This document shows, one piece after another, positions 1 to 42,647 of a stretch of 42,647 nt of DNA. The stretch spans positions 1 to 42,647 of IMG/VR virus record IMGVR_UViG_3300029928_000020, one strand, 5' to 3'. The notes beneath the pieces were generated by a model that was given only the letters and a program-made list of their open reading frames with translations, searched no databases and had not been told where the DNA came from. Numbering within the stretch: the first letter of the stretch is position 1; the number at the start of each line of letters is the position of its first letter. This stretch comes from a virus. The translations under genes and the position numbers were made by a program.

Positions 1-99
1 TTTGATACTGTTTTCTACCTTGCGGTTGCTGGCCGCGTTGGTGATGATAACCCCTACAAGGGCCATTCCCCCCGTGATGAGTGCTGCCATGATCGTTTC
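1..99. repeat. Terminal overlap copy 1 (identical to 42549..42647)
   Basis: tttgatactgttttctacc...gctgccatgatcgtttc is repeated exactly at the other window end; the junction falls inside a gene. Confidence 0.95.
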
Positions 100-105
100 C
101 ATCAT
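1..105 (-). CDS. 5' end of small membrane-anchored coiled-coil protein gene (same gene as 42393..42647, wraps the circle)
   Basis: Minus strand reads ATG ATG GAA ACG ATC ATG GCA from 105; AAAGGA RBS at 113-118; full product MMETIMAALITGG... is 86 aa. Confidence 0.6.
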   Translation of the reverse strand, partial: MMETIMAALITGGMALVGVIITNAASNRKVENSIK

Positions 106-125
106 TCCGGGTTCCTTTCTTTTGA

Positions 126-2093
126 TTATTGTGGTGCTCTATATCCAACCGCCAGCCAGCCGATAGACGTTGCCGTGGTGCCCGTGCGGGTCACGTAGCA
201 GTCAAAGCCGGTGGCGGTAATGTTGGCCGCCGCGCTGCCGGTCACGACGGTTCCGGGAACGGCGGTTTGCGGCGTGGTGATAACAACGGGCGTGTCGGTG
301 TAGGCCACGGCAAAGGCCACGTCCTTTTTGGTGGGCGTGTTGGCCACGGGCGTGATGCTCTCCCGGCCCCACTGGATCAGCAGGCCGTTAGAAAACAGCA
401 CCCGCCCCGCGTGGTTGGCGTGGGTCACGTCCCCGGAGGTGATAAATTCATCCCCGCCGTTGCCGTGGGTCAGCGTCACGTTTTTATCAATAATCATGTT
501 TTTCGTGCCCGTCAGATAGCGCCAGATGCCGATGCTCCGGGCGCTGTCCCAGCAGCCGATGGACGTAACGCTGTTCCCGTTGCCCCCGTACAGTTTGCAG
601 TTATGGACGTTTGTCGCGTCTTCCGTGGATTGGAAATACATATTCTTTTCATCGTCTGTGCGTTTTGAACCGCCCATGAAGATGTCCTTGTAAATGCTCA
701 TATCCAATCCAATTTCCAATCCGTCAGCGAGTTCAGACACCTTCCCGAACGCAGCGCCCCGGCCCGATGCGTTGAAATCAAGCAGGGTGAACGCGGTCGG
801 TATCTCAACCGTTTTTCTGGTCGTGGTGAAGTAATCTGTCACTGACAGGCGCACGTCATAAGCCGAATCAACGTCCATCACAGGCCCGGTCAAAATGCTG
901 GTCGAAAGCGTGTATCCCGTGCCCGCCTGAATCTGAATCCATTCCGTCGAATCCCTGCCCTTGTATTCAAGCGTGTATCGGCTTTCATTCTTTCCGCCGA
1001 TCGTGGCCACGGAATAGGAAAAGCCTATTTTCCCGTACTGGCCGTCATAGTTTGCCGTGCCGTCCGCCAGCGCACGGACAGGGGAAAGGCCCCTGATCGT
1101 TGGCGCAGAATAGGCGATCACTGTAATCGTCCTTGTTGCGGTTGCCTTTCTGCCCCTGCTGTCCGTAACGGTGATCGTCACCGCTTTTGTACCGCTGGAA
1201 AGCGTCCCCGTTGTAGGCGCTGTGCCTGAATAGCTTTTCCCGTCAACGGTCGTTTTGTATGCCTTGATGGTGGAGCCGAAGGCCCCAACCGCCACAATGC
1301 CAATTTTGACCCTTGATTTGCCCTGCACAAATGCTCCAAACCGTGCCGCAAGGCCGGAAACTGTTTCCGTTATGGAAACGTTGGAAATGGTGGGAACGAC
1401 CGCATCCGGCACTTTGGCCTTGAAGGAAACCGACTTTGTGCCGATCAGTGTGCTTCCGTTATAGGTCTTGCAGGTGATCGTGCAGGTTCCAGACGTGCCG
1501 GACGGAATTTGACTTGCAAGGGAAATCGGCACTTCCCATGTTTTGCTTGTCCCAAGGCCGCTGCCGATTGTCCCGGACGCTTTTCCGAAGGAATACGTAA
1601 GCGTATGGTCAAAGCTGCCGGAAGCCCTTGGCATGTTGATGGTGACGGATGCGCCCATGTTCACGCTGCTTGCCGACAGCGTGGGAACGGTGGCCCTTGG
1701 GATGGTGTTAAACGTGCCGCTTCCGCTGGCCGTGACGTTGCCGTAGTACGTCCCGCCCAGCGTCACGTTGATACCGCAGGTGGCCGCGAAAGCGCAAGTC
1801 TTTGACCCGTTGGATGCATGGGCCACGGTCACGGTTTTGGTAAACAGGGTCTTGGTCTGGTTGCCGTTCAGGGCCGCCGAAAAAGAAAATGTGTATTTTG
1901 TCCCGTTGATGGTCAGGCTGCCCGACTTGCTGGCGCTGCTGTTAATGGTGTAGCTGCTCCCCGTGGATACCAGCTGCACCTTGGCCGTTACGCTGCTGGT
2001 ATTGTTTGCCACGGACTGGCTGCCCACTGTCCACGCGATCTGCAGCCGGTAGCCCGTCCGAATGGCCGCCTGTATGGTTCCTGATGCCGCCAT
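126..2093 (-). CDS. Tail fibre / receptor-binding protein, DUF859-like N-terminus (655 aa)
   Basis: Last large gene of the tail operon; Ser/Thr/Gly-rich beta-type sequence; N-term SGTIQAAIRTGYRLQIAWTVGSQSVANNTSSVTAKV resembles siphovirus DUF859; AAGGGGGA RBS. Confidence 0.75.
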   Translation of the reverse strand: MAASGTIQAAIRTGYRLQIAWTVGSQSVANNTSSVTAKVQLVSTGSSYTINSSASKSGSLTINGTKYTFSFSAALNGNQTKTLFTKTVTVAHASNGSKTCAFAATCGINVTLGGTYYGNVTASGSGTFNTIPRATVPTLSASSVNMGASVTINMPRASGSFDHTLTYSFGKASGTIGSGLGTSKTWEVPISLASQIPSGTSGTCTITCKTYNGSTLIGTKSVSFKAKVPDAVVPTISNVSITETVSGLAARFGAFVQGKSRVKIGIVAVGAFGSTIKAYKTTVDGKSYSGTAPTTGTLSSGTKAVTITVTDSRGRKATATRTITVIAYSAPTIRGLSPVRALADGTANYDGQYGKIGFSYSVATIGGKNESRYTLEYKGRDSTEWIQIQAGTGYTLSTSILTGPVMDVDSAYDVRLSVTDYFTTTRKTVEIPTAFTLLDFNASGRGAAFGKVSELADGLEIGLDMSIYKDIFMGGSKRTDDEKNMYFQSTEDATNVHNCKLYGGNGNSVTSIGCWDSARSIGIWRYLTGTKNMIIDKNVTLTHGNGGDEFITSGDVTHANHAGRVLFSNGLLIQWGRESITPVANTPTKKDVAFAVAYTDTPVVITTPQTAVPGTVVTGSAAANITATGFDCYVTRTGTTATSIGWLAVGYRAPQ

Positions 2094-2133
2094 GTTCTTT
2101 CCCCCTTTCAGGGGTCAGAAGCCTGTCATTCCG

Positions 2134-3738
2134 TCAGATTTTCTTAAAGCTCAAGTTTCCGTTGTCACGGGGCATGAACGCGAAATTCCCCAGCTGCAAA
2201 CTGTGTAATATCTGGGTGTCCGTCACGTACAGCTTGCGATTGCTGAAATAGGCCACTTCGGCCCCGTCCTGCTGAAAGGATATGCGGTCGTTGGCGATCT
2301 GCAATTCCAGCTCGTTCCCGATCTCCCCCAGCAGGATTTTCCCGTCCACAAAGCGGATGTATTTGCGGATTTCCTCAAATTCCGCATCCGCCCCGGCGGC
2401 CACCGCGTCGATGTCGGCCCGGAAGGTGGTGAACTCGATCTCCACGCTGTTTTTGGTCTGCTCGATCTCCGTACTGACGGAAGAGATCAGCGCGTCGGTG
2501 TCGTCTTTCAGGTAGTAGTTTTCCGCCACCGCGCTTTTGATATTGTCCGCCTCCACCTGCAAGGATGCCAGCAAGTTTTGTTCCACGTTGTAGACGGCCG
2601 CGGAGGCCATTTTTTCGACGCTTTCCACGGCGCGGACAATTTCCCTTTGCGCTTGACCAACGCCCAGCAAAGCCCCTCCCAGCCCCAAAAACGCCCCGTT
2701 CAGGGACAGTTTGTTGGCGGCAGGGTCGAGCAGGTTCACGGCAATCTTGCTGACCCGGAAAAGCTGCTCGATTCCGTGGGGCGCACTGGTCACCCGAACT
2801 TGTGTGCCCAGATGGAAGGACGAAAAATCCGCGTCCACCGTGGCCAGATCGGCGGCGGAAAGCTCCACCGTTTCCGGCTGCTTGACAAGCGCGTCCAGTT
2901 GTGCCTTGCCCTTGGCGAAAAGGTTCGTGGCCTCGGTCACGTCGTCAAAAATGATCGTTTTGACAATCGTCCCGAACTGTGCTACCGCGTCCGCGTCCGT
3001 GATGGTGTCGCTGCCATCGTTGACGCTTTTCACCGTCAGGCGGGTGTCTGTGTCCTTCCCTTCCGCGTCCTTGAGCTTTGCCCCAAGGGGAATGACCGCC
3101 GTTGCAATGTCCGCCCCGTTCCGCACCCGTTTCAAGTCCAGCAGGTTTTTCCCGAAGGTGATTACCTGCGGGGAAAGGACGGTGCTGTCCTGCAAGTAGT
3201 CAATATAGTTGAGATTCCCCGCGTGCCGGACGGACACATACCCGCCCATGAGCTTGATGAGCTTGTCTTGCAGCTCCGTCCACGTGTCGGTGTAGTCGAT
3301 GTTCGACCGCACAATGTAGTCGTTGTTGTCCGTCACCGTGATATTGCCCACGGTAAACCACTTGCTTTCCTCCACCTGCTCATTGTGCCGGTCGATCAGC
3401 AGGTTCAGATACCCGGCCACCGTGCCGGTGTAGTCGTAGGGCCGCTGGATGCTGTCCAGCAGAAAGGCAAGCTCCCCTTCGCAGGAGATTTTCTTTTCGT
3501 TGTGCCAGCCCGTTTCCTCATCCAGCACTCGGCCCCGGAACAGCAGATAATCGTCCTGATATACGGTGACGATGCTTTTCAGTTTGTGAATCAGCCCATA
3601 ATAGGGATGGTCGGCGGGCAGGGTAAAGGCGAAAGACCCGGTCTTGTTTTCTTCCAGCTCCACCGTAGGGGAAAGAATTTGCAGGCTTTCCAGCCGGTCG
3701 TTGTACAGGGGCAGGCCGTCGCAGTATACCCGATACAT
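2134..3738 (-). CDS. Tail-associated hub protein (Tal-like, 'prophage tail endopeptidase' N-terminal fold), module B
   Basis: MYRVYCDGLPLYNDRLESLQILSPTVELEENKTGSFAFTL... typical Tal N-terminus; start overlaps upstream stop (TGATG); C-terminal coiled coil. Confidence 0.8.
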   Translation of the reverse strand: MYRVYCDGLPLYNDRLESLQILSPTVELEENKTGSFAFTLPADHPYYGLIHKLKSIVTVYQDDYLLFRGRVLDEETGWHNEKKISCEGELAFLLDSIQRPYDYTGTVAGYLNLLIDRHNEQVEESKWFTVGNITVTDNNDYIVRSNIDYTDTWTELQDKLIKLMGGYVSVRHAGNLNYIDYLQDSTVLSPQVITFGKNLLDLKRVRNGADIATAVIPLGAKLKDAEGKDTDTRLTVKSVNDGSDTITDADAVAQFGTIVKTIIFDDVTEATNLFAKGKAQLDALVKQPETVELSAADLATVDADFSSFHLGTQVRVTSAPHGIEQLFRVSKIAVNLLDPAANKLSLNGAFLGLGGALLGVGQAQREIVRAVESVEKMASAAVYNVEQNLLASLQVEADNIKSAVAENYYLKDDTDALISSVSTEIEQTKNSVEIEFTTFRADIDAVAAGADAEFEEIRKYIRFVDGKILLGEIGNELELQIANDRISFQQDGAEVAYFSNRKLYVTDTQILHSLQLGNFAFMPRDNGNLSFKKI

Positions 3739-4382
3739 CAGAGCGTCGCCTCCTGCCATGTGAAGGTGATGCTTCCCGTCCCGGTCACGGTGACGGTGTT
3801 TGTCCCTTCCGCAAGTTCCAGCTCCGGCAGGGTGTAGCTGCCGCTGCCCAAATCCCACACGTTGTAGCCGTACACAAGGTTCAGGCTGGTTTCCGCCGTG
3901 ATGGTGATCTCCGGCACGGCACGTTTTCTACTGTTTGTCAAGCTGATGGTTTCCGTGCCGTCAACCGCCCTTGTCACAACGGTTTTCGCGGCCTTGTACT
4001 TGTACGGTTCGCATTCGCAGTCTATTTCGATTTTCCCCACGCCTTTTTCGTCCTTGAAGGAGGACACGAAGCAACGCCCCACATAGTAAAAGCCGGGGTC
4101 GCCGTCAAGGGCGATCCGCAGCTTTTTTCCATGCAGGGCGTTTTTGACCATGGAATAATGGGAAAGAAAATCACTCCGGGGAACGATGGTGGAGAACGTG
4201 AACTTGTGGGTCACGTCTCCATACTTCGGCCCGCCGAAGAAGTCCGTCAGATCGATGGAGCCGTCCGCCCCGTCGATCTCGACCACCTTCTTTTTGACGG
4301 ATGGTGCGCCGATCTCTTTTTCGCTCAAAATCAGGTTTAGATCGTCATAAGAGTGCAGTTCCCCGAAAGTGATTCCTATCAT
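3738..4382 (-). CDS. Distal tail protein (Dit, Sipho_tail family), module B
   Basis: MIGITFGELHSYDDLNLILSEKEIGAPSVKKKVVEIDGADGSIDLTDFFGGPKYGD is a typical Dit N-terminus; sits directly upstream of Tal. Confidence 0.8.
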   Translation of the reverse strand: MIGITFGELHSYDDLNLILSEKEIGAPSVKKKVVEIDGADGSIDLTDFFGGPKYGDVTHKFTFSTIVPRSDFLSHYSMVKNALHGKKLRIALDGDPGFYYVGRCFVSSFKDEKGVGKIEIDCECEPYKYKAAKTVVTRAVDGTETISLTNSRKRAVPEITITAETSLNLVYGYNVWDLGSGSYTLPELELAEGTNTVTVTGTGSITFTWQEATL

Positions 4383-4386
4383 GCCA

Positions 4387-4800
4387 TTATGCCACTTCCT
4401 TCCACAGGCTTTCCGTTCCGACTGCGCCCGGCTCCCAGACGTTATTGTCCACAAGGCTTTCCCACGTCTTGCCGTTGTGCGTCACCTTGTCGCCCTTGGC
4501 GTATGGGTTGGTGCTGTCCGGCTGTACCCATGGCAGGATAGCGCCGCTGGGGTCGGTCAGCACCTTGGCCCATAGGCTGGGCGCGTCAGTAGGTGTCCAT
4601 GCCGCCTGTGCTGTGTGGGCCGTCAGGCAGCGGTACAGATTGCCAGCGTACCGCACGCGGTCGCCCACGGCGTAGGCGGCTTCCTCATCCCAATCCGGGA
4701 ACAGTCCCGGCACGGTCAGCGCCTGTTCGTCCGTCAGCATGGCCCCGGCCTTGTCCATCGTCGCCCGGACGATCTTCGCCGCTTCATAAAACTTTCCCAT
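4387..4800 (-). CDS. Tandem CBM5/12-type carbohydrate-binding protein
   Basis: Two copies of the aromatic motif: YAVGDRVRYAGNLYRCLTAHTAQAAWTPTDAPSLWAKV and YAKGDKVTHNGKTWESLVDNNVWEPGAVGTESLWKEV. Confidence 0.7.
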   Translation of the reverse strand: MGKFYEAAKIVRATMDKAGAMLTDEQALTVPGLFPDWDEEAAYAVGDRVRYAGNLYRCLTAHTAQAAWTPTDAPSLWAKVLTDPSGAILPWVQPDSTNPYAKGDKVTHNGKTWESLVDNNVWEPGAVGTESLWKEVA

Positions 4801-5064
4801 TTATTCCGCCTCCTGTTCCGTGTCAACACCCAGCAGCTCAAGCGCCGCCGCCATGTCCTCCGCGTCCTTCTGGGCCTGTTCCAAAGCCGTCAGGACGCGC
4901 TCCCCGGCCCGGTAGAAGTGTTCGCCGTCGTAGGTGTCGCCGATGGCCACGGGGATTTCACCGCAGGGAACCGCCCCCTCAAATTCCGCCGCGTTGGGTG
5001 GGTACAGCACAATCACATTTACCACAACGCCGTCTTCCACCAGCGCATAAAGTAATTCGTTCAT
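4801..5064 (-). CDS. Small conserved tail-module protein (87 aa), unknown function
   Basis: Clean ORF abutting neighbours; acidic C-terminus; position typical of fibre accessory/assembly proteins. Confidence 0.6.
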   Translation of the reverse strand: MNELLYALVEDGVVVNVIVLYPPNAAEFEGAVPCGEIPVAIGDTYDGEHFYRAGERVLTALEQAQKDAEDMAAALELLGVDTEQEAE

Positions 5065-5076
5065 GCTTCTTCCTCC

Positions 5077-6066
5077 TTACCGATGATTCCGCACCACAAC
5101 GATGCCTGAGCCGCCGTTGTGGCTGTTTTCGTTAGAGCCGCCCGCACCGCCGCCGGTGTTGGCCGTGCCGTTCTGCTGGGCGTTACCGCCACCTCCAGCG
5201 CCGCCTGCATCATTGGCATTGTTCACGATGGCGCAGGCACCGCCGCCGGAATACAGGGTGCCGGTGGATTCGCCAAATTCGCGGGTCGTTGTTCCCTGCC
5301 CAGTTCCCGGCGTTGCGCCGGAACCACCTCCATTGCCGCCGTCGCTTCCGCCGGAACCGGCAAAGTAGGTCGCGCCGCCGCTGCCACCGTTTCCGCCGTT
5401 TGAATTGTTGCTTCGTCCCTGACCGCCGCTGACCGACTGACCAAAGCCAGAACTGCTGCCGCCGTCTGCGCCGGCCTGCCCGCCAGCACCCACAACGATT
5501 TGATAGTTCGTGCCCTCCACAACGGTAATGCTCTTTTTGGTTTTGGTATATCCGCCGCCCCCGCCGCCGGACGCGCCGCGAGTGCCTTCCTCATAGGTTC
5601 CGCCGCCACCGCCCACAAGGAACAGGTCGATCACGCCATTCCACTTGCCCAAATTGGTAAACTTCAGCGTGCCGCTGCTCTTGATTTTGATGCGCCAGTT
5701 GCCGCTTCCGTCGTCGATCTTCTCATGACTGCCGCTGTAGGTGTAGGCCATGTTGGGGTTCTTCACCGTCAGCGTGGCCACCCGGCTGGTCACCTCCCCG
5801 GCTTTGTTCGTAACCACGCAGTAGATGCTGTGGCTGCCGACGCTCGCGCTGCTCCAACTGACGGTGGCGTTCGTGGCTCCCGTCCACTTCGCCCCGTCCC
5901 GGTACCACTGGTACGTGTATTCCGCCGGCACGCCCGCCGTGGCAATTTCCACCCGGAAGGTGGCCTGTTCTCCCTGCCAGTTGGTCACATTGGCCGGGTA
6001 GCTGGCGTTCAATACAGGCAGCTTCTTGGCCTCGCCCGCGCGGCGCACGATATAACAGTCGCCCAT
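5077..6066 (-). CDS. Tail fibre protein with Ig-like N-terminal domain and glycine-rich C-terminal domain
   Basis: YTYQWYRDG...SHSIYCVVTNKAGEVTSRVATLTV (Ig-like) followed by GGGGGTY, GGGGGGY, GGNGGSGG, GGAGGGGN runs. Confidence 0.7.
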   Translation of the reverse strand: MGDCYIVRRAGEAKKLPVLNASYPANVTNWQGEQATFRVEIATAGVPAEYTYQWYRDGAKWTGATNATVSWSSASVGSHSIYCVVTNKAGEVTSRVATLTVKNPNMAYTYSGSHEKIDDGSGNWRIKIKSSGTLKFTNLGKWNGVIDLFLVGGGGGTYEEGTRGASGGGGGGYTKTKKSITVVEGTNYQIVVGAGGQAGADGGSSSGFGQSVSGGQGRSNNSNGGNGGSGGATYFAGSGGSDGGNGGGSGATPGTGQGTTTREFGESTGTLYSGGGACAIVNNANDAGGAGGGGNAQQNGTANTGGGAGGSNENSHNGGSGIVVVRNHR

Positions 6067-6986
6067 TATCTCACCACCTTAATTTTGATCGGGATGTCGA
6101 TCTCCGGCTTAGAGCCGAAAACCACTGTGACCTTGTTTGCCCCAGCCGTGGCCTTGAACAGGCTCACCCACACGTCGGACAGCGCCTGCATATCCGCAAG
6201 GGTGCTGACGGCGGCCATGTTGATGTCCACAAACGGCGTATCGCTGCCCAAAAGCCCGGTGGCGGTCACGTCCTGCGTATAGGGGGAGCTGCTCGACCAG
6301 CCGGAGGCCGACAACGTGCCGGTAAATTCCAGCAGGTTCACCTTTTCGACGGTGTCATACACCGTCTGGATGTTGGCTTCCAGCTCCGCGATCAGGGCCG
6401 CTGTCTGGCTCTGGACGCTGGTCAGGGTGGCACTCACTTGCGTCTGTGCGTCGCTCAAAGCGCTACTGAACTGGCTCTGTATCACGCTGGTGTCGATGCC
6501 CGTCACGCCGTCCCGCATCAGGCCGCAGACGCTCTCGTTCAGCCGCTCGTCGGTGATGTTGCCCGCGTTGATGGCCGTCGCGCCAGCCGCCACGGTGATC
6601 TGCGCCAAGCTGATTTCATAGGCCACGCTGTCCCGCTGCAGGGCGGGAGCCGCCGGAGAAGCCGCCGCCGTACCCTTTTTGATGTAGGCGTAGCATTTGT
6701 TGTTCAAGATTTCCAGCCGGATGCACACCCGGTCGATGCGCTTGTACTGCGCATCCGCCAGCGTCACCGTCAGGGCCTTGCCCGCCGTGTTGGCGTACAC
6801 GCACCCGGCATAGTCGTTATAGTGGAGCCAAGCAACGCCCGCCCCCAGCGTGACGTTCATAGTTCCGCCCGCCGTCACGGCCAGATGGCCGTTGGTGTAC
6901 ACGCCGCTGGTGCGGGTGGCAAACCATAGCTGCGCGTCCTCCGCTGTATAGGCGGTATTTTCCAAGGGAAAGCTTTTCTCAGCCAT
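6066..6986 (-). CDS. Tail fibre / baseplate-associated structural protein (306 aa)
   Basis: Follows the Gp37-like gene; central coiled coil (SQFSSALSDAQTQVSATLTSVQSQTAALIAELEANIQ); start and stop overlap neighbours. Confidence 0.6.
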   Translation of the reverse strand: MAEKSFPLENTAYTAEDAQLWFATRTSGVYTNGHLAVTAGGTMNVTLGAGVAWLHYNDYAGCVYANTAGKALTVTLADAQYKRIDRVCIRLEILNNKCYAYIKKGTAAASPAAPALQRDSVAYEISLAQITVAAGATAINAGNITDERLNESVCGLMRDGVTGIDTSVIQSQFSSALSDAQTQVSATLTSVQSQTAALIAELEANIQTVYDTVEKVNLLEFTGTLSASGWSSSSPYTQDVTATGLLGSDTPFVDINMAAVSTLADMQALSDVWVSLFKATAGANKVTVVFGSKPEIDIPIKIKVVR

Positions 6987-8025
6987 TTTTCACGATCTCC
7001 CCTTTCACGTAATTCAAGGGCTTGTCGCCGATGATGATTTTCACCGTCTCAAGCCCCTGCCGGTTCTCGTATTGGTATTCCGTTATCCTCGCGTCGAAGC
7101 GCAGCCCGTAGCGCTGGCTTTTACACGTCACCTTGTCCCCAAGGTCGCAGCGGTGGCCGAACTCGGTCGCACTCAGCTCGCATTCAAAACACAGGGCGTT
7201 TTTATGCTCCTGCAGGGCCTTGATGCCGATCTGCTTCTGCCGTTTCTGCCAGTCTGGGTTGGTCTCGTCCTCGCCCTGATCCTCGCCCGTCACCAGCAGC
7301 TCCCGCCGCTGGGCCGCTCCCGCTTCGATGGCCTCCGGGGACACATACTCGTAATACACGGTGCGCGGGTCGTTGTTGGCCGCGCCGGTCACCAGCGCCA
7401 CGTTCTTGTATACGTCGTCGTCCTCGCTGACGGTCAGTTGTTTCAAATTCCCGTATTCTTGGGAGAACACCACGCCGCCCACGCCGTCCTTGTACGTGCG
7501 GTCGGCCCCTTCGTAGACCTCGATCACGTTTGTTTTGTTGGTGCGGTCGAAGTTCGCCCGGATGCCGTATTCCGTCTGGCCCAGCACTTCTTCTGCCGCT
7601 TCCAGCAGGTCTTCACCCTCGATCTCGCATTCATACTCCGCCGTCAGCCCCTTCACGGCGGCGGTGGTGACGTTGAGCCAGCGCAGCTCGGCGTTTATCA
7701 TGCCATACACGGCGCTTTCCACGTTGGTCACGCTGTACGCATGGGCAATGGTTCGCCATGTCAGCAGGTGCAAGGCCGTGTACCCGCCCGCCGTGATGGT
7801 GTTCTGTTCGGTGTCCCGTTTGACGCTGATGATCAGCATGGCGGCGGGGCGGTCGGCCCGGTATAGATACCAGCCGCGCCGAAGCAGCCCGGCGTATTTG
7901 TCGGTGTCGTAGACCTCAAGGGTAAACCCGCCCTTGTCCGTGTACTGTTCCGTCCATGTCAGGTCGATCCAGTTCTCGATCTGGCCCCGGTACACAAAGT
8001 CCGAATCAAACACATGCAGGATCAT
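6979..8025 (-). CDS. Siphovirus ReqiPepy6 Gp37-like tail hub protein, module A
   Basis: MILHVFDSDFVYRGQIENWIDLTWTEQYTDKGGFTLEVYDTD... typical of this family; directly downstream of a Dit gene. Confidence 0.7.
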   Translation of the reverse strand: MILHVFDSDFVYRGQIENWIDLTWTEQYTDKGGFTLEVYDTDKYAGLLRRGWYLYRADRPAAMLIISVKRDTEQNTITAGGYTALHLLTWRTIAHAYSVTNVESAVYGMINAELRWLNVTTAAVKGLTAEYECEIEGEDLLEAAEEVLGQTEYGIRANFDRTNKTNVIEVYEGADRTYKDGVGGVVFSQEYGNLKQLTVSEDDDVYKNVALVTGAANNDPRTVYYEYVSPEAIEAGAAQRRELLVTGEDQGEDETNPDWQKRQKQIGIKALQEHKNALCFECELSATEFGHRCDLGDKVTCKSQRYGLRFDARITEYQYENRQGLETVKIIIGDKPLNYVKGEIVKNG

Positions 8026-8028
8026 CCG

Positions 8029-8880
8029 CTACACCCCCGCATACGCCGGGCGGAAGCTGATGGAGGCCCGCAGCGTGTCGCCGCCCTGATCCGCGTCGGT
8101 CTTGATATGATTCTGGCCGGGCTGCAGCTTAAAGGGCACGGACGCGATATCCAGATACTGGAACCCGTCTGTCTCGGTGCCGTCCGTCGCCGTCAGGGTC
8201 ACGGACAGCTCCTCCCCTTCGTTGCTGATGGTCACCTGCTCCCCGGCGGCCATCGTCCGCATCACCCGCACCATTTCGCCGGTCACGATGTTCTTCACAT
8301 AGGGGTTCTTCGCTTCCAGCAGCGCGAGGAAATTCACCGTCCAATACGTCGGCGCTTCGCCCTCGTTGTTCACGGTCACATAGCCCACCTGCGCCAATTT
8401 GGACATGTAGAAGGGGTTTGGGTCGGAAATATTCCACGGAAACTGGAACTGCGGCTCATAGCCCACCAGCACTTTGTTTTTCCGCACTGCGTCCCGCCAA
8501 TAGGGGAAGGGAGCATACAAGGAAAAGCTGAACTTCGCCCCGTAGGGCTGGCGGTCGATATCCGGCGAGGACTTGACATACACTTCCAGCTCATACGCGT
8601 CATTATAGATCAGGCGGCCCTTCGCCAGCGGGGCCAGTACATGGTTCAGCTGCTCCCGCAGCGCCGCAGACTCCCCGTTGATCGAGCCCTTGAGGGTGAT
8701 CGTCTTCGGGCTGACGTTCTGGTGCTGCAGCACCTCGCCGATCTCCCGGTTGGATTTCGTGGTTTGAAACTCCACGTTCTGCGCCCCGTAGGACGTGACC
8801 TTTTCAATATACGCGCCGGGCGAACCGCTGTTAAACGTCACGCTGCCGATATCGTTTTCATACCGTACCTTGGGAATCAT
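8029..8880 (-). CDS. Distal tail protein (Dit, phage tail family), module A
   Basis: MIPKVRYENDIGSVTFNSGSPGAYIEKVTSYG...; GGAGGTGG RBS; ATGA overlap with the stop of the upstream TMP-like gene. Confidence 0.75.
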   Translation of the reverse strand: MIPKVRYENDIGSVTFNSGSPGAYIEKVTSYGAQNVEFQTTKSNREIGEVLQHQNVSPKTITLKGSINGESAALREQLNHVLAPLAKGRLIYNDAYELEVYVKSSPDIDRQPYGAKFSFSLYAPFPYWRDAVRKNKVLVGYEPQFQFPWNISDPNPFYMSKLAQVGYVTVNNEGEAPTYWTVNFLALLEAKNPYVKNIVTGEMVRVMRTMAAGEQVTISNEGEELSVTLTATDGTETDGFQYLDIASVPFKLQPGQNHIKTDADQGGDTLRASISFRPAYAGV

Positions 8881-10499
8881 CCGCGCCACCTCCAATCATC
8901 CACGGCATTGCGCACGGCCTGCGCCACCTCATAGGGGCTGTTGGTATTTCCGCTGATGTTGATGGTCAGATTCATGGGCTGCTCCGTCTGCACGGGCATG
9001 GCCCCGATTCCGGCCAGCGACGGCAATCTTTCCCCGCGCCAGATGGCCGCCTGCGAGGCCGTCAGGACGGCTTCGTTTTCGTGCAGCCGAGCTTTAAAGC
9101 CGTCATACGGAACGCGGCGCAGGCCGCTGGCCTGTTGCTGATAACCGTCCATTTCAGGAGTGCTGAAAGATTTGCCGCCGCCGCCGTGTGATTCGCCAGA
9201 ATCGCTATTGTGTACATTGCTTGTAACTTCAACGCCGATGCCGAGCGAACGTTTTGTGCTGTCCCACCAATTTTTAATACTATTCCATAGGCTTTCCAAC
9301 TTTGCTTTAACGGCGGTAAAATTTTCAACCGCTATTTGGATAGCAAAATTGAACGCATCCACAAGGCCTGTTTTCAGGGTTTCCCAGCCCTCCTGAATGC
9401 TTGTTGCTATTGTCGGCCAATCAGGAAGATCAATGCCAAGCGTTGCCTTAAAGTTTTGCTGTATCCACGGCCAGACGGTGTTTTGCCAGCCGTCGGAAAT
9501 GGCGTTCCCCGCAAGCGAAAAAACGCTCTGGAACACTTTGCCGGTATTCACCAGCAGATTCCCGGTAGCTTTCGCAACGTTTTTGGTGGTATTCCATGCC
9601 GATTCTCCAAGCCCCTTTACCAGCGAATCAATATCGGCGTTCCCGTCTGCCAGACCTGTCAGAAGGTTGTCCCACGCGGCTTTTGTAGCGTTCCAACTGC
9701 CGGAAATGGTTTCGGTGGCTTCCTTCTCGGTCGCCCCGGTGATTTCCATTTCCTCTTGGATTACATGGATTGCTTCGATGATGTCGTCAAGATTTTTGAT
9801 ATTGTACTTTTGGCCGGAAAGCTTCTGCGCGTCCCTGAGCAGCCGTTTCATTTCTGATTGAGTGCCGCCGTAACCCAGCTTCAAGTTGTCCAGCATGGTG
9901 TAGTTCTGCTTGGCGAAGCCTTGATAGGCGTTTTGGATACTAGACATATCAGTACCCATTTTGTTTGCGTTATCCGACATATCCCGGATTGCCGTATCTG
10001 TCAGCCTTGCCGCCGCTTCCGTATCTCCGCCAAGGCTGGAAATCAGCGAGGCCGCAAAGCTTGTCGCCGTGTCCATGTATTCGGTCGCCGATAGGCCGGT
10101 CGTTTTGTAGGCTTCTTTAGCGTTCGAAAAAACGGTGTTTTGGGCATTCATAAGCTGGTTATATTTGCCCTCAACTTCTTCCACGCTTTTCCCGGCATCG
10201 TCCGCGTACTGCTGCAACGACTTACCGTTAGCGCCGAACAACGTTTCCACGCCGCCGACCATCTGTTCATAGTCCGCATATGCGCTGATGGATGCTTTGG
10301 CCAGATCGCCGATGGCCTTTGTGATGCCAGCGGCTACAAGCGCACCTTTGATTTTCCCAAAGACTTTTACCGCAGACCCACCCATGTTTTCAAGTTTGCC
10401 TTTTAATCCACCGGCATGTTCGCTAACGTCGTCGATCTTTTCATTGGCCCCCGATGCGTCGATAGCGATACGCCCGAAAAGGGTAAAAATGTCTGCCAT
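8877..10499 (-). CDS. Tape measure protein 2 (540 aa)
   Basis: N-term MADIFTLFGRIAIDASGANEKIDDVSEHAGG parallels TMP1; long helical Ala/Lys/Asn-rich body; followed by Dit. Confidence 0.7.
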   Translation of the reverse strand: MADIFTLFGRIAIDASGANEKIDDVSEHAGGLKGKLENMGGSAVKVFGKIKGALVAAGITKAIGDLAKASISAYADYEQMVGGVETLFGANGKSLQQYADDAGKSVEEVEGKYNQLMNAQNTVFSNAKEAYKTTGLSATEYMDTATSFAASLISSLGGDTEAAARLTDTAIRDMSDNANKMGTDMSSIQNAYQGFAKQNYTMLDNLKLGYGGTQSEMKRLLRDAQKLSGQKYNIKNLDDIIEAIHVIQEEMEITGATEKEATETISGSWNATKAAWDNLLTGLADGNADIDSLVKGLGESAWNTTKNVAKATGNLLVNTGKVFQSVFSLAGNAISDGWQNTVWPWIQQNFKATLGIDLPDWPTIATSIQEGWETLKTGLVDAFNFAIQIAVENFTAVKAKLESLWNSIKNWWDSTKRSLGIGVEVTSNVHNSDSGESHGGGGKSFSTPEMDGYQQQASGLRRVPYDGFKARLHENEAVLTASQAAIWRGERLPSLAGIGAMPVQTEQPMNLTINISGNTNSPYEVAQAVRNAVDDWRWRG

Positions 10500-10548
10500 T
10501 CCGTATCACCTTCTTTATGTAGTGCTGCGCTTTATACCGTTTTATCCA

Positions 10549-10577
10549 TTGTTTTCCGCTTATCACCGCCCTATAAT
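10549..10577 (+). promoter_or_regulatory. Candidate sigma70-type promoter of the TPM moron
   Basis: TTGTTT (10549-54), 17-nt spacer, TATAAT (10572-77); AAAGGAGG RBS precedes ATG 10600. Confidence 0.5.
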
Positions 10578-10599
10578 TTCCAAAAAGGAGGTCGTTCCC

Positions 10600-11088
10600 A
10601 TGAAAAAAATTGTTGCCGCCGTCTTGTTTTTCTTGATTGTTTTTTCGTCTGCGGTTGCCGAACCGTGGCGTGTTTTTGATAACGCCGGGATTTTTTCGGA
10701 AAGCGAAATCGAAGAACTGGAAAACGAAATTTCGGCTTTTCAAAGAGAAACCAACGTTGATTTTGTAGTGCTTACCACCGATGATTATTTAGGTTCCGGC
10801 AATCAGCAAGTTATTGCAAACGCCTTTTTCGATTCTGGAAATTTCGGGTTCGGACGGTTGGCAAGCGGATTGATCTACTACATCGACATGAATCAATGCT
10901 GGCATTGTGTTTCGACCCTTGGTGAAATGAAAACCGTTTTCGAAGACTATGTAAGCCCTTCGTTAGACGCGTGTGCCGATTTCATGATGAGCAAAGATTA
11001 TAAAGGCTCCGTTTTGGAAATGATCGATTGGGCGAAAAAGGCAGTTGAGGAAGCTGACAGCAACGCGCAAACACCAACCAAACCATAA
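10600..11088 (+). CDS. Secreted TPM-domain protein (TLP18.3/Psb32/MOLO-1 phosphatase-like fold), moron
   Basis: Signal peptide MKKIVAAVLFFLIVFSSAVA; RVFDNAGIFSESEIEELENEISAFQRETNVDFVVLTTDDY matches the TPM pattern; opposite strand to the tail operon; AT-richer. Confidence 0.7.
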   Translation: MKKIVAAVLFFLIVFSSAVAEPWRVFDNAGIFSESEIEELENEISAFQRETNVDFVVLTTDDYLGSGNQQVIANAFFDSGNFGFGRLASGLIYYIDMNQCWHCVSTLGEMKTVFEDYVSPSLDACADFMMSKDYKGSVLEMIDWAKKAVEEADSNAQTPTKP

Positions 11089-11116
11089 AAGGGAACGGCC
11101 CGCGCCGCTCCCTTTT
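11087..11116. terminator. Bidirectional intrinsic terminator between TMP1 and the TPM moron
   Basis: AAAA-gggaacggc-ccgc-gccgctccc-TTTT; 8/9 bp stem flanked by A and T runs. Confidence 0.6.
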
Positions 11117-11118
11117 CC

Positions 11119-12855
11119 TTATCTCACATTCCCGCGCCCGGCGTTCCTGTACCGCACATTCAGCCCTTCGTCAATGGCGGGGGTCAGCTCGCCCACCAGA
11201 ACCCCGGTGTCCAGCAGTACGTCCTTCGGCACGATCCGCCGGAGGAAGTCCATCATCAGCCGGTTTTGCTCAATGATGATCCGCCCCACGGCCTCGTTTT
11301 CCGCCCGTACCGCCTGCCGGACGTAGCCTTGCAGCACGTCAATGGGCGCTATGGCTTCCGCGCCCGCCTCCCCGACCCCCTGCAAGCCTGCCCGGCTGTC
11401 AAGGATGGTGGGCCGGTCGAATACCGCTCCTGCCGCGTTCCATTTCACGTTAAAGTTCGGCAGCTTTCCCTTTCCCGCTATGCCGAAAGGCGCTTTGCCT
11501 CCGCTGACGGAGATTTTCGGGATTTTCAAATTGCTGAACAGCTTCCCAACCTTTAGCGGGAACAGCCCCTTGATCTTGTCCACGGCCTTTTTGACCGATT
11601 CCCGCGCCGCGTCGATCTTGTCCGCCGCCGCCTTTCGGATGCCCTCGAAGGTGTCACGCACCGTCTTTACCGCGCCTTTCAGGCCGTTAAAAGCCTTTTT
11701 GATGCCGGAAACGGCCTTGGAGCAGGCGGATTTCAGTTTGTCCCATAGAGAAATCCAGAACGCCCGGAAATCCTTGTTGTTGTTCCACAGGTACACAAAC
11801 GCCGCTACAAGGCCCGCGATCAGGCTTACCACAAGGCCGATGGGATTTGCCCGGAGCGCCGCGTTGAACAAAAGAATGGCCGCTCTGGTGGCTTTCACGG
11901 CCTTGGTGGCGGCTTTCATAATCGCGCCCCATTTCAGAACCAGAAGGAACGAACCCACGGTCACGGTTGCGGCAATGATGGCCGCTTTCCATGCGTCCAC
12001 GGTGTTCTTGTTGTCCTTCATCCATTTCCGCGCATCCTTAACCTTTTGGATAAGGCTTTCCAGCTTCGGAACCGCCGCTTCCACCATTTTGGAAATGGCG
12101 TTTTTGACGGCGGTCAGGATGGGTTCGCCCACTCGACCCAGCTCCGCCATAGCGCCGTTCAAGCGCTCCTGCGCCCGGTTGGCCGCCATCACGTCCGCGT
12201 TGGTTTCCTTATACTGGTCGGAGGCGGCCTTGTACGTGCCGTTCAGGTTCTCCATGATGAGCTTTTGCCGCTCCTGTTCCCCGGAGCATTTCGCCAGCTT
12301 GTCGTTGAATTCGTCCTCGGAGATGCCCGCCCAGTTCAGCGCATCCGCCAGCGGGCCGGTCACTTCGCCCACCTTGGCGGTCTCGTTGGCCGCTTCGGTC
12401 AGGCCCTCAATGGGCAGCGAATCGCCGAAGGTGGCGAAAACGCCGGTGCAGATGTCCGTCCATGTCTGCAAATCCTTTTCGTTGTCCGTCATGACCGCCA
12501 GATGGTTTGCCGCTTCTACGGATACGTCCGTTTCGCCCAAAACCGCCTGCAAGTCCTGATAGGTTTTCTTTGCAGCATCGGAGGAATGGCCGTTGGTCAC
12601 AAAGGCCGTGTCCAGCTTGCCCATTTCGGTGCGGTATTCCCGGCTCCCCTCAATGGCCGCTATCCACGCCGTGCCCAGCGTCACCCCGGCCCCTACCACG
12701 GCTTTTCCTACCGTCAGGGCCGCAGCGCCGATTTTCTTGAAAGATAGTTCCGATTTACTGCCCGTATTTTCCGCTTTGCCTGCTGTTTCGTCCAGCGCCT
12801 TGTTGGCCTGATCGTTTTCAACCGCAATCGTCCCCAGCAGCCGGAACAGTTCCAT
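11119..12855 (-). CDS. Tape measure protein 1 (578 aa)
   Basis: N-term MELFRLLGTIAVENDQANKALDETAGK; central hydrophobic segments (AAIIAATVTVGSFLLVLKW, IGLVVSLIAGLVAAFVYLW); directly downstream of the G/GT chaperones. Confidence 0.85.
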   Translation of the reverse strand: MELFRLLGTIAVENDQANKALDETAGKAENTGSKSELSFKKIGAAALTVGKAVVGAGVTLGTAWIAAIEGSREYRTEMGKLDTAFVTNGHSSDAAKKTYQDLQAVLGETDVSVEAANHLAVMTDNEKDLQTWTDICTGVFATFGDSLPIEGLTEAANETAKVGEVTGPLADALNWAGISEDEFNDKLAKCSGEQERQKLIMENLNGTYKAASDQYKETNADVMAANRAQERLNGAMAELGRVGEPILTAVKNAISKMVEAAVPKLESLIQKVKDARKWMKDNKNTVDAWKAAIIAATVTVGSFLLVLKWGAIMKAATKAVKATRAAILLFNAALRANPIGLVVSLIAGLVAAFVYLWNNNKDFRAFWISLWDKLKSACSKAVSGIKKAFNGLKGAVKTVRDTFEGIRKAAADKIDAARESVKKAVDKIKGLFPLKVGKLFSNLKIPKISVSGGKAPFGIAGKGKLPNFNVKWNAAGAVFDRPTILDSRAGLQGVGEAGAEAIAPIDVLQGYVRQAVRAENEAVGRIIIEQNRLMMDFLRRIVPKDVLLDTGVLVGELTPAIDEGLNVRYRNAGRGNVR

Positions 12856-13563
12856 TCGCGTTCACCTCACCACACGCCGGAAGGAAAGCGTTCAGGATGC
12901 TTTCCGATTCCGCTACAATGCTTTGTACTTCTTCCCGCGTTGGTGCTGCGTGTTTTTCCGGGTCGATGCTGTCAACGAAATCGGGGTAGGACTTGTCAAA
13001 CACACGATGCAGCCAGACTTCCCAAATAACCTTTTCCCGCTGCTCGTCGTTGTACCGCTTGACCAGCCCTTCCACAAACTCGCACAGCTTCCCGGCCCGG
13101 ATCATTCCGTCCATCAGGGGATAGGGGTTGGCATACCGCCGAAAAACGAGGTCGAAAAAATCCTGCTCGTTTAGCTGCGCAATTTGAATACCTGCGTAAA
13201 AAAATCAGCGAACTCTTCTTTCTGGATGGTTTCCATCACCATCCCGGCGAAGGTGCCCATGGGCAGTTCGGCGATCTCCTTTTCCTTCATGCCGGACAAG
13301 CTGGCAAGAAACTGATAGAGTTCCGTCCGGCACTCCGGCAGGCGTTCCACCACCAGCGCGGCCACGTCCACCATGATCTGCATCCCCACGGCGGCGGCCA
13401 AGTCGCTTTCCTGCTCCTTGCCAGCGTCCGCAATGGCCTTGCGCACGGTTTCGCCGTCGAAGCACTTTTTCAGTTCGCTTAAGCCGATCTTGTTGATAAT
13501 GCGCAGCACCATAAACAGGTCGTCCGCTTTCAGCGCCCGCAAAGTATAGGTCTTTTCTTCCAT
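12818..13563 (-). CDS. Tail assembly chaperone GT fusion product (via -1 frameshift at 13198-13204)
   Basis: The -1 frame from GAT TTT TTT reads ...YAGIQIAQLNEQDFFDLVFRRYANPYPLMDGMIRAGKL with no stop, into ORF 12818..13114. Confidence 0.7.
13171..13563 (-). CDS. Tail assembly chaperone G (130 aa)
   Basis: Position between tail tube and TMP; acidic helical protein; slippery site near its 3' end. Confidence 0.8.
   Translation of the reverse strand: MEEKTYTLRALKADDLFMVLRIINKIGLSELKKCFDGETVRKAIADAGKEQESDLAAAVGMQIMVDVAALVVERLPECRTELYQFLASLSGMKEKEIAELPMGTFAGMVMETIQKEEFADFFTQVFKLRS
13198..13204 (-). promoter_or_regulatory. Programmed -1 ribosomal frameshift slippery heptamer (T_TTT_TTT)
   Basis: Seven A on the plus strand; zero frame GA[T TTT TTT] ACG; the -1 frame is open into the downstream ORF. 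Confidence 0.7.
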
Positions 13564-13587
13564 CGTCGTTTCTCCTTTTCATAAGAT

Positions 13588-13618
13588 GGGAGCAGGGAAA
13601 AACCCTGCCCCCTTTTTT
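13588..13618. terminator. GC hairpin after the major tail gene (partial terminator/attenuator)
   Basis: gggagcaggg-aaaaa-ccctgccccc followed by TTTTTT on the plus strand; 9/10 bp stem. Confidence 0.4.
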
Positions 13619-13621
13619 ACG

Positions 13622-14215
13622 TTATGCCGCCGGGGTGGGGTAGTAGATATGCCACGGCAGGGTGTCCGCTTCGGCGGTCAGAGGCGCGTAGCACTCAAAG
13701 GTCAGCGTAGGCGTGGCGGCCTCCTTGTTCTGCGTTTCCACCTCCCAGCCGGAGGTGCACAGCGCATAGTCAAACACAACAATGATGGGCGTACCGTCCA
13801 GACGCTTGCCCACAAAGCCAAGGTTCTGCACGTAGTCGCCCGTCTTGATCATCCCACGGGATTTCAGTTCGGTGTAGCCGGTAGCGGTGGAGGACGCGGC
13901 CTCGTCCGCAATGACGGTCTTTTTGATCAGGTCGGGGGTCTGCTCCACGGGCTTGATCTCCATGGTGGCGGTCTCGCCCACCTTCACGGCCAAGTCCTTG
14001 ATCTTGACCAGTGCGCCGTCCACCGGCACGTCGTACAGTTCCTTAGTGATGCTCACCTTGCTGCCGCCATTGGTAGCGCACAGCAGGGATTCCGCAAAGT
14101 TCCACGCGCTGTCCTTAAATTCAAGGCCCGCGTGTACCGTGCCAGCGCCGAAAAGGACGTTGCCCGGAGTGCCCTCCGTAATGCCGGAGGACTTGAACTC
14201 ATCACCCAATGCCAT
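13622..14215 (-). CDS. Major tail (tube) protein
   Basis: 197 aa, upstream of G/GT and TMP; beta-rich sequence typical of TP901-1/phi13-type major tail proteins. Confidence 0.8.
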   Translation of the reverse strand: MALGDEFKSSGITEGTPGNVLFGAGTVHAGLEFKDSAWNFAESLLCATNGGSKVSITKELYDVPVDGALVKIKDLAVKVGETATMEIKPVEQTPDLIKKTVIADEAASSTATGYTELKSRGMIKTGDYVQNLGFVGKRLDGTPIIVVFDYALCTSGWEVETQNKEAATPTLTFECYAPLTAEADTLPWHIYYPTPAA

Positions 14216-14216
14216 A

Positions 14217-14609
14217 TCATTTCACCTTCCATTCTTGGATTTTCAGATTGATCTTGATGCTTTTCAGCTCGTCGTCCCCGGTGGGAACCACAATGGCCGA
14301 ATCATAAAAAACCGCGATGCCTGCGCCGCTTGGCAGGATCACGGTTTTTGGGACGGCCTGTTCAATTTTTGCTTTGCTTTCTTCCAGCAGGAGCCACGCG
14401 CCACGGGTGAAACCCCGAAGAACGAAGGTGCTTTCCAGAAAGCCGTTTTCTTCCAGCGTTAGGGATGGGCTTTCCATGTACTCCCCGACGAAGTAGTAGT
14501 CGGGAGGGATGCCGGTCTGGCCCACTTCCCAGCGCATGAATTGATAGTTGATTCCCGCACTTTCCAAAAGTTCGCCCACGTATTGCAGCGCGTCAATGGT
14601 CATACTCAC
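14217..14609 (-). CDS. Tail terminator / tail completion protein
   Basis: 130 aa, directly upstream of the tail tube gene in the conserved order. Confidence 0.6.
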   Translation of the reverse strand: MSMTIDALQYVGELLESAGINYQFMRWEVGQTGIPPDYYFVGEYMESPSLTLEENGFLESTFVLRGFTRGAWLLLEESKAKIEQAVPKTVILPSGAGIAVFYDSAIVVPTGDDELKSIKINLKIQEWKVK

Positions 14610-15085
14610 AGCCCCTTCAATCGATTCTCAAGGTCGGCTTCGGCCTTGGGTTTCACGGACAGAAAAGCCTTTTCCAGCGTGGCGGCGGGCTTGCGGCCAT
14701 TGGTGGCGTGGACGTTGGGCTTCCTCGCTGCAATGGCCTTGGCCTGTGCCTCCGTCAGTTGTTTTCCGCCGTTGCCCTTGTATCCGTCCTTGTACACCCA
14801 CCAGCCCTTGCGCCCGTCGCCATGGACGGCGTATTCACCGGTTCCGTATTCTTCCCAATACCCTGCTTCCAGCGGGGTGCCGATCTTGGCTTCCCCGGCT
14901 CCGTCGTCCACATCGGCCTTGTACGACTTGCGCAGCTCAATGCCCGCGTCGCCGTCCAGTTGGGTGTTGTCCTTGGCCTGCGCGGCGATCTCGTTTGCCC
15001 ACGTGTTCAGCCATGCCTTGGTGGTGTCGTTCAACGCCGCTTTGACCTGCATAGAGAAATCCTTAAATTCCACGGACACGGTCAA
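14606..15085 (-). CDS. HK97 gp10-family head-tail joining protein
   Basis: FSMQVKAALNDTTKAWLNTWANEIAAQAKDNT ... GTPLEAGYWEEYGTG pattern; position in the connector block. Confidence 0.7.
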   Translation of the reverse strand: MTVSVEFKDFSMQVKAALNDTTKAWLNTWANEIAAQAKDNTQLDGDAGIELRKSYKADVDDGAGEAKIGTPLEAGYWEEYGTGEYAVHGDGRKGWWVYKDGYKGNGGKQLTEAQAKAIAARKPNVHATNGRKPAATLEKAFLSVKPKAEADLENRLKGL

Positions 15086-15420
15086 TCACCGCCCGTGTAC
15101 TTCAAATAGATTTCAAGCTGTTGGTGCATTTCCATCGGGTCGTCGATCAACATCACGTCATAATGCTTCCCGCCGATCACCATGCGGCTGTTTTCCGCCT
15201 GGATGCCCTCCGCGAGGGGCTTATAATCGGACATGAAAACATGGGTGCTTTCCTGCACTTTGGCCGAAAAGGCCGTATAGCCGGAGCTGCCGCCGGACAG
15301 GTCGAGCCAGCCCCGAAGGGTCTGCGCGTCCGTCCATGCGTTCACGCCCTCGCCGATGGCGTTTTTCGCCGCCGCGCGGGTCTGGATGGTGCCGGTCAGG
15401 TTTCCGCCGATGCCTTTCAT
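15082..15420 (-). CDS. Head closure / head-tail adaptor protein
   Basis: 112 aa; 4-nt overlaps with both neighbours; SPP1 gp16-like position. Confidence 0.65.
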   Translation of the reverse strand: MKGIGGNLTGTIQTRAAAKNAIGEGVNAWTDAQTLRGWLDLSGGSSGYTAFSAKVQESTHVFMSDYKPLAEGIQAENSRMVIGGKHYDVMLIDDPMEMHQQLEIYLKYTGGD

Positions 15421-15968
15421 ACGCCTACCCCCTGACCGAATCGTGCCCGCATATAGGGCGCGAGGAAGCCCAGCAGGGAGCGGGGATAGCCCATAATGGA
15501 GTTGTCGCCGTCCATGTTGTAGTACGTGACGGAGTGCCGGGAAATGGTCTCGGACTGTACGCCCGCTTTATCGCCGCTTTCCAGCTGCCACTTGAGCATG
15601 GAGGCCGCGCCCTGCTTCACGTCGGCAGGGTAGACCACCTTGGTCACGGTGATGCCGCTTTCGTCGTACAGGTCTTCTTTCACCGTTACGGTTCCGCCGG
15701 AGGACGTGCGCACGTTGACCAGCCCGGCGTTCAGGGCCGAATCGGTGATCTGCAGGGTGTCGTTGGCCCTGAAAAGACCGCTGGTCTCCACCAGCAGGGT
15801 CTTGCCGGTGGAGACAGCGTCCGCAGCCGCCCGGAACGCCCTCACTTGGAAGTTGTTGTTGGTGTAGGCCCGGATGAGCAGTTCAAGCGCCAGAAGACGA
15901 GCTTCCAGCGCCTGATCCGTCGCGTCCGTGTCCGCCACCTGCCGAAACTCGGCCACGGTCATGATCAT
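15417..15968 (-). CDS. Head-tail connector (gp6-like / DNA packaging) protein
   Basis: Start MIMTVAEFRQVADTDATDQALEARLLALELLIRAY after an AAGGGGGA RBS, just downstream of the capsid gene. Confidence 0.65.
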   Translation of the reverse strand: MIMTVAEFRQVADTDATDQALEARLLALELLIRAYTNNNFQVRAFRAAADAVSTGKTLLVETSGLFRANDTLQITDSALNAGLVNVRTSSGGTVTVKEDLYDESGITVTKVVYPADVKQGAASMLKWQLESGDKAGVQSETISRHSVTYYNMDGDNSIMGYPRSLLGFLAPYMRARFGQGVGV

Positions 15969-15981
15969 AAGGGTTTCCCCC

Positions 15982-16986
15982 TTACTTCTTGAACTTCGCC
16001 AGAACGATCTTCGCGTCGTTGGTCTTGGCGACACCGTAGTACTTGGCGGCGGTCACGTCGGTCTGCTGCTTCTTGGGGAACCATTCGCTGTCCACCTGAA
16101 TGTCCTTTTTCAGGAAGATGGTCACAGCGGGCAGCTCGTCCTCGGTGTACTCGGTTTCCGCGCTGTCGGGTTCCAGCTTGATGATGGGGCAGAGGTAGTA
16201 GTCGGCGGATGCCGCGTTTACCTTGTCGCCCACGGCCAGCTTATCCTTGCAGTTCGGCTGCACGGTGGAAAGCCGCTTGGCGGTGGCGCTTTCGGCGGTG
16301 CTTTCGGACACAATGGTGATCGTGCCATCTGTGTTCTTTTCATACTTCACCAGCATGACCTTCTTGGACTTCTTGACCCACGCGCCCGCGATCTTGCCGA
16401 TCGCGCCGTTCAGGGCCACACCGGCGGTGAACTTGTCGGCGGACAGGAAAGCGGAATCCTTCAAAAGGGTGGCTTCCTGCGCGGGATTGATGAACATGAC
16501 CTTCTCGATGCCGTCTTCCTCGTCCTCAAACTTGGCGATAGCATCCACCACGCCGCCGTAGGCGATAGCAGCCAGCGTAGAGGCGGCATAAACGTTGGAA
16601 CCAGTGTACACCGCGTCCAGAACGTCGTTATCCACCTTACCGGCAACGGCCTTGGCCAGCTGCTTTTCGGCCTGACCGATGGGATTGCCAAGACCGCTGT
16701 TCACGGCCTCCTGCGTGATGCCCACGGCCTTCATGGCCTTCTTGATGGTAAAAGTAGTGGTGGAGGCAGTCAGGGTAGACAGGCCCACTTCCGCGCCCTC
16801 GGCCACGTCTTCCGCGTCGCCGATGTAGTTCCAGCTGGGCACGGTCTTGGTATCGCCGGGAACGCCCACCAGAGTGCGGTCGACGCGGGCATAGGGGGTC
16901 AGTTTCAGCAAAGCGTCGATCTTCGCTTCGATCATCGGCCCCATAACTTCGGGATTGATCATATTCGCCATTTTCGTAACAGCCAT
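15982..16986 (-). CDS. Major capsid protein
   Basis: 334 aa ORF immediately after the scaffold gene. Confidence 0.85.
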   Translation of the reverse strand: MAVTKMANMINPEVMGPMIEAKIDALLKLTPYARVDRTLVGVPGDTKTVPSWNYIGDAEDVAEGAEVGLSTLTASTTTFTIKKAMKAVGITQEAVNSGLGNPIGQAEKQLAKAVAGKVDNDVLDAVYTGSNVYAASTLAAIAYGGVVDAIAKFEDEEDGIEKVMFINPAQEATLLKDSAFLSADKFTAGVALNGAIGKIAGAWVKKSKKVMLVKYEKNTDGTITIVSESTAESATAKRLSTVQPNCKDKLAVGDKVNAASADYYLCPIIKLEPDSAETEYTEDELPAVTIFLKKDIQVDSEWFPKKQQTDVTAAKYYGVAKTNDAKIVLAKFKK

Positions 16987-17039
16987 TCTTGTTTACCTTC
17001 CTTTCGATTCGGTGCTTTGCACCCTTCTTTTGGTTTCAG

Positions 17040-17669
17040 TTACTCGCCCATGGCGGCGCGGAAACCTTCGGGGTTTTCCTCAAAAAGCTTCGCCCGCTCC
17101 GCGTAGGGCTTTTTCAGGATGTCGCTTTTCGTAAGCGCCGCTTCCTCGTCGTTACCCGGAAGCCGGTTTTCAACGACGGTCTTCTTGCCGGAAGCTTCAA
17201 ACTGGTTCGGGAACTGGGTTTTCAGGGCGGCCAGCTTGTCGTCCCAATCCTTGATCTTCCCGTTTTCGTCAAGGGTCAGCGCTTCGCCCTTGTTTTTCAG
17301 CTTGAAGGTCAGGTAATCCACGTCCACGGCCTTGTTGGCCAGCAGCTCCACCTTGATCGCCGCGTCCAGTTTGGTCTGTTCCAGCTCCGCTTGAAGCTGC
17401 TGCACCTTGGTTTCGTAGTCCGTCACCTTCTGCTGCAAACCGTCGTTGCCCTTGTTGGACTTTTTCAGTTCCTCGATCAGGGCGTTGGCCTCGGTGAGCT
17501 GCTGGTTCACGCCGTCGTGCTGGGTTTTCAGCTTGCCGTAGCGGATATCAAGGTTTTCCTCGGAGGCCGTGTAGATTTTGTTTTCCTTCATAGCCGCCGC
17601 GATAGCAGAAATAGCCTCGTCGTTTACGCCGTTGGCTTTCAGGATTTCATTCAGGGTCATAAATTCCAT
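17040..17669 (-). CDS. Scaffolding protein (GP20-like)
   Basis: Coiled-coil, Lys/Glu-rich (KVQQLQAELEQTKLDAAIKVELL); upstream of the capsid gene. Confidence 0.8.
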   Translation of the reverse strand: MEFMTLNEILKANGVNDEAISAIAAAMKENKIYTASEENLDIRYGKLKTQHDGVNQQLTEANALIEELKKSNKGNDGLQQKVTDYETKVQQLQAELEQTKLDAAIKVELLANKAVDVDYLTFKLKNKGEALTLDENGKIKDWDDKLAALKTQFPNQFEASGKKTVVENRLPGNDEEAALTKSDILKKPYAERAKLFEENPEGFRAAMGE

Positions 17670-17744
17670 TCCTTTCTACGCTTTTACCGTGGTTGCATCA
17701 CGATTTTGGAATCAGGTTTTTCCATCCCTGCGGATGATTTATGC

Positions 17745-17762
17745 AAAAAAGCGGTTTCCCGC
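17745..17762 (-). terminator. Intrinsic terminator after the endolysin gene
   Basis: Minus strand gcgg-gaaa-ccgc followed by TTTTTT. Confidence 0.55.
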
Positions 17763-17763
17763 C

Positions 17764-18582
17764 TTATGCCAGTAATTTTGTCCATGTATTCTTCCCACAG
17801 ATTCCGTCTGCGGAAAGGCGTTTTTGCTTCTGGTAGGCTCGTAGGGCCTTTTCGGTATTGCTGCCAAAAATCCCGTCCGCCTTGCCAGCGTCAAAGCCGT
17901 TTTCATTCAGCAGCCATTGGAGGACTTTCACCTGCGTTCCCTTGCTGCCGTTCCGTAAGGTCTGCATATTCGTCACCGCCGTTCCCGATGTGCCGTTTTG
18001 GGCCTTGGAGGGGCTTTCCTGCGGTTTTTCCGTCTCGGTGGTGGAGTTGTCGGCCCCGTCGGAAAGAACGCCGGGAAGGGCCGCCCAGTGCGTCCAAGAG
18101 CGCTGCTTGATCTGCGCCTTTACCACGCCATAGGCAGCGGAACGAGCCTCCACCGCATAGCCGTTTCCCACGCATACGCCCGTATGGGTCATAACGCCCT
18201 GCGCGTTGGCATGGTACAAAATCACGCCCGGCTCGTCCGGCAGGGTGTCAATGGTGCCCTTCTTGGCCCATGCGGTTCTTTTCCATTGACTGTTCGCCCC
18301 GCTGACAAGGGCCTGACCGCCCGCCCTGCAGGCGTACCGGGTGAGCTGGGCGCAGTCATACGCCTGCTTGCCGTAGTAGCGGCAGCCGTTACAGATGGTC
18401 TTTTGCCCGTTCAGCACTTGGCAGTAGCGGTAAATGTTATCCTTCTGGGACGGGTAGGCTTCGGCCCGTTCCCGGCGGAAAGCGGGGGAGCACAGCTTTT
18501 CGCCGTACCCGCCCCAGATGTACGCACAGCCCAGCTTGCTTTCCGCATACTCGGCGATTTTCTTTCCCTTAGCCGTTGCCAT
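17764..18582 (-). CDS. Endolysin: NlpC/P60 endopeptidase + PG_binding_1 domain
   Basis: Catalytic-type YDCAQLTRYA and MTHTGVCVG; C-term GTQVKVLQWLLNENGFDAGKADGIFGSNTEKALRAYQ; ATG 18582 follows a GAGGGAG RBS (the alternative start 18600 has none). Confidence 0.85.
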   Translation of the reverse strand: MATAKGKKIAEYAESKLGCAYIWGGYGEKLCSPAFRRERAEAYPSQKDNIYRYCQVLNGQKTICNGCRYYGKQAYDCAQLTRYACRAGGQALVSGANSQWKRTAWAKKGTIDTLPDEPGVILYHANAQGVMTHTGVCVGNGYAVEARSAAYGVVKAQIKQRSWTHWAALPGVLSDGADNSTTETEKPQESPSKAQNGTSGTAVTNMQTLRNGSKGTQVKVLQWLLNENGFDAGKADGIFGSNTEKALRAYQKQKRLSADGICGKNTWTKLLA

Positions 18583-18877
18583 CGGGATCAGCTCCCTCAT
18601 CGTCGGAAGGTTTCAATTCTGCAATATGTTTACCAGTATTATGAATGTAGACGGCCAGTGCGGCGGAGCAGATGCCCGCCATGACGTTTTCAGGGGTCAC
18701 GGCCCAGCCGTTGAGCCACAGCACCCCCACCAGCGCCACGGGCAGCAGCACGAGGGGAATGTACTTGTTGTTGAAGCCCTCCCACACGTTTTTCAGCAGC
18801 CAGCCCACCAGAAAGCAAACGGCGGCAACGGGGATCACCGCGTATTTGCTGATGATTTCCATGATGTTGATTTCCAT
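18569..18877 (-). CDS. Holin (three predicted TM segments, charged C-terminus)
   Basis: YAVIPVAAVCFLVGWLL, YIPLVLLPVALVGVLWL, VMAGICSAALAVYI, then KPSDDEGADPDGNG; overlaps the endolysin start. Confidence 0.8.
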   Translation of the reverse strand: MEINIMEIISKYAVIPVAAVCFLVGWLLKNVWEGFNNKYIPLVLLPVALVGVLWLNGWAVTPENVMAGICSAALAVYIHNTGKHIAELKPSDDEGADPDGNG

Positions 18878-18900
18878 GTTCGGCTCTCCTTTCTTTCCAT

Positions 18901-18937
18901 AAAAAAAGCAACCGTTCGGAATTTCCGAATAGTTGCT
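18901..18937. terminator. Long bidirectional hairpin terminator upstream of the holin gene
   Basis: AAAAAAA-agcaac-cg-ttcggaa-t-ttccgaa-ta-gttgct-TTATTT; gives a T7 run on the minus strand. Confidence 0.6.
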
Positions 18938-18993
18938 TTATTTCTTGCGATATGTTGCTTTATTTTTTGCAACTAATTGCAACCAGTTGCAAT
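18932..18993. repeat. AT-rich intergenic repeat cluster: 2x GTTGCTTTATT and 3x TTGCAAY at exact 10-bp spacing
   Basis: GTTGCTTTATT at 18932 and 18954; TTGCAAC/TTGCAAC/TTGCAAT at 18967, 18977, 18987. Confidence 0.8.
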
Positions 18994-19036
18994 ATTTTTA
19001 ATTACTGCTGCAATGGTATCATCCCCTTTCACATGA

Positions 19037-19234
19037 TTAAAGATTATCAATCATAGTTTTGGAGTAAAATTCCCGTCTTACTTCAATCGTAGGAATTTCG
19101 TTTATTTTCACCTTGATAATGATCTGCAAATCTGCCGGGCATTCGTAATCGCCATAGATGGTTTCGGCCTTATCCATAATGGATTGGCCGCAATCCCTGA
19201 TCTGCTGAACCCGATTTTCCCTATCGAATTTCAT
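19037..19234 (-). CDS. Hypothetical protein (65 aa), AT-rich moron island
   Basis: MKFDRENRVQQIRDCGQSIMDKAETIYGDYECPADL...; AAAGGGGA RBS before ATG 19234. Confidence 0.5.
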   Translation of the reverse strand: MKFDRENRVQQIRDCGQSIMDKAETIYGDYECPADLQIIIKVKINEIPTIEVRREFYSKTMIDNL

Positions 19235-19278
19235 GTTTTCCCCTTTCCAAGGCATGAAAAAAGCGCCATGCGCGGCGC

Positions 19279-19307
19279 TTGTACGTCCTTCCCGTTCGGT
19301 CTATAAT
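19279..19307 (+). promoter_or_regulatory. Candidate promoter of the plus-strand moron
   Basis: TTGTAC (19279-84), 17 nt, TATAAT (19302-07); GGGAGGTGA RBS before ATG 19332. Confidence 0.55.
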
Positions 19308-19331
19308 GCTGCCGGGAAGGGAGGTGAGAAT

Positions 19332-19793
19332 ATGTATAATGACGCTTACCGCCTGCTTGAAACGTTTCTTAAAAGACACGGCACGTGTAAATTTCCTATG
19401 GAAGAAGTAACCGGCATCGATCAGGAGCTTGTACCTGCTATGCAGCGCCTCATTGACGACGGCTATCTCTTCGCCCATCGGTTTTATTCGACCGCCTATG
19501 TTACGCAGGCAGGTCTTCGGGCCTATCAGGAAGAGACCCTACGCCGAAAAGATCAGCTTGAGCAGCAAAAACAGGATGAAGCCGGAAAGAACGCCGAACG
19601 TGCCTCTGATCGCGCGTACGCTGATAAGAATGCTAAGAAGCAATTCCGCCACGACTGGCGGATAGCTGTTTTCAACCTCCTTGGCGGTTTCGTATTGGGT
19701 GCGATAGTCAATCACTTTGTCGATATAGTAGGGTATGCTGCTCGGCTTTGGCGTTTTTTTTCTGAATGGTTTCAATCGTTTCACCCCCAGTAA
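19332..19793 (+). CDS. Membrane-anchored protein: N-terminal winged-helix-like domain, coiled coil, C-terminal TM (153 aa)
   Basis: MYNDAYRLLETFLKRHG...; QEETLRRKDQLEQQKQDEAGKNAERA; TM segment IAVFNLLGGFVLGAIVNHFV; opposite strand to the late genes. Confidence 0.65.
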   Translation: MYNDAYRLLETFLKRHGTCKFPMEEVTGIDQELVPAMQRLIDDGYLFAHRFYSTAYVTQAGLRAYQEETLRRKDQLEQQKQDEAGKNAERASDRAYADKNAKKQFRHDWRIAVFNLLGGFVLGAIVNHFVDIVGYAARLWRFFSEWFQSFHPQ

Positions 19794-19822
19794 GTAATTC
19801 AAAAGCGTCACTTCTGGATTTG

Positions 19823-20095
19823 CTAAAACCTAAACTGCGCGATTCTTTCAGCAAACGCTTTACAAGCCGAAAGAATCCGGGACGTATGCGCGACGCTGTA
19901 TCCCTTGCCGCCCAGAGTGCGGAGGATTTCAGCCACAACGCATACGTCCTCATCTTCAATGCCCGTACAGAGGCCCCAAAAGATATTGTTTTCCATGTAG
20001 TACAATATCTCTTCGTCAGTCAGGTATTTCCGCGCATCCTCAACGCTTTTGATTTCTTTCCCCTCAATTTTCTTTTCGATTTCCGAAAGGCTCAT
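19823..20095 (-). CDS. Hypothetical protein (90 aa)
   Basis: GGGAGG RBS; AT-rich; no recognisable motif. Confidence 0.55.
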   Translation of the reverse strand: MSLSEIEKKIEGKEIKSVEDARKYLTDEEILYYMENNIFWGLCTGIEDEDVCVVAEILRTLGGKGYSVAHTSRILSACKAFAERIAQFRF

Positions 20096-20112
20096 GGCTT
20101 TTTCCTCCCATC

Positions 20113-20141
20113 AAAAAAGCACCGTGCGGGCGCAGGGTGCT
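20113..20141 (-). terminator. Intrinsic terminator after the MuF / small-ORF pair
   Basis: Minus strand agcaccc-tgcg..cgca-cggtgct followed by TTTTTT. Confidence 0.55.
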
Positions 20142-20324
20142 TTACATATCTTCATCTTCAACTCCGTCCATCATGTCACAATACAATTTAAGTTCTTTTG
20201 AACCGTTTTGATATACATAGTCGTCCAGCGAAAGCGGAGTATCAATTTCAAGCCATTCGTTTGCTAAACGATTGGCTTCTGCTTCGATTTCAGGTGATGG
20301 ACCTACCCTTCTGCATAGGCTCAT
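20142..20324 (-). CDS. Small acidic protein (60 aa), candidate cognate partner/immunity of the MuF C-terminal domain
   Basis: ATGA overlap with the MuF stop; C-terminus DMMDGVEDEDM; AT-rich. Confidence 0.55.
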   Translation of the reverse strand: MSLCRRVGPSPEIEAEANRLANEWLEIDTPLSLDDYVYQNGSKELKLYCDMMDGVEDEDM

Positions 20325-21838
20325 TTGATGATCCCCTCTTCTTTCATAACAGAATAAATCGCCTCTGTCAGCGGATTTCCTCTTCCCGTCACTTGACGTT
20401 CAATCGCGTGTGCCACAACCTCTTTTGATTCCTTCCATGGCCCCTTAATGCCGGTCGTCATCATCCGCATAGTATCGGCTTTTTTTGAAGTGCCATTTAT
20501 TCCCAACTTCTTAAAAGCACGATTCAAAACTTTCTTACTGTCAAACAGCCCTGAATATTCTGCGTGATGCGTCATTTCATGGATAACGGTGGCATACGCT
20601 TCTTCAAGCGCGTCTGGAATGGACGAATTTAAGGTGATCGTTTTGTAAAGCGGGGAGTACAAAGCATACACATTGTTTTTCATGCGTTCTGCCTTGATTC
20701 GCTGTGGCGAAATGCTGCCGTACATGCTGATTGCCTTATCATAGCCGCGCACCGCTTCACGCTGTATCTCTACTGGCATGGCGGAAAATTCTTTGCTTAG
20801 AAGGTTGGTTCCGTCGGGCTTCATGTACCGTGCGGCGATCTCTTCCGAGGTCATTTCACCATAGTTTATTATACCACTTTTTCCAGTATTTTCAACGGTT
20901 TCCGCCGCTTTCAGGTACTTTTCCTTGAACTCTGCGAAGCTGTCCGTCTTATCCAGCCCGAAGAACTCCGCCCGCTTCTGCATCACTTTCAGTTCATCCG
21001 CATCCAGCGCGGCCCGTGCCCGTGTCAGCAGGGTACAGCGGCAGTTGCAGTCCTCGGCAGGGTCGCCGAAATCGTGGGGGTACATGGCCTTTTTACCGTG
21101 GGTCTCAAAGGGCTTGTCCATTTCCCTGATCTGGTGGTCAAGCTCCCGGTGGGTGTCGCGGGTCTTGCCGTCTAGGACGGCTGACCACTGCTTCACCACG
21201 TCGGCCCCGGCGGCCTTGGCCTTGTTGGCCGCATCGAAATTGGCCTGCTCCTGCACCCGGCCCGCCTCCGTGCGCACGATGGTTCGGGCGCGGGAAAGGG
21301 GCGCTTTGGTCATGAGGGCGATCCCCTGCGCCATTTCGCCGTAGCTGTACCCGGCGGCAATGCCCCGCGTGATCTCCGCCGAAATGGTTTTCTTGAGCTT
21401 GCCAACGTCCACGCCGAGGCTTTCATACAGCGGTTCCTTTAGTTTGCTGTCAATGGTGACGGCTTTAATGGCCGCTTCCTGTTCGATTGGCACGATCACT
21501 GGCACGCCCTGACGGTGCAGGTTGTACAGGGTGCCCACAAAGCCGTCGGTGTAGCTGTCCCGCAAATACTTGTCAATGGTCTCATATTCCCCGGCATGGA
21601 GCCGGTCGAGCGCGGCCTTGACCTGCGCTTTGATAAGCCGTTGGTACTGCACCTGATGGATCACGTTGGGCAGGTCAGCGTCACCCCGCCCCAGAAGGGA
21701 AGCGATCTTGTCGTCGATCTCTTCCAGCGCGGCTTCGTACTGCTTTTCCAGCGCTTTCAGCACGGCCTTTTCGCTTTTCAGCCGTTCCCGGAGGACTTCC
21801 CTTTCCGCTTTCGTCAGCCCGTTACTCACCGGCCCCAC
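20321..21838 (-). CDS. Minor head protein (SPP1 gp7 / Phage_Mu_F domain) fused to a C-terminal HExxH metallopeptidase-like domain
   Basis: MuF core ...WSAVLDGKTRDTHRELDHQ...DCNCRCTL; C-terminal ~200 aa contains VIHEMTHHAEYSG; the 3' third is visibly AT-richer. Confidence 0.8.
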   Translation of the reverse strand: MGPVSNGLTKAEREVLRERLKSEKAVLKALEKQYEAALEEIDDKIASLLGRGDADLPNVIHQVQYQRLIKAQVKAALDRLHAGEYETIDKYLRDSYTDGFVGTLYNLHRQGVPVIVPIEQEAAIKAVTIDSKLKEPLYESLGVDVGKLKKTISAEITRGIAAGYSYGEMAQGIALMTKAPLSRARTIVRTEAGRVQEQANFDAANKAKAAGADVVKQWSAVLDGKTRDTHRELDHQIREMDKPFETHGKKAMYPHDFGDPAEDCNCRCTLLTRARAALDADELKVMQKRAEFFGLDKTDSFAEFKEKYLKAAETVENTGKSGIINYGEMTSEEIAARYMKPDGTNLLSKEFSAMPVEIQREAVRGYDKAISMYGSISPQRIKAERMKNNVYALYSPLYKTITLNSSIPDALEEAYATVIHEMTHHAEYSGLFDSKKVLNRAFKKLGINGTSKKADTMRMMTTGIKGPWKESKEVVAHAIERQVTGRGNPLTEAIYSVMKEEGIIK

Positions 21839-23270
21839 CCTCTGTCAAAGCGCCGTCAAGGGCCGCGTAGGGGTCGCTTTCCTCCGGCTTGGGCAGCTTG
21901 TCCTTGATGTCCTCATAGCTAATGTCCAGCTGCTCACAGATGAGTTGGATCACCGTTTCGTCGTCCAACGTCTGGCGGAGGCCCAGCAGGGTGTTGATCT
22001 CCACCTGCCGCTTCTGCGCGTCGGTCAGCTCGATCTGGGCGTTGTCCTGCGCGTTGGTCATGACCTCGCGCTCAAAGTCAAAGTACACGTCCTTCATTTG
22101 GTAGTCGGTGCCCTGTTCCGCGTTGATCTCGGAGAGCACCACTTTCAGGATTTTCCGCATGAACTGTTTCAGATGGATTTCCAGCTTGTTGCACTTCAAG
22201 TCCAGCAGGGCATAACGGGACTTGATCACAACGTTGGTCACGTTGCCGTCGCCCATCTGCGCCGAATTGAAGCCCATGCCGAAGCGGTAAATGTTCTTTT
22301 CGTCCAGTTCCAGCTTGCTTTCCCGCGCCTGATAGGGGATGTCGATGGTGCGAATATCCACGTCGCCGCCGTCGGTCACGCCGATATGCTTCTTGGTGCG
22401 GACGTTCTGCATCAGCTCGTCCAGATTGTCCCCCTGAAAGCCCTTGACCACATACAGGACTTCGTTTGCGTCCTGAATGTTATTGCTTAGGCCGCAGCTC
22501 ATCAGGTCGTAGTCGTCGATGATGTCCTTGACGATCTTAAGGCCGCTGACCTGCTTCCGGGAGTTGTCCAGCCGGAAGAAGGGGATAAAGCCGAAGCCCT
22601 CATAATAGATTTGGTCGTCCCCATCCTGCCGCCAGATGGTATGCGGGCGGGGGTTGAGCACTGCCGCGTCGTCCGGCACGATGTCCCCGCCGTCCACCTG
22701 CACGAAAAAGTGGGTCTCGGTCTCGCTCCACAGCTGAATGCGCTTGAGGCGCTTATTGCCCTTGCAGCTGCGGTCAATGTACCAGTAAATGACGTACTTC
22801 TTCCCGTCGGAGCTTTCCTTTTCCTTGACTTCCACCACGCCGATGCTGTCCGCGCACTGGAAGCAAATTTTCCCCTCCGCGTTTTTATAGGCGTACATAT
22901 ATTCAAAACCCTTGGAAATGGTGCCCGTCAGCACTTCGTACAGCTCGGAGGTGAAGTTTTCGTTGTCGTTGAAGTATTCGTCCAGAAGCTCCTGCAGCTC
23001 TGGAATATCGGACTTGGCAAAGCCGCCCTTGCCGGAAAGCATATACTGGACTTCCTGATCTACCAGTTCCGTGAAAAACGGGTGGGAAATCTTGATGTTG
23101 CTCCGGCTCTTGTCCTCCCGGATATTGCCGTCAGCGTCCACGAAAAAAAGCTGATACTGACGGATGTCGTGTTCCCCCTCGTAGTACCTAAGTCCGATGC
23201 GGGCCAGCTGCTTCTTGGTGCTGGCCGCGTCGCTGTCCATAAAGGTTTTGATTTCATCCACGGAAATCAT
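21822..23270 (-). CDS. Portal protein (SPP1 Gp6-like)
   Basis: 482 aa directly downstream of terL; N-term IKTFMDSDAASTKKQLARIGLRYYEGEHDI is typical of SPP1-type portals. Confidence 0.85.
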   Translation of the reverse strand: MISVDEIKTFMDSDAASTKKQLARIGLRYYEGEHDIRQYQLFFVDADGNIREDKSRSNIKISHPFFTELVDQEVQYMLSGKGGFAKSDIPELQELLDEYFNDNENFTSELYEVLTGTISKGFEYMYAYKNAEGKICFQCADSIGVVEVKEKESSDGKKYVIYWYIDRSCKGNKRLKRIQLWSETETHFFVQVDGGDIVPDDAAVLNPRPHTIWRQDGDDQIYYEGFGFIPFFRLDNSRKQVSGLKIVKDIIDDYDLMSCGLSNNIQDANEVLYVVKGFQGDNLDELMQNVRTKKHIGVTDGGDVDIRTIDIPYQARESKLELDEKNIYRFGMGFNSAQMGDGNVTNVVIKSRYALLDLKCNKLEIHLKQFMRKILKVVLSEINAEQGTDYQMKDVYFDFEREVMTNAQDNAQIELTDAQKRQVEINTLLGLRQTLDDETVIQLICEQLDISYEDIKDKLPKPEESDPYAALDGALTEGGAGE

Positions 23271-23283
23271 TGCCGTATCCCCC

Positions 23284-24519
23284 TTATATGATCCATTTAC
23301 TGCCGATGATGTGTTTTTCCAGCCCGTAGCGCATTGCGTCCATCAGGTGGTTAAAGTCGTCGATGGGAACGTTGAGCGCGTTCCCGAACTTGTCCTTGTC
23401 CCACGTGTAATTGCTGATCTCCGTCACGAAATTCACGCATTGCGGGTGGATAATGATCTCCAAGTCCTGAATCCATTGGATGCCGTTCTGGATGCTGTCC
23501 TTGCCCTTTTTGGCGGCCTGCGCCCGGATGCCAAGGCTGACCAGCTCGTCAATGCTTTTCGGCTCCGCGCTGTCCGCCGTGATCCGCTCCTTGCCGTAGC
23601 CCATAGACTGAATGGTCTCGGCAATGCGGCGGTTGCTCATGCCCCTTTGGTACATTTCGTCGAACACGTACAGGCGCTTGTTGTCCTTGTCCAGAAGGCC
23701 GCAGAACAGCGCCGTGGGGTCGTTGGTGTAGCCAAAGTCGAGGCCGAAGCAGCTGACCACGCCGGGCAGCCTGCGCACCGTGTCAAGGTCGAAGCGCTCT
23801 TCCCGCCATCGCTCATACACAAGGCCGTCCACAATGCCCCAATTCCCTTCCCCGGCCACGGAATAGCGGCGGGGATTGCGCACCCGCATATCCTCAAAGA
23901 TTCGCAGGTCGTCCGGGGTCAGCCATTCGTTGCACTGGTAGGTGGTGGTCAGGGCCAGTTTGTTGTCGTCGTTGGGCGGGTCAAAGAAGCGCTTCTTGAT
24001 CCACGTCTTTTCCGACCACGGATTGAGCAAAATAAAAATCCGCTTGAAGTACCCGGCAGGCACTTCGCCACGGATGGATTCGTCGATCATGTCAAAGTCG
24101 GATTCCTTGGTGATCTCGTAGGCTTCCTCAAAGACCGCCCAGCACAGCACCCCTTTGGGCACGGAAATGGAGGTCAGTTTCAGCGGGTCGTCGCAGCCGC
24201 GAAACAAAATGCGCTGGCCGGTGGGCCGGTACTCGATTTCCAGCGGGGACAGGCGGCAGGTGAACCACCTGTCCAGCCCAAGCCGGTGAATGGCCCACTT
24301 GCAATCCGAATAGCAGGAATCTTTCAGGGTTCTTTCTGTTTTGCGGATGTAAATGGCGTTGGCCTCCGGGTACTGGATCAGATGGGAAATGATCCATAGG
24401 GCGGCGGTCTTGGACTTTTTACTGGCTCGGCTGCCCTTGCAGGCCACATAGCGCCCCCGGAAGTTCCAGAAGTCCGCGTACCCCTTGCCGACGACGGTTT
24501 GAAGAGATACCTCAGGCAT
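23284..24519 (-). CDS. terL: Terminase large subunit (PBSX/Terminase_3 type)
   Basis: GYADFWNFRGRYVACKGSRASKKSKTAA (Walker A-like), LCWAVFEEAYE (Walker B); C-terminal nuclease half; overlaps terS. Confidence 0.9.
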   Translation of the reverse strand: MPEVSLQTVVGKGYADFWNFRGRYVACKGSRASKKSKTAALWIISHLIQYPEANAIYIRKTERTLKDSCYSDCKWAIHRLGLDRWFTCRLSPLEIEYRPTGQRILFRGCDDPLKLTSISVPKGVLCWAVFEEAYEITKESDFDMIDESIRGEVPAGYFKRIFILLNPWSEKTWIKKRFFDPPNDDNKLALTTTYQCNEWLTPDDLRIFEDMRVRNPRRYSVAGEGNWGIVDGLVYERWREERFDLDTVRRLPGVVSCFGLDFGYTNDPTALFCGLLDKDNKRLYVFDEMYQRGMSNRRIAETIQSMGYGKERITADSAEPKSIDELVSLGIRAQAAKKGKDSIQNGIQWIQDLEIIIHPQCVNFVTEISNYTWDKDKFGNALNVPIDDFNHLMDAMRYGLEKHIIGSKWII

Positions 24520-24952
24520 TCACATCATCCTTTAGCACCAGCGGGGACATATCAACGTCGGCCTCCACCTTGTCCGTATAAAGCCCGTAGCGCTTGCCCA
24601 GCAATTCCGCAGCTTTCAGCCGTTCCTTTTCGTCCGGGGCCTTTTGGATGGCGCGGGCCTCGGAACAGCCGTCCCCGGTGCCCTCCACCACCACGATCTC
24701 CGCGACGGACTGCCCGCGCATGACCGCCGTCAGGTATTTCAACACTTCGTCCTGATCCGCGATCAGTTCTTTTTCCTTCTCCGCCATTCTTTTTTGGAGA
24801 AAGTCCTTAATTGTAGTAATTTGTAGTAACTTGCTTGCGTTGGTATTGGCATAATGGGGCGAGTACCCCGCCCGGATCGCGGCCTGTGTCGCGTTCAGGT
24901 CGATCAGGTATTCGTCACAAAAGCGCTGCTGTTTCGCCGTCATTTTCGCCAT
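24512..24952 (-). CDS. terS: Terminase small subunit (Terminase_2 type)
   Basis: MAKMTAKQQRFCDEYLIDLNATQAAIRAGYSPHYANTNASKLL is the canonical N-terminal HTH. Confidence 0.9.
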   Translation of the reverse strand: MAKMTAKQQRFCDEYLIDLNATQAAIRAGYSPHYANTNASKLLQITTIKDFLQKRMAEKEKELIADQDEVLKYLTAVMRGQSVAEIVVVEGTGDGCSEARAIQKAPDEKERLKAAELLGKRYGLYTDKVEADVDMSPLVLKDDVNA

Positions 24953-24970
24953 CCCGCAACACCTCCTTTG

Positions 24971-25183
24971 TTAAATCGTGCTTTCCTCCGGGTAGTCCGG
25001 CACTTGGCGTTCCAGCTCCGCATACAGGGCCTTGACAACGGTCACGTTGTATGCGTCGCTGGGTTCTCCCTCCACGCCGATCAGCTCACGCTTTTTAAGC
25101 GTCCAGCCGTCGGAAAGAAGGGCGTTTACTTCTGCGTCAAATTCGTTCAGCTTATAAACGGCTCTTAAGACGGTTCGAATCAC
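24971..25183 (-). CDS. Small DUF1737-like protein (70 aa)
   Basis: GTG start after a GGGAGGTGA RBS; GTGA overlap with the ATPase-GNAT stop; LNEFDAEVNALLSDGWTL pattern. Confidence 0.6.
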   Translation of the reverse strand: MIRTVLRAVYKLNEFDAEVNALLSDGWTLKKRELIGVEGEPSDAYNVTVVKALYAELERQVPDYPEESTI

Positions 25184-26322
25184 GGGGTATCACCTCCCGT
25201 GAACTTGAATCCCTGCACGGCCCGGAAATGGCCGCCGAAGCCGCCTCCGATATGCTCCCGCCCTTTCCGCCTTGCGGAACGCTCGTGGGAAGCAATGCTT
25301 TTGGTTTTGTTGTCCCCGTACAGCTTGGCGGACACCTGCTCCCATTTGGGGGAGCGGCGAAGGGCCGCGCACAGCTGCGGGTGGGACGTGTGGAAGTAGG
25401 TGGGCAGCTTCCTGCCGCGCCTGCCGTTCCCGTCCAGATGGTATTGGGCGATAGCGTCAAGGAATCTGGTTCCAACGCCCGCCCCCTGCCATTCCGGCAT
25501 GGTCACAAGGCGAGTGGCCCGGTAGCCGCCCACGTGGAACCACGGGGAAACCGCCAAATGGCAGGCCAGCTCGCCGTTTACCGTTCCCACAAAGTATTCC
25601 GCCGCAATGGGGCGGGGCAGGCTCAAATAATAATGCGGCTCAAAATGTCGCCAGTAACTTCCGTTGACCTTCCGAATTTCCAGCTCGATCTTGGGCCGCT
25701 GCCGGGGACAGCCTCTTTCGAAAGTCTTTGCCCCGGTATCAAGCACCCAATCCGGCTGTAGCCAGTCCACCACGTCATAATGAGGGGTGAGCAGCACGAC
25801 CCTGCCGGACGGGTTTTCCCGCCTCCACGCCTTTTGGAAAGCCTGTGCGCCGATCTTGGCGATCTGGCGGTCTACCACGGAGGTAAACTCATCCACCACC
25901 GCCGTTTCCGGCCTTGTGCAGATCAGGCGGGCCAGCCCTGCGCGGAACTGCTCCCCATTGGACAGCACCCTATACGGCCTAAGCCACGCTGGCACGTCCC
26001 CAAGGCCCACGGAAGCCAGCATCCCGGTCACAAGGTTAAAGTCCCCGTTCGGCGCTATATCGTCCACAATGGGCCGGTCGTCGTGCCAGCCGGAGGCCAT
26101 GTCCGTGATCCCTGTTCCGCCGAAGAGCTGCTTTCCGATGGACGTTTTTCCAGAGCCGGAAGGGCCGACCACCACGCCGATGCTCCAATCGCCGGAAAGG
26201 TCAACGCCGTCAATGGTCAGGTCGAAGTTGCAGCCGCTTTCCGCGTTGAACAGGCTTTTCACCCGTGCGGCGCGGTAGGAATTAAAATCGCTGACGCGGT
26301 GGTGTACTTCGATAGTCGTCAT
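25180..26322 (-). CDS. ABC-type ATPase fused to a GNAT acetyltransferase-like domain (380 aa)
   Basis: Walker A GPSGSGKTS, signature LSNGEQFR, Walker B VVDEFTSVVD, H-loop LLTPHYD; C-term ...TMPEWQGAGVGTRFLDAI (GNAT motif A). Confidence 0.85.
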   Translation of the reverse strand: MTTIEVHHRVSDFNSYRAARVKSLFNAESGCNFDLTIDGVDLSGDWSIGVVVGPSGSGKTSIGKQLFGGTGITDMASGWHDDRPIVDDIAPNGDFNLVTGMLASVGLGDVPAWLRPYRVLSNGEQFRAGLARLICTRPETAVVDEFTSVVDRQIAKIGAQAFQKAWRRENPSGRVVLLTPHYDVVDWLQPDWVLDTGAKTFERGCPRQRPKIELEIRKVNGSYWRHFEPHYYLSLPRPIAAEYFVGTVNGELACHLAVSPWFHVGGYRATRLVTMPEWQGAGVGTRFLDAIAQYHLDGNGRRGRKLPTYFHTSHPQLCAALRRSPKWEQVSAKLYGDNKTKSIASHERSARRKGREHIGGGFGGHFRAVQGFKFTGGDTP

Positions 26323-26449
26323 ACGGCCACCACCTTCAAGCGGTATCCTTCCGTTTTCAGCTTTTCGTATGTATGTTCTTGGTCTTCTTCATCCCTACAA
26401 ATCACGACCACCGCATACTGTGATTTGTAGGTAAAGCCTTTTTTGTCAT
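26319..26449 (-). CDS. Small ORF needing a -1 shift at A_AAA_AAG (or a homopolymer correction): MTKK/GFTYKSQYAVVVICRDEEDQEHTYEKLKTEGYRLKVVAV
   Basis: AGGTGG RBS 7 nt before ATG 26449; zero frame stops after 15 aa; the -1 frame runs to TGA 26319-21, which overlaps the ATG of the ATPase-GNAT gene (ATGA). Confidence 0.45.
26438..26444 (-). promoter_or_regulatory. A_AAA_AAG slippery heptamer (dnaX-type -1 frameshift motif)
   Basis: Minus strand ATG AC[A AAA AAG] GCT; the heptamer is in the correct zero-frame register. Confidence 0.45.
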
Positions 26450-26516
26450 ATTCTCGCCACCTTTGTCTTGTTTCTCTCCAAACCCCCGCCAGCCGGAGAA
26501 TATCCCACGGGCAACG

Positions 26517-26545
26517 AAAAAAGGCTGCCCCCAAGCAAAACAGCC
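26517..26545 (-). terminator. Hairpin + U-tract in the late leader (T3)
   Basis: Minus strand ggctg-ttttgcttgggg-cagcc-TTTTTT, enclosed by an outer gggcaa/ttgccc pairing (26509-14 / 26547-52). Confidence 0.45.
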
Positions 26546-26623
26546 ATTGCCCGCGCCACCGCAAAAAGCCCATAGCGTCGCCCGCCCCGGATGGATAGGG
26601 GAGCTACCGGCCATGAGCGCATG

Positions 26624-26652
26624 AAAAAAGCCCACGGCGACCGCCGCAGGCT
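26624..26652 (-). terminator. Intrinsic terminator in the late leader (T1)
   Basis: Minus strand agcctgcggc-ggtc-gccgtgggct (10 bp including 2 G-U pairs) followed by TTTTT. Confidence 0.6.
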
Positions 26653-26692
26653 ATTGGGAGGAAAGGTCTGTGCCCCTTTCTTCCACGATACT

Positions 26693-26701
26693 ATTATAGC
26701 A
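26693..26701 (-). promoter_or_regulatory. Extended -10 promoter element (TGcTATAAT), candidate late promoter
   Basis: Minus strand TGCTATAAT; no good -35 (CTAAAA), as expected for an activator-dependent promoter; lies just downstream of the sigma-r4-like gene. Confidence 0.5.
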
Positions 26702-26717
26702 CAGAACATAGTCCGTT

Positions 26718-27188
26718 TTAGTCCGCACTTTTAGAAAATTTTTGATAGCTCGTCCAAAAGTGCTGCAAGGCGTTCCCGTGAATCTCGAACATGACCGTCC
26801 GCTCGAACGGAAGCCGCTGCAAAACGCTTTCCCAGCTTCGCCCGTTGATATAGCGCTCCGTCAGGATGGTCTTTTCCCACTCGTCCGGCAGCTGCTCTAT
26901 CAGCCAAAGGCGCACGTTGAGCGCCTCTTCCAGATGGACGATGGTGTTTTGCAGGCGTTTTTCCACGGTGACGGCCTTCACGGCGGCGTTTGCCAAACTG
27001 TCATGATTTCCGCTTCCGCTGACGTGTTCATCGGTCAGGTTGCTGGTGGTGCCGGTGGCTTTCTCCCGGATCGCTTCCAGTTCTTCCCGCAGGTCGTCCC
27101 GCCGGATTTTCATGGCCATGTATCGGTTCAGGTAGATCATGGCCGGATGTTTGGGCTTTTTACGTTTTGTCTGCTGTTCTTCTTTCAA
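26718..27188 (-). CDS. Late transcription regulator, sigma-70 region-4-like (ArpU/RinA/DUF1492-like)
   Basis: C-term LPDEWEKTILTERYINGRSWESVLQRLPFERTVMFEIHGNAL (r4-type HTH); TTG start after a GGAGG RBS (alternative ATG 27140); last gene before the packaging region. Confidence 0.65.
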   Translation of the reverse strand: MKEEQQTKRKKPKHPAMIYLNRYMAMKIRRDDLREELEAIREKATGTTSNLTDEHVSGSGNHDSLANAAVKAVTVEKRLQNTIVHLEEALNVRLWLIEQLPDEWEKTILTERYINGRSWESVLQRLPFERTVMFEIHGNALQHFWTSYQKFSKSAD

Positions 27189-27191
27189 GGG

Positions 27192-27425
27192 TCATTCCTC
27201 CGATTCCACCGTCCCGCCGGGGACAAGCTCGTAATAGTCGATCTCTTCGTCGGTCAAAGGCTCCGTATAGTCTGCAAAGCCCCACATAGGCCGGGCATAT
27301 CCCGCAATGTGGACATGCTCGGCAAGGGCCGCGTACAGGCTGCGCTTCGGCACCGCTCCGTGGGCCGGGGGACGCATGCGGCAATAGTAGCGGTACAGGG
27401 TATTACTTTTGCTTTCCGTCGTCAT
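27192..27425 (-). CDS. Hypothetical protein (77 aa)
   Basis: MTTESKSNTLYRYYCRMRPPAHGAVPK...; acidic C-terminus; start nested in the upstream Zn-ribbon ORF. Confidence 0.5.
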   Translation of the reverse strand: MTTESKSNTLYRYYCRMRPPAHGAVPKRSLYAALAEHVHIAGYARPMWGFADYTEPLTDEEIDYYELVPGGTVESEE

Positions 27426-27579
27426 TCTTCCGGGCCTCCTCTTTCTCACAGATGATCGTCTCGATGGTGACAAAACGATGATATTTGTTTTTCAGGCACT
27501 TTCTGTACCGGGTCACGGTGTTTTCGCCCGGCTCTGTCCTGTATACAGCCGTTTTTTCTCCGCAGTAGGGGCAAAGCAT
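27403..27579 (-). CDS. NrdR-like zinc-ribbon protein (58 aa, not in the ORF track)
   Basis: AAGGAG RBS; MLCPYCGEKTAVYRTEPGENTVTRYRKCLKNKYHRFVTIE resembles the NrdR N-terminal Zn ribbon (CxxC...RRRxC...RFTTxE). Confidence 0.5.
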   Translation of the reverse strand: MLCPYCGEKTAVYRTEPGENTVTRYRKCLKNKYHRFVTIETIICEKEEARKNDDGKQK

Positions 27580-27582
27580 CGG

Positions 27583-27792
27583 TCACACGCTCCTTTCGTC
27601 CTCCTTCGGTGGTTCCGGCAGGGGCATCCAGTGGGTGACATTTCCACCGCGCTCCCACGTCCCGTCGCCATAAAATTTGAAGATTTTGATGTACCGCGTG
27701 CCCGGAAATGCAACGCTGTCGATGCAGCACAAGTATACATCTTCTTTTCTTTCCGGCAGCCTGTCTTTAACGCTGATCCAGTCCATGCTCAT
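27583..27792 (-). CDS. DUF551 protein
   Basis: MSMDWISVKDRLPERKEDVYL...THWMPLPEPPKE is the classic DUF551 pattern; ATGA overlap with the upstream stop. Confidence 0.75.
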   Translation of the reverse strand: MSMDWISVKDRLPERKEDVYLCCIDSVAFPGTRYIKIFKFYGDGTWERGGNVTHWMPLPEPPKEDERSV

Positions 27793-28601
27793 TCCTCCCA
27801 CGGAAATTCCTGCCGAAAGTCCTCGTCCATCAGCCCGCGAAGGCTTTCTTTCATAAATACTTTCATACCCGTAATCTGCGCCGCTTCCACAATGTTTTCC
27901 ACCCATTCCCGTTTTGGAACGACCTTGCCTTTGCGATTGCCCGTTTCTGCGCCGACGATCACCCATTCATCTGAGCCAAAAGAGCCAAGTCCAACGTGCA
28001 TGTGTTCTGTCAGCGGCTCAATACTTGTGAACGTGTGGTACTTGATCCCCCCTTGAAAACGCTTTGCTTTTTTGTTGTCCAGTGTACTTCCGAACCACCA
28101 GTTATCATGACACGGAAGAATGCCTGCGCTCGCCATGTTGCAAAGTCTGGCGGGATTCTTGGTCAGGAATAGATACCGATGCTGCGGCGCTTTTTCGCAA
28201 GCATCGAATACCTGATTAATCCATTCGTCCGGCACCCAATCCCCGAACAGGTCAGCCATCGAACACACGAAAATGTTGCGCGGCTTTTTCCATTTTTGCG
28301 GCTCGTCCAGCTTGTAGCGGTGGAAGGTTGGCTCAAATCCGAACGGATACGCCGCATTGGTTATACTTCCATCCTTGTTCTTCTGTTCCCACGGATAGTC
28401 AAGTTCTAGTGGTTTTCCCGTTCCTTTTAGCATCCCACGCGCAATCAGATGCCGTTGGCATTGACATTCTGGGTCATATATTTCCATTGGCCTGAACCGT
28501 TCCGCGATCCTGCGGGCATAACAATATTCGCACCCGTGCAGACACCCTGTAACCGGGTTCCACGAAGCATCCGCCCAATCGATTTTTGTTTTAGCTCCCA
28601 T
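27789..28601 (-). CDS. Phage Gp37/Gp68 family protein (DUF5131)
   Basis: TKIDWADASWNPVTGCLHGCEYCYARRIAERF is the family-defining N-terminus; GGGAGG RBS. Confidence 0.85.
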   Translation of the reverse strand: MGAKTKIDWADASWNPVTGCLHGCEYCYARRIAERFRPMEIYDPECQCQRHLIARGMLKGTGKPLELDYPWEQKNKDGSITNAAYPFGFEPTFHRYKLDEPQKWKKPRNIFVCSMADLFGDWVPDEWINQVFDACEKAPQHRYLFLTKNPARLCNMASAGILPCHDNWWFGSTLDNKKAKRFQGGIKYHTFTSIEPLTEHMHVGLGSFGSDEWVIVGAETGNRKGKVVPKREWVENIVEAAQITGMKVFMKESLRGLMDEDFRQEFPWEE

Positions 28602-28776
28602 GGTTCATTCCTCCCACTTCGCTGCCGCCATCTGCTCCGGCGTGGGCTTCCAGTGCCAGCGCATCGCTCCAATTCATCCGATGGTCAAAGCTCCAATCCA
28701 TGCCGCGCAAAAAAGCGAAGAAACAAACGATCACCCAGATCAGACTTGCGAGAAAAACCCCTTCCCAAAAACTCAT
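28591..28776 (-). CDS. Small membrane protein (61 aa)
   Basis: MSFWEGVFLASLIWVIVCFFAFLRG...; ATGA coupling to the upstream micro-ORF. Confidence 0.4.
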   Translation of the reverse strand: MSFWEGVFLASLIWVIVCFFAFLRGMDWSFDHRMNWSDALALEAHAGADGGSEVGGMNHGS

Positions 28777-28910
28777 GAGATCACCTCCAAAAAATTCTTT
28801 GCGCACAAAACCGCCCAATAAAGGATGATCCAGCCCCAAGCGTCCTTCTTCCGGCCCAGCCGAAAGTAGACGATCATGGAAATAAGAAACAGCAGGAAAA
28901 CAGGCACCAT
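28773..28910 (-). CDS. Small membrane protein (45 aa)
   Basis: MVPVFLLFLISMIVYFRLGRKKDAWGWIILYWAVLCA; TGATG coupling to the ThyX-like stop. Confidence 0.4.
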   Translation of the reverse strand: MVPVFLLFLISMIVYFRLGRKKDAWGWIILYWAVLCAKNFLEVIS

Positions 28911-29431
28911 CAGCCCTCCTTTTCGCCGCAGGGGTACATTTCGCAGCACCGCCCACGGTAAACGCAGTCGGGAACCAGTATCCCGGCCATGGCGGGTTCT
29001 TCGGAAATGATCTCTTCGCAGACCATGTACCATAGGTCGCGGGTGGCCACGTCCGCCTTTCGGCACAGCCGCCTTCGGCTGATGTTGATAAGGGCCTGCG
29101 CATTGGCCTCAAAGGTGACCATGACGGGCGCGTCCTGCGGGGCCTTGGTGCGGTCGTAGTTGCTTTGACGGTCGTTGCGCTGGGATTGGACGTACCATTC
29201 CACCCCTAACTTGTGGCGCACAAGGTGGTTGCTGACGTAGTAGGGCACCCCATGCAGGCGGATCGTCCACACCAGCGAACGAGTGGGGGAATGCTCCGCC
29301 AGAAGGATTCTGTGCTTCCAGCTTTCGGAGGGAACCTTGACGGTCTCCTTGCCCTCCGTGCCCACGGCCAGCGCGTAGCATCGCGCCCATTCCTCATCCG
29401 TGGGCTTCCGCAAAATGTCGATCGTAATCAT
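28910..29431 (-). CDS. ThyX-like (flavin-dependent thymidylate synthase family) protein, short form (173 aa)
   Basis: HLVRHKLGVEWYVQSQRNDRQ resembles the ThyX signature RHRxxSxxxQSQRY; shorter than canonical ThyX. Confidence 0.5.
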   Translation of the reverse strand: MITIDILRKPTDEEWARCYALAVGTEGKETVKVPSESWKHRILLAEHSPTRSLVWTIRLHGVPYYVSNHLVRHKLGVEWYVQSQRNDRQSNYDRTKAPQDAPVMVTFEANAQALINISRRRLCRKADVATRDLWYMVCEEIISEEPAMAGILVPDCVYRGRCCEMYPCGEKEG

Positions 29432-29437
29432 TGCTCT

Positions 29438-30289
29438 TTACTCCAATCCAAATTGCTGCATCATCTGTTCCATCTTGTTCCGGGCCGTCTTCTGCCGCCT
29501 GCCGCCGCCGGATACCTTGCATGGGGTACACATTTCCACGATGCGGTCGTAAATGCGCCGGTGGGTCACGTCCTCGGCATTTTTCAGGGCCGCCATGGTC
29601 AGGTTGGTGGTGACGATCAGGGGCTTTTGGGCCTTGTACCGGGCGTTGATGATCTCATACACCTGTTCGCCCATGTACTCGGTGTCACGTTCCGTGCCCA
29701 CGTCGTCCAGCACCAGAAGGGGCGCTTGGGCCACCATCCGCAGCACGGCTTCCCGCTCCGCGCCGAAGTCCTTTTGCATGGCGTTGACCAGCCTGGGCAG
29801 GGTGGTCATAGTGGCCGGAATCCCCTTGTCGATCAGAGCGTTGGCGATACAGGCCGCCAGAAAGGTTTTCCCGCCGCCTACGTCGCCCCATAGCAGCAGA
29901 CCGGCGTTGTTTTCCGCCGCCCATTCCCAGTTGTCCGCATAGGCCCGGCAGAACTGGCTTGCCTTTGCGTCCTCCTGATCGTCCACGTCAAAGGTGCAGC
30001 CCCGGTATTGTTCGTCCGTCATGCCCTGACGGCGGTAACGGTCGATCCGCAGGGCCATTTCCTGCCGTTTCCGGGCCTCTTCCTCCGCCGCCAGCCTGTC
30101 CCGCTCACATTTGCACATGCAGGGCACTTTGTTCCGGGCGATCAGGCCCTCCACCTCAAACCATGTCTGTTTTCGTTCCCCGCAGACGGCGCACACCCGC
30201 AGCCCTTCTTCGTCGGTCAGGTCGTCCGGCGAAGCGTTGTCCCGGCTCATGGCAGGCCCAAGGGCCGCCGCAAACAGGTTTGTTTCCAT
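29438..30289 (-). CDS. DnaC/IstB-like helicase loader ATPase
   Basis: Walker A GDVGGGKTFLAACIANAL, Walker B LLVLDDVGTE; N-terminal Cys cluster CAVCGERK...CMCKCE. Confidence 0.85.
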   Translation of the reverse strand: METNLFAAALGPAMSRDNASPDDLTDEEGLRVCAVCGERKQTWFEVEGLIARNKVPCMCKCERDRLAAEEEARKRQEMALRIDRYRRQGMTDEQYRGCTFDVDDQEDAKASQFCRAYADNWEWAAENNAGLLLWGDVGGGKTFLAACIANALIDKGIPATMTTLPRLVNAMQKDFGAEREAVLRMVAQAPLLVLDDVGTERDTEYMGEQVYEIINARYKAQKPLIVTTNLTMAALKNAEDVTHRRIYDRIVEMCTPCKVSGGGRRQKTARNKMEQMMQQFGLE

Positions 30290-30301
30290 TGGGTTCCCTC
30301 C

Positions 30302-30979
30302 TTACCACGGCACTTGGTCGCCGTTGTCGTAATCGTCCCGGTCGATCTTCCGGGCCTGTGTGTGCCCGTCCCGGTTCTTTTCCCACGTGCGGACAGCCGC
30401 TTTCCAGTCCTTCATTTTGTTCTTGCCGACCATCCAGCCCTTGCCGGTGTAGAAGTCCACGAAGGTTTCCGGGTTGACGGTGTTTCCCCGCTCCCGGCAA
30501 TAGGCCCGCACTTCCTCCACCGTGGGAGGAATGAACCGGGTCTGCTTTTTCTCTCCCGGCAATTCGTCAGAATTGCCCCTATATAGATTTATTACATTCC
30601 CATTTACATTCCCATTCCCATTTCCATTACCATTTTCATTATCAGCCAGATTTGCTAGGTTTTGCTTAGCTTTGCTAGGTTTGCTAGCGTTTGCTAGCGC
30701 TTGCTTAGCTTTGCTAGCATTTGCTGCCTTGGCATATCCTCCGGCGCGGCCCGCCTCCGCCCTGCGTTTGCAGGTTTCTTCGTACTTTTTCAAGTCCCGG
30801 TCGAGCTGGGCGCGGATGAAGGAAAAGGCCATCATGGGAATAGGTTCAAGGCTCGGTTCCGCCCCTGTTTCCACATAGTCGAAAATCGCCATCAGCAAAC
30901 GGCCCTGATCTTCCGGGGGAAGAAGCTCGAAATGCTGCCTGTAATCGCAGTACAGGACGAAGCTCTTTTTGTCAGCCAT
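30302..30979 (-). CDS. Replication organizer/initiator-like protein (DnaD-related), contains the iteron array
   Basis: N-term KSFVLYCDYRQHFELLPPEDQGRLLMAIFDY; low-complexity linker (ASKAKQ, NGNGNGNGN); C-term TVEEVRAYCRERGNTVNPETFVDFYTGKGW; upstream of the loader. Confidence 0.7.
   Translation of the reverse strand: MADKKSFVLYCDYRQHFELLPPEDQGRLLMAIFDYVETGAEPSLEPIPMMAFSFIRAQLDRDLKKYEETCKRRAEAGRAGGYAKAANASKAKQALANASKPSKAKQNLANLADNENGNGNGNGNVNGNVINLYRGNSDELPGEKKQTRFIPPTVEEVRAYCRERGNTVNPETFVDFYTGKGWMVGKNKMKDWKAAVRTWEKNRDGHTQARKIDRDDYDNGDQVPW
30652..30728. repeat. Eight TTGCT(T)AGC iterons at ~10-bp phasing (candidate phage origin)
   Basis: TTGCT starts at 30652, 30662, 30672, 30681, 30691, 30701, 30711, 30721; adjacent CCATT-type AT-rich repeats at 30590-30645. 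Confidence 0.75.
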
Positions 30980-31211
30980 CGGCACCGCCTCCCATGCGGT
31001 ACTGTTTCACGCTGCAATTCTCGCCGAAACGGTTCTTGACCGTGACCATGTGGCCGGTGATGTTGTGGCCGTCCTTTTTCAGCTCCGACACACGGGAGGC
31101 AAGGCGCATGATCCCGAGGTCTTTCAGGGCCTCGTATTGGGTGATGGAGCCAAATTGTTCTAGGTAGTCTAGCACCCGCTGGGCCTGCGTGGGTTTTCGG
31201 TTTTCCGTCAT
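30972..31211 (-). CDS. Winged-helix DNA-binding protein (79 aa)
   Basis: QAQRVLDYLEQFGSITQYEALKDLGIMRLASRVSELKKDGH is a typical wHTH. Confidence 0.65.
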   Translation of the reverse strand: MTENRKPTQAQRVLDYLEQFGSITQYEALKDLGIMRLASRVSELKKDGHNITGHMVTVKNRFGENCSVKQYRMGGGADG

Positions 31212-31543
31212 ATGTCCCCATCCTTCCTGTGCATACTCCTTTCCGCCGAAAATCCGTCCGGGTAGCGGGCTTGGAGCTTTTCAATATTCATGCGCATAAT
31301 GGTTTCCAGATCGTAGTCAATGGCCGCCGCCGTTTCCGCAACGTACCAGAGCACATCCCCCAGTTCCTTTGCCACGTGCTCCCTGTCCAGCGGATGGCGC
31401 TGCATCTGGTTTTTCTTGATGAGATCGGCGATCTCGCCGGATTCGCCACAAAGGCCCAAAGCGCCGTTGACAATGTGTTCGCTTGGGGTCAGCTCTCCGT
31501 TGCTTGTCCGCATGGCCAATTTCTGATATTCATTGATGGTCAT
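31208..31543 (-). CDS. mazG: MazG-like nucleotide pyrophosphohydrolase
   Basis: MTINEYQKLAMRT...GLCGESGEIADLIKK...ELGDVLWYVAETAAAIDYDLETIMRMNIEKLQARY. Confidence 0.85.
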   Translation of the reverse strand: MTINEYQKLAMRTSNGELTPSEHIVNGALGLCGESGEIADLIKKNQMQRHPLDREHVAKELGDVLWYVAETAAAIDYDLETIMRMNIEKLQARYPDGFSAERSMHRKDGDI

Positions 31544-31907
31544 TGTTCTGTTCCTCTCTCGCTTGTAATTCATGGCCGGAAGCATATTCCCGGTACAGTT
31601 CAAACCAGTCGTCAATGGTCATGGTGACCAGAATTTCCGCATTGTTCTTTTTGTGGAACACGGCTGGGAGGGCGTTTCCGCCCCCCGCTTCCGCGTCCCG
31701 GATGGCTTGGCTCATCCACTCGTACAGGGCCATACGCTCTTGGTGCTTGGCTTCCACGTGGATGCCCGGCAGGCCCACCACGTCCGACGCGTCGCCGGTA
31801 TTGCCGCAATACTGCGCCGTCCGCCGCGCGTCGTAGCCCTGCGAACGGAACACAGCCGCCAGCAGGCGTTCAAACCGCGCTCCCTTTTGCTTGCTGTTGA
31901 CCGGCAT
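31530..31907 (-). CDS. PD-(D/E)XK Holliday-junction-resolvase-like nuclease
   Basis: KQKGARFERLLAAVFRSQGYDARR...DASDVVGLPGIHVEAKHQE (D...E-x-K motif); ATG 31907 preferred over TTG 31931. Confidence 0.7.
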   Translation of the reverse strand: MPVNSKQKGARFERLLAAVFRSQGYDARRTAQYCGNTGDASDVVGLPGIHVEAKHQERMALYEWMSQAIRDAEAGGGNALPAVFHKKNNAEILVTMTIDDWFELYREYASGHELQAREEQNNDHQ

Positions 31908-32058
31908 TGCTTTCACCGCCTTTCGCTTCAAGGAGCTGTTTCAGCCGGGCGTTTTCCGCTTCCAGCCGTGCCAACTCCATGCCGTCATGGGCAATGGTCT
32001 CCATGATGTAGTCGTATTCCGCCGCCGTGATGGTGACGGTCTTTGCTGCTTTTGTCAT
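31870..32058 (-). CDS. Small coiled-coil protein (62 aa)
   Basis: GGAGG RBS; MTKAAKTVTITAAEYDYIMETIAHDGMELARLEAENARLKQLLEA. Confidence 0.5.
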   Translation of the reverse strand: MTKAAKTVTITAAEYDYIMETIAHDGMELARLEAENARLKQLLEAKGGESNAGQQQAKGSAV

Positions 32059-32076
32059 CACTCGTCCTCCAATTCG

Positions 32077-32130
32077 GCCCGCCCCGCTTTGCGTCGCGGG
32101 CTTCGTCCTGCGGTAGCCCCTTACGGGGCT
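32077..32130 (-). other. Two GC-rich intergenic hairpins flanked by three AGGACGA repeats
   Basis: gcccgc...gcgggc (32077-32101) and agcccc-ttac-ggggct (32115-32130; GUAA loop on the minus strand); TCGTCCT at 32062, 32103, 32135. Confidence 0.6.
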
Positions 32131-32150
32131 GTCCTCGTCCTAGATTCGTT

Positions 32151-32519
32151 TCACTCATCCTCAAATTCGATCCAATTCATGGGGTCGCCGAAGTCCAGCT
32201 TTAGGCCCATCCGCTTGTAGACGGCCTGCACTGCGTCCGCGCTGGTAAAGCTGTCCACGATATACCGCTGCATCACGTGCAGCACCCGGTGACAGCGCTT
32301 GCCGCCGAACCCGTGCAGGTCGGAAAGGGCCATGCACACGGCGGCGAAACAGATTTGATAGGTTCCGTTGATCCCCGCCGTTCGCCCGTCCTCGTAGGCT
32401 TTGTCAAGGTCTTTCGGCGTGATCCCGTTTTTCAGCAGGGACGCGACCTTTTGATCGTGGCTCATCCGCTGCCATTTGGGTTGCTGCTTCTGGGCGGCCC
32501 GGCGCTGTGCTCGGTTCAT
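32151..32519 (-). CDS. Hypothetical protein (122 aa)
   Basis: Clean ORF; 4-nt overlap with the upstream gene; basic N-terminus. Confidence 0.6.
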   Translation of the reverse strand: MNRAQRRAAQKQQPKWQRMSHDQKVASLLKNGITPKDLDKAYEDGRTAGINGTYQICFAAVCMALSDLHGFGGKRCHRVLHVMQRYIVDSFTSADAVQAVYKRMGLKLDFGDPMNWIEFEDE

Positions 32520-33172
32520 GGCCGGTAGCCCTCCAATACGACGTATTCATCCGGGTCAATAACAACGTTGGCCCCCTTCGCATTTACCCACCCGGTGCGC
32601 TCCCCTTCGTAATAACTCATGACCAGCAAAATATCGCCGTCGCAATAATTTTCGCCGTGGTCGTTCTCGCCCATTACGATTCTGATATACTCGCCCGGTT
32701 CTGCCCACCTTTTTACTTTCCGCACTTCGGGTTTCTCCCCGGCCTTCCTTTGGCTGTTCCACAGCCGATCAAACGCCAGCTCCGCGCCCTTTCGCCAGTT
32801 GAACTTGTCTTCCGGGTTCCTACGGGCAACGGCCCCCTTGATTTCCTTGCCGTCAATGGTCATGATGGCTCTGGTGGTGTCGCCGTCGCAATCAATCACA
32901 ATCCGATAATGCTTTCGTTGGGTAAAATCAATCTTGTCGAAATCAACGACGTTGCGGTCGTAGTGACCGTTGCTTTGCGTCAGCTTGCCGTTCATGTAAA
33001 AACCAATTTCCAAAACTGAACATTCGGGAACATGATAAGTGATTTTCTTATCGCCGTTCCAGACAACCCCGCGCTTTTCGCACTCGTTCAGCACCGCCAT
33101 TTTCTGCTTGTCGTTCTTGCAGCGAATATCCACTTTCCCGGCGAAAAAATCATTGATGGTGTACTTCTTCAT
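32516..33172 (-). CDS. Hypothetical protein (218 aa; start uncertain, 33172 or 33211)
   Basis: Long ORF, no recognisable motif; MKKYTINDFFAGKVDIRC... Confidence 0.6.
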   Translation of the reverse strand: MKKYTINDFFAGKVDIRCKNDKQKMAVLNECEKRGVVWNGDKKITYHVPECSVLEIGFYMNGKLTQSNGHYDRNVVDFDKIDFTQRKHYRIVIDCDGDTTRAIMTIDGKEIKGAVARRNPEDKFNWRKGAELAFDRLWNSQRKAGEKPEVRKVKRWAEPGEYIRIVMGENDHGENYCDGDILLVMSYYEGERTGWVNAKGANVVIDPDEYVVLEGYRP

Positions 33173-33185
33173 GGCTTTTTTCCTT

Positions 33186-33449
33186 TCATTCTCTTTCATT
33201 CGGCCTTCCATAGCCCGTGGTGCTATTCCTGTGGCGCTCCTTCGGGTCGCCCCAGCTGATTTTCAGCGGGCTGGACGGCACCCGCAGCTCGTACAGGCGG
33301 CAGCCAGCTTCAAAAGCCTCGTGATAATGGGCGCTCTCTTGGCAATAGCAGCGGAAGCCCTCCGCCCCGTGCACCTCCGGCCAATGCCAAAGGCAAGTCT
33401 GGCATTTACCGGGGCGCTTGGTCTTGTTGATCTTCATGTTGATCGGCAT
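33186..33449 (-). CDS. Cys/His-rich small protein (87 aa)
   Basis: KCQTCLWHWPEVHGAEGFRCYCQESAHYHEAFEAGC suggests metal binding. Confidence 0.45.
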   Translation of the reverse strand: MPINMKINKTKRPGKCQTCLWHWPEVHGAEGFRCYCQESAHYHEAFEAGCRLYELRVPSSPLKISWGDPKERHRNSTTGYGRPNERE

Positions 33450-33465
33450 ACACGTTACTTCCTAT

Positions 33466-34020
33466 TTACGCTTCTCGTTTTATCAAGTAATAGTTCCCGG
33501 AAGAATCGCAGGCGGCCTTATTTTTTTGCAAACAATTACTTATATATCCAGATGTTCTTCCAAGAAACCGCCCGGCCTCCGACATGGAACAAAATCTATA
33601 GTTCATTTCGTCGGAAGAAAGGATGACCGCTGACTGGTTCTTCCGATAAAGTCCATCTGAAAAGCCTTTTTGGATATTTTCTTTCAGACTGACCCATTCC
33701 AAGTTAACCGAACGGTTATTCATAGGATTTCCGTCAATGTGGTTCACGGTCATTCCTTCCGAATAGCCGTCACACCATGTCAGCGCGACCAGCCTTGCAA
33801 CAAGAAACGTGTACTCTTTGCCGTCTTTCCACAGACCGACACGTGCGTCTTTTCTGCCGCGCCTGTTTGTGTAGCATTTCTGTTTCAAGACGCGCTGTTT
33901 CCAAACCCGTTTCGGATACCGGGAATTGCTGGTTGTTTTCCCTTCGCAAGTCCTGATGTTTCCAAAGTTTGACGCTTGATACAATTTTTCAAAACCGGGA
34001 ATATCAAGCCATTTTTCCAT
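33466..34020 (-). CDS. Free-standing HNH homing endonuclease (NUMOD4 + HNH_3)
   Basis: WLDIPGFEKLYQASNFGNIRT (NUMOD4); VNHIDGNPMNNRSVNLEWVSLKEN (HNH); visibly AT-richer than its flanks. Confidence 0.85.
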   Translation of the reverse strand: MEKWLDIPGFEKLYQASNFGNIRTCEGKTTSNSRYPKRVWKQRVLKQKCYTNRRGRKDARVGLWKDGKEYTFLVARLVALTWCDGYSEGMTVNHIDGNPMNNRSVNLEWVSLKENIQKGFSDGLYRKNQSAVILSSDEMNYRFCSMSEAGRFLGRTSGYISNCLQKNKAACDSSGNYYLIKREA

Positions 34021-34044
34021 TTTCATCACCACCTTTCTTCCCCG

Positions 34045-34626
34045 TTAATCAAAAGGGAGGTCGTCGTCCGTGACTTCCTGATACCCGTTGTTCTGGGCCG
34101 GGGCCGCGCTCTGGGTCTTGCTGCCCAAGGGCTTGTCCTTGGGCAGGGTGTAGCTGCCCTCCCGGACGCTGTCGGCGCTGATGGCCCGGAAGGGGCGCAC
34201 CGCCCAGCCGTGCTGGCCGTTGTAGTCCCATTCCTCATTGCGGAACAGAATACCAACGGTTTTTCCCGTCAGGCTGTTTTCGTTCCAGTCCCACGTATAG
34301 CCGGGATTGCTCCGTTCCACCGCCGTCACAAAGCCCTTGAAGCTGCTCTTGGTCATTTCGTCCTTTTCGCTGCCGTCGTCCAGCGGCAGCCAGACGCGCA
34401 GCAGGCCGCGCCACTTCTTGTCCGCGTTGACGTTGGCGTTAAAGTCCCGCTGGAAAAATCCGGCGTGTTCTCCCTCGGTGATGTCGAACAGTAGGCACAG
34501 CTGCGGGCCGTAGTTCGTGTCCTGTACGCGGACTTGCTTCACCTTGCACACATACGCGCCCAGCGGCAGCTTGGGCCGGTCGGAAAAGGCTTGTACGGAA
34601 TCCCAGTTGTTAGGCTTGCGAATCAT
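34045..34626 (-). CDS. DUF669-type phage ssDNA-binding-like protein
   Basis: LPLGAYVCKVKQVRVQDTNYGPQLCLLFDITEGEHAGFF; SSB-like acidic tail DDDLPFD; adjacent to a Sak4-like ATPase. Confidence 0.7.
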   Translation of the reverse strand: MIRKPNNWDSVQAFSDRPKLPLGAYVCKVKQVRVQDTNYGPQLCLLFDITEGEHAGFFQRDFNANVNADKKWRGLLRVWLPLDDGSEKDEMTKSSFKGFVTAVERSNPGYTWDWNENSLTGKTVGILFRNEEWDYNGQHGWAVRPFRAISADSVREGSYTLPKDKPLGSKTQSAAPAQNNGYQEVTDDDLPFD

Positions 34627-34639
34627 GGTTTATTCCTCC

Positions 34640-35287
34640 TTAAAAATCTTCCAATGCTTTCAGTACTTCGGTCATGTCGTTGTCGATGATGTTTTCCGTG
34701 AACGCTCCCAGCGGCGTTTTCGCCGTGGAAAAATTGGCCTGTGTCTCGAAGACGTGTCGCCCGTCGATCACCTTAGCCAGCAGCACCGTGGGGAACTTGC
34801 TTTCCAGCGTGATCTTGTCCAGCTTCTTGCCGCTGGTCTTGATCCGGGTGAACAGATAGCCGTTGTCGTCGTGGTCGGTCTGGGTGTGCGCCACAAAAAT
34901 GACGGTCACGTCCTCCCGCATGGTCAGGGAGTAGTCCACGATGTCATAGATGGCGCAGGCCAGATCAAGCCACTTGTCATAGCCCTTTTCCTTGCTCCGG
35001 CGCATTTCGTCCGCCACCATGATGCCGTTGATGGTGTCCACGACCACCGTTTTCACGTGGGCAAATTCCTCGCTTTCGTTGATTCGGTGGAGCATTTTCA
35101 ACACGATCTCCTGCTTGTCGGTGCAAAGGTAGTTCTTGTTTTCCGTGTTGTACTGCTTTTTCCAGCCCTTCCACGACAAGCCTTTTTTATCGCAGTCGAT
35201 GTAGCACGTGGTCTTCGGGTCGAGGTTCCGGCAGGAGGTCGTTTTCCCGCTGCCGGATTCGCCCATCACACAGATGACCTTGCTCAT
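34640..35287 (-). CDS. Sak4-like RecA-fold ATPase (AAA_24)
   Basis: Walker A VMGESGSGKTTS, Walker B VVVDTING. Confidence 0.8.
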   Translation of the reverse strand: MSKVICVMGESGSGKTTSCRNLDPKTTCYIDCDKKGLSWKGWKKQYNTENKNYLCTDKQEIVLKMLHRINESEEFAHVKTVVVDTINGIMVADEMRRSKEKGYDKWLDLACAIYDIVDYSLTMREDVTVIFVAHTQTDHDDNGYLFTRIKTSGKKLDKITLESKFPTVLLAKVIDGRHVFETQANFSTAKTPLGAFTENIIDNDMTEVLKALEDF

Positions 35288-35300
35288 TCTGCGTCACTCC

Positions 35301-35786
35301 TTACTTGATATTGATATTCAGCTTTTCAGCCACCGCCGCGCCGGGAATCTCTTCCCCGGCTTTCAGCGCCTTTTTGACCTCGGTTTTGTCGATCTCCGGC
35401 TCCCTGATCCGCAGCAGCTCCGGGCGGTTGACCACGGCCCACGTGCGCAGCGTCCCTTCGTCGGCGATCTCCACCGCCTCCGACTTGCGGAAACTGACAG
35501 CGCATTTTTCGGTGGCGAATTTTGCACCTTGAAGGGCCTTTCCCAGCCATTCTTTCAGGCCCTTTGCCTTATTCGTGGCCGCCTTTTCACGGGCCTCAAA
35601 CGCCTGCTTTTCGGCCTTAAAGGCTGCCGCGTCGGCTTCCAGATTCTTGACCCAAAGGGCCACGTTTTCCAGCTTGGCTTTCCGCTCCATTTGCAGCGCG
35701 TCCAGCCGTTCCCCGTCGATGATCTCGCCGGTTTCCTGATCGATGCAGGCCATGATTTCTTCGTCGATCTGCCATAATGTTGCCAT
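35301..35786 (-). CDS. Siphovirus Gp157-family protein
   Basis: MATLWQIDEEIMACIDQETGEIIDGERLDALQMERKAKLENVALWVKNLEADAAAFKAEK is the typical pattern. Confidence 0.7.
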   Translation of the reverse strand: MATLWQIDEEIMACIDQETGEIIDGERLDALQMERKAKLENVALWVKNLEADAAAFKAEKQAFEAREKAATNKAKGLKEWLGKALQGAKFATEKCAVSFRKSEAVEIADEGTLRTWAVVNRPELLRIREPEIDKTEVKKALKAGEEIPGAAVAEKLNINIK

Positions 35787-35802
35787 CTCTGTTTTTCTCC
35801 TT

Positions 35803-36321
35803 TTATTTTCTTAGGTTGCAGCAGTCGTTTTTGTTGAAATTGACACATTCCCTGAAGTATGCATAGGCTGCGTCTTCATCCTCACACACGGAAACCTCAT
35901 CAAAGCCGGTGATCTTCGCCAGCGCGTCCAGCTTTTTTTCCAACGGCAGGTGGCTGTATCCGGCGTGTTTAACCGTGTACTCGCTGTAATCCAGCGGCAG
36001 CCACGACCGTATCCAGTGATTGACCCGCAGGAACTCCACAATGATTTTCGGGCACTGGATGGCGTTCAGCCGGTCGAAATCCACAAACTGTGGAACATAT
36101 GGGGATAACCGCACCGCCACATCGAAGCCCTCCGCCTGCAAGGTCTCAATGGCCCTGATCCGCCGCTCGGTGGATACGGCCTTTTCCGCCGGAATCCACG
36201 TGGTGCTGATCTGGATATGGGCCAGCCGCTTGTCCCACTCCACGCTGAAAACCTGATGCCCGTGGGCTTCAAAGGCTTTCCCGATGCTGCGCGTTCCGGC
36301 GAACAGTTCCAGTACCTTCAT
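35803..36321 (-). CDS. Chimeric ORF: C5-cytosine methyltransferase motif-I N-terminus (~30 aa) joined to an unrelated C-terminal domain
   Basis: MKVLELFAGTRSIGKAFEAHGHQVFSVEWDK (FxGxG SAM motif), then no PC, ENV or QxRxR motifs; the remainder resembles the distal half of a radical-SAM/TIM-barrel enzyme without CxxxCxxC. Confidence 0.6.
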   Translation of the reverse strand: MKVLELFAGTRSIGKAFEAHGHQVFSVEWDKRLAHIQISTTWIPAEKAVSTERRIRAIETLQAEGFDVAVRLSPYVPQFVDFDRLNAIQCPKIIVEFLRVNHWIRSWLPLDYSEYTVKHAGYSHLPLEKKLDALAKITGFDEVSVCEDEDAAYAYFRECVNFNKNDCCNLRK

Positions 36322-36378
36322 TCTTCATGTCCCTTTCCATGATGGAATCTGGCCATGAATGGCTTCTGCCGTTCCGGG

Positions 36379-36576
36379 TCAGTCCACGGTCACTTCCCGC
36401 CGGAAATGTTCGTCCAAGCATTCCGCGCAAATGGCTTCGCCGTTGATCTCGTAGTAGTAGTCCTCCGCCACCGGCTTGCCGCAATAGCTGCATTCCGGCA
36501 CTTGGCTTTCCAGCCGGGCCAGCTCCGCGTCGTAGGCGGCAGCGTCGGCCTCCGGGTCGTCAGTGTATCGAAACAT
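36379..36576 (-). CDS. Small zinc-ribbon protein (65 aa)
   Basis: AAGGAGG RBS; CSYCGKP...CAEC. Confidence 0.55.
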   Translation of the reverse strand: MFRYTDDPEADAAAYDAELARLESQVPECSYCGKPVAEDYYYEINGEAICAECLDEHFRREVTVD

Positions 36577-36622
36577 GGGCTTCCCCTCCTTTCTTGCGGC
36601 CCGTTCCACGCCTTGCGGCGCG

Positions 36623-36781
36623 TTACGGGCTTCGCGTCTGCGGAGCGGCTTCGCCGCTGTCCTCAACGCTCGGTGCTGCGCACCCTTTCTTGATTTCGTA
36701 GTCGATTTTCACGCCCGTCTGGTCGGCGTACAGGTTGGCCAGAAGGGAAAGAATCCTTTCAGCCGTTGGGGTTTCATGCAT
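36623..36781 (-). CDS. Hypothetical micro-protein (52 aa, not in the ORF track)
   Basis: GGAGGTG RBS before ATG 36781; MHETPTAERILSLLANLYADQTGVKIDYEIKKG... Confidence 0.35.
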   Translation of the reverse strand: MHETPTAERILSLLANLYADQTGVKIDYEIKKGCAAPSVEDSGEAAPQTRSP

Positions 36782-36859
36782 CTGGCCCACCTCCGTGTCA
36801 TTTTTCTTCCAACCCGTCGGCCATGATCTGCGCCCATGCCCGGTAGGCGGTTATCAGCC

Positions 36860-37033
36860 TTACCATTCGCCAGCCCTGCGCAGCTCGTGGTAAATCATGG
36901 TGTAGCAGACCAGCCACCCGCCGGAGATCATCAGCGCCGCAAGGGTGGCCGTATTCAGGCTTTCAATGGCGCACAGGGAGCAGGCGAACACGATGGCCGC
37001 AATGGTGGTCAGAATGTTCATAAATCTCTTCAT
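36860..37033 (-). CDS. Small two-TM membrane protein (57 aa, not in the ORF track)
   Basis: GGAGGGAAG RBS; MKRFMNILTTIAAIVFACSLCAIESLNTATLAALMISGGWLVCYTMIY. Confidence 0.5.
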   Translation of the reverse strand: MKRFMNILTTIAAIVFACSLCAIESLNTATLAALMISGGWLVCYTMIYHELRRAGEW

Positions 37034-37051
37034 GGGGCTTCCCTCCTTCCC

Positions 37052-37300
37052 TTATTCGTCAAGGCTTTCCGCCGTTTCGTCCAGCTCCGCCAGCCGGTCT
37101 TCGATGTTCTCCATCGTCAGGCCCTTGGCGGCCAGCTCCCGGCCCTTCCGTTCCTCAAAACGCAGGGTGTTCATGTACGCCCGGCGGCGGTTCATCAGGC
37201 GGACGTACTTTTCGTACAGGCGGACATGTTCCGATTCCCGCAGGCGGGAGATTTCCTCGTCGATCTCCTCCATCGTGTGGAGGCTTACGCTTCGTGGCAT
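37052..37300 (-). CDS. Hypothetical coiled-coil protein (82 aa)
   Basis: AAGGAG RBS; MPRSVSLHTMEEIDEEISRLRESEH... Confidence 0.55.
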   Translation of the reverse strand: MPRSVSLHTMEEIDEEISRLRESEHVRLYEKYVRLMNRRRAYMNTLRFEERKGRELAAKGLTMENIEDRLAELDETAESLDE

Positions 37301-37317
37301 GGTCGTGCTCCTTTCGT

Positions 37318-37334
37318 GTACAGTTAAACTGTAC
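37318..37334. promoter_or_regulatory. Perfect 17-bp palindromic operator GTACAGTT-A-AACTGTAC
   Basis: 8-1-8 perfect dyad between the cro-like stop and the next RBS; related sites lie in the switch region. Confidence 0.7.
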
Positions 37335-37351
37335 TTTTGCTTCAAAAAAAA

Positions 37352-37567
37352 TTACTCGCCAAATCGGATATAATTCAGAGATAACCCAAGTGCGCTTTCG
37401 ATTTTCCCAAGCATTTTTACATTGGGATACCTTCGTCCTGCCTCCCATGCAATAACGGTGGATTCACTCACACCGCACTTTTCCGCAAATTCTTTTTGCG
37501 TCAATTTGGCATTTACACGTGCGGCGGCCAAAGAAAACGAAGGATAAGAAATGCTGTGTTCAGACAT
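37352..37567 (-). CDS. Cro-like XRE-family HTH regulator (71 aa)
   Basis: LTQKEFAEKCGVSESTVIAWEAGRRYPNVKMLGKIESALG; second gene of the lytic transcript. Confidence 0.8.
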   Translation of the reverse strand: MSEHSISYPSFSLAAARVNAKLTQKEFAEKCGVSESTVIAWEAGRRYPNVKMLGKIESALGLSLNYIRFGE

Positions 37568-37594
37568 CGCGGTTCACCTCCCTTGCATAGTTCT

Positions 37595-37620
37595 TGCCCT
37601 CGTGACCTCCGGGGCGGGTG
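37595..37620. repeat. 26-bp element, inverted copy of 41586..41611
   Basis: tgccctcgtgacctccggggcgggtg is the reverse complement of cacccgccccggaggtcacgagggca. Confidence 0.9.
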
Positions 37621-37681
37621 GCTTAATCTCCATTTTTGCCCCCTTCCGGGGATTAGCTGCCCCGGCTCGGCGTGTTGTTAA

Positions 37682-37939
37682 TTATTGGAAATTTTTACGG
37701 ATGCTGTTCAGCACCTTGCATTCTTCATCAATGTATCGATTCATGGCTACGCATACCGCAACATGTGGATTATCTTGGAGACTGTTCACAGCTTCCATCA
37801 GTTGATAATAAATATTGATAAAAACCCTCCTGTCGTCAGTTACTTGCGGAAAAATGCCACTCCACGTTTTGACCGTCTTGCCATACTTCATTTTGAGAAC
37901 TTCCAGTTTCAGGGACTTCCAAGTATTGTTCATGCTCAT
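37682..37939 (-). CDS. First lytic early gene, hypothetical (85 aa), AT-rich
   Basis: AAAGGAAG RBS; MSMNNTWKSLKLEVLKMKYGK...; immediately downstream of the lytic promoter. Confidence 0.6.
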   Translation of the reverse strand: MSMNNTWKSLKLEVLKMKYGKTVKTWSGIFPQVTDDRRVFINIYYQLMEAVNSLQDNPHVAVCVAMNRYIDEECKVLNSIRKNFQ

Positions 37940-37964
37940 TATTCTTGCTTCCTTTCGTTCGGCA

Positions 37965-37981
37965 GTACAGTTTAACCGTAC
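37965..37981. promoter_or_regulatory. Operator site GTACAGTT-T-AACCGTAC (15/16 dyad)
   Basis: Matches the 37318 palindrome; lies just downstream of the predicted lytic transcription start. Confidence 0.65.
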
Positions 37982-37991
37982 CTGCAATGCT

Positions 37992-38020
37992 ATATTACAA
38001 TAATTTTTTGCCATTGTCAA
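37992..38020 (-). promoter_or_regulatory. Lytic (early) promoter
   Basis: Minus strand TTGACA (38020-15), 17 nt, TAATAT (37997-92). Confidence 0.7.
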
Positions 38021-38034
38021 CAGGTAGACTGTAC
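38018..38034. promoter_or_regulatory. Degenerate operator (12/17 match) overlapping the -35 of the lytic promoter
   Basis: caacaggtagactgtac vs gtacagttaaactgtac. Confidence 0.45.
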
Positions 38035-38050
38035 TTTTTGAAAGTTTTTC

Positions 38051-38079
38051 TTGATTTTTTTACAGGGAAGCTGTACAAT
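38051..38079 (+). promoter_or_regulatory. Repressor (lysogenic) promoter
   Basis: TTGATT (38051-56), 17 nt, TACAAT (38074-79); GGAAGGGAGG RBS before ATG 38120. Confidence 0.65.
38060..38076. promoter_or_regulatory. Operator-like site (13/17) inside the repressor promoter spacer/-10
   Basis: ttacagggaagctgtac contains the TACAG...CTGTA dyad. Confidence 0.45.
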
Positions 38080-38119
38080 GATCTTGGGCATAATAAATAA
38101 GGAAGGGAGGCGCGTAAGA

Positions 38120-38494
38120 ATGAAGGATTTGGGAAACAAGCGTGTAATGTCCAAAAATTTGAAGCGGCTTATGGCCGAAAAGGGCGTTTCTGCTAAAGAA
38201 TTAAGCCGAAGGCTTGATTTTCCATATACAACGCTTTTGTCGTGGCTAAAGGCAGATAACTACCCACGGATTGACAAAATAGAATCCATGGCAAATTATT
38301 TCGGGGTGCAGAAGTCCGACCTGATAGAAGAAAAGCTCACGGACGAACAAAAAGCGGGCAACGAAGCCCTTGCCGGGATCATTGTCCGCTTGAGAATGGA
38401 TGCCGATTTCCGGCAGATCGTCGAGACGCTGGACGCGCTGGACGCTGAAAAGCTGAAAGGCGTTCAGCAGATGTTAGACGCTTTTGCTAAGTAA
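38120..38494 (+). CDS. CI-like XRE-family repressor (124 aa, no S24 peptidase domain)
   Basis: NLKRLMAEKGVSAKELSRRLDFPYTTLLSWLKADNYPRIDKIESMANYFG; divergent from the lytic promoter. Confidence 0.8.
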   Translation: MKDLGNKRVMSKNLKRLMAEKGVSAKELSRRLDFPYTTLLSWLKADNYPRIDKIESMANYFGVQKSDLIEEKLTDEQKAGNEALAGIIVRLRMDADFRQIVETLDALDAEKLKGVQQMLDAFAK

Positions 38495-38578
38495 GGTAAG
38501 AATCAAGTCGATCAGCTCTATGTCATTGCAGGAAATCAGGGCTTCCGTGATGGCTTGCAGATATTCGTCTTTGGTCAT
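38474..38578 (-). CDS. Possible micro-ORF (34 aa), convergent with and overlapping the repressor 3' end
   Basis: AAAGGA RBS; MTKDEYLQAITEALISCNDIELIDLILTLLSKSV. Confidence 0.25.
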   Translation of the reverse strand: MTKDEYLQAITEALISCNDIELIDLILTLLSKSV

Positions 38579-38689
38579 TTTGCTTTTTCCTTTCATCACT
38601 TGAGGTAGGAACGCACGTTCTAAGAAACATCCTACAACAGGATTTTCAGGCTTGCAACCCTTTTCCCGATATTCGGAAAATTCGGAATT

Positions 38690-38724
38690 GCGGCGGGTGT
38701 GCAGCACCACCTACCACCCGCCGC
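38690..38724. other. Perfect 10-bp GC stem-loop in a ~260-bp non-coding region
   Basis: gcggcgggtg-(15 nt)-cacccgccgc; preceded by a direct TTCGGAA repeat (38672, 38681). Confidence 0.7.
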
Positions 38725-38858
38725 GTCCCGGAATGACAGGCCATTTCTGACCCACCCAAAGCATAGGACAGATCAGGCCGAAAGTACACAGCCGGAGACG
38801 GCGATCCCGCCGCCCAAATGCTGGTACTTTGACCGCCGTACATCAGGAGGCAACAAAA

Positions 38859-39449
38859 ATGGACAAAAATTGCGTAAACTGCACCCATCCGGGCCGTGAC
38901 TGTATCCCATACCTGATGACCTTTACCAATGCCGAACTGCTGGAATGGGCGAAAATGCGGCGCGTGGCCCTGCATCTGTCCTACGAGGAATTATCGGAAA
39001 AGTCAGGCGTACCCCTAAGCACCATTGAACGAATGATGAGCCGGAAAGGAACGGATTGCCGCTTTGGCACCGCCCAGCCGGTGATCCGGGTGCTGTCAGG
39101 GTGCAGCGCGGAAGAGCTGGACTGCGAAAGCGTCAAGCAGCCGGACGAGGTGCTGGAAGAACAGCTAAAGGCCAAGGAAGAGATCATCCGGCACTTGGAG
39201 GAAGAAAACCAGCGGAAAAACGGCGTGATCGACCACCTGCACGCCACGGCGAAGGAAGACATAGAACGGGCCAAAGACGAAGAAAGCGAAAGCATTGCCT
39301 ACATGAAGAAAAAAGAAAAAAGCTATCTGCGGTTGATCTGCACTTTGTCCATTGCGCTGTCGGTTACGCTTGTCGTTATCATTGCGGCGCTGGTGATGGA
39401 TATGATGAACCCGGATAAAGGCTTTTTCTGGCTACGGAGTATGCTATAG
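38859..39449 (+). CDS. Membrane-anchored HTH protein (Cys-rich N-term, HTH, coiled coil, C-terminal TM)
   Basis: CVNCTHPGRDC; LSYEELSEKSGVPLSTIERMMSRKG; EEQLKAKEEIIRHLEEENQRK; TM LICTLSIALSVTLVVIIAALVM; AGGAGG RBS. Confidence 0.75.
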   Translation: MDKNCVNCTHPGRDCIPYLMTFTNAELLEWAKMRRVALHLSYEELSEKSGVPLSTIERMMSRKGTDCRFGTAQPVIRVLSGCSAEELDCESVKQPDEVLEEQLKAKEEIIRHLEEENQRKNGVIDHLHATAKEDIERAKDEESESIAYMKKKEKSYLRLICTLSIALSVTLVVIIAALVMDMMNPDKGFFWLRSML

Positions 39450-39487
39450 CAACACGAAAAACGGAGGAACAAAGGGAGAGAAAACAC

Positions 39488-40933
39488 ATGGAAACAGGGA
39501 AATTTATGGGCGGAGAAAACTATATCGAAGAGGTGGCGGCCTATATCCGCGTATCCACGCAGGAACAAAAGCTGCACGGAATCTCACTGGAAGCACAGGT
39601 CGAGAAACTGACCGAGTATGCTCAGAATCACGGAATGAAAATTGTCAAATTCTACAAAGACGAAGGGGTTTCCGGGCGAAAACTCATCAAAAACCGGCCC
39701 GCTTTGCAGGAAATGATACAGGATGCCGAAAAAGGGAAATTCAAACGGATCATCTTTATCAAGCTGGACAGGTTCTTCCGCTCCGTGGCGGAATACCACG
39801 AATGCATGAAGCGCCTGTCCGTCGGCGGCGTGATCTGGACGGCCACGGAAGAAAAGTACGACCTTTCAACGCCAAGTGGGGAAGCGTTCGTCAACATGAA
39901 GCTGACCATGGCGCAGTTTGAAGCCGATCAGGCCGGGGAGCGTATCCGCATGGTCAACGAGTACAAGATCAAGTCAGGGCAGCCGCTTTACGGCTCCCAA
40001 TGCCTGCCGTTTTGCTATGCCGTCGGCTGCCCCGAAGAGGGAGAACGACACAAGTATATCGGCAAGCGGGACGAAGAAATCATGCGGGACTTGATCGACT
40101 ATGTGATGAAAAATCACTCCGTCCGCGCCGGGATGAACTATATCAACCAGAAATACAACAGAAATTTCCTGTATAACGCCGTCATGAATGCATTGAAGAA
40201 CGAAATGATCTGCGGCACGTACAAGGGAAATCCGAACTACTGCGAACCGTATATCACGAGGGAAGAGTTTAACCAGCTGCAAAAGATCATTTCCCGCAAC
40301 CCGCGCACGACGGAGAAGCGGACGTATCTTTTCACTGGCCTGATCCGCTGCCCACGCTGCGGTTACCGGCTGTCCGGCGGCCAGTACTACACTTATTCTC
40401 GCCCCAACAAGGAGACCGGGAAACGCGAAAAAAGAAGGGGCTACCTTGCGTATAAATGCGGACGGTCACGTGTCAACAACCAATGTGATTTTAACAATAT
40501 CGTGCAGGAGCAGCGGCTTGAAAAAATGCTCTTGGAGCAGCTTGACGACATCATCGCAGGCAAAAAACTGCAGGCGATCAGCGTCAAGTCCGCCGGGAAA
40601 AAGGTCTCCAAGCATGACGTGGAGGCACTGACCGCCGAACTGGACAGGCTTAACTATGCTTGGCAAAAAGGCCGAATCAAAAGTGTGGAAGAGTACGACA
40701 AAAGCTACGACGACCTGATGGAGAAAATCCACGCTGCCGAAAACGAGCAGGCCGAATTGAACCAAGAGCCGGACTACGAGAAAATACAGGCGGTCTTGTC
40801 CAACGGCTGGCAGGAAATCTACAAAGAGCTGGACGGCGAACACAAGCGGGCCTTCTGGCGGTCGTTTATCGAGGAAATTCAAGTGGTCTGGTCGAAGGAT
40901 AAAAAGGAGATCAAGGACATCATATTTTTTTGA
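39488..40933 (+). CDS. int: Large serine recombinase (integrase)
   Basis: VAAYIRVSTQEQ (catalytic Ser), resolvase + recombinase domains, Zn ribbon CPRCGYRL...YKCGRS...C, C-terminal coiled coil. Confidence 0.9.
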   Translation: METGKFMGGENYIEEVAAYIRVSTQEQKLHGISLEAQVEKLTEYAQNHGMKIVKFYKDEGVSGRKLIKNRPALQEMIQDAEKGKFKRIIFIKLDRFFRSVAEYHECMKRLSVGGVIWTATEEKYDLSTPSGEAFVNMKLTMAQFEADQAGERIRMVNEYKIKSGQPLYGSQCLPFCYAVGCPEEGERHKYIGKRDEEIMRDLIDYVMKNHSVRAGMNYINQKYNRNFLYNAVMNALKNEMICGTYKGNPNYCEPYITREEFNQLQKIISRNPRTTEKRTYLFTGLIRCPRCGYRLSGGQYYTYSRPNKETGKREKRRGYLAYKCGRSRVNNQCDFNNIVQEQRLEKMLLEQLDDIIAGKKLQAISVKSAGKKVSKHDVEALTAELDRLNYAWQKGRIKSVEEYDKSYDDLMEKIHAAENEQAELNQEPDYEKIQAVLSNGWQEIYKELDGEHKRAFWRSFIEEIQVVWSKDKKEIKDIIFF

Positions 40934-40941
40934 AATTGTAG

Positions 40942-40985
40942 TTGTACATAATTTCTGTACCGAACGGCGCAGAAATTAAATACAA
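40942..40985. other. Candidate attP core: imperfect 16-bp inverted repeat around a 12-bp spacer
   Basis: TTGTACATAATTTCTG-taccgaacggcg-CAGAAATTAAATACAA (14/16 dyad), 9 bp after the integrase stop. Confidence 0.35.
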
Positions 40986-40992
40986 ACAAAAT

Positions 40993-41015
40993 GGCGGCTT
41001 CGGTCGCCGTTTTTC
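40993..41015 (+). terminator. Intrinsic terminator downstream of the integrase
   Basis: ggcggc-ttcg-gtcgcc followed by GTTTTTCTTT. Confidence 0.6.
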
Positions 41016-41050
41016 TTTGAAGAAAATAGTCAGAAAATTCAAAATACTTG

Positions 41051-41079
41051 TTGACAATATACCGCAAGCGGTATATAAT
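41051..41079 (+). promoter_or_regulatory. Consensus sigma70 promoter with a palindromic operator in the spacer
   Basis: TTGACA (41051-56), 17 nt, TATAAT (41074-79); the spacer holds ATATACCGC-AA-GCGGTATAT (41057-41076). Confidence 0.8.
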
Positions 41080-41140
41080 AGTTACGTAATCAAGGAGGGG
41101 CCGCAGGCGGAATAAGCCGCCGGGCATAGGAGATAAAACC

Positions 41141-41578
41141 ATGAAGTACGAAGTCGAAGTCGGCATCAATTACACCACCATCCCACAGGGCCACCGCCCC
41201 AGCACCTACAAATGCTACAGCGCCGCTGAGTGTGAGATCGTCGGCGGCTACGGCATCAGCACTTCTCAGGACTTCACCCGGGCCATGGTCACGGTGGAGC
41301 TGCCGGACTGGTGCGTTCCCAGCAAGAAATGGCGCTGGAATCTTTCCCGCCCCGGCTTCCACTCCACCAGCGGCAGCGACGATCTCTGCTTCGTTTCCTG
41401 CAATCAGAAGGCGGTAACGGACGAAATGATCTCCCTCGGCTGCCTCAAGCCGGACGGCCAGAAGGCGCTGATCCTGCAGGCCATTGATAGCGGCCTCACC
41501 TTCTGGTTCCCCGGCGAAAACGGCCAGATGGAGCAGAAGCCCCTAAAGCCCCTGTCCATCCGCTGGATCGATAAATAA
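41141..41578 (+). CDS. Hypothetical protein (145 aa), first gene of the plus-strand accessory operon
   Basis: AGGAGA RBS; no recognisable motif; Cys/Trp-containing globular sequence. Confidence 0.7.
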   Translation: MKYEVEVGINYTTIPQGHRPSTYKCYSAAECEIVGGYGISTSQDFTRAMVTVELPDWCVPSKKWRWNLSRPGFHSTSGSDDLCFVSCNQKAVTDEMISLGCLKPDGQKALILQAIDSGLTFWFPGENGQMEQKPLKPLSIRWIDK

Positions 41579-41585
41579 CGACGCA

Positions 41586-41611
41586 CACCCGCCCCGGAGG
41601 TCACGAGGGCA
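41586..41611. repeat. 26-bp element, inverted copy of 37595..37620
   Basis: cacccgccccggaggtcacgagggca lies immediately 5' of the RBS of the multi-HTH gene. Confidence 0.9.
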
Positions 41612-41623
41612 GGAGGGAAAGCC

Positions 41624-42175
41624 GTGCAGCAAAAAGACGTTCTCGCCACTTACGAGGTCACCAAAAGCATGAAAGAGACTGCCCGAAAATTAAAATTGTC
41701 GCAGCAGACGGTTCGCCGCGTCCTGATCTCCAATGGTATCTATCCATCGGAGCGGACACGGGAAGTCGCCCGCCTGTGCCTGATGGGCATGACCGTGCCG
41801 GAGATCGCCGAATATCTCGGGATATCCCCAAAAACCGTACAGACAAACTTGCCTTATTCGAAGGGCGGCTATGCGACAGGACAGAGAACAATAAATGCTG
41901 AAAGGATCGCTGACTGCCGCATACGGAAAAAATTAGGGCTGCCGCCAGCGAAAAGAGAACAGGCTCCACACAGTAAATATACGGACAACCCGATCAACAA
42001 TGCCAGACTCTCCAAAGGAATGACGCAAAAGAAATTGGCTTCAATAATCGGATGCAGCCCGGGCACCGTCTCTTGTTGGGAACGAGAGGTACAGTCGCCC
42101 AGCCCCCAAAACTTGGAAAAGCTCCGTGATGCGCTCGGCATCGAAGGAAAGGAGGATTCCAATGCCCAGAACTGA
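41624..42175 (+). CDS. Triple-HTH DNA-binding protein (183 aa)
   Basis: GTG start after AGGAGGGA; MKETARKLKLSQQTVRRVLI, GMTVPEIAEYLGISPKTVQTNL (LuxR/r4-like), MTQKKLASIIGCSPGTVSCWERE (XRE). Confidence 0.75.
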   Translation: MQQKDVLATYEVTKSMKETARKLKLSQQTVRRVLISNGIYPSERTREVARLCLMGMTVPEIAEYLGISPKTVQTNLPYSKGGYATGQRTINAERIADCRIRKKLGLPPAKREQAPHSKYTDNPINNARLSKGMTQKKLASIIGCSPGTVSCWEREVQSPSPQNLEKLRDALGIEGKEDSNAQN

Positions 42176-42377
42176 CCCCCGCCCACGCGGGACGAACTCA
42201 CCCATCACAGCGTCCCGCCTCGCCGCCGGTATGACGCAGGCGCAGCTTGCCGCCGCCGTCGGCTGCACCCAGAAGGACGTTTCGCGCTGGGAACGCGGTG
42301 TATATAGCCCCAAAACGGAAACACTTTCAAAAATCGCGCAGGCGCTTGGCTGCACAATGGAAGACCTTCTCCAATAA
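42162..42377 (+). CDS. XRE-family HTH protein (71 aa)
   Basis: AAAGGAGG RBS; MTQAQLAAAVGCTQKDVSRWERGVYSPKTETLSKIAQALG. Confidence 0.8.
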   Translation: MPRTDPRPRGTNSPITASRLAAGMTQAQLAAAVGCTQKDVSRWERGVYSPKTETLSKIAQALGCTMEDLLQ

Positions 42378-42382
42378 AAAAA

Positions 42383-42409
42383 GCGCCGGGGATCACTCCC
42401 CGGCTTTTT
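42383..42409. terminator. Bidirectional intrinsic terminator between convergent operons
   Basis: AAAAAAA-gc-gccgggga-tcac-tccccggc-TTTTT. Confidence 0.75.
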
Positions 42410-42647
42410 CGTGTTCCAAGTCTGCCAGCCTGTGGTTGATCACCTTGATCTGTTCTTCCACTACCGGCATTCTTTGGGCAAAATTGTTGTGCGCCCTCAC
42501 TTCCCGTGTCAGCTCTTTGATCTGCACGTCCGTCACCGCCTGCGACGTTTTGATACTGTTTTCTACCTTGCGGTTGCTGGCCGCGTTGGTGATGATAACC
42601 CCTACAAGGGCCATTCCCCCCGTGATGAGTGCTGCCATGATCGTTTC
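42393..42647 (-). CDS. Small membrane-anchored coiled-coil protein, 3' part (5' end continues at 105..1 across the circular junction)
   Basis: MAALITGGMALVGVIITNAA (TM), then VQIKELTREVRAHNNFAQRMPVVEEQIKVINHRLADLEHEK; last gene of the tail operon. Confidence 0.65.
   Translation of the reverse strand, partial: ETIMAALITGGMALVGVIITNAASNRKVENSIKTSQAVTDVQIKELTREVRAHNNFAQRMPVVEEQIKVINHRLADLEHEKAGE
42549..42647. repeat. Terminal overlap copy 2 (identical to 1..99)
   Basis: Base-by-base comparison with 1..99. Confidence 0.95.

Follow-up and report, generated by a model that had tools for sequence, protein, structure and literature searches.

Nested double sets of tail-tip genes in a temperate siphovirus and its gut phage relatives

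Genome and tail locus

The window, i.e. the whole 42,647-nt stretch of DNA that was analysed, is covered entirely by the complete circular genome of a 42.5-kb temperate siphovirus, its ends sharing a 99-bp overlap through which it closes as a circle of normal size. The host can only be guessed, from Acutalibacteraceae MAGs, to belong to the Clostridia. One late operon on the minus strand encodes two tape-measure proteins (TMP1 and TMP2), two distal tail proteins (Dits), two gp27-like hubs and two groups of fibres, and every open reading frame of both tail-tip sets is intact. The coordinates and gene calls that an earlier note on this DNA had given for the doubled sets all hold. The proximal parts are common to both sets, i.e. 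a single G/GT chaperone pair and a single-copy major tail protein gene (13622–14215). From the chaperones onwards, the locus reads:

13171–13563, minus strand: tail assembly chaperone G (130 aa), single copy, between the major tail protein and TMP1
12818–13114, minus strand: T part of the G/GT frameshift chaperone, overlapping the TMP1 start by 38 nt
11119–12855, minus strand: TMP1 (578 aa), outer (B-set) tape measure, matching tape-measure PHROGs and the 80alpha TMP
11087–11116, no strand assigned: hairpin (13-bp stem) where the convergent TMP1 and moron genes meet
10600–11088, plus strand: moron, a 162-aa TPM-domain protein (Pfam TPM_phosphatase, 8e-12)
8877–10499, minus strand: TMP2 (540 aa), inner (A-set) tape measure (phrog_6900, 3e-71; phrog_991, 6e-56)
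8029–8880, minus strand: DitA (283 aa), inner distal tail protein (SPP1_Dit, 1.6e-11; Sipho_tail, 7e-5; phrog_33, 2e-20)
6979–8025, minus strand: HubA (348 aa), inner baseplate hub of the Sipho_Gp37 family (Pfam, 1e-36)
6066–6986, minus strand: p306, structural protein (phrog_9534 and phrog_1220, 'head/virion structural protein')
5077–6066, minus strand: GlyR (329 aa), Ig-like and glycine-rich tail protein (Gly_rich_2, 1e-14; weak Ig/PKD matches)
4801–5064, minus strand: p87, small protein of the inner cassette (phrog_14370, 3e-7)
4387–4800, minus strand: CBM5/12 protein (137 aa) with two carbohydrate-binding modules (CBM_5_12, 6e-25, two stretches)
3738–4382, minus strand: DitB (214 aa), outer distal tail protein (phrog_33 'Dit', 2.9e-22)
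2134–3738, minus strand: TalB (534 aa), outer hub/Tal (Prophage_tail, 1.9e-12; phrog_3558, 3e-123)
126–2093, minus strand: Fib655 (655 aa), outer-set fibre (DUF859, 4.5e-57; Gp53-like_C, 1.6e-6)

The outer module is split, with TMP1 upstream and DitB, TalB and Fib655 downstream, Fib655 ending the late operon; at the former junction of TMP and Dit sits the inner module (TMP2-DitA-HubA-p306-GlyR-p87-CBM). The junctions are clean, with 4 nt separating the DitB start from the stop codon of the CBM gene, which closes the inner cassette, and an overlap of 1 nt between DitB and TalB. The GC content at 9–11 kb (0.48–0.52) is unlike that of the rest of the genome. Profile and repeat searches found neither an integrase nor a transposase nor flanking repeats in the inner cassette, and the search for repeats and inversions revealed no invertible segment and no significant repeats.

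Chaperone G is conserved in relatives, and the G/GT pair shows a TTTTTTA slip site, the T frame overlapping the 3' end of G by 31 nt. The hairpin behind TMP1 folds at -23.4 kcal/mol (z-score -4.0; 0 of 200 shuffles fold as well) and looks like a bidirectional terminator; in a consensus terminator scan alone, sites were no more frequent than expected by chance. The moron lies in a GC-poor region and its product has a hydrophobic, signal-peptide-like N-terminus. The same slot shows a weak TPM match in contig L234 and is absent or different in most relatives, around two-thirds of which have only 25–62 nt between TMP1 and the second TMP, the spacer being 435–714 nt in around one-third. The hairpin and opposite-strand moron that the earlier note had placed after TMP1 are present, but as a feature they are restricted to a subset of relatives.

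Composition of the two sets

TMP1, the N-terminus of which begins MELFRLLGTIAVEND, matches several tape-measure PHROGs (phrog_991, 6e-31; phrog_58, 6e-29) and, with residues 333–385, the 80alpha TMP gp57 (6v8i; E 2e-4). It contains hydrophobic segments at residues 288–359 and is 56–98 % identical, with a near-constant length, across 60 distinct relatives. DitB, without a match in Pfam, is 55–96 % identical within the clade. The predicted model of TalB is the weaker one (pLDDT 62), but the hub structures that it matches are those also matched by HubA. The N-terminal part of TalB is predicted to be a gp27-like hub, and its C-terminal domain (aa 397–532) probably docks the fibre. Fib655 accompanies DitB and TalB in all relatives, with a variable C-terminal part.

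In the inner set, TMP2 begins MADIFTLFGRIAIDASGAN, has no hydrophobic segment and matches the diffocin TMP CD1366 (8v3w) with residues 348–491 (E 4e-6). It is a mosaic, i.e. compared with contigs L005–L011 the N-terminal part is 60–69 % and the last ~90 aa are 78–94 % identical. The AlphaFold model of HubA (pLDDT 90.2, pTM 0.85) has a gp27-like fold, for which Foldseek returned a diffocin hub (8v3w_H, 1e-20), Listeria gp18 (3gs9), 80alpha Tal (6v8i_AE), a monocin hub (9j1k_L) and Mu gp44. p306 invariably comes after a Gp37-type hub, with a 284-aa homologue following the hub in contigs L234 and L235, and is probably the fibre or receptor-binding protein of set A. The C-terminal part of GlyR differs among relatives, in which p87 likewise adjoins the CBM gene.

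The pairwise alignment of both sets proposed in the earlier note gave little: TMP1 and TMP2 can be aligned over the N-terminal ~110 aa only (30 % identity), BLASTP detects no significant similarity between DitA and DitB or between HubA and TalB, and hhalign of the two hub families reaches only E 0.01. An origin of the paired proteins as recent duplicates was rejected on these grounds.

Each TMP nonetheless carries a C-terminal tail that goes with the genes behind it. The second-TMP tails of 39 distinct nested loci were assigned to three classes by inspection, with counts that are approximate because 18 of the 39 escaped an automatic motif rule. Tails of the type '..LDSG.LVGQLAP..G..RGN' precede DitB/TalB-like paralogues (~21 loci), '..(DDW|EQA)RW..' precedes DitA/Gp37-type genes (~10 loci), and '..NNREF[AG]R[LM]V..' precedes Dit and hub genes of a third type (~6 loci). 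The tail of TMP2 (..AVDDWRWRG) pairs with DitA/HubA. That of TMP1, LLDTGVLVGELTPAIDEGL..GRGNVR, is of the B class, as in single-set phages, where this type of tail directly precedes DitB/TalB-type genes. As the tail fits its own Dit/hub type, TMP1 therefore pairs with DitB and TalB across the 6.7-kb insert.

In the outer set, dN/dS is 0.10 for TMP1, 0.10–0.16 for DitB and 0.09–0.12 for TalB; in the inner set it is 0.12–0.21 for DitA and 0.02–0.17 for HubA. Judged by these substitution ratios (0.02–0.21), both sets are under purifying selection, which, together with the intact reading frames, contradicts a decaying module, an option that the earlier note had offered.

The nested layout in relatives

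Relatives were fetched at an identity of ≥55 % for TMP1 or ≥53 % for TalB, all of them metagenome assemblies or MAGs with no cultured isolate among them, and their layout was judged where both flanks were covered. About a hundred relatives also carry two complete tail-tip gene sets, in the order G/GT, TMP1, second TMP, variable Dit/hub/fibre set and conserved DitB-TalB-fibre. The nested layout is found in 39 distinct loci, corresponding to all 24 conservative clusters in which TMP1 and DitB are covered, and in none of these does TMP1 adjoin DitB. A second TMP-like reading frame lies just downstream of TMP1 in 57 of 60 distinct TMP1 loci. The layout is also present in GenBank MT835521, in dozens of contigs from IMG/VR and in NCBI MAGs, all from differing samples, and the double state persists across a clade in which the head proteins have diverged to 35–70 % identity. 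For this large clade of gut phages, the nested double set is the conserved norm.

The earlier note had proposed that a foreign cassette (about 4387–11118) was inserted between TMP1 and its cognate DitB/TalB. The stretch does behave as a cassette in that position, but what had been taken for a sporadic insertion in one phage is a clade-wide layout. The note had counted a uniform presence of both sets in relatives, combined with all their proteins in every virion as one composite baseplate, against its own reading, and as to gene content nearly all relatives do carry both. It had also not known the architecture as a standard one; we found no earlier description of nested double tail-tip sets in the literature searched.

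Within the clade the outer set (TMP1, DitB, TalB and fibre) is the conserved part, the inner cassette the one that turns over: outer sets that are 94–97 % identical accompany unrelated inner cassette types, with sharp junctions. The right junction is fixed 13–100 nt upstream of the DitB start, the left edge lies inside the second TMP, and the junction sequences are homologous between different inner cassettes. These junctions indicate that recombination exchanges the inner cassette. TMP1 keeps a length close to 578 aa throughout, and second TMPs span 467–928 aa, being within about ±25 % of TMP1 in most genomes.

Phages with a single set

Searching for each module separately, as the earlier note had advised, showed that both the A type and the B type serve as the sole tail tip of other phages. 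In distant relatives (TalB 32–48 % identity) the B-type module is contiguous, with the TMP directly before the DitB-like, TalB-like and DUF859-fibre genes and resembling TMP1 in its C-terminal ~200 aa. The B-type set occurs alone in contigs L159–L233, L084, L207 and L212 and in Heliusvirales phages, and the A-type set (TMP, SPP1_Dit, Sipho_Gp37, etc.) in L235 and in the A-only relatives L002–L004 and L006.

These A-only relatives are four contigs in three conservative clusters and probably represent one lineage. They lack both TMP1 and DitB/TalB/Fib655, i.e. parts that lie 6.7 kb apart yet were lost together, and their TMP2 is the sole TMP, directly after G/T. Similarity to our genome stops at position 4375, just beyond the CBM stop codon (4387–4389), and in L006 the last 25 codons of TMP1 are fused to the T frame as a deletion scar. 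With probably one lineage concerned, the joint loss may therefore be a single event. No B-only derivative was found in the clade.

Contig L070 has two Dit/hub/fibre sets and one TMP, which is unlike TMP1. Recent recombination that orphaned the B set could explain this, as could a chimeric assembly, given that this 89-kb contig (L070/L146) resembles two related genomes joined, or an ability of the B set to mount without its own TMP.

Comparison with known tail tips

Taken alone, each set has the composition and order of the canonical siphovirus tip module (SPP1, TP901-1, 80alpha, lambda), including gp27/Tal-fold hubs, Dit-family Dits, TMPs that match solved TMPs and the G/GT slip site. In contrast to that module, with its one TMP, one Dit and one hub gene, two sets here go with a single chaperone pair, tube protein and head, and one set lies within the other, between its TMP and its Dit.

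The closest contiguous counterparts of the B module, with a DUF859 fibre, are in Candidatus Heliusvirales gut phages (PV036438, PV036434) and the Streptococcus prophages Javan261 and Javan422 (TMP C-terminus 31–33 % identical to TMP1 aa 369–565; Dit 26 %, Tal 36–39 %). These have a single set and no second TMP, Dit or hub, and the counterpart of the TalB C-terminal domain, fused here, is a separate 181-aa protein ahead of the fibre.

Tips with two Dit-like rings or proteins occur in T5 (p140 and pb9) and lactococcal p2 (two Dit hexamers). Phages with several distal tail protein genes are reported usually to build two distinct rings, and Nocturne116 itself to build one ring in which DTP1 and DTP2 are mixed (PMC13595954). 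The encoding or use of more than one such ring or protein for a single tip recalls the doubled Dits described here, but T5, p2 and Nocturne116 have a single TMP and a single hub, the extra Dit-like protein coming without its own hub or fibres, whereas the phages described here have two entire TMP-Dit-hub-fibre units, each of which is also found on its own in other phages.

Host-range switching within one genome is achieved by the invertible tail fibres of Mu (Gin/G segment) and P1 (Cin, S/S') and by the DGR-varied receptor-binding proteins of BPP-1. Two receptor-binding proteins or tailspikes may also share one baseplate, as with the dual receptor-binding proteins of the lactococcal 936 group (PMC6315561). 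The outcome is likely to be the same, i.e. more than one receptor or host for one genome, and the variable element is likewise swapped as a cassette. In those systems, however, only the distal fibre or receptor-binding protein varies, on a common hub, and the repeat search found no invertase site, inverted repeat or repeated template region here.

Two tail tips from one genome

The locus very probably comprises two self-sufficient TMP-Dit-hub-fibre modules, one nested within the other, with both maintained and each cognately paired. How they are used is a matter of sequence-based reasoning, in which we regard two independent tail-initiator complexes, leading to two virion types, as the most likely mechanism, at about even confidence. 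Each TMP C-terminus would dock into its own Dit ring and hub trimer, aided by the single G/GT chaperone, giving two differing initiator complexes per infected cell. The sole major tail protein would then polymerise on either complex and the finished tail join the common head. One genome would thereby release two virion types differing in the tail tip only, i.e. one with the conserved B tip and one with the fast-changing inner tip, and in tail length wherever TMP1 and the second TMP differ in length. Because the doubling includes tape measure, Dit ring and hub, the choice would fall at tail initiation and not at the fibre.

Several points count against this mechanism, i.e. the single TMP beside two Dit/hub/fibre sets in L070, the similar length of most second TMPs, which would also suit a shared tube, the lack of a balancing switch in the search for invertible segments and repeats, the restriction of the relatives to metagenome assemblies and MAGs, and the probably single lineage behind the joint loss. 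Moreover, we know of no phage in which a single genome has been demonstrated to yield two kinds of tail.

The main rival, though unlikely, is a composite tip, in which both sets form one adhesion device per virion with both TMPs inside, for instance as stacked Dit and hub rings or as a B-type assembly mounted on an A-type tip. Retention of both sets by nearly all relatives, as for parts of one machine, L070, the similar TMP lengths and the known tips with two Dit-like rings are all consistent with it. However, inner cassettes of every type bring a full TMP with a matching C-terminal tail, needless for an accessory baseplate part, and side-by-side packing of a TMP of ~578 aa with one of 467–928 aa in one tube fits poorly. 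Unrelated inner cassettes beside nearly identical outer sets give no sign of interface co-adaptation, and the A-only derivatives lost TMP1 and the B set jointly, retaining a normal-looking single-set layout. HubA and TalB are, furthermore, both predicted to be full tube-capping proteins, and to our knowledge no solved siphovirus tip has two such gp27-like hubs.

It is improbable that both functional sets are instead used one per infection or condition, with uniform bursts and a control such as a host-dependent factor or the hairpin, where transcription would either stop or read through. The strong hairpin and antisense moron do part TMP1 from all downstream genes in this genome, and the longer spacer would allow the same in a third of relatives, but the short gap in the others leaves no room for a regulatory element. 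Moreover, DitB, TalB and Fib655 come after the A set within a single, densely packed operon, which leaves transcription unable to separate A from B, and neither an invertible segment nor a repeat was found.

We likewise doubt strongly that one set is a passenger, i.e. a selfish or recently acquired cassette or a decaying remnant, with no part in the virion. The mobility of the inner cassette among genomes, the deviating GC content at 9–11 kb and the ability of a B set to end up without TMP1 in L070 would agree with this, but both sets are intact with dN/dS far below 1, the double state has survived the divergence of the head proteins, only one A-only lineage and no B-only derivative was seen, and the cassette lacks integrase, transposase and flanking repeats. 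There is a very slight probability that one set yields headless, non-contractile F-type particles (tailocins) and the other the virion tail: the hubs are as close to their monocin and diffocin counterparts as to those of phages, and the TMP2 C-terminal part matches the diffocin TMP, but such matches reflect a common hub and TMP fold, and each set is the sole tail tip of complete phages. Stitching of two strain variants with different tail modules is next to negligible even though all data are short-read metagenome assemblies and the 89-kb contig looks like two joined genomes, as the nested order repeats with clean junctions in independent samples and collections, different inner cassettes have homologous junction sequences, the window circularises at normal size and the clade holds no un-nested B-only variant as a source.

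If two virion types are indeed released from one genome, these phages would possess a standing dual receptor or host range.

Genome and late operon

The record ends in an exact 99-bp overlap (positions 1-99 and 42549-42647), indicating a complete, circularly closed assembly of ~42.5 kb (about 42,548 bp). A large serine recombinase of the integrase type (481 aa, 39488-40933), the only serine recombinase in the window, marks the phage as temperate and forms, together with HTH regulators, a lysogeny module on the plus strand. The late genes are all located on the minus strand and include two sets of tail-tip genes, i.e. an outer set B (TMP1, DitB, TalB and a 655-aa fibre) and an inner set A nested within it.

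Features of the late region, listed from the head genes to the last fibre gene
15982-16986, (-): major capsid gene; with four head-tail connector genes (-), first in late transcription order
13622-14215, (-): major tail protein, 197 aa
13171-13563, (-): chaperone G
12818-13114, (-): T frame, sharing with G a 31-nt overlap that contains the TTTTTTA slip site
11119-12855, (-): tape measure TMP1, overlapping the end of T
3' of TMP1: hairpin, 13-bp stem, -23.4 kcal/mol, z -4.0
10600-11088, opposite strand: TPM-domain gene (moron), hydrophobic, signal-peptide-like N-terminus
8877-10499, (-): tape measure TMP2
8029-8880, (-): DitA
6979-8025, (-): HubA
between HubA and the CBM5/12 gene, (-): p306, Gly-rich/Ig protein and p87, in that order
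4387-4800, (-): CBM5/12 protein, last gene of the inner cassette
3738-4382, (-): DitB
2134-3738, (-): TalB
126-2093, (-): 655-aa fibre with DUF859 and a gp53-like C-terminal domain

From TMP2 to the fibre, neighbouring genes are tightly packed, overlapping or a few bases apart. A consensus scan found eight terminator-like sites versus 5.7 in shuffled sequence, i.e. no excess, and only the specific hairpin after TMP1 was a significant fold. Of the lysis genes, a holin (Phage_holin_5_2) and an endolysin-like gene (C-terminal PG_binding_1) lie between MuF (20321-21838) and the capsid gene, at 17764-18877 (-), with 19000-21000, adjoining a low-GC stretch (0.46-0.47); in close relatives that carry set A alone, the holin has its usual position after the tail genes.

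Identity of the two tape measures, Dits and hubs

The siphovirus tail as taught has a single tape measure, a single Dit ring and a single hub: the length of the TMP sets the tail length, its C-terminus lies inside the Dit/hub, and the Tal or gp27-like hub is a trimer that closes the tube beneath the Dit ring. The earlier note had read this operon as holding two such sets, and profile, PDB-sequence and structure-model searches bore this out, with family assignments matching those made from the sequence alone.

Both TMPs matched tape-measure PHROGs (TMP1 down to 6e-31, TMP2 down to 3e-71), and both had PDB sequence matches to structurally observed TMPs, i.e. 80alpha gp57 for TMP1 (2e-4) and diffocin CD1366 for TMP2 (4e-6). 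Neither had a Pfam or NCBIfam TMP match above cutoff, and the NCBIfam search added nothing for the TMPs or the hubs. Position agrees with tape measures, which are long, mostly helical proteins encoded right behind the G/GT chaperones: TMP1 overlaps the end of T, and TMP2 follows TMP1 in the window, and in four relatives (L002-L004 and L006) directly follows G/T as the sole TMP. Hydrophobic segments are absent from TMP2 and equally from the sole TMPs of L002 and L003, and are therefore uninformative as a criterion for TMPs.

DitA, encoded immediately downstream of TMP2 and upstream of HubA, matched SPP1_Dit (1.6e-11), phrog_33 (2e-20) and, just under cutoff, Sipho_tail (7e-5). DitB had no Pfam match and was recognized by the Dit PHROG phrog_33 only (2.9e-22); its gene lies upstream of TalB but 6.7 kb from TMP1, with a homologue that abuts the TMP in single-set relatives. 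HubA is a full-length Sipho_Gp37 protein and TalB a Prophage_tail protein according to Pfam. Since a PDB sequence search with the two hubs returned no match, structure prediction was needed. The AlphaFold model of HubA (pLDDT 90.2) matched the baseplate hubs of diffocin, 80alpha (Tal), Listeria (gp18), monocin and Mu (gp44) with Foldseek E values of 1e-20 to 1e-14. The same targets were found with TalB (8e-14 to 1e-9), for which the model is of low confidence (pLDDT 62, residues 349-457 unmodelled). Both proteins are thus predicted by their models to have the gp27-like hub fold.

TMP1 and TMP2 align only over their first ~110 residues, with 30 % identity, and no significant A-versus-B similarity was found by BLASTP for the Dits or hubs (hub families, hhalign E 0.01). 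A recent tandem duplication is ruled out by this lack of significant pairwise similarity beyond the TMP N-terminus. A single tape measure split in two is also ruled out: each protein carries the TMP N-terminal motif as well as a full C-terminal tail, the two run side by side rather than end to end when aligned to long TMP PHROGs (phrog_58 positions 289-674 and 290-565), and each type occurs elsewhere as the sole TMP. Within TMP2, positions 9826-9983 show 79-93 % nucleotide identity across 71-158 nt to tape-measure genes of Streptococcus phage Javan330 and Microbacterium phages, including a conserved ..QNAYQGFAKQNYTMLDNLKLGYGGT.. motif; such conservation of DNA across bacterial phyla is striking.

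The nested layout is shared by a clade

A GenBank genome from a Mexican faecal virome (MT835521) is ~91 % identical across the region and has the same gene order. IMG/VR searches seeded with TMP2, TalB and TMP1 yielded 149 loci, onto which all tail proteins of the window were mapped. TMP1 (56-98 % identity) and DitB/TalB (55-97 %) were 4.2-8.8 kb apart (median 6.6 kb) in all 39 distinct loci covering both. When loci sharing at least 1.6 kb of identical sequence were merged, the layout was nested in 24/24 clusters with both flanks covered, and TMP1 adjoined DitB in none. Of the 60 distinct loci with sequence downstream of TMP1, 57 have another ORF there, 467-928 aa long, that opens with the TMP N-terminal motif M[ED]LF.L.G.IA. 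(by inspection; an automatic rule, which was too strict, counted 43/60). Behind this ORF lie two more, the size of a Dit and of a hub, and then fibres; these genes belong to at least three unrelated types, i.e. type A (Gp37-like), B-like paralogues with ~35 % identity and a type C, besides rarer ones.

The second TMP starts either 25-62 nt or 435-714 nt downstream of TMP1. The longer distance, found in about a third of the 60 relatives, makes this gap a recurrent slot (window 10500-11118; relatives L001, L005-L011, L018, L044, L076-L079, L098, L099, L104, L134, L142, L155 and L234). In the window and in L234 it holds the opposite-strand TPM-domain gene, the product of which has a signal-peptide-like N-terminus; its content varies among close relatives, MT835521 having no match to 10615-11079.

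A contig from an NCBI MAG (L234), the HubA of which is only 63 % identical, keeps it entirely, including the opposite-strand TPM gene, and the head proteins of nested relatives have diverged to 35-70 % identity, which indicates that the layout is old and maintained. Public data hold more than 4,000 TalB-family proteins, and those closer than ~53 % identity mark the nested clade. The evidence base is metagenomic throughout: matches in the genome collection were MAGs only, some of them clearly mis-binned (Prevotella, Alphaproteobacteria), and a host among the Clostridia (Acutalibacteraceae) is only suggested by MAG labels.

Pairing of tape measures with tail tips

Three results link TMP1 to DitB/TalB, and the second TMP to the inner set. 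Firstly, in the 39 nested loci the second TMP can be classed by its last ~30 residues, and the class tracks the type of the next Dit/hub: a tail ..LDSG.LVGQLAP..G..RGN precedes B-like Dit/Tal genes (~21 loci), ..(DDW|EQA)RW.. precedes DitA/Gp37-type genes (~10 loci) and ..NNREF[AG]R[LM]V.. precedes type C (~6 loci), these counts being approximate because the classes were assigned by eye after an automatic rule proved too narrow and left 18/39 loci unclassified. The C-terminus of TMP1, LLDTGVLVGELTPAIDEGL..GRGNVR, is of the B class. Secondly, distant phages and prophages (TalB 32-48 % identity) from Erysipelotrichaceae, Enterococcus, Streptococcus, Eubacteriales KG125, Lachnospiraceae and Heliusvirales have one contiguous module, in which a TMP is directly followed by DitB-like, TalB-like and DUF859-fibre genes; the C-terminal ~200 aa of these TMPs resemble residues 369-575 of TMP1 and end in the same tail motif. 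Thirdly, between genomes with different inner cassettes, similarity extends through TMP1 into the second TMP, stops in the C-terminal portion of the latter and resumes 13-100 nt before the DitB start, so that the exchanged unit consists of the TMP C-terminus together with Dit, hub and fibres.

In three such comparisons (L117 vs L121, L110 vs L122, L121 vs L143), the right edge of the cassette was always 13-100 nt upstream of the outer DitB start, and the left edge varied within the second TMP, the N-terminal two thirds of which can therefore be shared among genomes of different tip types. By these alignments, the cassette junctions behave like break points of homologous recombination.

In Heliusvirales, TalB seemed to match in two places; a double Tal was ruled out, the second match being the C-terminal adaptor domain (aa 397-532; window 2134-2548) as a separate 181-aa protein just before the DUF859 fibre (L151, 17281-17826; L152, 17294-17848), which looks like a fusion or fission marking a fibre-docking adaptor. 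In several relatives (L076-L083, L107 and L142), TalB is interrupted by an insertion of ~1.5 kb that separates the hub part (aa 1-350) from the adaptor (aa 378-534), and L234 (13916-16207) encodes a 763-aa TalB with an added collagen-like region.

Selection, autonomy and loss of the sets

Against close relatives, dN/dS was 0.10 for TMP1, 0.10-0.16 for DitB, 0.09-0.12 for TalB, 0.12-0.21 for DitA and 0.02-0.17 for HubA. When the modules were searched separately, as the earlier note had proposed, phages with only one set were found for both types. For B, these are the contiguous modules. For A, an unrelated phage (L235) has the A-type set as its sole tail tip, with a 523-aa TMP, SPP1_Dit, Sipho_Gp37 and further genes, then a CHAP lysin and holin; in addition, four close relatives (L002, L003, L004 and L006) carry set A alone, with TMP2 after G/T and without TMP1 and DitB/TalB/fibre. 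Their similarity to the window is interrupted at ~12862-12972 and ~10610 at one end, and at 4375 at the opposite end. L006 still carries the last 25 codons of TMP1, joined in frame to the T ORF, so that at least this lineage derives from a nested ancestor that lost TMP1 and the B set together. Moreover, outer sets that are 94-97 % identical co-occur with inner cassettes of unrelated types, showing that the outer proteins need no adaptation to the inner ones. The phage encodes two initiator gene sets, each complete, under selection, sufficient by itself and equipped with its cognate TMP, and we hold the architectural claims as a whole with high confidence.

The sequence supports neither a switch nor a mobile element. 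An invertible or site-specific tail-fibre switch, as in the Mu G segment or the P1 C segment, where inverted repeats enclose alternative fibre exons and a small serine invertase is encoded nearby, was rejected: in 1-13200, no inverted repeats longer than 21 nt (81 % complementary) were found, and the only serine recombinase is the large 481-aa integrase-type enzyme. As for a satellite or mobile element integrated in the tail operon, all genes in 4387-11118 encode tail proteins or the TPM moron, and no repeats flanking the inner cassette were found.

Possible outcomes: two kinds of virion or one composite tip

The two sets may act as two initiator complexes that yield two virion types from one genome, the most likely reading, to which we give about an even chance. 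Each TMP would join the Dit and hub of its set, tube protein common to both would polymerize on either initiator complex, and a burst would contain two virion types, one with the conserved B tip and one with the changeable inner tip. The genome has one chaperone pair, one tube protein and one head, which would serve both sets, and the N-terminal segment shared by the TMPs fits contacts with these common proximal parts. At the usual ratio of 0.15 nm per TMP residue, the predicted tail lengths are ~87 nm (TMP1) and ~81 nm (TMP2), and up to ~139 nm for a second TMP elsewhere in the clade (L098).

The main rival, rather improbable in our judgement, is a composite tip with both sets in each virion. 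It would fit the near-universal double state in the relatives, and phages with two Dit-like rings exist (PMC13595954). Further in its favour, one locus (L070; IMGVR_UViG_3300045988_072179, contig range 30442-52043) has two Dit/hub/fibre sets behind a single 663-aa TMP unlike TMP1, in the order TMP, Dit, Tal-like protein and fibre, then a DitB/TalB/DUF859-fibre set 63-69 % identical to that of the window. From 100 nt before DitB onward, this locus is 95-96 % identical to a nested phage (L065) and unrelated to it upstream, and it lies on an 89-kb contig resembling two genomes joined; a recent recombination event or a chimeric contig may thus account for it. Several observations speak against a composite tip: no inner cassette comes without a TMP, signs that the outer set has co-adapted to the inner are absent, TMP1 disappeared jointly with the B set, and the two TMPs are of unequal length.

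Regulated, exclusive use of one set is unlikely, given that set B is encoded downstream of set A within a single operon and that the spacer is missing from most relatives. Less likely, too, is that one set is a passenger or decaying, an option left in the earlier note that the dN/dS values of 0.02-0.21 across both sets contradict. An assembly artefact is less likely since the layout recurs across collections with clean junctions.

Implications

Taken singly, neither set departs from the usual siphovirus TMP-Dit-Tal module; what is unusual is that the whole module, including tape measure and hub, is doubled, nested and maintained in a clade. The locus and the clade sharing it break the rule of one TMP, one Dit and one hub. 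Variation in host range is generally placed at the fibres, and the inversion systems of Mu and P1, DGRs and dual receptor-binding proteins vary fibres only, on a common hub. The double-Dit phages known so far have a single TMP and a single hub. A keyword full-text search of the open-access literature found no description of two TMP/Dit/hub sets, which is not proof of absence.

It is tempting to speculate, slightly short of even odds, that throughout this clade, temperate gut siphoviruses regularly produce two virion types, with orthogonal TMP/Dit/hub initiators competing for tube protein and heads, a conserved core tip beside a fast-exchanged one, and host range chosen at tail initiation. Nesting would place the exchangeable cassette between two recombination arms: DitB on one side and, on the other, the N-terminal portion that second TMPs have in common, preceded by TMP1. 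To our knowledge, host-range choice at tail initiation has been described for no phage.

If the two initiator sets give two tail types, this would be a new way of hedging between hosts or receptors, and a natural test of TMP-tip specificity, of the way in which two rulers share one chaperone pair and one tube protein, and of tail-tip cassette exchange in the gut virome. If instead they form a composite tip with two hubs and two TMPs, it would be a tail-tip architecture without structural precedent. The clade is abundant, and material for such tests should therefore be obtainable. The layout also bears on host-range engineering, in which whole tip cassettes would be swapped along with the TMP C-terminus that fits them. 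Either outcome, a pair of tail types or one composite tip with two hubs, would be new to phage structural biology, and informative.

Follow-up and report, generated by a model that had tools for sequence, protein, structure and literature searches.

ATP-driven delivery of a nucleic-acid substrate to an acetyl-CoA site is an established principle of TmcA, which consists of a helicase ATPase of the RecD type, a GNAT domain of the GNAT_acetyltr_2 family and a domain that binds tRNA. In phages, ParB-like N-terminal domains (ParB_N) are fused to DNA methyltransferases (phrog_498), often near terminase genes. Mom of phage Mu (PF25680) is a GNAT-fold enzyme which binds acetyl-CoA and modifies DNA; it is toxic and expressed late (PMC7261163). 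A further family exists as catalogue entries, namely the COG 'ABC-type ATPase fused to a predicted acetyltransferase domain' and PHROG 11143 ('unknown function'), which carry no function and record neither the conserved partners nor the link to Com described below. Searches of the full-text literature returned no description of the system, and the sole mention found of a member concerns gp29 of phage phiE255, which was called a putative ABC transporter of 'undefined role' and for which import or export was speculated (PMC2920897). The original prediction, which knew of no function for this architecture, agrees with these findings.

A member of this family is encoded in the window, by which we mean the whole 42,647-nucleotide stretch of viral DNA analysed here, which stems from a gut phage. 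Its gene is the second of a cassette of three, all on the minus strand: a mini-domain gene, the ABC-GNAT gene encoding 380 aa and orf70, followed directly by terS 18 nt downstream (Table 1). The two 4-nt overlaps on which translational coupling had been proposed are present: ATGA at 26322..26319, where the mini-domain stop TGA (26321..26319) meets the ABC-GNAT start, and GTGA at 25183..25180, where the ABC-GNAT stop meets the GTG of orf70. A gene for an ArpU/Alt-type regulator precedes the cassette, upstream of a 270-nt leader, in agreement with the predicted position at the head of the late, packaging operon. No sigma-70 promoter was found in 24400..27400 and no Rfam family in leader and cassette. 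Formyltransferase, ParB and Com genes were not found elsewhere in the window, nor does it contain a Com-like ORF. A gene with a DarA_C anti-restriction domain lies near the cassette.

Table 1. The cassette and its surroundings in the window.
Feature	Position	Strand	Basis or remark
ArpU/Alt-type late transcription regulator	26718..27188	-	phrog_36 E 8.5e-15; phrog_248 'transcriptional activator' E 1.4e-8
Mini-domain gene	26319..26449	-	PHROG 28816, own domain HMM, conserved adjacency to ABC-GNAT
A_AAA_AAG heptamer, dnaX-type -1 slippery site	26438..26444	-	two codons past ATG 26449
Candidate frameshift stimulator hairpin	26394..26431	-	perfect 12-bp stem, 26431..26420 pairing with 26405..26394, 14-nt loop
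ABC-GNAT ORF, 380 aa	26322..25180	-	ABC nucleotide-binding domain joined to GNAT acyltransferase domain
ABC nucleotide-binding domain, residues 1-212	25687..26322	-	motifs, Pfam, fold
Walker A	26166..26140	-	
Signature LSNGEQFR	25965..25942	-	
Walker B VVDEF	25899..25885	-	
H-loop His181	25782..25780	-	
GNAT acyltransferase domain, residues 213-380, plus stop codon	25180..25686	-	AF2, Foldseek, motif A
GNAT motif A QGAGVG	25488..25471	-	
orf70, 70 aa, GTG start	24971..25183	-	third gene of window sub-lineage
terS, small terminase subunit	24512..24952	-	Terminase_2 E 1e-36; phrog_51

The fusion of an ABC ATPase to a GNAT-like domain in one 380-aa protein, claimed from the letters of the DNA, was borne out by motifs, by Pfam ABC_tran and by predicted folds. 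All motifs that had been named are found in the ORF (GPSGSGKTS, residues 53-61; LSNGEQFR, 120-127; VVDEF, 142-146; LTPHYD, 178-183), and EWQGAGVG follows at 277-284. Walker A Lys59, signature Ser121 and Gly123, Walker B Asp144-Glu145 and H-loop His181 are invariant in 219 of 219 non-redundant homologues, and GNAT motif A Q279-G-A-G-V-G284 (Q279, G280, G282 and G284) is kept in 218-219 of the 219. With 26.4 bits, the match to Pfam ABC_tran passes the cut-off of 25; Acetyltransf_7 (18.8 bits, cut-off 27) and Acetyltransf_1 (17.0 bits, cut-off 20.7) both stay below threshold. Precomputed PF13508 matches are present in many homologues, and homologue P0272 reaches 27.1 bits. PHROG 11143 is matched almost end to end (E 8.3e-145; residues 3-378 on profile positions 2-352 of 357), which places the window protein in the same family and architecture as the catalogue entries.

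The full-length AlphaFold (AF2) model has a mean pLDDT of 84.6. For the N-terminal half, Foldseek lists nucleotide-binding domains (NBDs) such as those of Wzt, MalK, FtsE and PstB as its top PDB matches, at probability 1.0. The C-terminal half modelled alone (AF2) reaches pLDDT 85, and the 50 Foldseek PDB matches listed for it are GNAT enzymes only (probability 1.0, TMq 0.45-0.56). Its structural likeness to RimI, SpeG and GCN5 is to generic protein and small-molecule acetyltransferases. The domain also includes a conserved C-terminal tail, GFGGHFRAVQGF. By motifs and NBD fold, the 380-aa protein is a member of the ABC ATPase superfamily with predicted ATPase activity; by fold and motif A, its C-terminal domain belongs to the GNAT acyltransferase superfamily, and acyl transfer is predicted. 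Motif A (Q/R-x-x-G-x-G/A) forms the loop by which GNAT enzymes hold the pyrophosphate of acyl-CoA, and the fold of the superfamily runs beta1-alpha1-alpha2-beta2-4-alpha3-beta5-alpha4-beta6. Invariant motifs and folds together argue for the catalytic competence of both domains.

Two word-filtered homologue searches returned 6405 and 4928 matches, and an exhaustive search of representatives at 50% identity gave 494 clusters at E<=1e-30. The ABC-GNAT family is thus far beyond chance; JGI names its members 'ABC-type ATPase with predicted acetyltransferase domain'. The parallel to TmcA/NAT10 drawn in the original prediction holds as an analogy of logic, an ATP-hydrolysing domain (here predicted) and a GNAT domain sharing one polypeptide in both cases. 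Membership of that family was rejected: RecD-type helicase, GNAT_acetyltr_2 and tRNA-binding domains are all absent from the Pfam scan at E<=1, and an ABC NBD is here joined to a generic GNAT domain, so that the two architectures are not homologous. Homology to Mom was likewise rejected. The family profile aligned to Mu Mom with an hhalign probability of 0.1, and a viral fold search returned a Mom entry at rank 40 only (E 2e-3), reflecting the shared GNAT fold only.

Concerning gene order, a census of 224 non-redundant loci (49-83% identity), drawn from viral contigs, from metagenomes and from sequenced genomes, revealed a recurrent module: a 40-aa mini-domain, with or without a preceding ParB-like domain, then ABC-GNAT, then a formyltransferase-like protein. 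The genomes are those of Clostridia, Bacteroidales, Proteobacteria, Actinobacteria, Spirochaetes, Verrucomicrobia, Planctomycetes and others. The mini-domain adjoins ABC-GNAT upstream in 180 of 188 assessable loci, fused to ParB_N in 79 and alone in 101. A first census of 145 loci included 112 stops of upstream ORFs, and 75 of these shared 4 nt with the start of ABC-GNAT. Single polypeptides of the order ParB_N-mini-ABC-GNAT occur in 8 of the best 150 representative clusters. The ParB module matches the N-terminal region of the phrog_498 'DNA methyltransferase' profile (E 1e-24 and 3e-44) and thus is of the kind which phages fuse to DNA-modifying enzymes. The methyltransferase fusions and the module have this type of ParB-like N-domain in common as partner of an enzyme; in the module, however, the enzyme is ABC-GNAT, to which the N-domain is either fused or would be linked non-covalently by way of the 40-aa mini-domain. 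In the window phage the ParB domain has been lost.

Downstream of ABC-GNAT, a formyltransferase-like gene is found in 150 of 189 loci (about 79%) and orf70 in 17. The window cassette, which had been taken for a self-contained oddity of three genes, is instead a reduced variant of a very common module. It represents the minimal form of this module, with the soluble ABC-ATPase::GNAT protein as its putative catalytic core, and appears from the gene-order comparison to be a trimmed minority variant in which only the mini-domain is kept and the formyltransferase is replaced by orf70.

The orf70 family comprises about 703 clusters; the 120 listed are all 70-74 aa long, none with a Pfam hit. In the window a Shine-Dalgarno sequence, GGAGGTGA, lies a few nt upstream of the GTG start, and orf70 follows ABC-GNAT with a 4-nt overlap in five of five contig backgrounds. 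It is the dedicated third gene of the window sub-lineage, at the position held by the formyltransferase-like gene in most relatives. Descent of orf70 from a formyltransferase was rejected (hhalign probability 0.3 against the Fmt-like family). Its designation as DUF1737-like was not upheld: the window protein has no Pfam match and DUF1737 (PF08410) is hit by 2 of 15 family members at E 0.14, a faint resemblance at most. The formyltransferase-like partner has methionyl-tRNA formyltransferase among its best NCBIfam matches, and its closest characterised relatives have Met-tRNA, UDP-Ara4N or GAR rather than DNA as substrate; its catalytic Asn is swapped for Gly, Ile or Val. At one locus (L251) the third gene encodes a C-5 cytosine DNA methylase, with a 4-nt overlap with ABC-GNAT.

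The first gene of the cassette seems to have no ordinary start. The ATG at 26449..26447, taken originally as the boundary of the cassette, is preceded by a Shine-Dalgarno sequence and is out of frame with the ORF ending in ATGA (26449..26319 = 131 nt); its own frame stops after 15 codons at 26404..26402. The mini-domain frame has no in-frame start nearby, the nearest lying 38 codons upstream, beyond a terminator-like hairpin. The corresponding 84-aa reading from ATG 26573 was judged unlikely: it crosses this hairpin, is rich in Trp and Arg, and shows indels relative to L008 that are not multiples of three. PHROG 28816 matches the last 41 aa of the mini-domain frame only (E 3e-16), an HMM built from the mini-domain matches the window frame at E 1e-20, and the same motif closes the ParB-like proteins which precede ABC-GNAT elsewhere. 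The small upstream ORF is the detached C-terminal domain of such ParB-like proteins. Searches for a known structure or family of the mini-domain and of orf70 gave nothing significant, with faint beta-alpha-beta matches to VOC/glyoxalase-type modules and to a designed protein.

Frameshift sites of the dnaX type combine an X_XXY_YYZ heptamer in the zero frame, a spacer of 5-9 nt and a stable structure downstream. The window contains such a heptamer at 26444..26438, followed after 6 nt by a perfect 12-bp stem, so that a dnaX-type -1 site is proposed here. The heptamer A_AAA_AAG is kept in all members of the window lineage across three different Shine-Dalgarno contexts. The candidate hairpin, an inverted repeat of 100% complementarity (MFE -19.4 kcal/mol, z -2.5), is absent from relatives with an ordinary in-frame start. 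Its sequences in relatives are too similar for covariation. The mini-domain product made through the proposed -1 shift is predicted to be MTKKGFTYKSQYAVVVICRDEEDQEHTYEKLKTEGYRLKVVAV (43 aa). Translation of the mini-domain gene is possibly gated in this way in the lineage of the window phage.

A different form of control is suggested for other lineages. In 29 loci, all with the mini-domain alone, a Com zinc ribbon (PF10122; phrog_13819 'gpCom control of modification') overlaps the start of the mini-domain gene, as com overlaps mom in phage Mu, whose geometry is hereby reproduced. The Mu-like phage phiE255 (Bcepmuvirus) is one of the 29. Several of the 29 cassettes are the last genes of contigs of 33-39 kb or come behind the tail genes, again as mom does in Mu. 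Mom and ABC-GNAT also have in common a GNAT-fold catalytic domain with acyl-CoA binding features as well as late expression. Unlike Mom, the module adds an ABC ATPase, a mini-domain or ParB partner and usually a formyltransferase-like subunit, and unlike the Mom system the window phage is devoid of Com.

Modification of DNA had been among the functions originally suggested, and it is the option which the comparative evidence favours. We tentatively regard the cassette, by analogy and at somewhat less than even confidence, as a late, tightly controlled, ATP-dependent acyl-transfer module that acts on phage DNA as an analogue of Mom. Upon ATP binding two NBDs would close head-to-tail and thereby bring two GNAT domains onto a nucleic-acid substrate. 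Between replication and packaging, the GNAT domains would use an acyl-CoA to acylate phage DNA or something attached to the DNA, and such acylation would confer Mom-like protection from host restriction. The 40-aa beta-alpha-beta mini-domain would dock onto ABC-GNAT, and in many phages a ParB-like protein ending in this domain would tether ABC-GNAT to DNA; in the window phage the docking domain alone would be left. An exchangeable third subunit, formyltransferase-like, orf70 or in one lineage a C5 DNA methylase, may complete or tune the chemistry. Expression would be confined to the late phase, with translation of the first gene as the gated step; the gate would be Com in Mu-like phages and possibly the -1 frameshift in the window lineage.

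Observations from gene contexts point to DNA as the target, among them the kind of ParB domain, which is fused to DNA methyltransferases elsewhere, the link to Com, and the C5 methylase as third gene in L251. The place of the cassette in siphophages, first in the late operon and flanked by an ArpU/Alt regulator and terS, also speaks for the Mom-like reading. Since the window phage has no ParB domain, Com or formyltransferase, the strongest contextual arguments come from relatives at 49-73% identity and not from this phage. Several points speak against the Mom-like reading. Any late function that is toxic would go well with Com control and late timing, the GNAT likeness is generic, the relatives of the formyltransferase have substrates other than DNA, and there is no sequence relationship to Mom. 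A wider proposal is rather doubtful when taken as a whole: the module would be an unrecognised phage DNA hypermodification machine of many phyla, in which ATP-driven clamping N-acylates a base in replicated phage DNA, most lineages add formylation, Mom has repeatedly been replaced under Com, and the first gene is frameshift-gated in the window lineage.

Among the alternatives, a function in anti-defence or host takeover is unlikely and yet the one that survives best. The target acetylated by ABC-GNAT would then be a defence protein of the host, a signalling nucleotide or polyamines, and the ABC domain would serve as a switch or clamp on this target, driven by ATP. The structural proximity of the GNAT domain to the protein and polyamine acetyltransferases GCN5, RimI and SpeG would fit, as would the behaviour of the cassette as a mobile unit across otherwise unrelated phage backbones and the DarA_C gene nearby in the window. 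However, the near-universal ParB or mini-domain partner and its fusions, the formyltransferase partner and the DNA methylase replacing the third gene are left unexplained. Membership of a described defence system was rejected, the PADLOC matches to mad3, AriA and mad8 being limited to short Walker A or ABC-signature stretches.

Even less probable, in our estimate, is a target in RNA or translation. The ATPase-GNAT protein would then acetylate a tRNA, an aminoacyl-tRNA or a ribosomal component in the manner of TmcA or of AtaT/RimI, and the formyltransferase-like partner would act on the same aminoacyl-tRNA or RNA. An ATPase combined with a GNAT domain is the TmcA design, RimI is among the top structural matches of the GNAT domain, and methionyl-tRNA formyltransferase is among the best NCBIfam matches of the partner. 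Moreover, streptococcal phages carry split ABC and GNAT genes followed by a gene for an ASCH domain protein, ASCH being an RNA-binding or N4-acylcytosine amidohydrolase fold; among the phages examined, however, this gene occurs only in the streptococcal ones. The absence of TmcA-kind domains from the Pfam matches, the association with Com and the DNA C5 methylase of L251 argue against RNA. So does the partner which recurs beside ABC-GNAT or fused to it, since this is a DNA-binding, ParB-like module such as is fused to DNA methyltransferases.

An accessory role in packaging, in which a complex of ParB-like protein and ABC ATPase would help the terminase to recognise or process pac or cos DNA, is improbable. 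ParB-like 'nuclease' domain proteins are common next to terminases. In the window, Gordonia, Streptococcus, Leptospira and Lactococcus phages the cassette lies upstream of terS/terL, adjacent or a few genes off. In phiE255, the Porphyromonas phages and the Com-associated loci, however, it follows the tail genes or sits at the contig end, and the stretches of 9 kb and 5.8 kb that were inspected carry no annotated terminase gene. Nonlabens phage P12024S has the cassette among replication genes. At least three terminase types accompany it (Terminase_3, Terminase_6N and the single 'terminase' of Gordonia), and it is not obvious what an intact acyl-CoA motif would do in packaging. The reading as an ABC transporter subunit or lysogenic-conversion moron, met in many database annotations and resting on the ABC_tran score, on homologue records named 'ABC transporter' and on the speculation about phiE255 (PMC2920897), is very remote and effectively refuted by the gene neighbourhoods, with no membrane permease conserved beside ABC-GNAT among the 224 loci, ParB/mini-domain, formyltransferase-like protein and orf70 as conserved neighbours, an ABC domain fused to GNAT, and cassettes placed in late operons or under Com.

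Among phage proteins that have no function assigned, ABC-GNAT is one of the more widely distributed and better conserved families, with 55-78% identity across phyla. Carriers of the module include temperate phages from gut Clostridia and Bacteroidales and from oral Porphyromonas, Streptococcus pyogenes prophages, and also dairy lactococcal phages, actinophages and Mu-like phages of Burkholderia. Gordonia phages Axumite and Fresco, Burkholderia phiE255, Lactococcus P335 and, upon induction, S. pyogenes prophage 315.4 are carriers that can be cultured. If the module modifies DNA, it would constitute a new enzymatic route, an ABC-ATPase-coupled GNAT acting usually with a folate-type transferase. 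This would bear on the evasion of restriction and CRISPR, on the reading of nanopore and SMRT signals in viromes, on the choice of phages for therapy and dairy use, and on enzyme discovery. Even with another target, the comparative data supply concrete partners, controls and model phages for the ABC-GNAT family.

The 380-aa protein of the window joins a complete ABC ATPase to a GNAT domain. The original prediction of this fusion is correct, since domain matches, structural models and invariant motifs all agree with it. The protein passes the Pfam ABC_tran model (26.4 bits, threshold 25) and scores below the thresholds of the Pfam GNAT models; NCBIfam and PDB sequence searches returned ABC NBDs only (1e-7 to 1e-5). 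A full-length AlphaFold model (49 homologues, pLDDT 84.6) matched transporter-type NBDs in the PDB. The C-terminal 176 residues, modelled alone at pLDDT 85, matched GNAT enzymes only among the 50 PDB matches listed, all with probability 1.0, including N-acetylglutamate synthase, GCN5, SpeG and RimI. In 219 full-length, non-redundant homologues the Walker A lysine, the signature Ser/Gly, the Walker B Asp-Glu and the H-loop His are invariant or nearly so, as is GNAT motif A (Q-G-x-G-x-G). Both halves appear capable of catalysis. In Streptococcus and Lactococcus phages the two halves are encoded by separate, adjacent genes.

The protein family is large. Thousands of homologues came back from each of two word-filtered searches, and an exhaustive search of 50%-identity representatives gave 494 clusters at E<=1e-30. 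The nearest genomic relatives are mostly Clostridia MAGs. A homologue is encoded in 61 deposited phage genomes, with hosts including Gordonia, Streptococcus, Porphyromonas, Burkholderia (phiE255), Pseudomonas, Leptospira, Lactococcus (P335), Oenococcus and Arthrobacter, and also in T4-like Aeromonas phages. Record annotations range from "hypothetical" to "ABC transporter"; some members bear the JGI name "ABC-type ATPase with predicted acetyltransferase domain", a COG name. PHROG 11143, which matches the protein end to end (E 8e-145), is of "unknown function". The architecture and its partners were not found described in the literature, the only discussion of a member that came up being that of phiE255 gp29, termed a putative ABC transporter of undefined role (PMC2920897). 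The architecture was thus rightly said to lack an assigned function; the system called undescribed is indeed uncharacterised, but its protein family is already catalogued.

Within the window (see table), the overlaps originally described are present: the ABC-GNAT ATG shares bases with the TGA of the upstream frame (ATGA, 26322..26319), and its own TGA with the GTG of orf70 (GTGA, 25183..25180), which is preceded by GGAGGTGA. The cassette does lie directly upstream of terS (Terminase_2, E 1e-36), which begins 18 nt 3' of orf70 and whose end is overlapped by terL. The leader between an ArpU/Alt-type regulator and the cassette carries two intrinsic-terminator-like hairpins, each followed by a T-run, and searches in it for Rfam families and sigma-70-like promoters came back empty. 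This leader may serve to control the late operon, for example by antitermination. The window also encodes an SPP1-type portal and a MuF-like head protein, and it matches MT835521, an unannotated 42.5-kb human faecal phage, at 95.5% identity over 82% of the 10 kb around the cassette. Just upstream of the regulator, a 93-aa protein carries DarA_C ("defence against restriction A", E 5e-14), a possible second anti-restriction function close to the cassette. The window further encodes a protein of the DUF5131 (Gp37/Gp68) family (E 1e-43) that has a CxxxCxxC motif close to its N-terminus, with DUF551 and NrdR-like zinc-ribbon ORFs flanking it. Close relatives carry inserted homing-endonuclease genes right behind the cassette, separating terS from terL; one case is GIY-YIG/NUMOD3, another HNH_3/NUMOD4. 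The window has no such insertion there.

Coordinates of the cassette, its surroundings and related loci
Feature	Record	Coordinates	Strand	Remarks
DUF5131 gene	window	28601..27789	minus	
DarA_C gene	window	27473..27192	minus	
ArpU/Alt-type regulator	window	27188..26718	minus	phrog_36, E 8.5e-15
Non-coding leader	window	26717..26450	minus	270 nt
Terminator-like hairpins	window	26652..26629, 26545..26523	minus	
Candidate slippery heptamer A_AAA_AAG	window	26444..26438	minus	zero frame
Perfect 12-bp stem	window	26431..26420 with 26405..26394	minus	14-nt loop; 6 nt past heptamer; -19.4 kcal/mol, z -2.5
ABC-GNAT ORF	window	26322..25180	minus	380 aa
orf70	window	25183..24971	minus	70 aa, GTG start
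Formyltransferase-like partner (examples)	loci L001, L003, L004	5113-5727, 1805-2452, 5122-5595		
Split ABC and GNAT genes	loci L002, L006, L176	3980-5049, 3827-4896, 3001-4055		
Homing-endonuclease genes	loci L259/L260, L261	3637-4293, 3687-4193		

A gene-neighbourhood census, proposed along with the original prediction, covered 224 non-redundant loci from viral contigs, metagenomes, genomes and annotated phages, whose neighbours were scored with profiles made in this analysis; it uncovered a conserved module extending beyond the window's three genes. Its first element is a 40-aa mini-domain ([FY]xYxxQYGVIVxCxDExEQxxVYxxLxxxGYxxKVVxV). In 180 of the 188 loci that could be assessed, its end abuts or overlaps the start of ABC-GNAT. 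In 79 of these 180 it forms the C-terminus of a ParB-like protein of 170-240 aa; in the other 101, the window's type, it stands alone as an ORF of 40-60 aa. One profile, PHROG 28816, independently recognises both the small ORF of the window and the C-terminal 36 residues of the ParB-like protein in Gordonia, and eight representative clusters unite ParB_N, mini-domain, ABC and GNAT in a single polypeptide. The ATGA overlap recurs elsewhere: a first census of 145 loci had 112 stops of upstream ORFs, 75 of which share 4 nt with the start of ABC-GNAT.

The third gene is usually a Formyl_trans_N protein (PF00551, phrog_9240), found downstream of ABC-GNAT in 150 of 189 loci; a Gordonia gene annotated "tRNA-methyltransferase" belongs to this family. 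The family retains the HPSLLPxxRG motif along with the His and Asp of catalysis, but 142 of 151 sequences have Gly, Ile or Val at the position of the catalytic Asn (PurN Asn106), a change that suggests an altered chemistry. The orf70 family takes this position in 17 loci, and the remainder have nothing conserved there, apart from exceptions such as locus L251 (a Kiritimatiellia MAG). There, the gene found where the formyltransferase-like one usually lies encodes a C-5 cytosine DNA methylase (PF00145, E 4e-23) and has a 4-nt overlap with the ABC-GNAT stop. Profile comparison ruled out orf70 as a relative of the formyltransferase family, and its supposed DUF1737 likeness amounts to a marginal resemblance. 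The orf70 family comprises about 703 clusters, of which the 120 listed have members of 70-74 aa lacking a Pfam match. In contigs that differ in terminase and flanks, orf70 always comes right after ABC-GNAT and overlaps it by 4 nt, which marks it as a dedicated partner in this sub-lineage. A window-wide profile search found no formyltransferase-like, ParB-like or Com-like gene; by its gene content, the window cassette is a reduced form of the three-part module.

Translation of the window's mini-domain gene may involve a programmed -1 frameshift. Its sole start preceded by a Shine-Dalgarno sequence (AAGGTGG, then a gap of 7 nt) is the ATG at 26449, from which the frame (ATG ACA AAA AAG GCT...) stops after 15 codons; the conserved mini-domain lies in the -1 frame, which has no start close by. 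A_AAA_AAG is a classical dnaX-type slippery heptamer, and a stem follows it. A -1 slip would give a product of 43 aa, MTKKGFTYKSQY...KVVAV, that aligns with the ordinary MGFSYKEQY... products of relatives. The arrangement persists, in three different Shine-Dalgarno contexts, in about 10 contigs from two sub-lineages, one at 98-99% and one at 83% protein identity. It is limited to the window's lineage: relatives at 76-82% identity start plainly in frame and have neither the A6G run nor complementary arms. We regard the frameshift as a well-motivated hypothesis only, because the heptamer by itself is not rare (21 copies in the window) and covariation lends the stem no support, the sequences compared being too similar.

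What the cassette does is suggested by its associations. The ParB-like module matches phrog_498 "DNA methyltransferase" over the N-terminal region of that profile (E 1e-24 and 3e-44), and by sequence the module is of the type that phages attach to DNA-modifying enzymes. A Com zinc ribbon (PF10122; phrog_13819 "gpCom control of modification") occurs in 29 loci; in every one the mini-domain stands alone, and one of them is the Bcepmuvirus phiE255. Its end lies 60-224 nt before ABC-GNAT, at a distance of mostly 100-150 nt. When the mini-domain ORF is called from its first start codon, Com overlaps this ORF in 28 of the 29. The com and mom genes of phage Mu overlap in this way. Com control in Mu-like phages and the candidate frameshift are parallel in that both would specially gate translation of the cassette's first gene. 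Mom has a GNAT fold, binds acetyl-CoA, is toxic and late-expressed, and modifies DNA, shielding Mu from restriction (PMC7261163). Siphophages have the cassette at the head of the late operon, between late activator and terS; in phiE255 and Porphyromonas phages it lies behind tail genes, and in several viral contigs of 33-39 kb at the extreme end, the place of mom in Mu.

Because the ParB module, the Com association, the L251 methylase and the late-operon position point the same way together, our tentative preference is for a modification of phage DNA that takes place late and under tight control. DNA would then accept an acyl group donated by acyl-CoA, with ATP-driven NBD dimerisation serving as a clamp and the mini-domain docking; the phage would gain anti-restriction. 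Against DNA modification stand the missing sequence relationship between Mom and the ABC-GNAT family, the generic nature of the GNAT domain, and a formyltransferase-like partner nearest to Fmt, ArnA and PurN. An anti-defence role exerted on a protein or small molecule is a possible, less likely alternative. RNA or aminoacyl-tRNA as the target is a still slimmer prospect, kept alive by the partner's resemblance to Fmt and by an ASCH-domain gene that in the two Streptococcus phages follows the split ABC and GNAT genes and precedes terS. An accessory role in packaging, suggested by the adjoining terS, is improbable, as the cassette elsewhere lies behind tail genes or at contig ends, sits among replication genes in Nonlabens, and neighbours terminases of varying type. 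The ABC-transporter annotation is untenable, no permease being conserved beside ABC-GNAT.

The parallel drawn with TmcA/NAT10 extends no further than the shared design of ATPase plus GNAT. The 380-aa protein may function in the manner of an ATP-coupled nucleic-acid acyltransferase. Membership of that family is ruled out: the ATPase is of a different superfamily, and a Pfam scan detected no TmcA-defining domain types. The cassette as first observed is genuine and has biological significance, and the interpretation attached to it is correct in part. Three things appear to be new: that mini-domain/ParB, ABC-GNAT and formyltransferase or orf70 form a conserved module, that the regulation and position of this module resemble those of Mom, and that its first gene may be translated through a frameshift. 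We rate the system as belonging with late phage GNAT-based modification modules and ATPase-coupled acyltransferases.

What the first reader, a model, noticed from the sequence alone, without database searches (positions are those of the whole stretch)
41051..42377. acr/aca-like accessory operon: perfect consensus promoter with an embedded palindrome, an orphan protein and two HTH regulators
Seen: TTGACA-17-TATAAT (both hexamers perfect), with the spacer occupied by ATATACCGC-AA-GCGGTATAT. A 145-aa protein with no recognisable motif follows, then a 183-aa protein made of three HTH modules and an overlapping 71-aa XRE protein, then a strong bidirectional terminator. The operator differs from the CI/Cro operator family, which suggests autoregulation by its own HTH proteins. 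Established: anti-CRISPR/anti-defence operons typically consist of a very strong promoter carrying inverted repeats, one or more small orphan effector genes and a downstream HTH (Aca) autorepressor. Prophage-end morons encoding defence or exclusion functions have similar layouts. Inference: the 145-aa protein is a candidate anti-defence or exclusion effector under tight HTH autorepression.
Basis: partly seen in the sequence, partly recalled or inferred. Interest (0 to 1): 0.65.

Follow-up and report, generated by a model that had tools for sequence, protein, structure and literature searches.

The report
Self-repressed phage accessory operon, orphan cargo
A gut-Clostridia phage carries a small, self-contained gene cassette built like a known anti-CRISPR (acr-aca) operon, with a perfect promoter, its own repressor and a conserved RNA hairpin, driving a rare new-fold protein that is a good but untested candidate inhibitor of bacterial defence.

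Summary
TTGACA-17-TATAAT sits at 41051-41079, and the palindrome ATATACCGC-AA-GCGGTATAT fills the spacer. Genes of 145, 183 and 71 aa follow, then a bidirectional terminator.

Comparison with related phages shows a 1.4-kb insertion beside the serine integrase. A related phage has only a terminator at that site.

The likely autorepressor is the 71-aa XRE protein, not the 183-aa protein. Its recognition helix changes with the operator across sister modules, while a 93%-identical 183-aa protein sits behind a different operator.

The cargo swaps while the regulators stay. The same 183-aa plus XRE pair follows an unrelated 193-aa gene elsewhere, and the 145-aa gene occurs with four regulator sets on three phage backbones.

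It belongs to a widespread phage RNA motif that is absent from Rfam, shows strong covariation, and precedes at least 22 unrelated small orphan genes.

The 145-aa family is tiny and was found only in phage-like sequence. Its model is confident (pLDDT 96) but has no PDB relative, and it is fused to an HTH-like regulator in one distant member (a second, structure-only relative looks similar).

All this matches published acr-aca regulation. Anti-defence function remains inference, because no cargo has a known function.

The parts
40993..41011 (+). Intrinsic terminator after the serine-integrase gene. It is the upstream insulator and left edge of the inserted unit.
   Evidence: stem-loop plus T run. 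Homology to the module-less relative L014 stops at about 40991.
41016..41050 (+). A/T-rich tract upstream of -35 (gaagaaaatagtcagaaaattcaaaatactt), resembling an UP element.
   Evidence: Sequence. Similar A/T-rich ...CAGAAAATT... tracts lie upstream of sister promoters. The function is inferred.
41051..41079 (+). Sigma-70/SigA-type promoter: TTGACA, 17-nt spacer, TATAAT (12/12 match).
41057..41076 (.). Operator: perfect palindrome ATATACCGC-AA-GCGGTATAT with core ATACC-N6-GGTAT. It fills the spacer and overlaps the -10 box.
   Evidence: Unique in the window. The same position holds a different palindrome in each sister module, in step with the XRE recognition helix.
41086..41099 (+). Conserved start of the leader: GUAAUCAAG box followed by a purine-rich tract (GGAGGG).
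   Evidence: Conserved in the window, L004, L007, the L035 type, the L042 type and L047. AAUCAAG is also present in distant instances L040 and L043. The transcription start at about 41086 is inferred from the -10 position.
41100..41125 (+). Leader RNA hairpin: lower stem GCC/GGC, bulged G, a C-G pair, bulged A, upper stem GGCGG/CCGCC, and hexaloop AAUAAG. It ends 2 nt before the SD.
   Evidence: It is the minimum-free-energy fold in five homologues. On 28 sequences 99.6% of cells are paired and 4 pairs show compensatory changes. The covariance-model hit is 41094-41132 at 55 bits. No Rfam match.
41141..41578 (+). Cargo gene: a 145-aa soluble protein (pI 6.1) from a rare family seen only in phage-like sequence, with a new predicted fold.
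41586..41615 (+). 30-nt intergenic leader element ahead of the 183-aa gene. It recurs on the minus strand at 37591-37620, ahead of the Cro-like gene.
41624..42175 (+). 183-aa protein with three HTH modules. It is an optional second regulator whose target is unknown.
   Evidence: Homologues 65-93% identical follow a different cargo and a different operator. The gene is absent from L005, L007 and the L042 type. Its N-terminal two-HTH part is a separate 105-aa gene in L002.
42162..42377 (+). 71-aa XRE protein resembling the 434 repressor. It is the likely autorepressor (Aca-like).
   Evidence: It is 73.5% identical to the C-terminal domain of the L005 133-aa protein. Its recognition helix co-varies with the operator.
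42385..42404 (.). Bidirectional intrinsic terminator at the right edge of the unit, shared with the convergent 81-aa gene.

Best explanation
Window 40993-42404 is a self-contained accessory transcription unit, a moron. It is inserted between the serine-integrase/attP end and the lysis/tail end of a temperate phage of gut Clostridia.

Proposed mechanism:
1. Host RNA polymerase fires from a perfect consensus promoter.
2. The first and best-translated product is the 145-aa cargo.
3. The last gene's product, a 71-aa 434-repressor-like XRE protein, then binds as a dimer to the palindrome that fills the -35/-10 spacer. This shuts the promoter, giving a burst followed by a throttle.
4. A conserved bulged hairpin in the mRNA leader, 2 nt upstream of the Shine-Dalgarno sequence, adds a post-transcriptional layer acting on translation or mRNA stability. 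Hairpins in the same position are known for Aca1 and Aca2: Aca2 represses translation through its hairpins, while the effect of Aca1 binding is still unknown.
5. The 183-aa three-HTH protein is an optional co-regulator with a different, unidentified target.
6. The cargo is a small, non-enzymatic-looking protein seen only in phage-like sequence. It most likely binds and inhibits a host function, with anti-defence as the leading guess.

Shown here: the anatomy, the insertion, the cargo swapping, the operator/recognition-helix co-variation, and the RNA covariation.

Inferred: repression itself, what binds the hairpin, and the function of the cargo.
For: Insertion:
- L014 (integrase 82% identical) has only a bidirectional terminator where the window has the unit.
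- None of 20 phage loci with a related integrase carries the unit.

The unit moves. The 145-aa gene, with the same leader, occurs in three settings:
- after the integrase (window, L004, L005/6);
- next to the small terminase subunit (L007);
- inside a multi-gene cassette of phages with a P22-like portal (L001-3).

Operator and regulator change together:
- ATACC-N6-GGTAT goes with recognition helix [TS]QKD[VI]SRWE (window, L005).
- TATC-N6-GATA goes with K[PQ]L[AT][VI]SRWE (L007, L035 type, L042 type).
- TAGCACCGCGGTGCTA goes with the 161-aa HTH type (L001-3, L046).
- The 183-aa protein is 93% identical in L052 although the operator there is different.

Cargo swaps while regulators stay:
- The 183-aa plus XRE pair follows a 193-aa orphan in at least 12 loci.
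- L103/L076 carry 68-aa and 156-aa genes where L007 has the 145-aa gene.
- L042, L051 and L072 have three tandem promoter/operator/leader units and one terminal XRE gene.

RNA motif:
- 99.6% of cells are paired, with compensatory changes at 4 pairs. One of these (GC 20 / CG 7) was not constrained by my search pattern.
- G-U pairs occur only on this strand.
- All 17 IMG/VR loci with the close XRE family carry the motif upstream. None of about 61 loci with generic XRE proteins carries it upstream on the XRE strand (one, L113, has a weak opposite-strand hit, 25.6 bits).

Cargo:
- Only 24 cluster representatives among 1.84 billion proteins, and none in 185,579 genomes.
- The model has pLDDT 95.7, with no PDB relative by fold or by profile.
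- Distant member P0015 is fused to an HTH-like regulator of the type that follows the cargo in L047.
- A BFVD structural relative of 207 aa is annotated as an HTH regulator.

Published parallel: PMC13551039 describes acr-aca operons with these features:
- an inverted repeat in the promoter;
- a 5'UTR hairpin with a conserved lower stem, unpaired bases and a co-varying upper stem;
- RNA motifs between genes;
- up to three motif pairs before neighbouring operons with a single aca gene.
Against: - No cargo in any sister module has a known anti-defence or any other function. The association argument therefore has no positive anchor.
- The XRE protein is not significantly similar to any solved Aca protein (best is Aca3, E 0.48).
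- The RNA motif keeps its conserved nucleotides across modules whose XRE proteins and operators differ. It also occurs in distant phages that lack this XRE family within 4.5 kb. Its binder may therefore not be the XRE protein, unlike the Aca1 and Aca2 motifs, which track their protein.
- Distant relatives of the 145-aa protein lie in plain arrays of small genes with no operator, no hairpin and no recognisable HTH neighbour.
- Most sister modules come from one metagenome (3300045988). The co-occurrence counts are therefore inflated by shared ancestry.
Confidence: 0.55

Rival explanations
1. Prophage-expressed conversion gene. The unit sits at the prophage end and is expressed at a low, self-limited level in the lysogen. 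The 145-aa protein would then protect the lysogen, by superinfection exclusion or defence, rather than help the infecting phage.
For: - The position is next to the probable attP. After integration this would be the outermost gene block beside host DNA, a classic moron site.
- The unit is insulated by terminators and does not use the CI/Cro operators.
- Autorepression gives steady low expression.
Against: - The same gene occurs next to the terminase and inside cassettes of other phage backbones, where no integrase was seen in the 12-kb loci.
- There is no PADLOC match and no membrane segment.
- The family is absent from 185,579 bacterial and archaeal genomes, although prophage defence genes usually spread to chromosomes.
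Confidence: 0.2
2. Host-takeover or regulatory partner. The 145-aa protein would be an antirepressor, or a sensor or co-regulator that works through the HTH proteins. The module would then be a switch rather than an effector cassette.
For: - The domain is fused to an HTH-like regulator in P0015, and possibly in the 207-aa BFVD relative.
- In the close subfamily the gene always lies within an operon that ends in an HTH gene.
- A 30-nt leader element is shared between the 183-aa gene and the Cro-like gene.
Against: - The operator is unique in the genome, so the regulators have no other visible target.
- The same regulators serve unrelated cargo.
- Distant relatives stand alone without any HTH neighbour.
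- Acr-HTH fusions are known too (PMC5758886, PMC9638941), so a fusion does not separate this reading from the anti-defence one.
Confidence: 0.15
3. Type II toxin-antitoxin pair in HigBA order, with the 145-aa protein as toxin and the XRE protein as antitoxin and autorepressor.
For: - The gene order is a small protein first and an XRE HTH second.
- A palindrome overlaps the promoter.
- The XRE protein gives weak generic hits to HigA, HipB and MqsA antitoxin models.
Against: - The gaps between the genes are 45-54 nt, so translational coupling is not suggested.
- The partner varies: 71 aa with no extra domain, 125 or 133 aa with an N-terminal domain, or genes in between.
- Distant relatives have no antitoxin-like neighbour.
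- The family is absent from bacterial chromosomes.
- There is no similarity to any toxin fold or family.
- The same XRE pair follows other unrelated cargo.
Confidence: 0.07

Closest known systems
acr-aca operons with dual DNA and RNA control (Aca1, Aca2; PMC13551039)
   Same: - A strong promoter with an inverted repeat overlapping it.
- Small orphan gene(s) first and an HTH regulator last.
- A 5'UTR hairpin with a conserved lower stem, unpaired bases and a co-varying upper stem.
- Copies of the RNA motif between genes.
- Several tandem operons carrying the same DNA and RNA motifs with a single regulator gene.
- Variable cargo with a conserved regulator.
   Different: - The regulator is not a member of a solved Aca family by sequence.
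- A second, three-HTH regulator is present.
- The RNA motif keeps its conserved nucleotides across different regulators. It also occurs in phages without this XRE family, whereas the Aca1 and Aca2 motifs track their protein.
- No cargo is a known Acr.
Bifunctional Acr-regulator fusions (AcrIIA1, PMC5758886; AcrIF24, PMC9638941)
   Same: A distant member of the 145-aa family (P0015) is fused to an HTH-like regulator. That regulator is of the type encoded just downstream of the cargo in a sister module (L047).
   Different: No inhibitory activity is known for the 145-aa domain. The fusion order here is cargo at the N-terminus and HTH at the C-terminus.
Morons of temperate phages: autonomous promoter-gene-terminator insertions (concept recalled from memory, not checked in a paper here)
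   Same: The unit is inserted between genes that are adjacent in a related phage, and it has its own promoter and terminators.
   Different: - It carries its own repressor genes and an RNA leader element.
- Overall G+C does not differ from the genome (0.559 against 0.557). Inside, the unit is mosaic (0.60 / 0.52 / 0.62).
PeSL mobile regulatory cassettes of T4-type phages (PMC2839356, PMC4122927; titles and abstract openings seen, details recalled from memory)
   Same: - Repeated promoter-plus-stem-loop units flank variable orphan ORFs.
- Homology breakpoints fall inside the regulatory cassette: identity between the window and L007 begins at the -10 box. This suggests that the repeats also serve as recombination points for cargo shuffling.
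   Different: - Here the stem-loop lies in the transcribed leader next to the SD, not in a terminator.
- It shows RNA-type covariation.
- The promoters carry repressor operators.
Controller (C) proteins of restriction-modification systems and the phage 434 / P22 C2 repressor N-terminal domains
   Same: A small XRE-type HTH dimer binds a palindrome at its own promoter. The closest solved sequences to the 71-aa protein are the 434 repressor and P22 C2.
   Different: There are no restriction-modification genes. The protein is not the phage's immunity repressor, whose operators differ.

Membership tests
acr-aca operon | Promoter with an inverted-repeat operator overlapping the -35/-10 region | tested here: met
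   A 9+9 palindrome lies in the 17-nt spacer of a 12/12 promoter. The same layout, with other palindromes, is seen in all sister modules.
acr-aca operon | A DNA-binding regulator gene (HTH or RHH) in the same operon, downstream of small cargo gene(s) | tested here: met
   The 183-aa three-HTH gene and the 71-aa XRE gene lie between the cargo and the terminator.
acr-aca operon | The regulator binds the inverted repeat and represses the operon | not testable with these tools
   Support is indirect only: the XRE recognition helix co-varies with the operator half-sites across five module types.
acr-aca operon | Conserved regulator with variable upstream cargo | tested here: met
   The same 183-aa plus XRE pair occurs with a 145-aa or a 193-aa cargo. 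The XRE family occurs with 68-, 82-, 105- and 156-aa cargo.
acr-aca operon | [quoted passage not shown] | tested here: met
   A bulged hairpin with covariation ends 2 nt before the SD. Its binding partner is unknown.
acr-aca operon | The cargo inhibits CRISPR-Cas or another defence system | not testable with these tools
   There is no homology to anything of known function. No anti-defence HMM library was on hand.
Aca1-Aca14 protein families | Sequence membership of the regulator in a named Aca family | tested here: inconclusive
   Among PDB chains only Aca3 appears, at E 0.48, which is not significant. The best hits are the 434 repressor and P22 C2. Aca families without a solved structure could not be compared.
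Type II toxin-antitoxin module (HigBA-like) | Toxin of a recognisable toxin family or fold | tested here: not met
   No Pfam, NCBIfam or PDB match by sequence or fold.
Type II toxin-antitoxin module (HigBA-like) | Fixed cognate pair, found together wherever the toxin occurs | tested here: not met
   The partner architecture varies, and distant relatives lack any HTH neighbour.
Moron | Inserted between genes that are adjacent in a related phage, with its own promoter and terminator | tested here: met
   L014 compared with the window; promoter and terminators.
Moron | Base composition different from the surrounding genome | tested here: not met
   The module has G+C 0.559 against 0.557 for the window. 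The three genes differ among themselves.
Known RNA families (Rfam 15) | Match of the leader hairpin to a curated covariance model | tested here: not met
   No relevant hit at E up to 10 in the window region, nor at E up to 1 in five motif-bearing loci.
PeSL-type mobile regulatory cassette | Repeated promoter plus stem-loop units flanking variable ORFs, with recombination breakpoints in the units | tested here: inconclusive
   Tandem repeated units occur in L042, L051 and L072. The window/L007 identity starts at the -10 box. No direct evidence of recombination was obtained.

The most novel reading that the evidence does not exclude
The leader hairpin (consensus GCC-G-C-R-GGNNN-RAYAAG-NNNCC-G-GGC, then 1-5 nt, then the SD in most instances) would be a new, widespread phage RNA element.

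It would act as a common translational operator, or 'early accessory gene tag', read by one conserved factor. That factor could be the arginine-rich N-terminal arm of this XRE family, the three-HTH protein, or a host protein.

The motif would mark dozens of unrelated orphan genes as one co-regulated set of counter-defence or host-takeover effectors. The 145-aa family would be a new-fold inhibitor within that set. The motif would then be a search handle for anti-defence genes in gut Clostridia phages, where almost none are known.
Probability: 0.3. Interest if true: 0.8.

Novelty: new variant of a known kind. Interest (0 to 1): 0.62.

Why it matters
If the reading is right, this locus provides three things.

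1. A new anti-defence (or host-takeover) protein family with an unseen fold, from phages of hard-to-culture gut Clostridia.
2. A new Aca-like regulator set: a 434-type XRE protein plus an optional three-HTH protein.
3. A compact RNA motif, absent from Rfam, that precedes at least 22 unrelated small orphan phage genes in samples from about 19 metagenomes.

The third item is the practical one. A covariance model of 40 positions could list candidate effectors across viromes, in the way aca genes were used to find anti-CRISPRs. It would also test whether dual DNA/RNA control is general beyond Aca1 and Aca2.

If the cargo turns out to do something else, the locus still documents modular promoter-operator-leader cassettes that shuffle cargo between unrelated phages.

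Tried and rejected
Steps that led nowhere:
- Structure prediction with the 8 close homologues failed (pLDDT 45). It worked only after distant representatives were added.
- GenBank phages gave no match to the leader DNA or to the protein.
- The alignment-based word-index search returned few distant members.
- Rfam gave nothing.
- PADLOC, Pfam and PHROGs gave nothing for any cargo.
- The family profile matched no PDB sequence at E up to 10.
- I looked for a protein family shared by all motif-bearing loci that might bind the RNA. The result was swamped by spurious ORFs in G+C-rich DNA and was inconclusive.

Readings considered and set aside:
- **A nut/boxB-type antitermination site.** The loop resembles P22 boxB (from memory). 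However, the hairpin is locked 1-5 nt from the SD in most instances, recurs between cistrons, and no internal terminator needs to be read through.
- **An attenuator.** No U run follows the stem.
- **A second DNA operator.** G-U pairs and strand-specific covariation argue for RNA.
- **A Cys-His-Asp catalytic site in the 145-aa protein.** H18, C83 and C87 are each replaced in several family members, so they are more likely structural.
- **The 183-aa protein as reader of the spacer palindrome.** It is 93% identical where the operator differs.
Full report
**1. The observation**

- The sequence contains TTGACA (41051-41056), a 17-nt spacer and TATAAT (41074-41079).
- The spacer and the first bases of the -10 box form the perfect palindrome ATATACCGC-AA-GCGGTATAT (41057-41076).
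  - No second copy exists in the window even with three mismatches, against 0.01 expected.
  - The looser core ATACC-N6-GGTAT is also unique.
- Three ORFs follow, each with a good Shine-Dalgarno sequence:
  - 145 aa (41141-41578);
  - 183 aa (41624-42175, GTG start);
  - 71 aa (42162-42377, overlapping the previous gene by 14 nt).
- A terminator that reads on both strands lies at 42385-42404, and another at 40993-41011 separates the unit from the integrase gene.
- Domain content:
  - The 145-aa protein has no Pfam, NCBIfam or PADLOC hit and no credible PHROG hit.
  - The 183-aa protein has three HTH modules.
  - The 71-aa protein is a plain XRE/HTH_3 domain. Its closest solved relatives are the 434 repressor and P22 C2.
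- The CI/Cro region uses a different operator, GTACAGTT-AA-ACTGTAC, at 37318, 37964 and 38020.

**2. Setting**

- The window is a circularly permuted temperate phage genome. Its end joins its start, as shown by colinearity with contig L004.
- Relatives of its large serine integrase lie on phage-sized contigs binned with gut Clostridia MAGs (Oscillospiraceae, Acutalibacteraceae and others).
- None of 20 such loci carries the unit.
- In L014 (integrase 82% identical) homology stops at window position ~40991 and resumes beyond the wrap. L014 has only a bidirectional terminator between the integrase and a holin-like gene.
- The unit is therefore a discrete insertion of about 1.4 kb.
- About 55 bp just after the integrase stop codon are conserved in all four phages and are probably attP. 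If so, the unit becomes the outermost block of the prophage. This step is inferred.

**3. The cargo protein**

- A word-indexed search of 5.8 billion proteins found seven relatives, 66-91% identical.
- An exhaustive profile search of 1.84 billion cluster representatives found 24.
- A scan of 185,579 species genomes found none, and GenBank phages gave none.
- With 30 sequences the AlphaFold model is confident (pLDDT 95.7, pTM 0.88).
  - Foldseek found nothing in the PDB (best E 1, TM 0.22).
  - It found three uncharacterised gut-virome proteins in BFVD (TM 0.61-0.72).
  - The family profile matches no PDB sequence at E up to 10.
- The proteins are mildly acidic.
- The best-conserved polar residues (H18, D56, C83, C87) are each replaced in some members, so a binding protein is more likely than an enzyme. 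This is inference.
- One distant member, P0015, carries a C-terminal extension homologous to the 115-aa HTH-like gene that follows the cargo in sister module L047. One BFVD relative of 207 aa is annotated as an HTH regulator.
- Other distant members sit in plain arrays of small unannotated genes, without an operator, a hairpin or an HTH neighbour.

**4. The module in other phages**

The close subfamily occurs on three backbones, each time with its own terminator, promoter, palindrome and leader.

| Loci | Position | Operator | Regulator(s) |
|---|---|---|---|
| Window, L004 | after the integrase | ATATACCGC-AA-GCGGTATAT | 183 aa + 71 aa |
| L005, L006 | after the integrase | ATACCC-TTTT-GGGTAT | one 133-aa protein; its last 68 residues are 73.5% identical to the 71-aa protein |
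| L007 (cargo 96% identical) | beside the small terminase subunit | TATCAT-TT-ATGATA | 125-aa protein of the same build |
| L001-3 (P22-like portal) | inside a variable cassette | TAGCACCGCGGTGCTA | 161-aa HTH at the cassette end |

- Nucleotide identity between the window and L007 (93.5%) begins exactly at the -10 box and ends 15 nt after the cargo stop codon. The -35 and operator part has been exchanged.
- Relative to L005, the 183-aa gene replaces the N-terminal domain of the 133-aa protein.
- The first two HTH modules of the 183-aa protein exist as a separate 105-aa gene in L002.

**5. Which protein reads the operator**

- The operators of the window and L005 share ATACC-N6-GGTAT. Their XRE proteins share the recognition helix [TS]QKD[VI]SRWE.
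- L007, the L035 type and the L042 type share TATC-N6-GATA and the helix K[PQ]L[AT][VI]SRWE.
- The 183-aa protein is 90-93% identical in most L035-type loci (about 65% in L068 and L074), including its own XRE helix, although the operator there is TATC-CAAAAA-GATA.
- The small XRE protein is therefore the likely autorepressor. The target of the three-HTH protein is unknown.
- The sample is small (five module types), so this is descriptive evidence, not a statistical test.

**6. Cargo swapping**

- In at least 12 loci the same 183-aa plus XRE pair follows a 193-aa orphan (phrog_18108, unknown function) instead of the 145-aa gene.
- L103 and L076 have a 68-aa and a 156-aa gene where L007 has the 145-aa gene.
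- L042, L051 and L072 have three tandem units with the same promoter, operator and leader. These drive 105-, 82- and 68-aa genes, and a single XRE gene lies at the end.
- None of these cargo proteins has a Pfam, PADLOC or functional PHROG match.

**7. The leader RNA**

- Between the promoter and the SD lies a hairpin (41100-41125) with this layout:
  - lower stem GCC/GGC;
  - bulged G;
  - a C-G pair;
  - bulged A;
  - upper stem GGCGG/CCGCC;
  - loop AAUAAG.
- It is the minimum-free-energy fold in five homologues. The z-scores are modest because the sequence is G+C-rich.
- An exact-pattern scan of IMG/VR that left the upper-stem triplets free returned 53 loci.
  - In about 35 of them the triplets are complementary, using six different sequences.
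  - In those the motif sits just upstream (1-5 nt in most) of GGAG and a start codon.
  - The remaining loci are non-complementary hits that mostly lack an SD and start codon downstream.
- On 28 distinct sequences 99.6% of cells pair and four pairs show compensatory changes.
  - One of these pairs (GC 20, CG 7) was not constrained by my pattern or filter.
  - Sliding the partners by one column drops pairing to about 50%.
  - The three upper-stem pairs were filtered for complementarity, so their counts are biased upward.
- G-U pairs (L005, L002) fit RNA on this strand and not a DNA palindrome.
- The motif precedes at least 22 unrelated cargo families of 49-193 aa, most of them acidic.
- It also occurs between cistrons without a promoter (L076, L103).
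- It is absent from Rfam 15.
- The covariance model R1 finds one copy in the window, at 55 bits.
- All 17 IMG/VR loci with the close XRE family carry one to three copies upstream on the same strand. None of about 61 loci with generic XRE proteins carries it upstream on the XRE strand (one, L113, has a weak opposite-strand hit, 25.6 bits).
- Ten or more distant phages carry the motif with no such XRE gene within 4.5 kb.
- The binder is therefore open. Candidates are the XRE family's conserved arginine-rich arm (PRxRG..SPI), the three-HTH protein, or a host factor.

**8. Comparison with what is known**

A 2026 study (PMC13551039) reports the following for acr-aca operons:
- an inverted repeat in the promoter;
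- a transcription start 10-15 nt downstream;
- a 5'UTR hairpin bound by Aca1 or Aca2, with three conserved lower-stem pairs, up to two unpaired bases and a co-varying upper stem;
- RNA motifs between genes of one operon;
- up to three DNA-plus-RNA motif pairs ahead of neighbouring operons that share a single aca gene;
- many regulated genes of unknown function.

The locus here matches each of these points. It differs in four ways:
- The regulator is not a recognised Aca by the comparison I could make (Aca3 E 0.48).
- A second, multi-HTH regulator is present.
- The RNA motif is shared across different regulators instead of tracking one.
- No cargo is a known anti-defence protein.

Other comparisons:
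- Fusions of an inhibitor with its regulator are known (AcrIIA1, PMC5758886; AcrIF24, PMC9638941). This parallels P0015.
- The repeated promoter-plus-stem-loop units flanking variable ORFs also recall the PeSL cassettes of T4-type phages (PMC2839356, PMC4122927). The leader repeats may therefore double as recombination points. This is inference.

**9. Verdict**

| Reading | My confidence |
|---|---|
| Autonomous, self-repressed accessory operon | about 0.85 |
| Full best explanation, including a cargo that inhibits a host function, most likely a defence | about 0.55 |
| Lysogen-protecting conversion gene | 0.2 |
| Regulatory partner or antirepressor | 0.15 |
| Toxin-antitoxin pair | 0.07 |

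- The locus is a new variant of a known kind. Its most useful by-product is the uncatalogued leader RNA motif.

Noticed in passing
window 41100-41125 (covariance-model hit 41094-41132); L035-L087, L096-L112: The leader hairpin is one instance of a widespread phage RNA motif that is absent from Rfam. It shows strong covariation. It sits just upstream (1-5 nt in most instances) of the SD of at least 22 unrelated small orphan genes, in samples from about 19 metagenomes. It is sometimes repeated three times in tandem units and sometimes lies between cistrons.
   Followed up: yes
window 41586-41615 (+) and 37591-37620 (-): A 30-nt leader element, CACCCGCCCCGGAGGTCACGAGGGCAGGAG, lies ahead of the 183-aa gene. 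It recurs (28/30) ahead of the Cro-like 71-aa gene of the immunity region. Its core also precedes the SD and ATG of unrelated genes in L001, L062, L080, L083 and L110 (in L046 it lies just upstream of a promoter-operator unit, and in L074 no ORF was called downstream). It may be a second recurrent leader or recombination cassette, or a regulatory link to the lysis-lysogeny switch.
   Followed up: partly
window 40936-40990: About 55 bp directly after the integrase stop codon are conserved in the window, L004, L005 and L014, and contain GTACA-N7-TGTAC. This is probably attP, which would put the accessory unit at the very end of the integrated prophage.
   Followed up: partly
window 1 / 42647 junction: The window is a circularly permuted whole phage genome. 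The 81-aa gene at 42393-42638 (-) continues into the tail-fibre genes at the window start, as in contig L004.
   Followed up: yes
window 37318-37335, 37964-37981, 38020-38037: Three copies of a GTACAGTT-AA-ACTGTAC-type palindrome flank the divergent CI-like gene (38051-38494, +) and the Cro-like genes (37352-37567 and 37682-38020, -). These are the probable immunity operators.
   Followed up: partly
window 42393-42638 (-): An 81-aa protein with an N-terminal hydrophobic segment (phrog_1863, unknown function) lies convergent with the operon. L014 has an unrelated 102-aa hydrophobic protein in its place. It may be a holin-like lysis protein.
   Followed up: no
L049 about 2500-2580; L055 about 4920-5000: In two distant phages the RNA motif follows directly after a sequence that looks like a tRNA 3' end (GGGTTCGATTCCCGCCCGCCG).
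   Followed up: no
L001 3269-3297; L002 4249; L003 4529: The first promoter of the variable cassette in the phages with a P22-like portal also carries a spacer palindrome: TTGACA-aGGGTATATACCCatga-TATACT. Spacer operators therefore seem to be the rule for accessory promoters in these phages.
   Followed up: no
L002 8223-8540 compared with window 41651-41941: The first two HTH modules of the 183-aa protein exist as a free-standing 105-aa gene (45% identical) in another phage's cassette. The 183-aa protein is therefore a fusion of that unit with a paralogue (46% identical) of the 71-aa XRE protein.
   Followed up: partly
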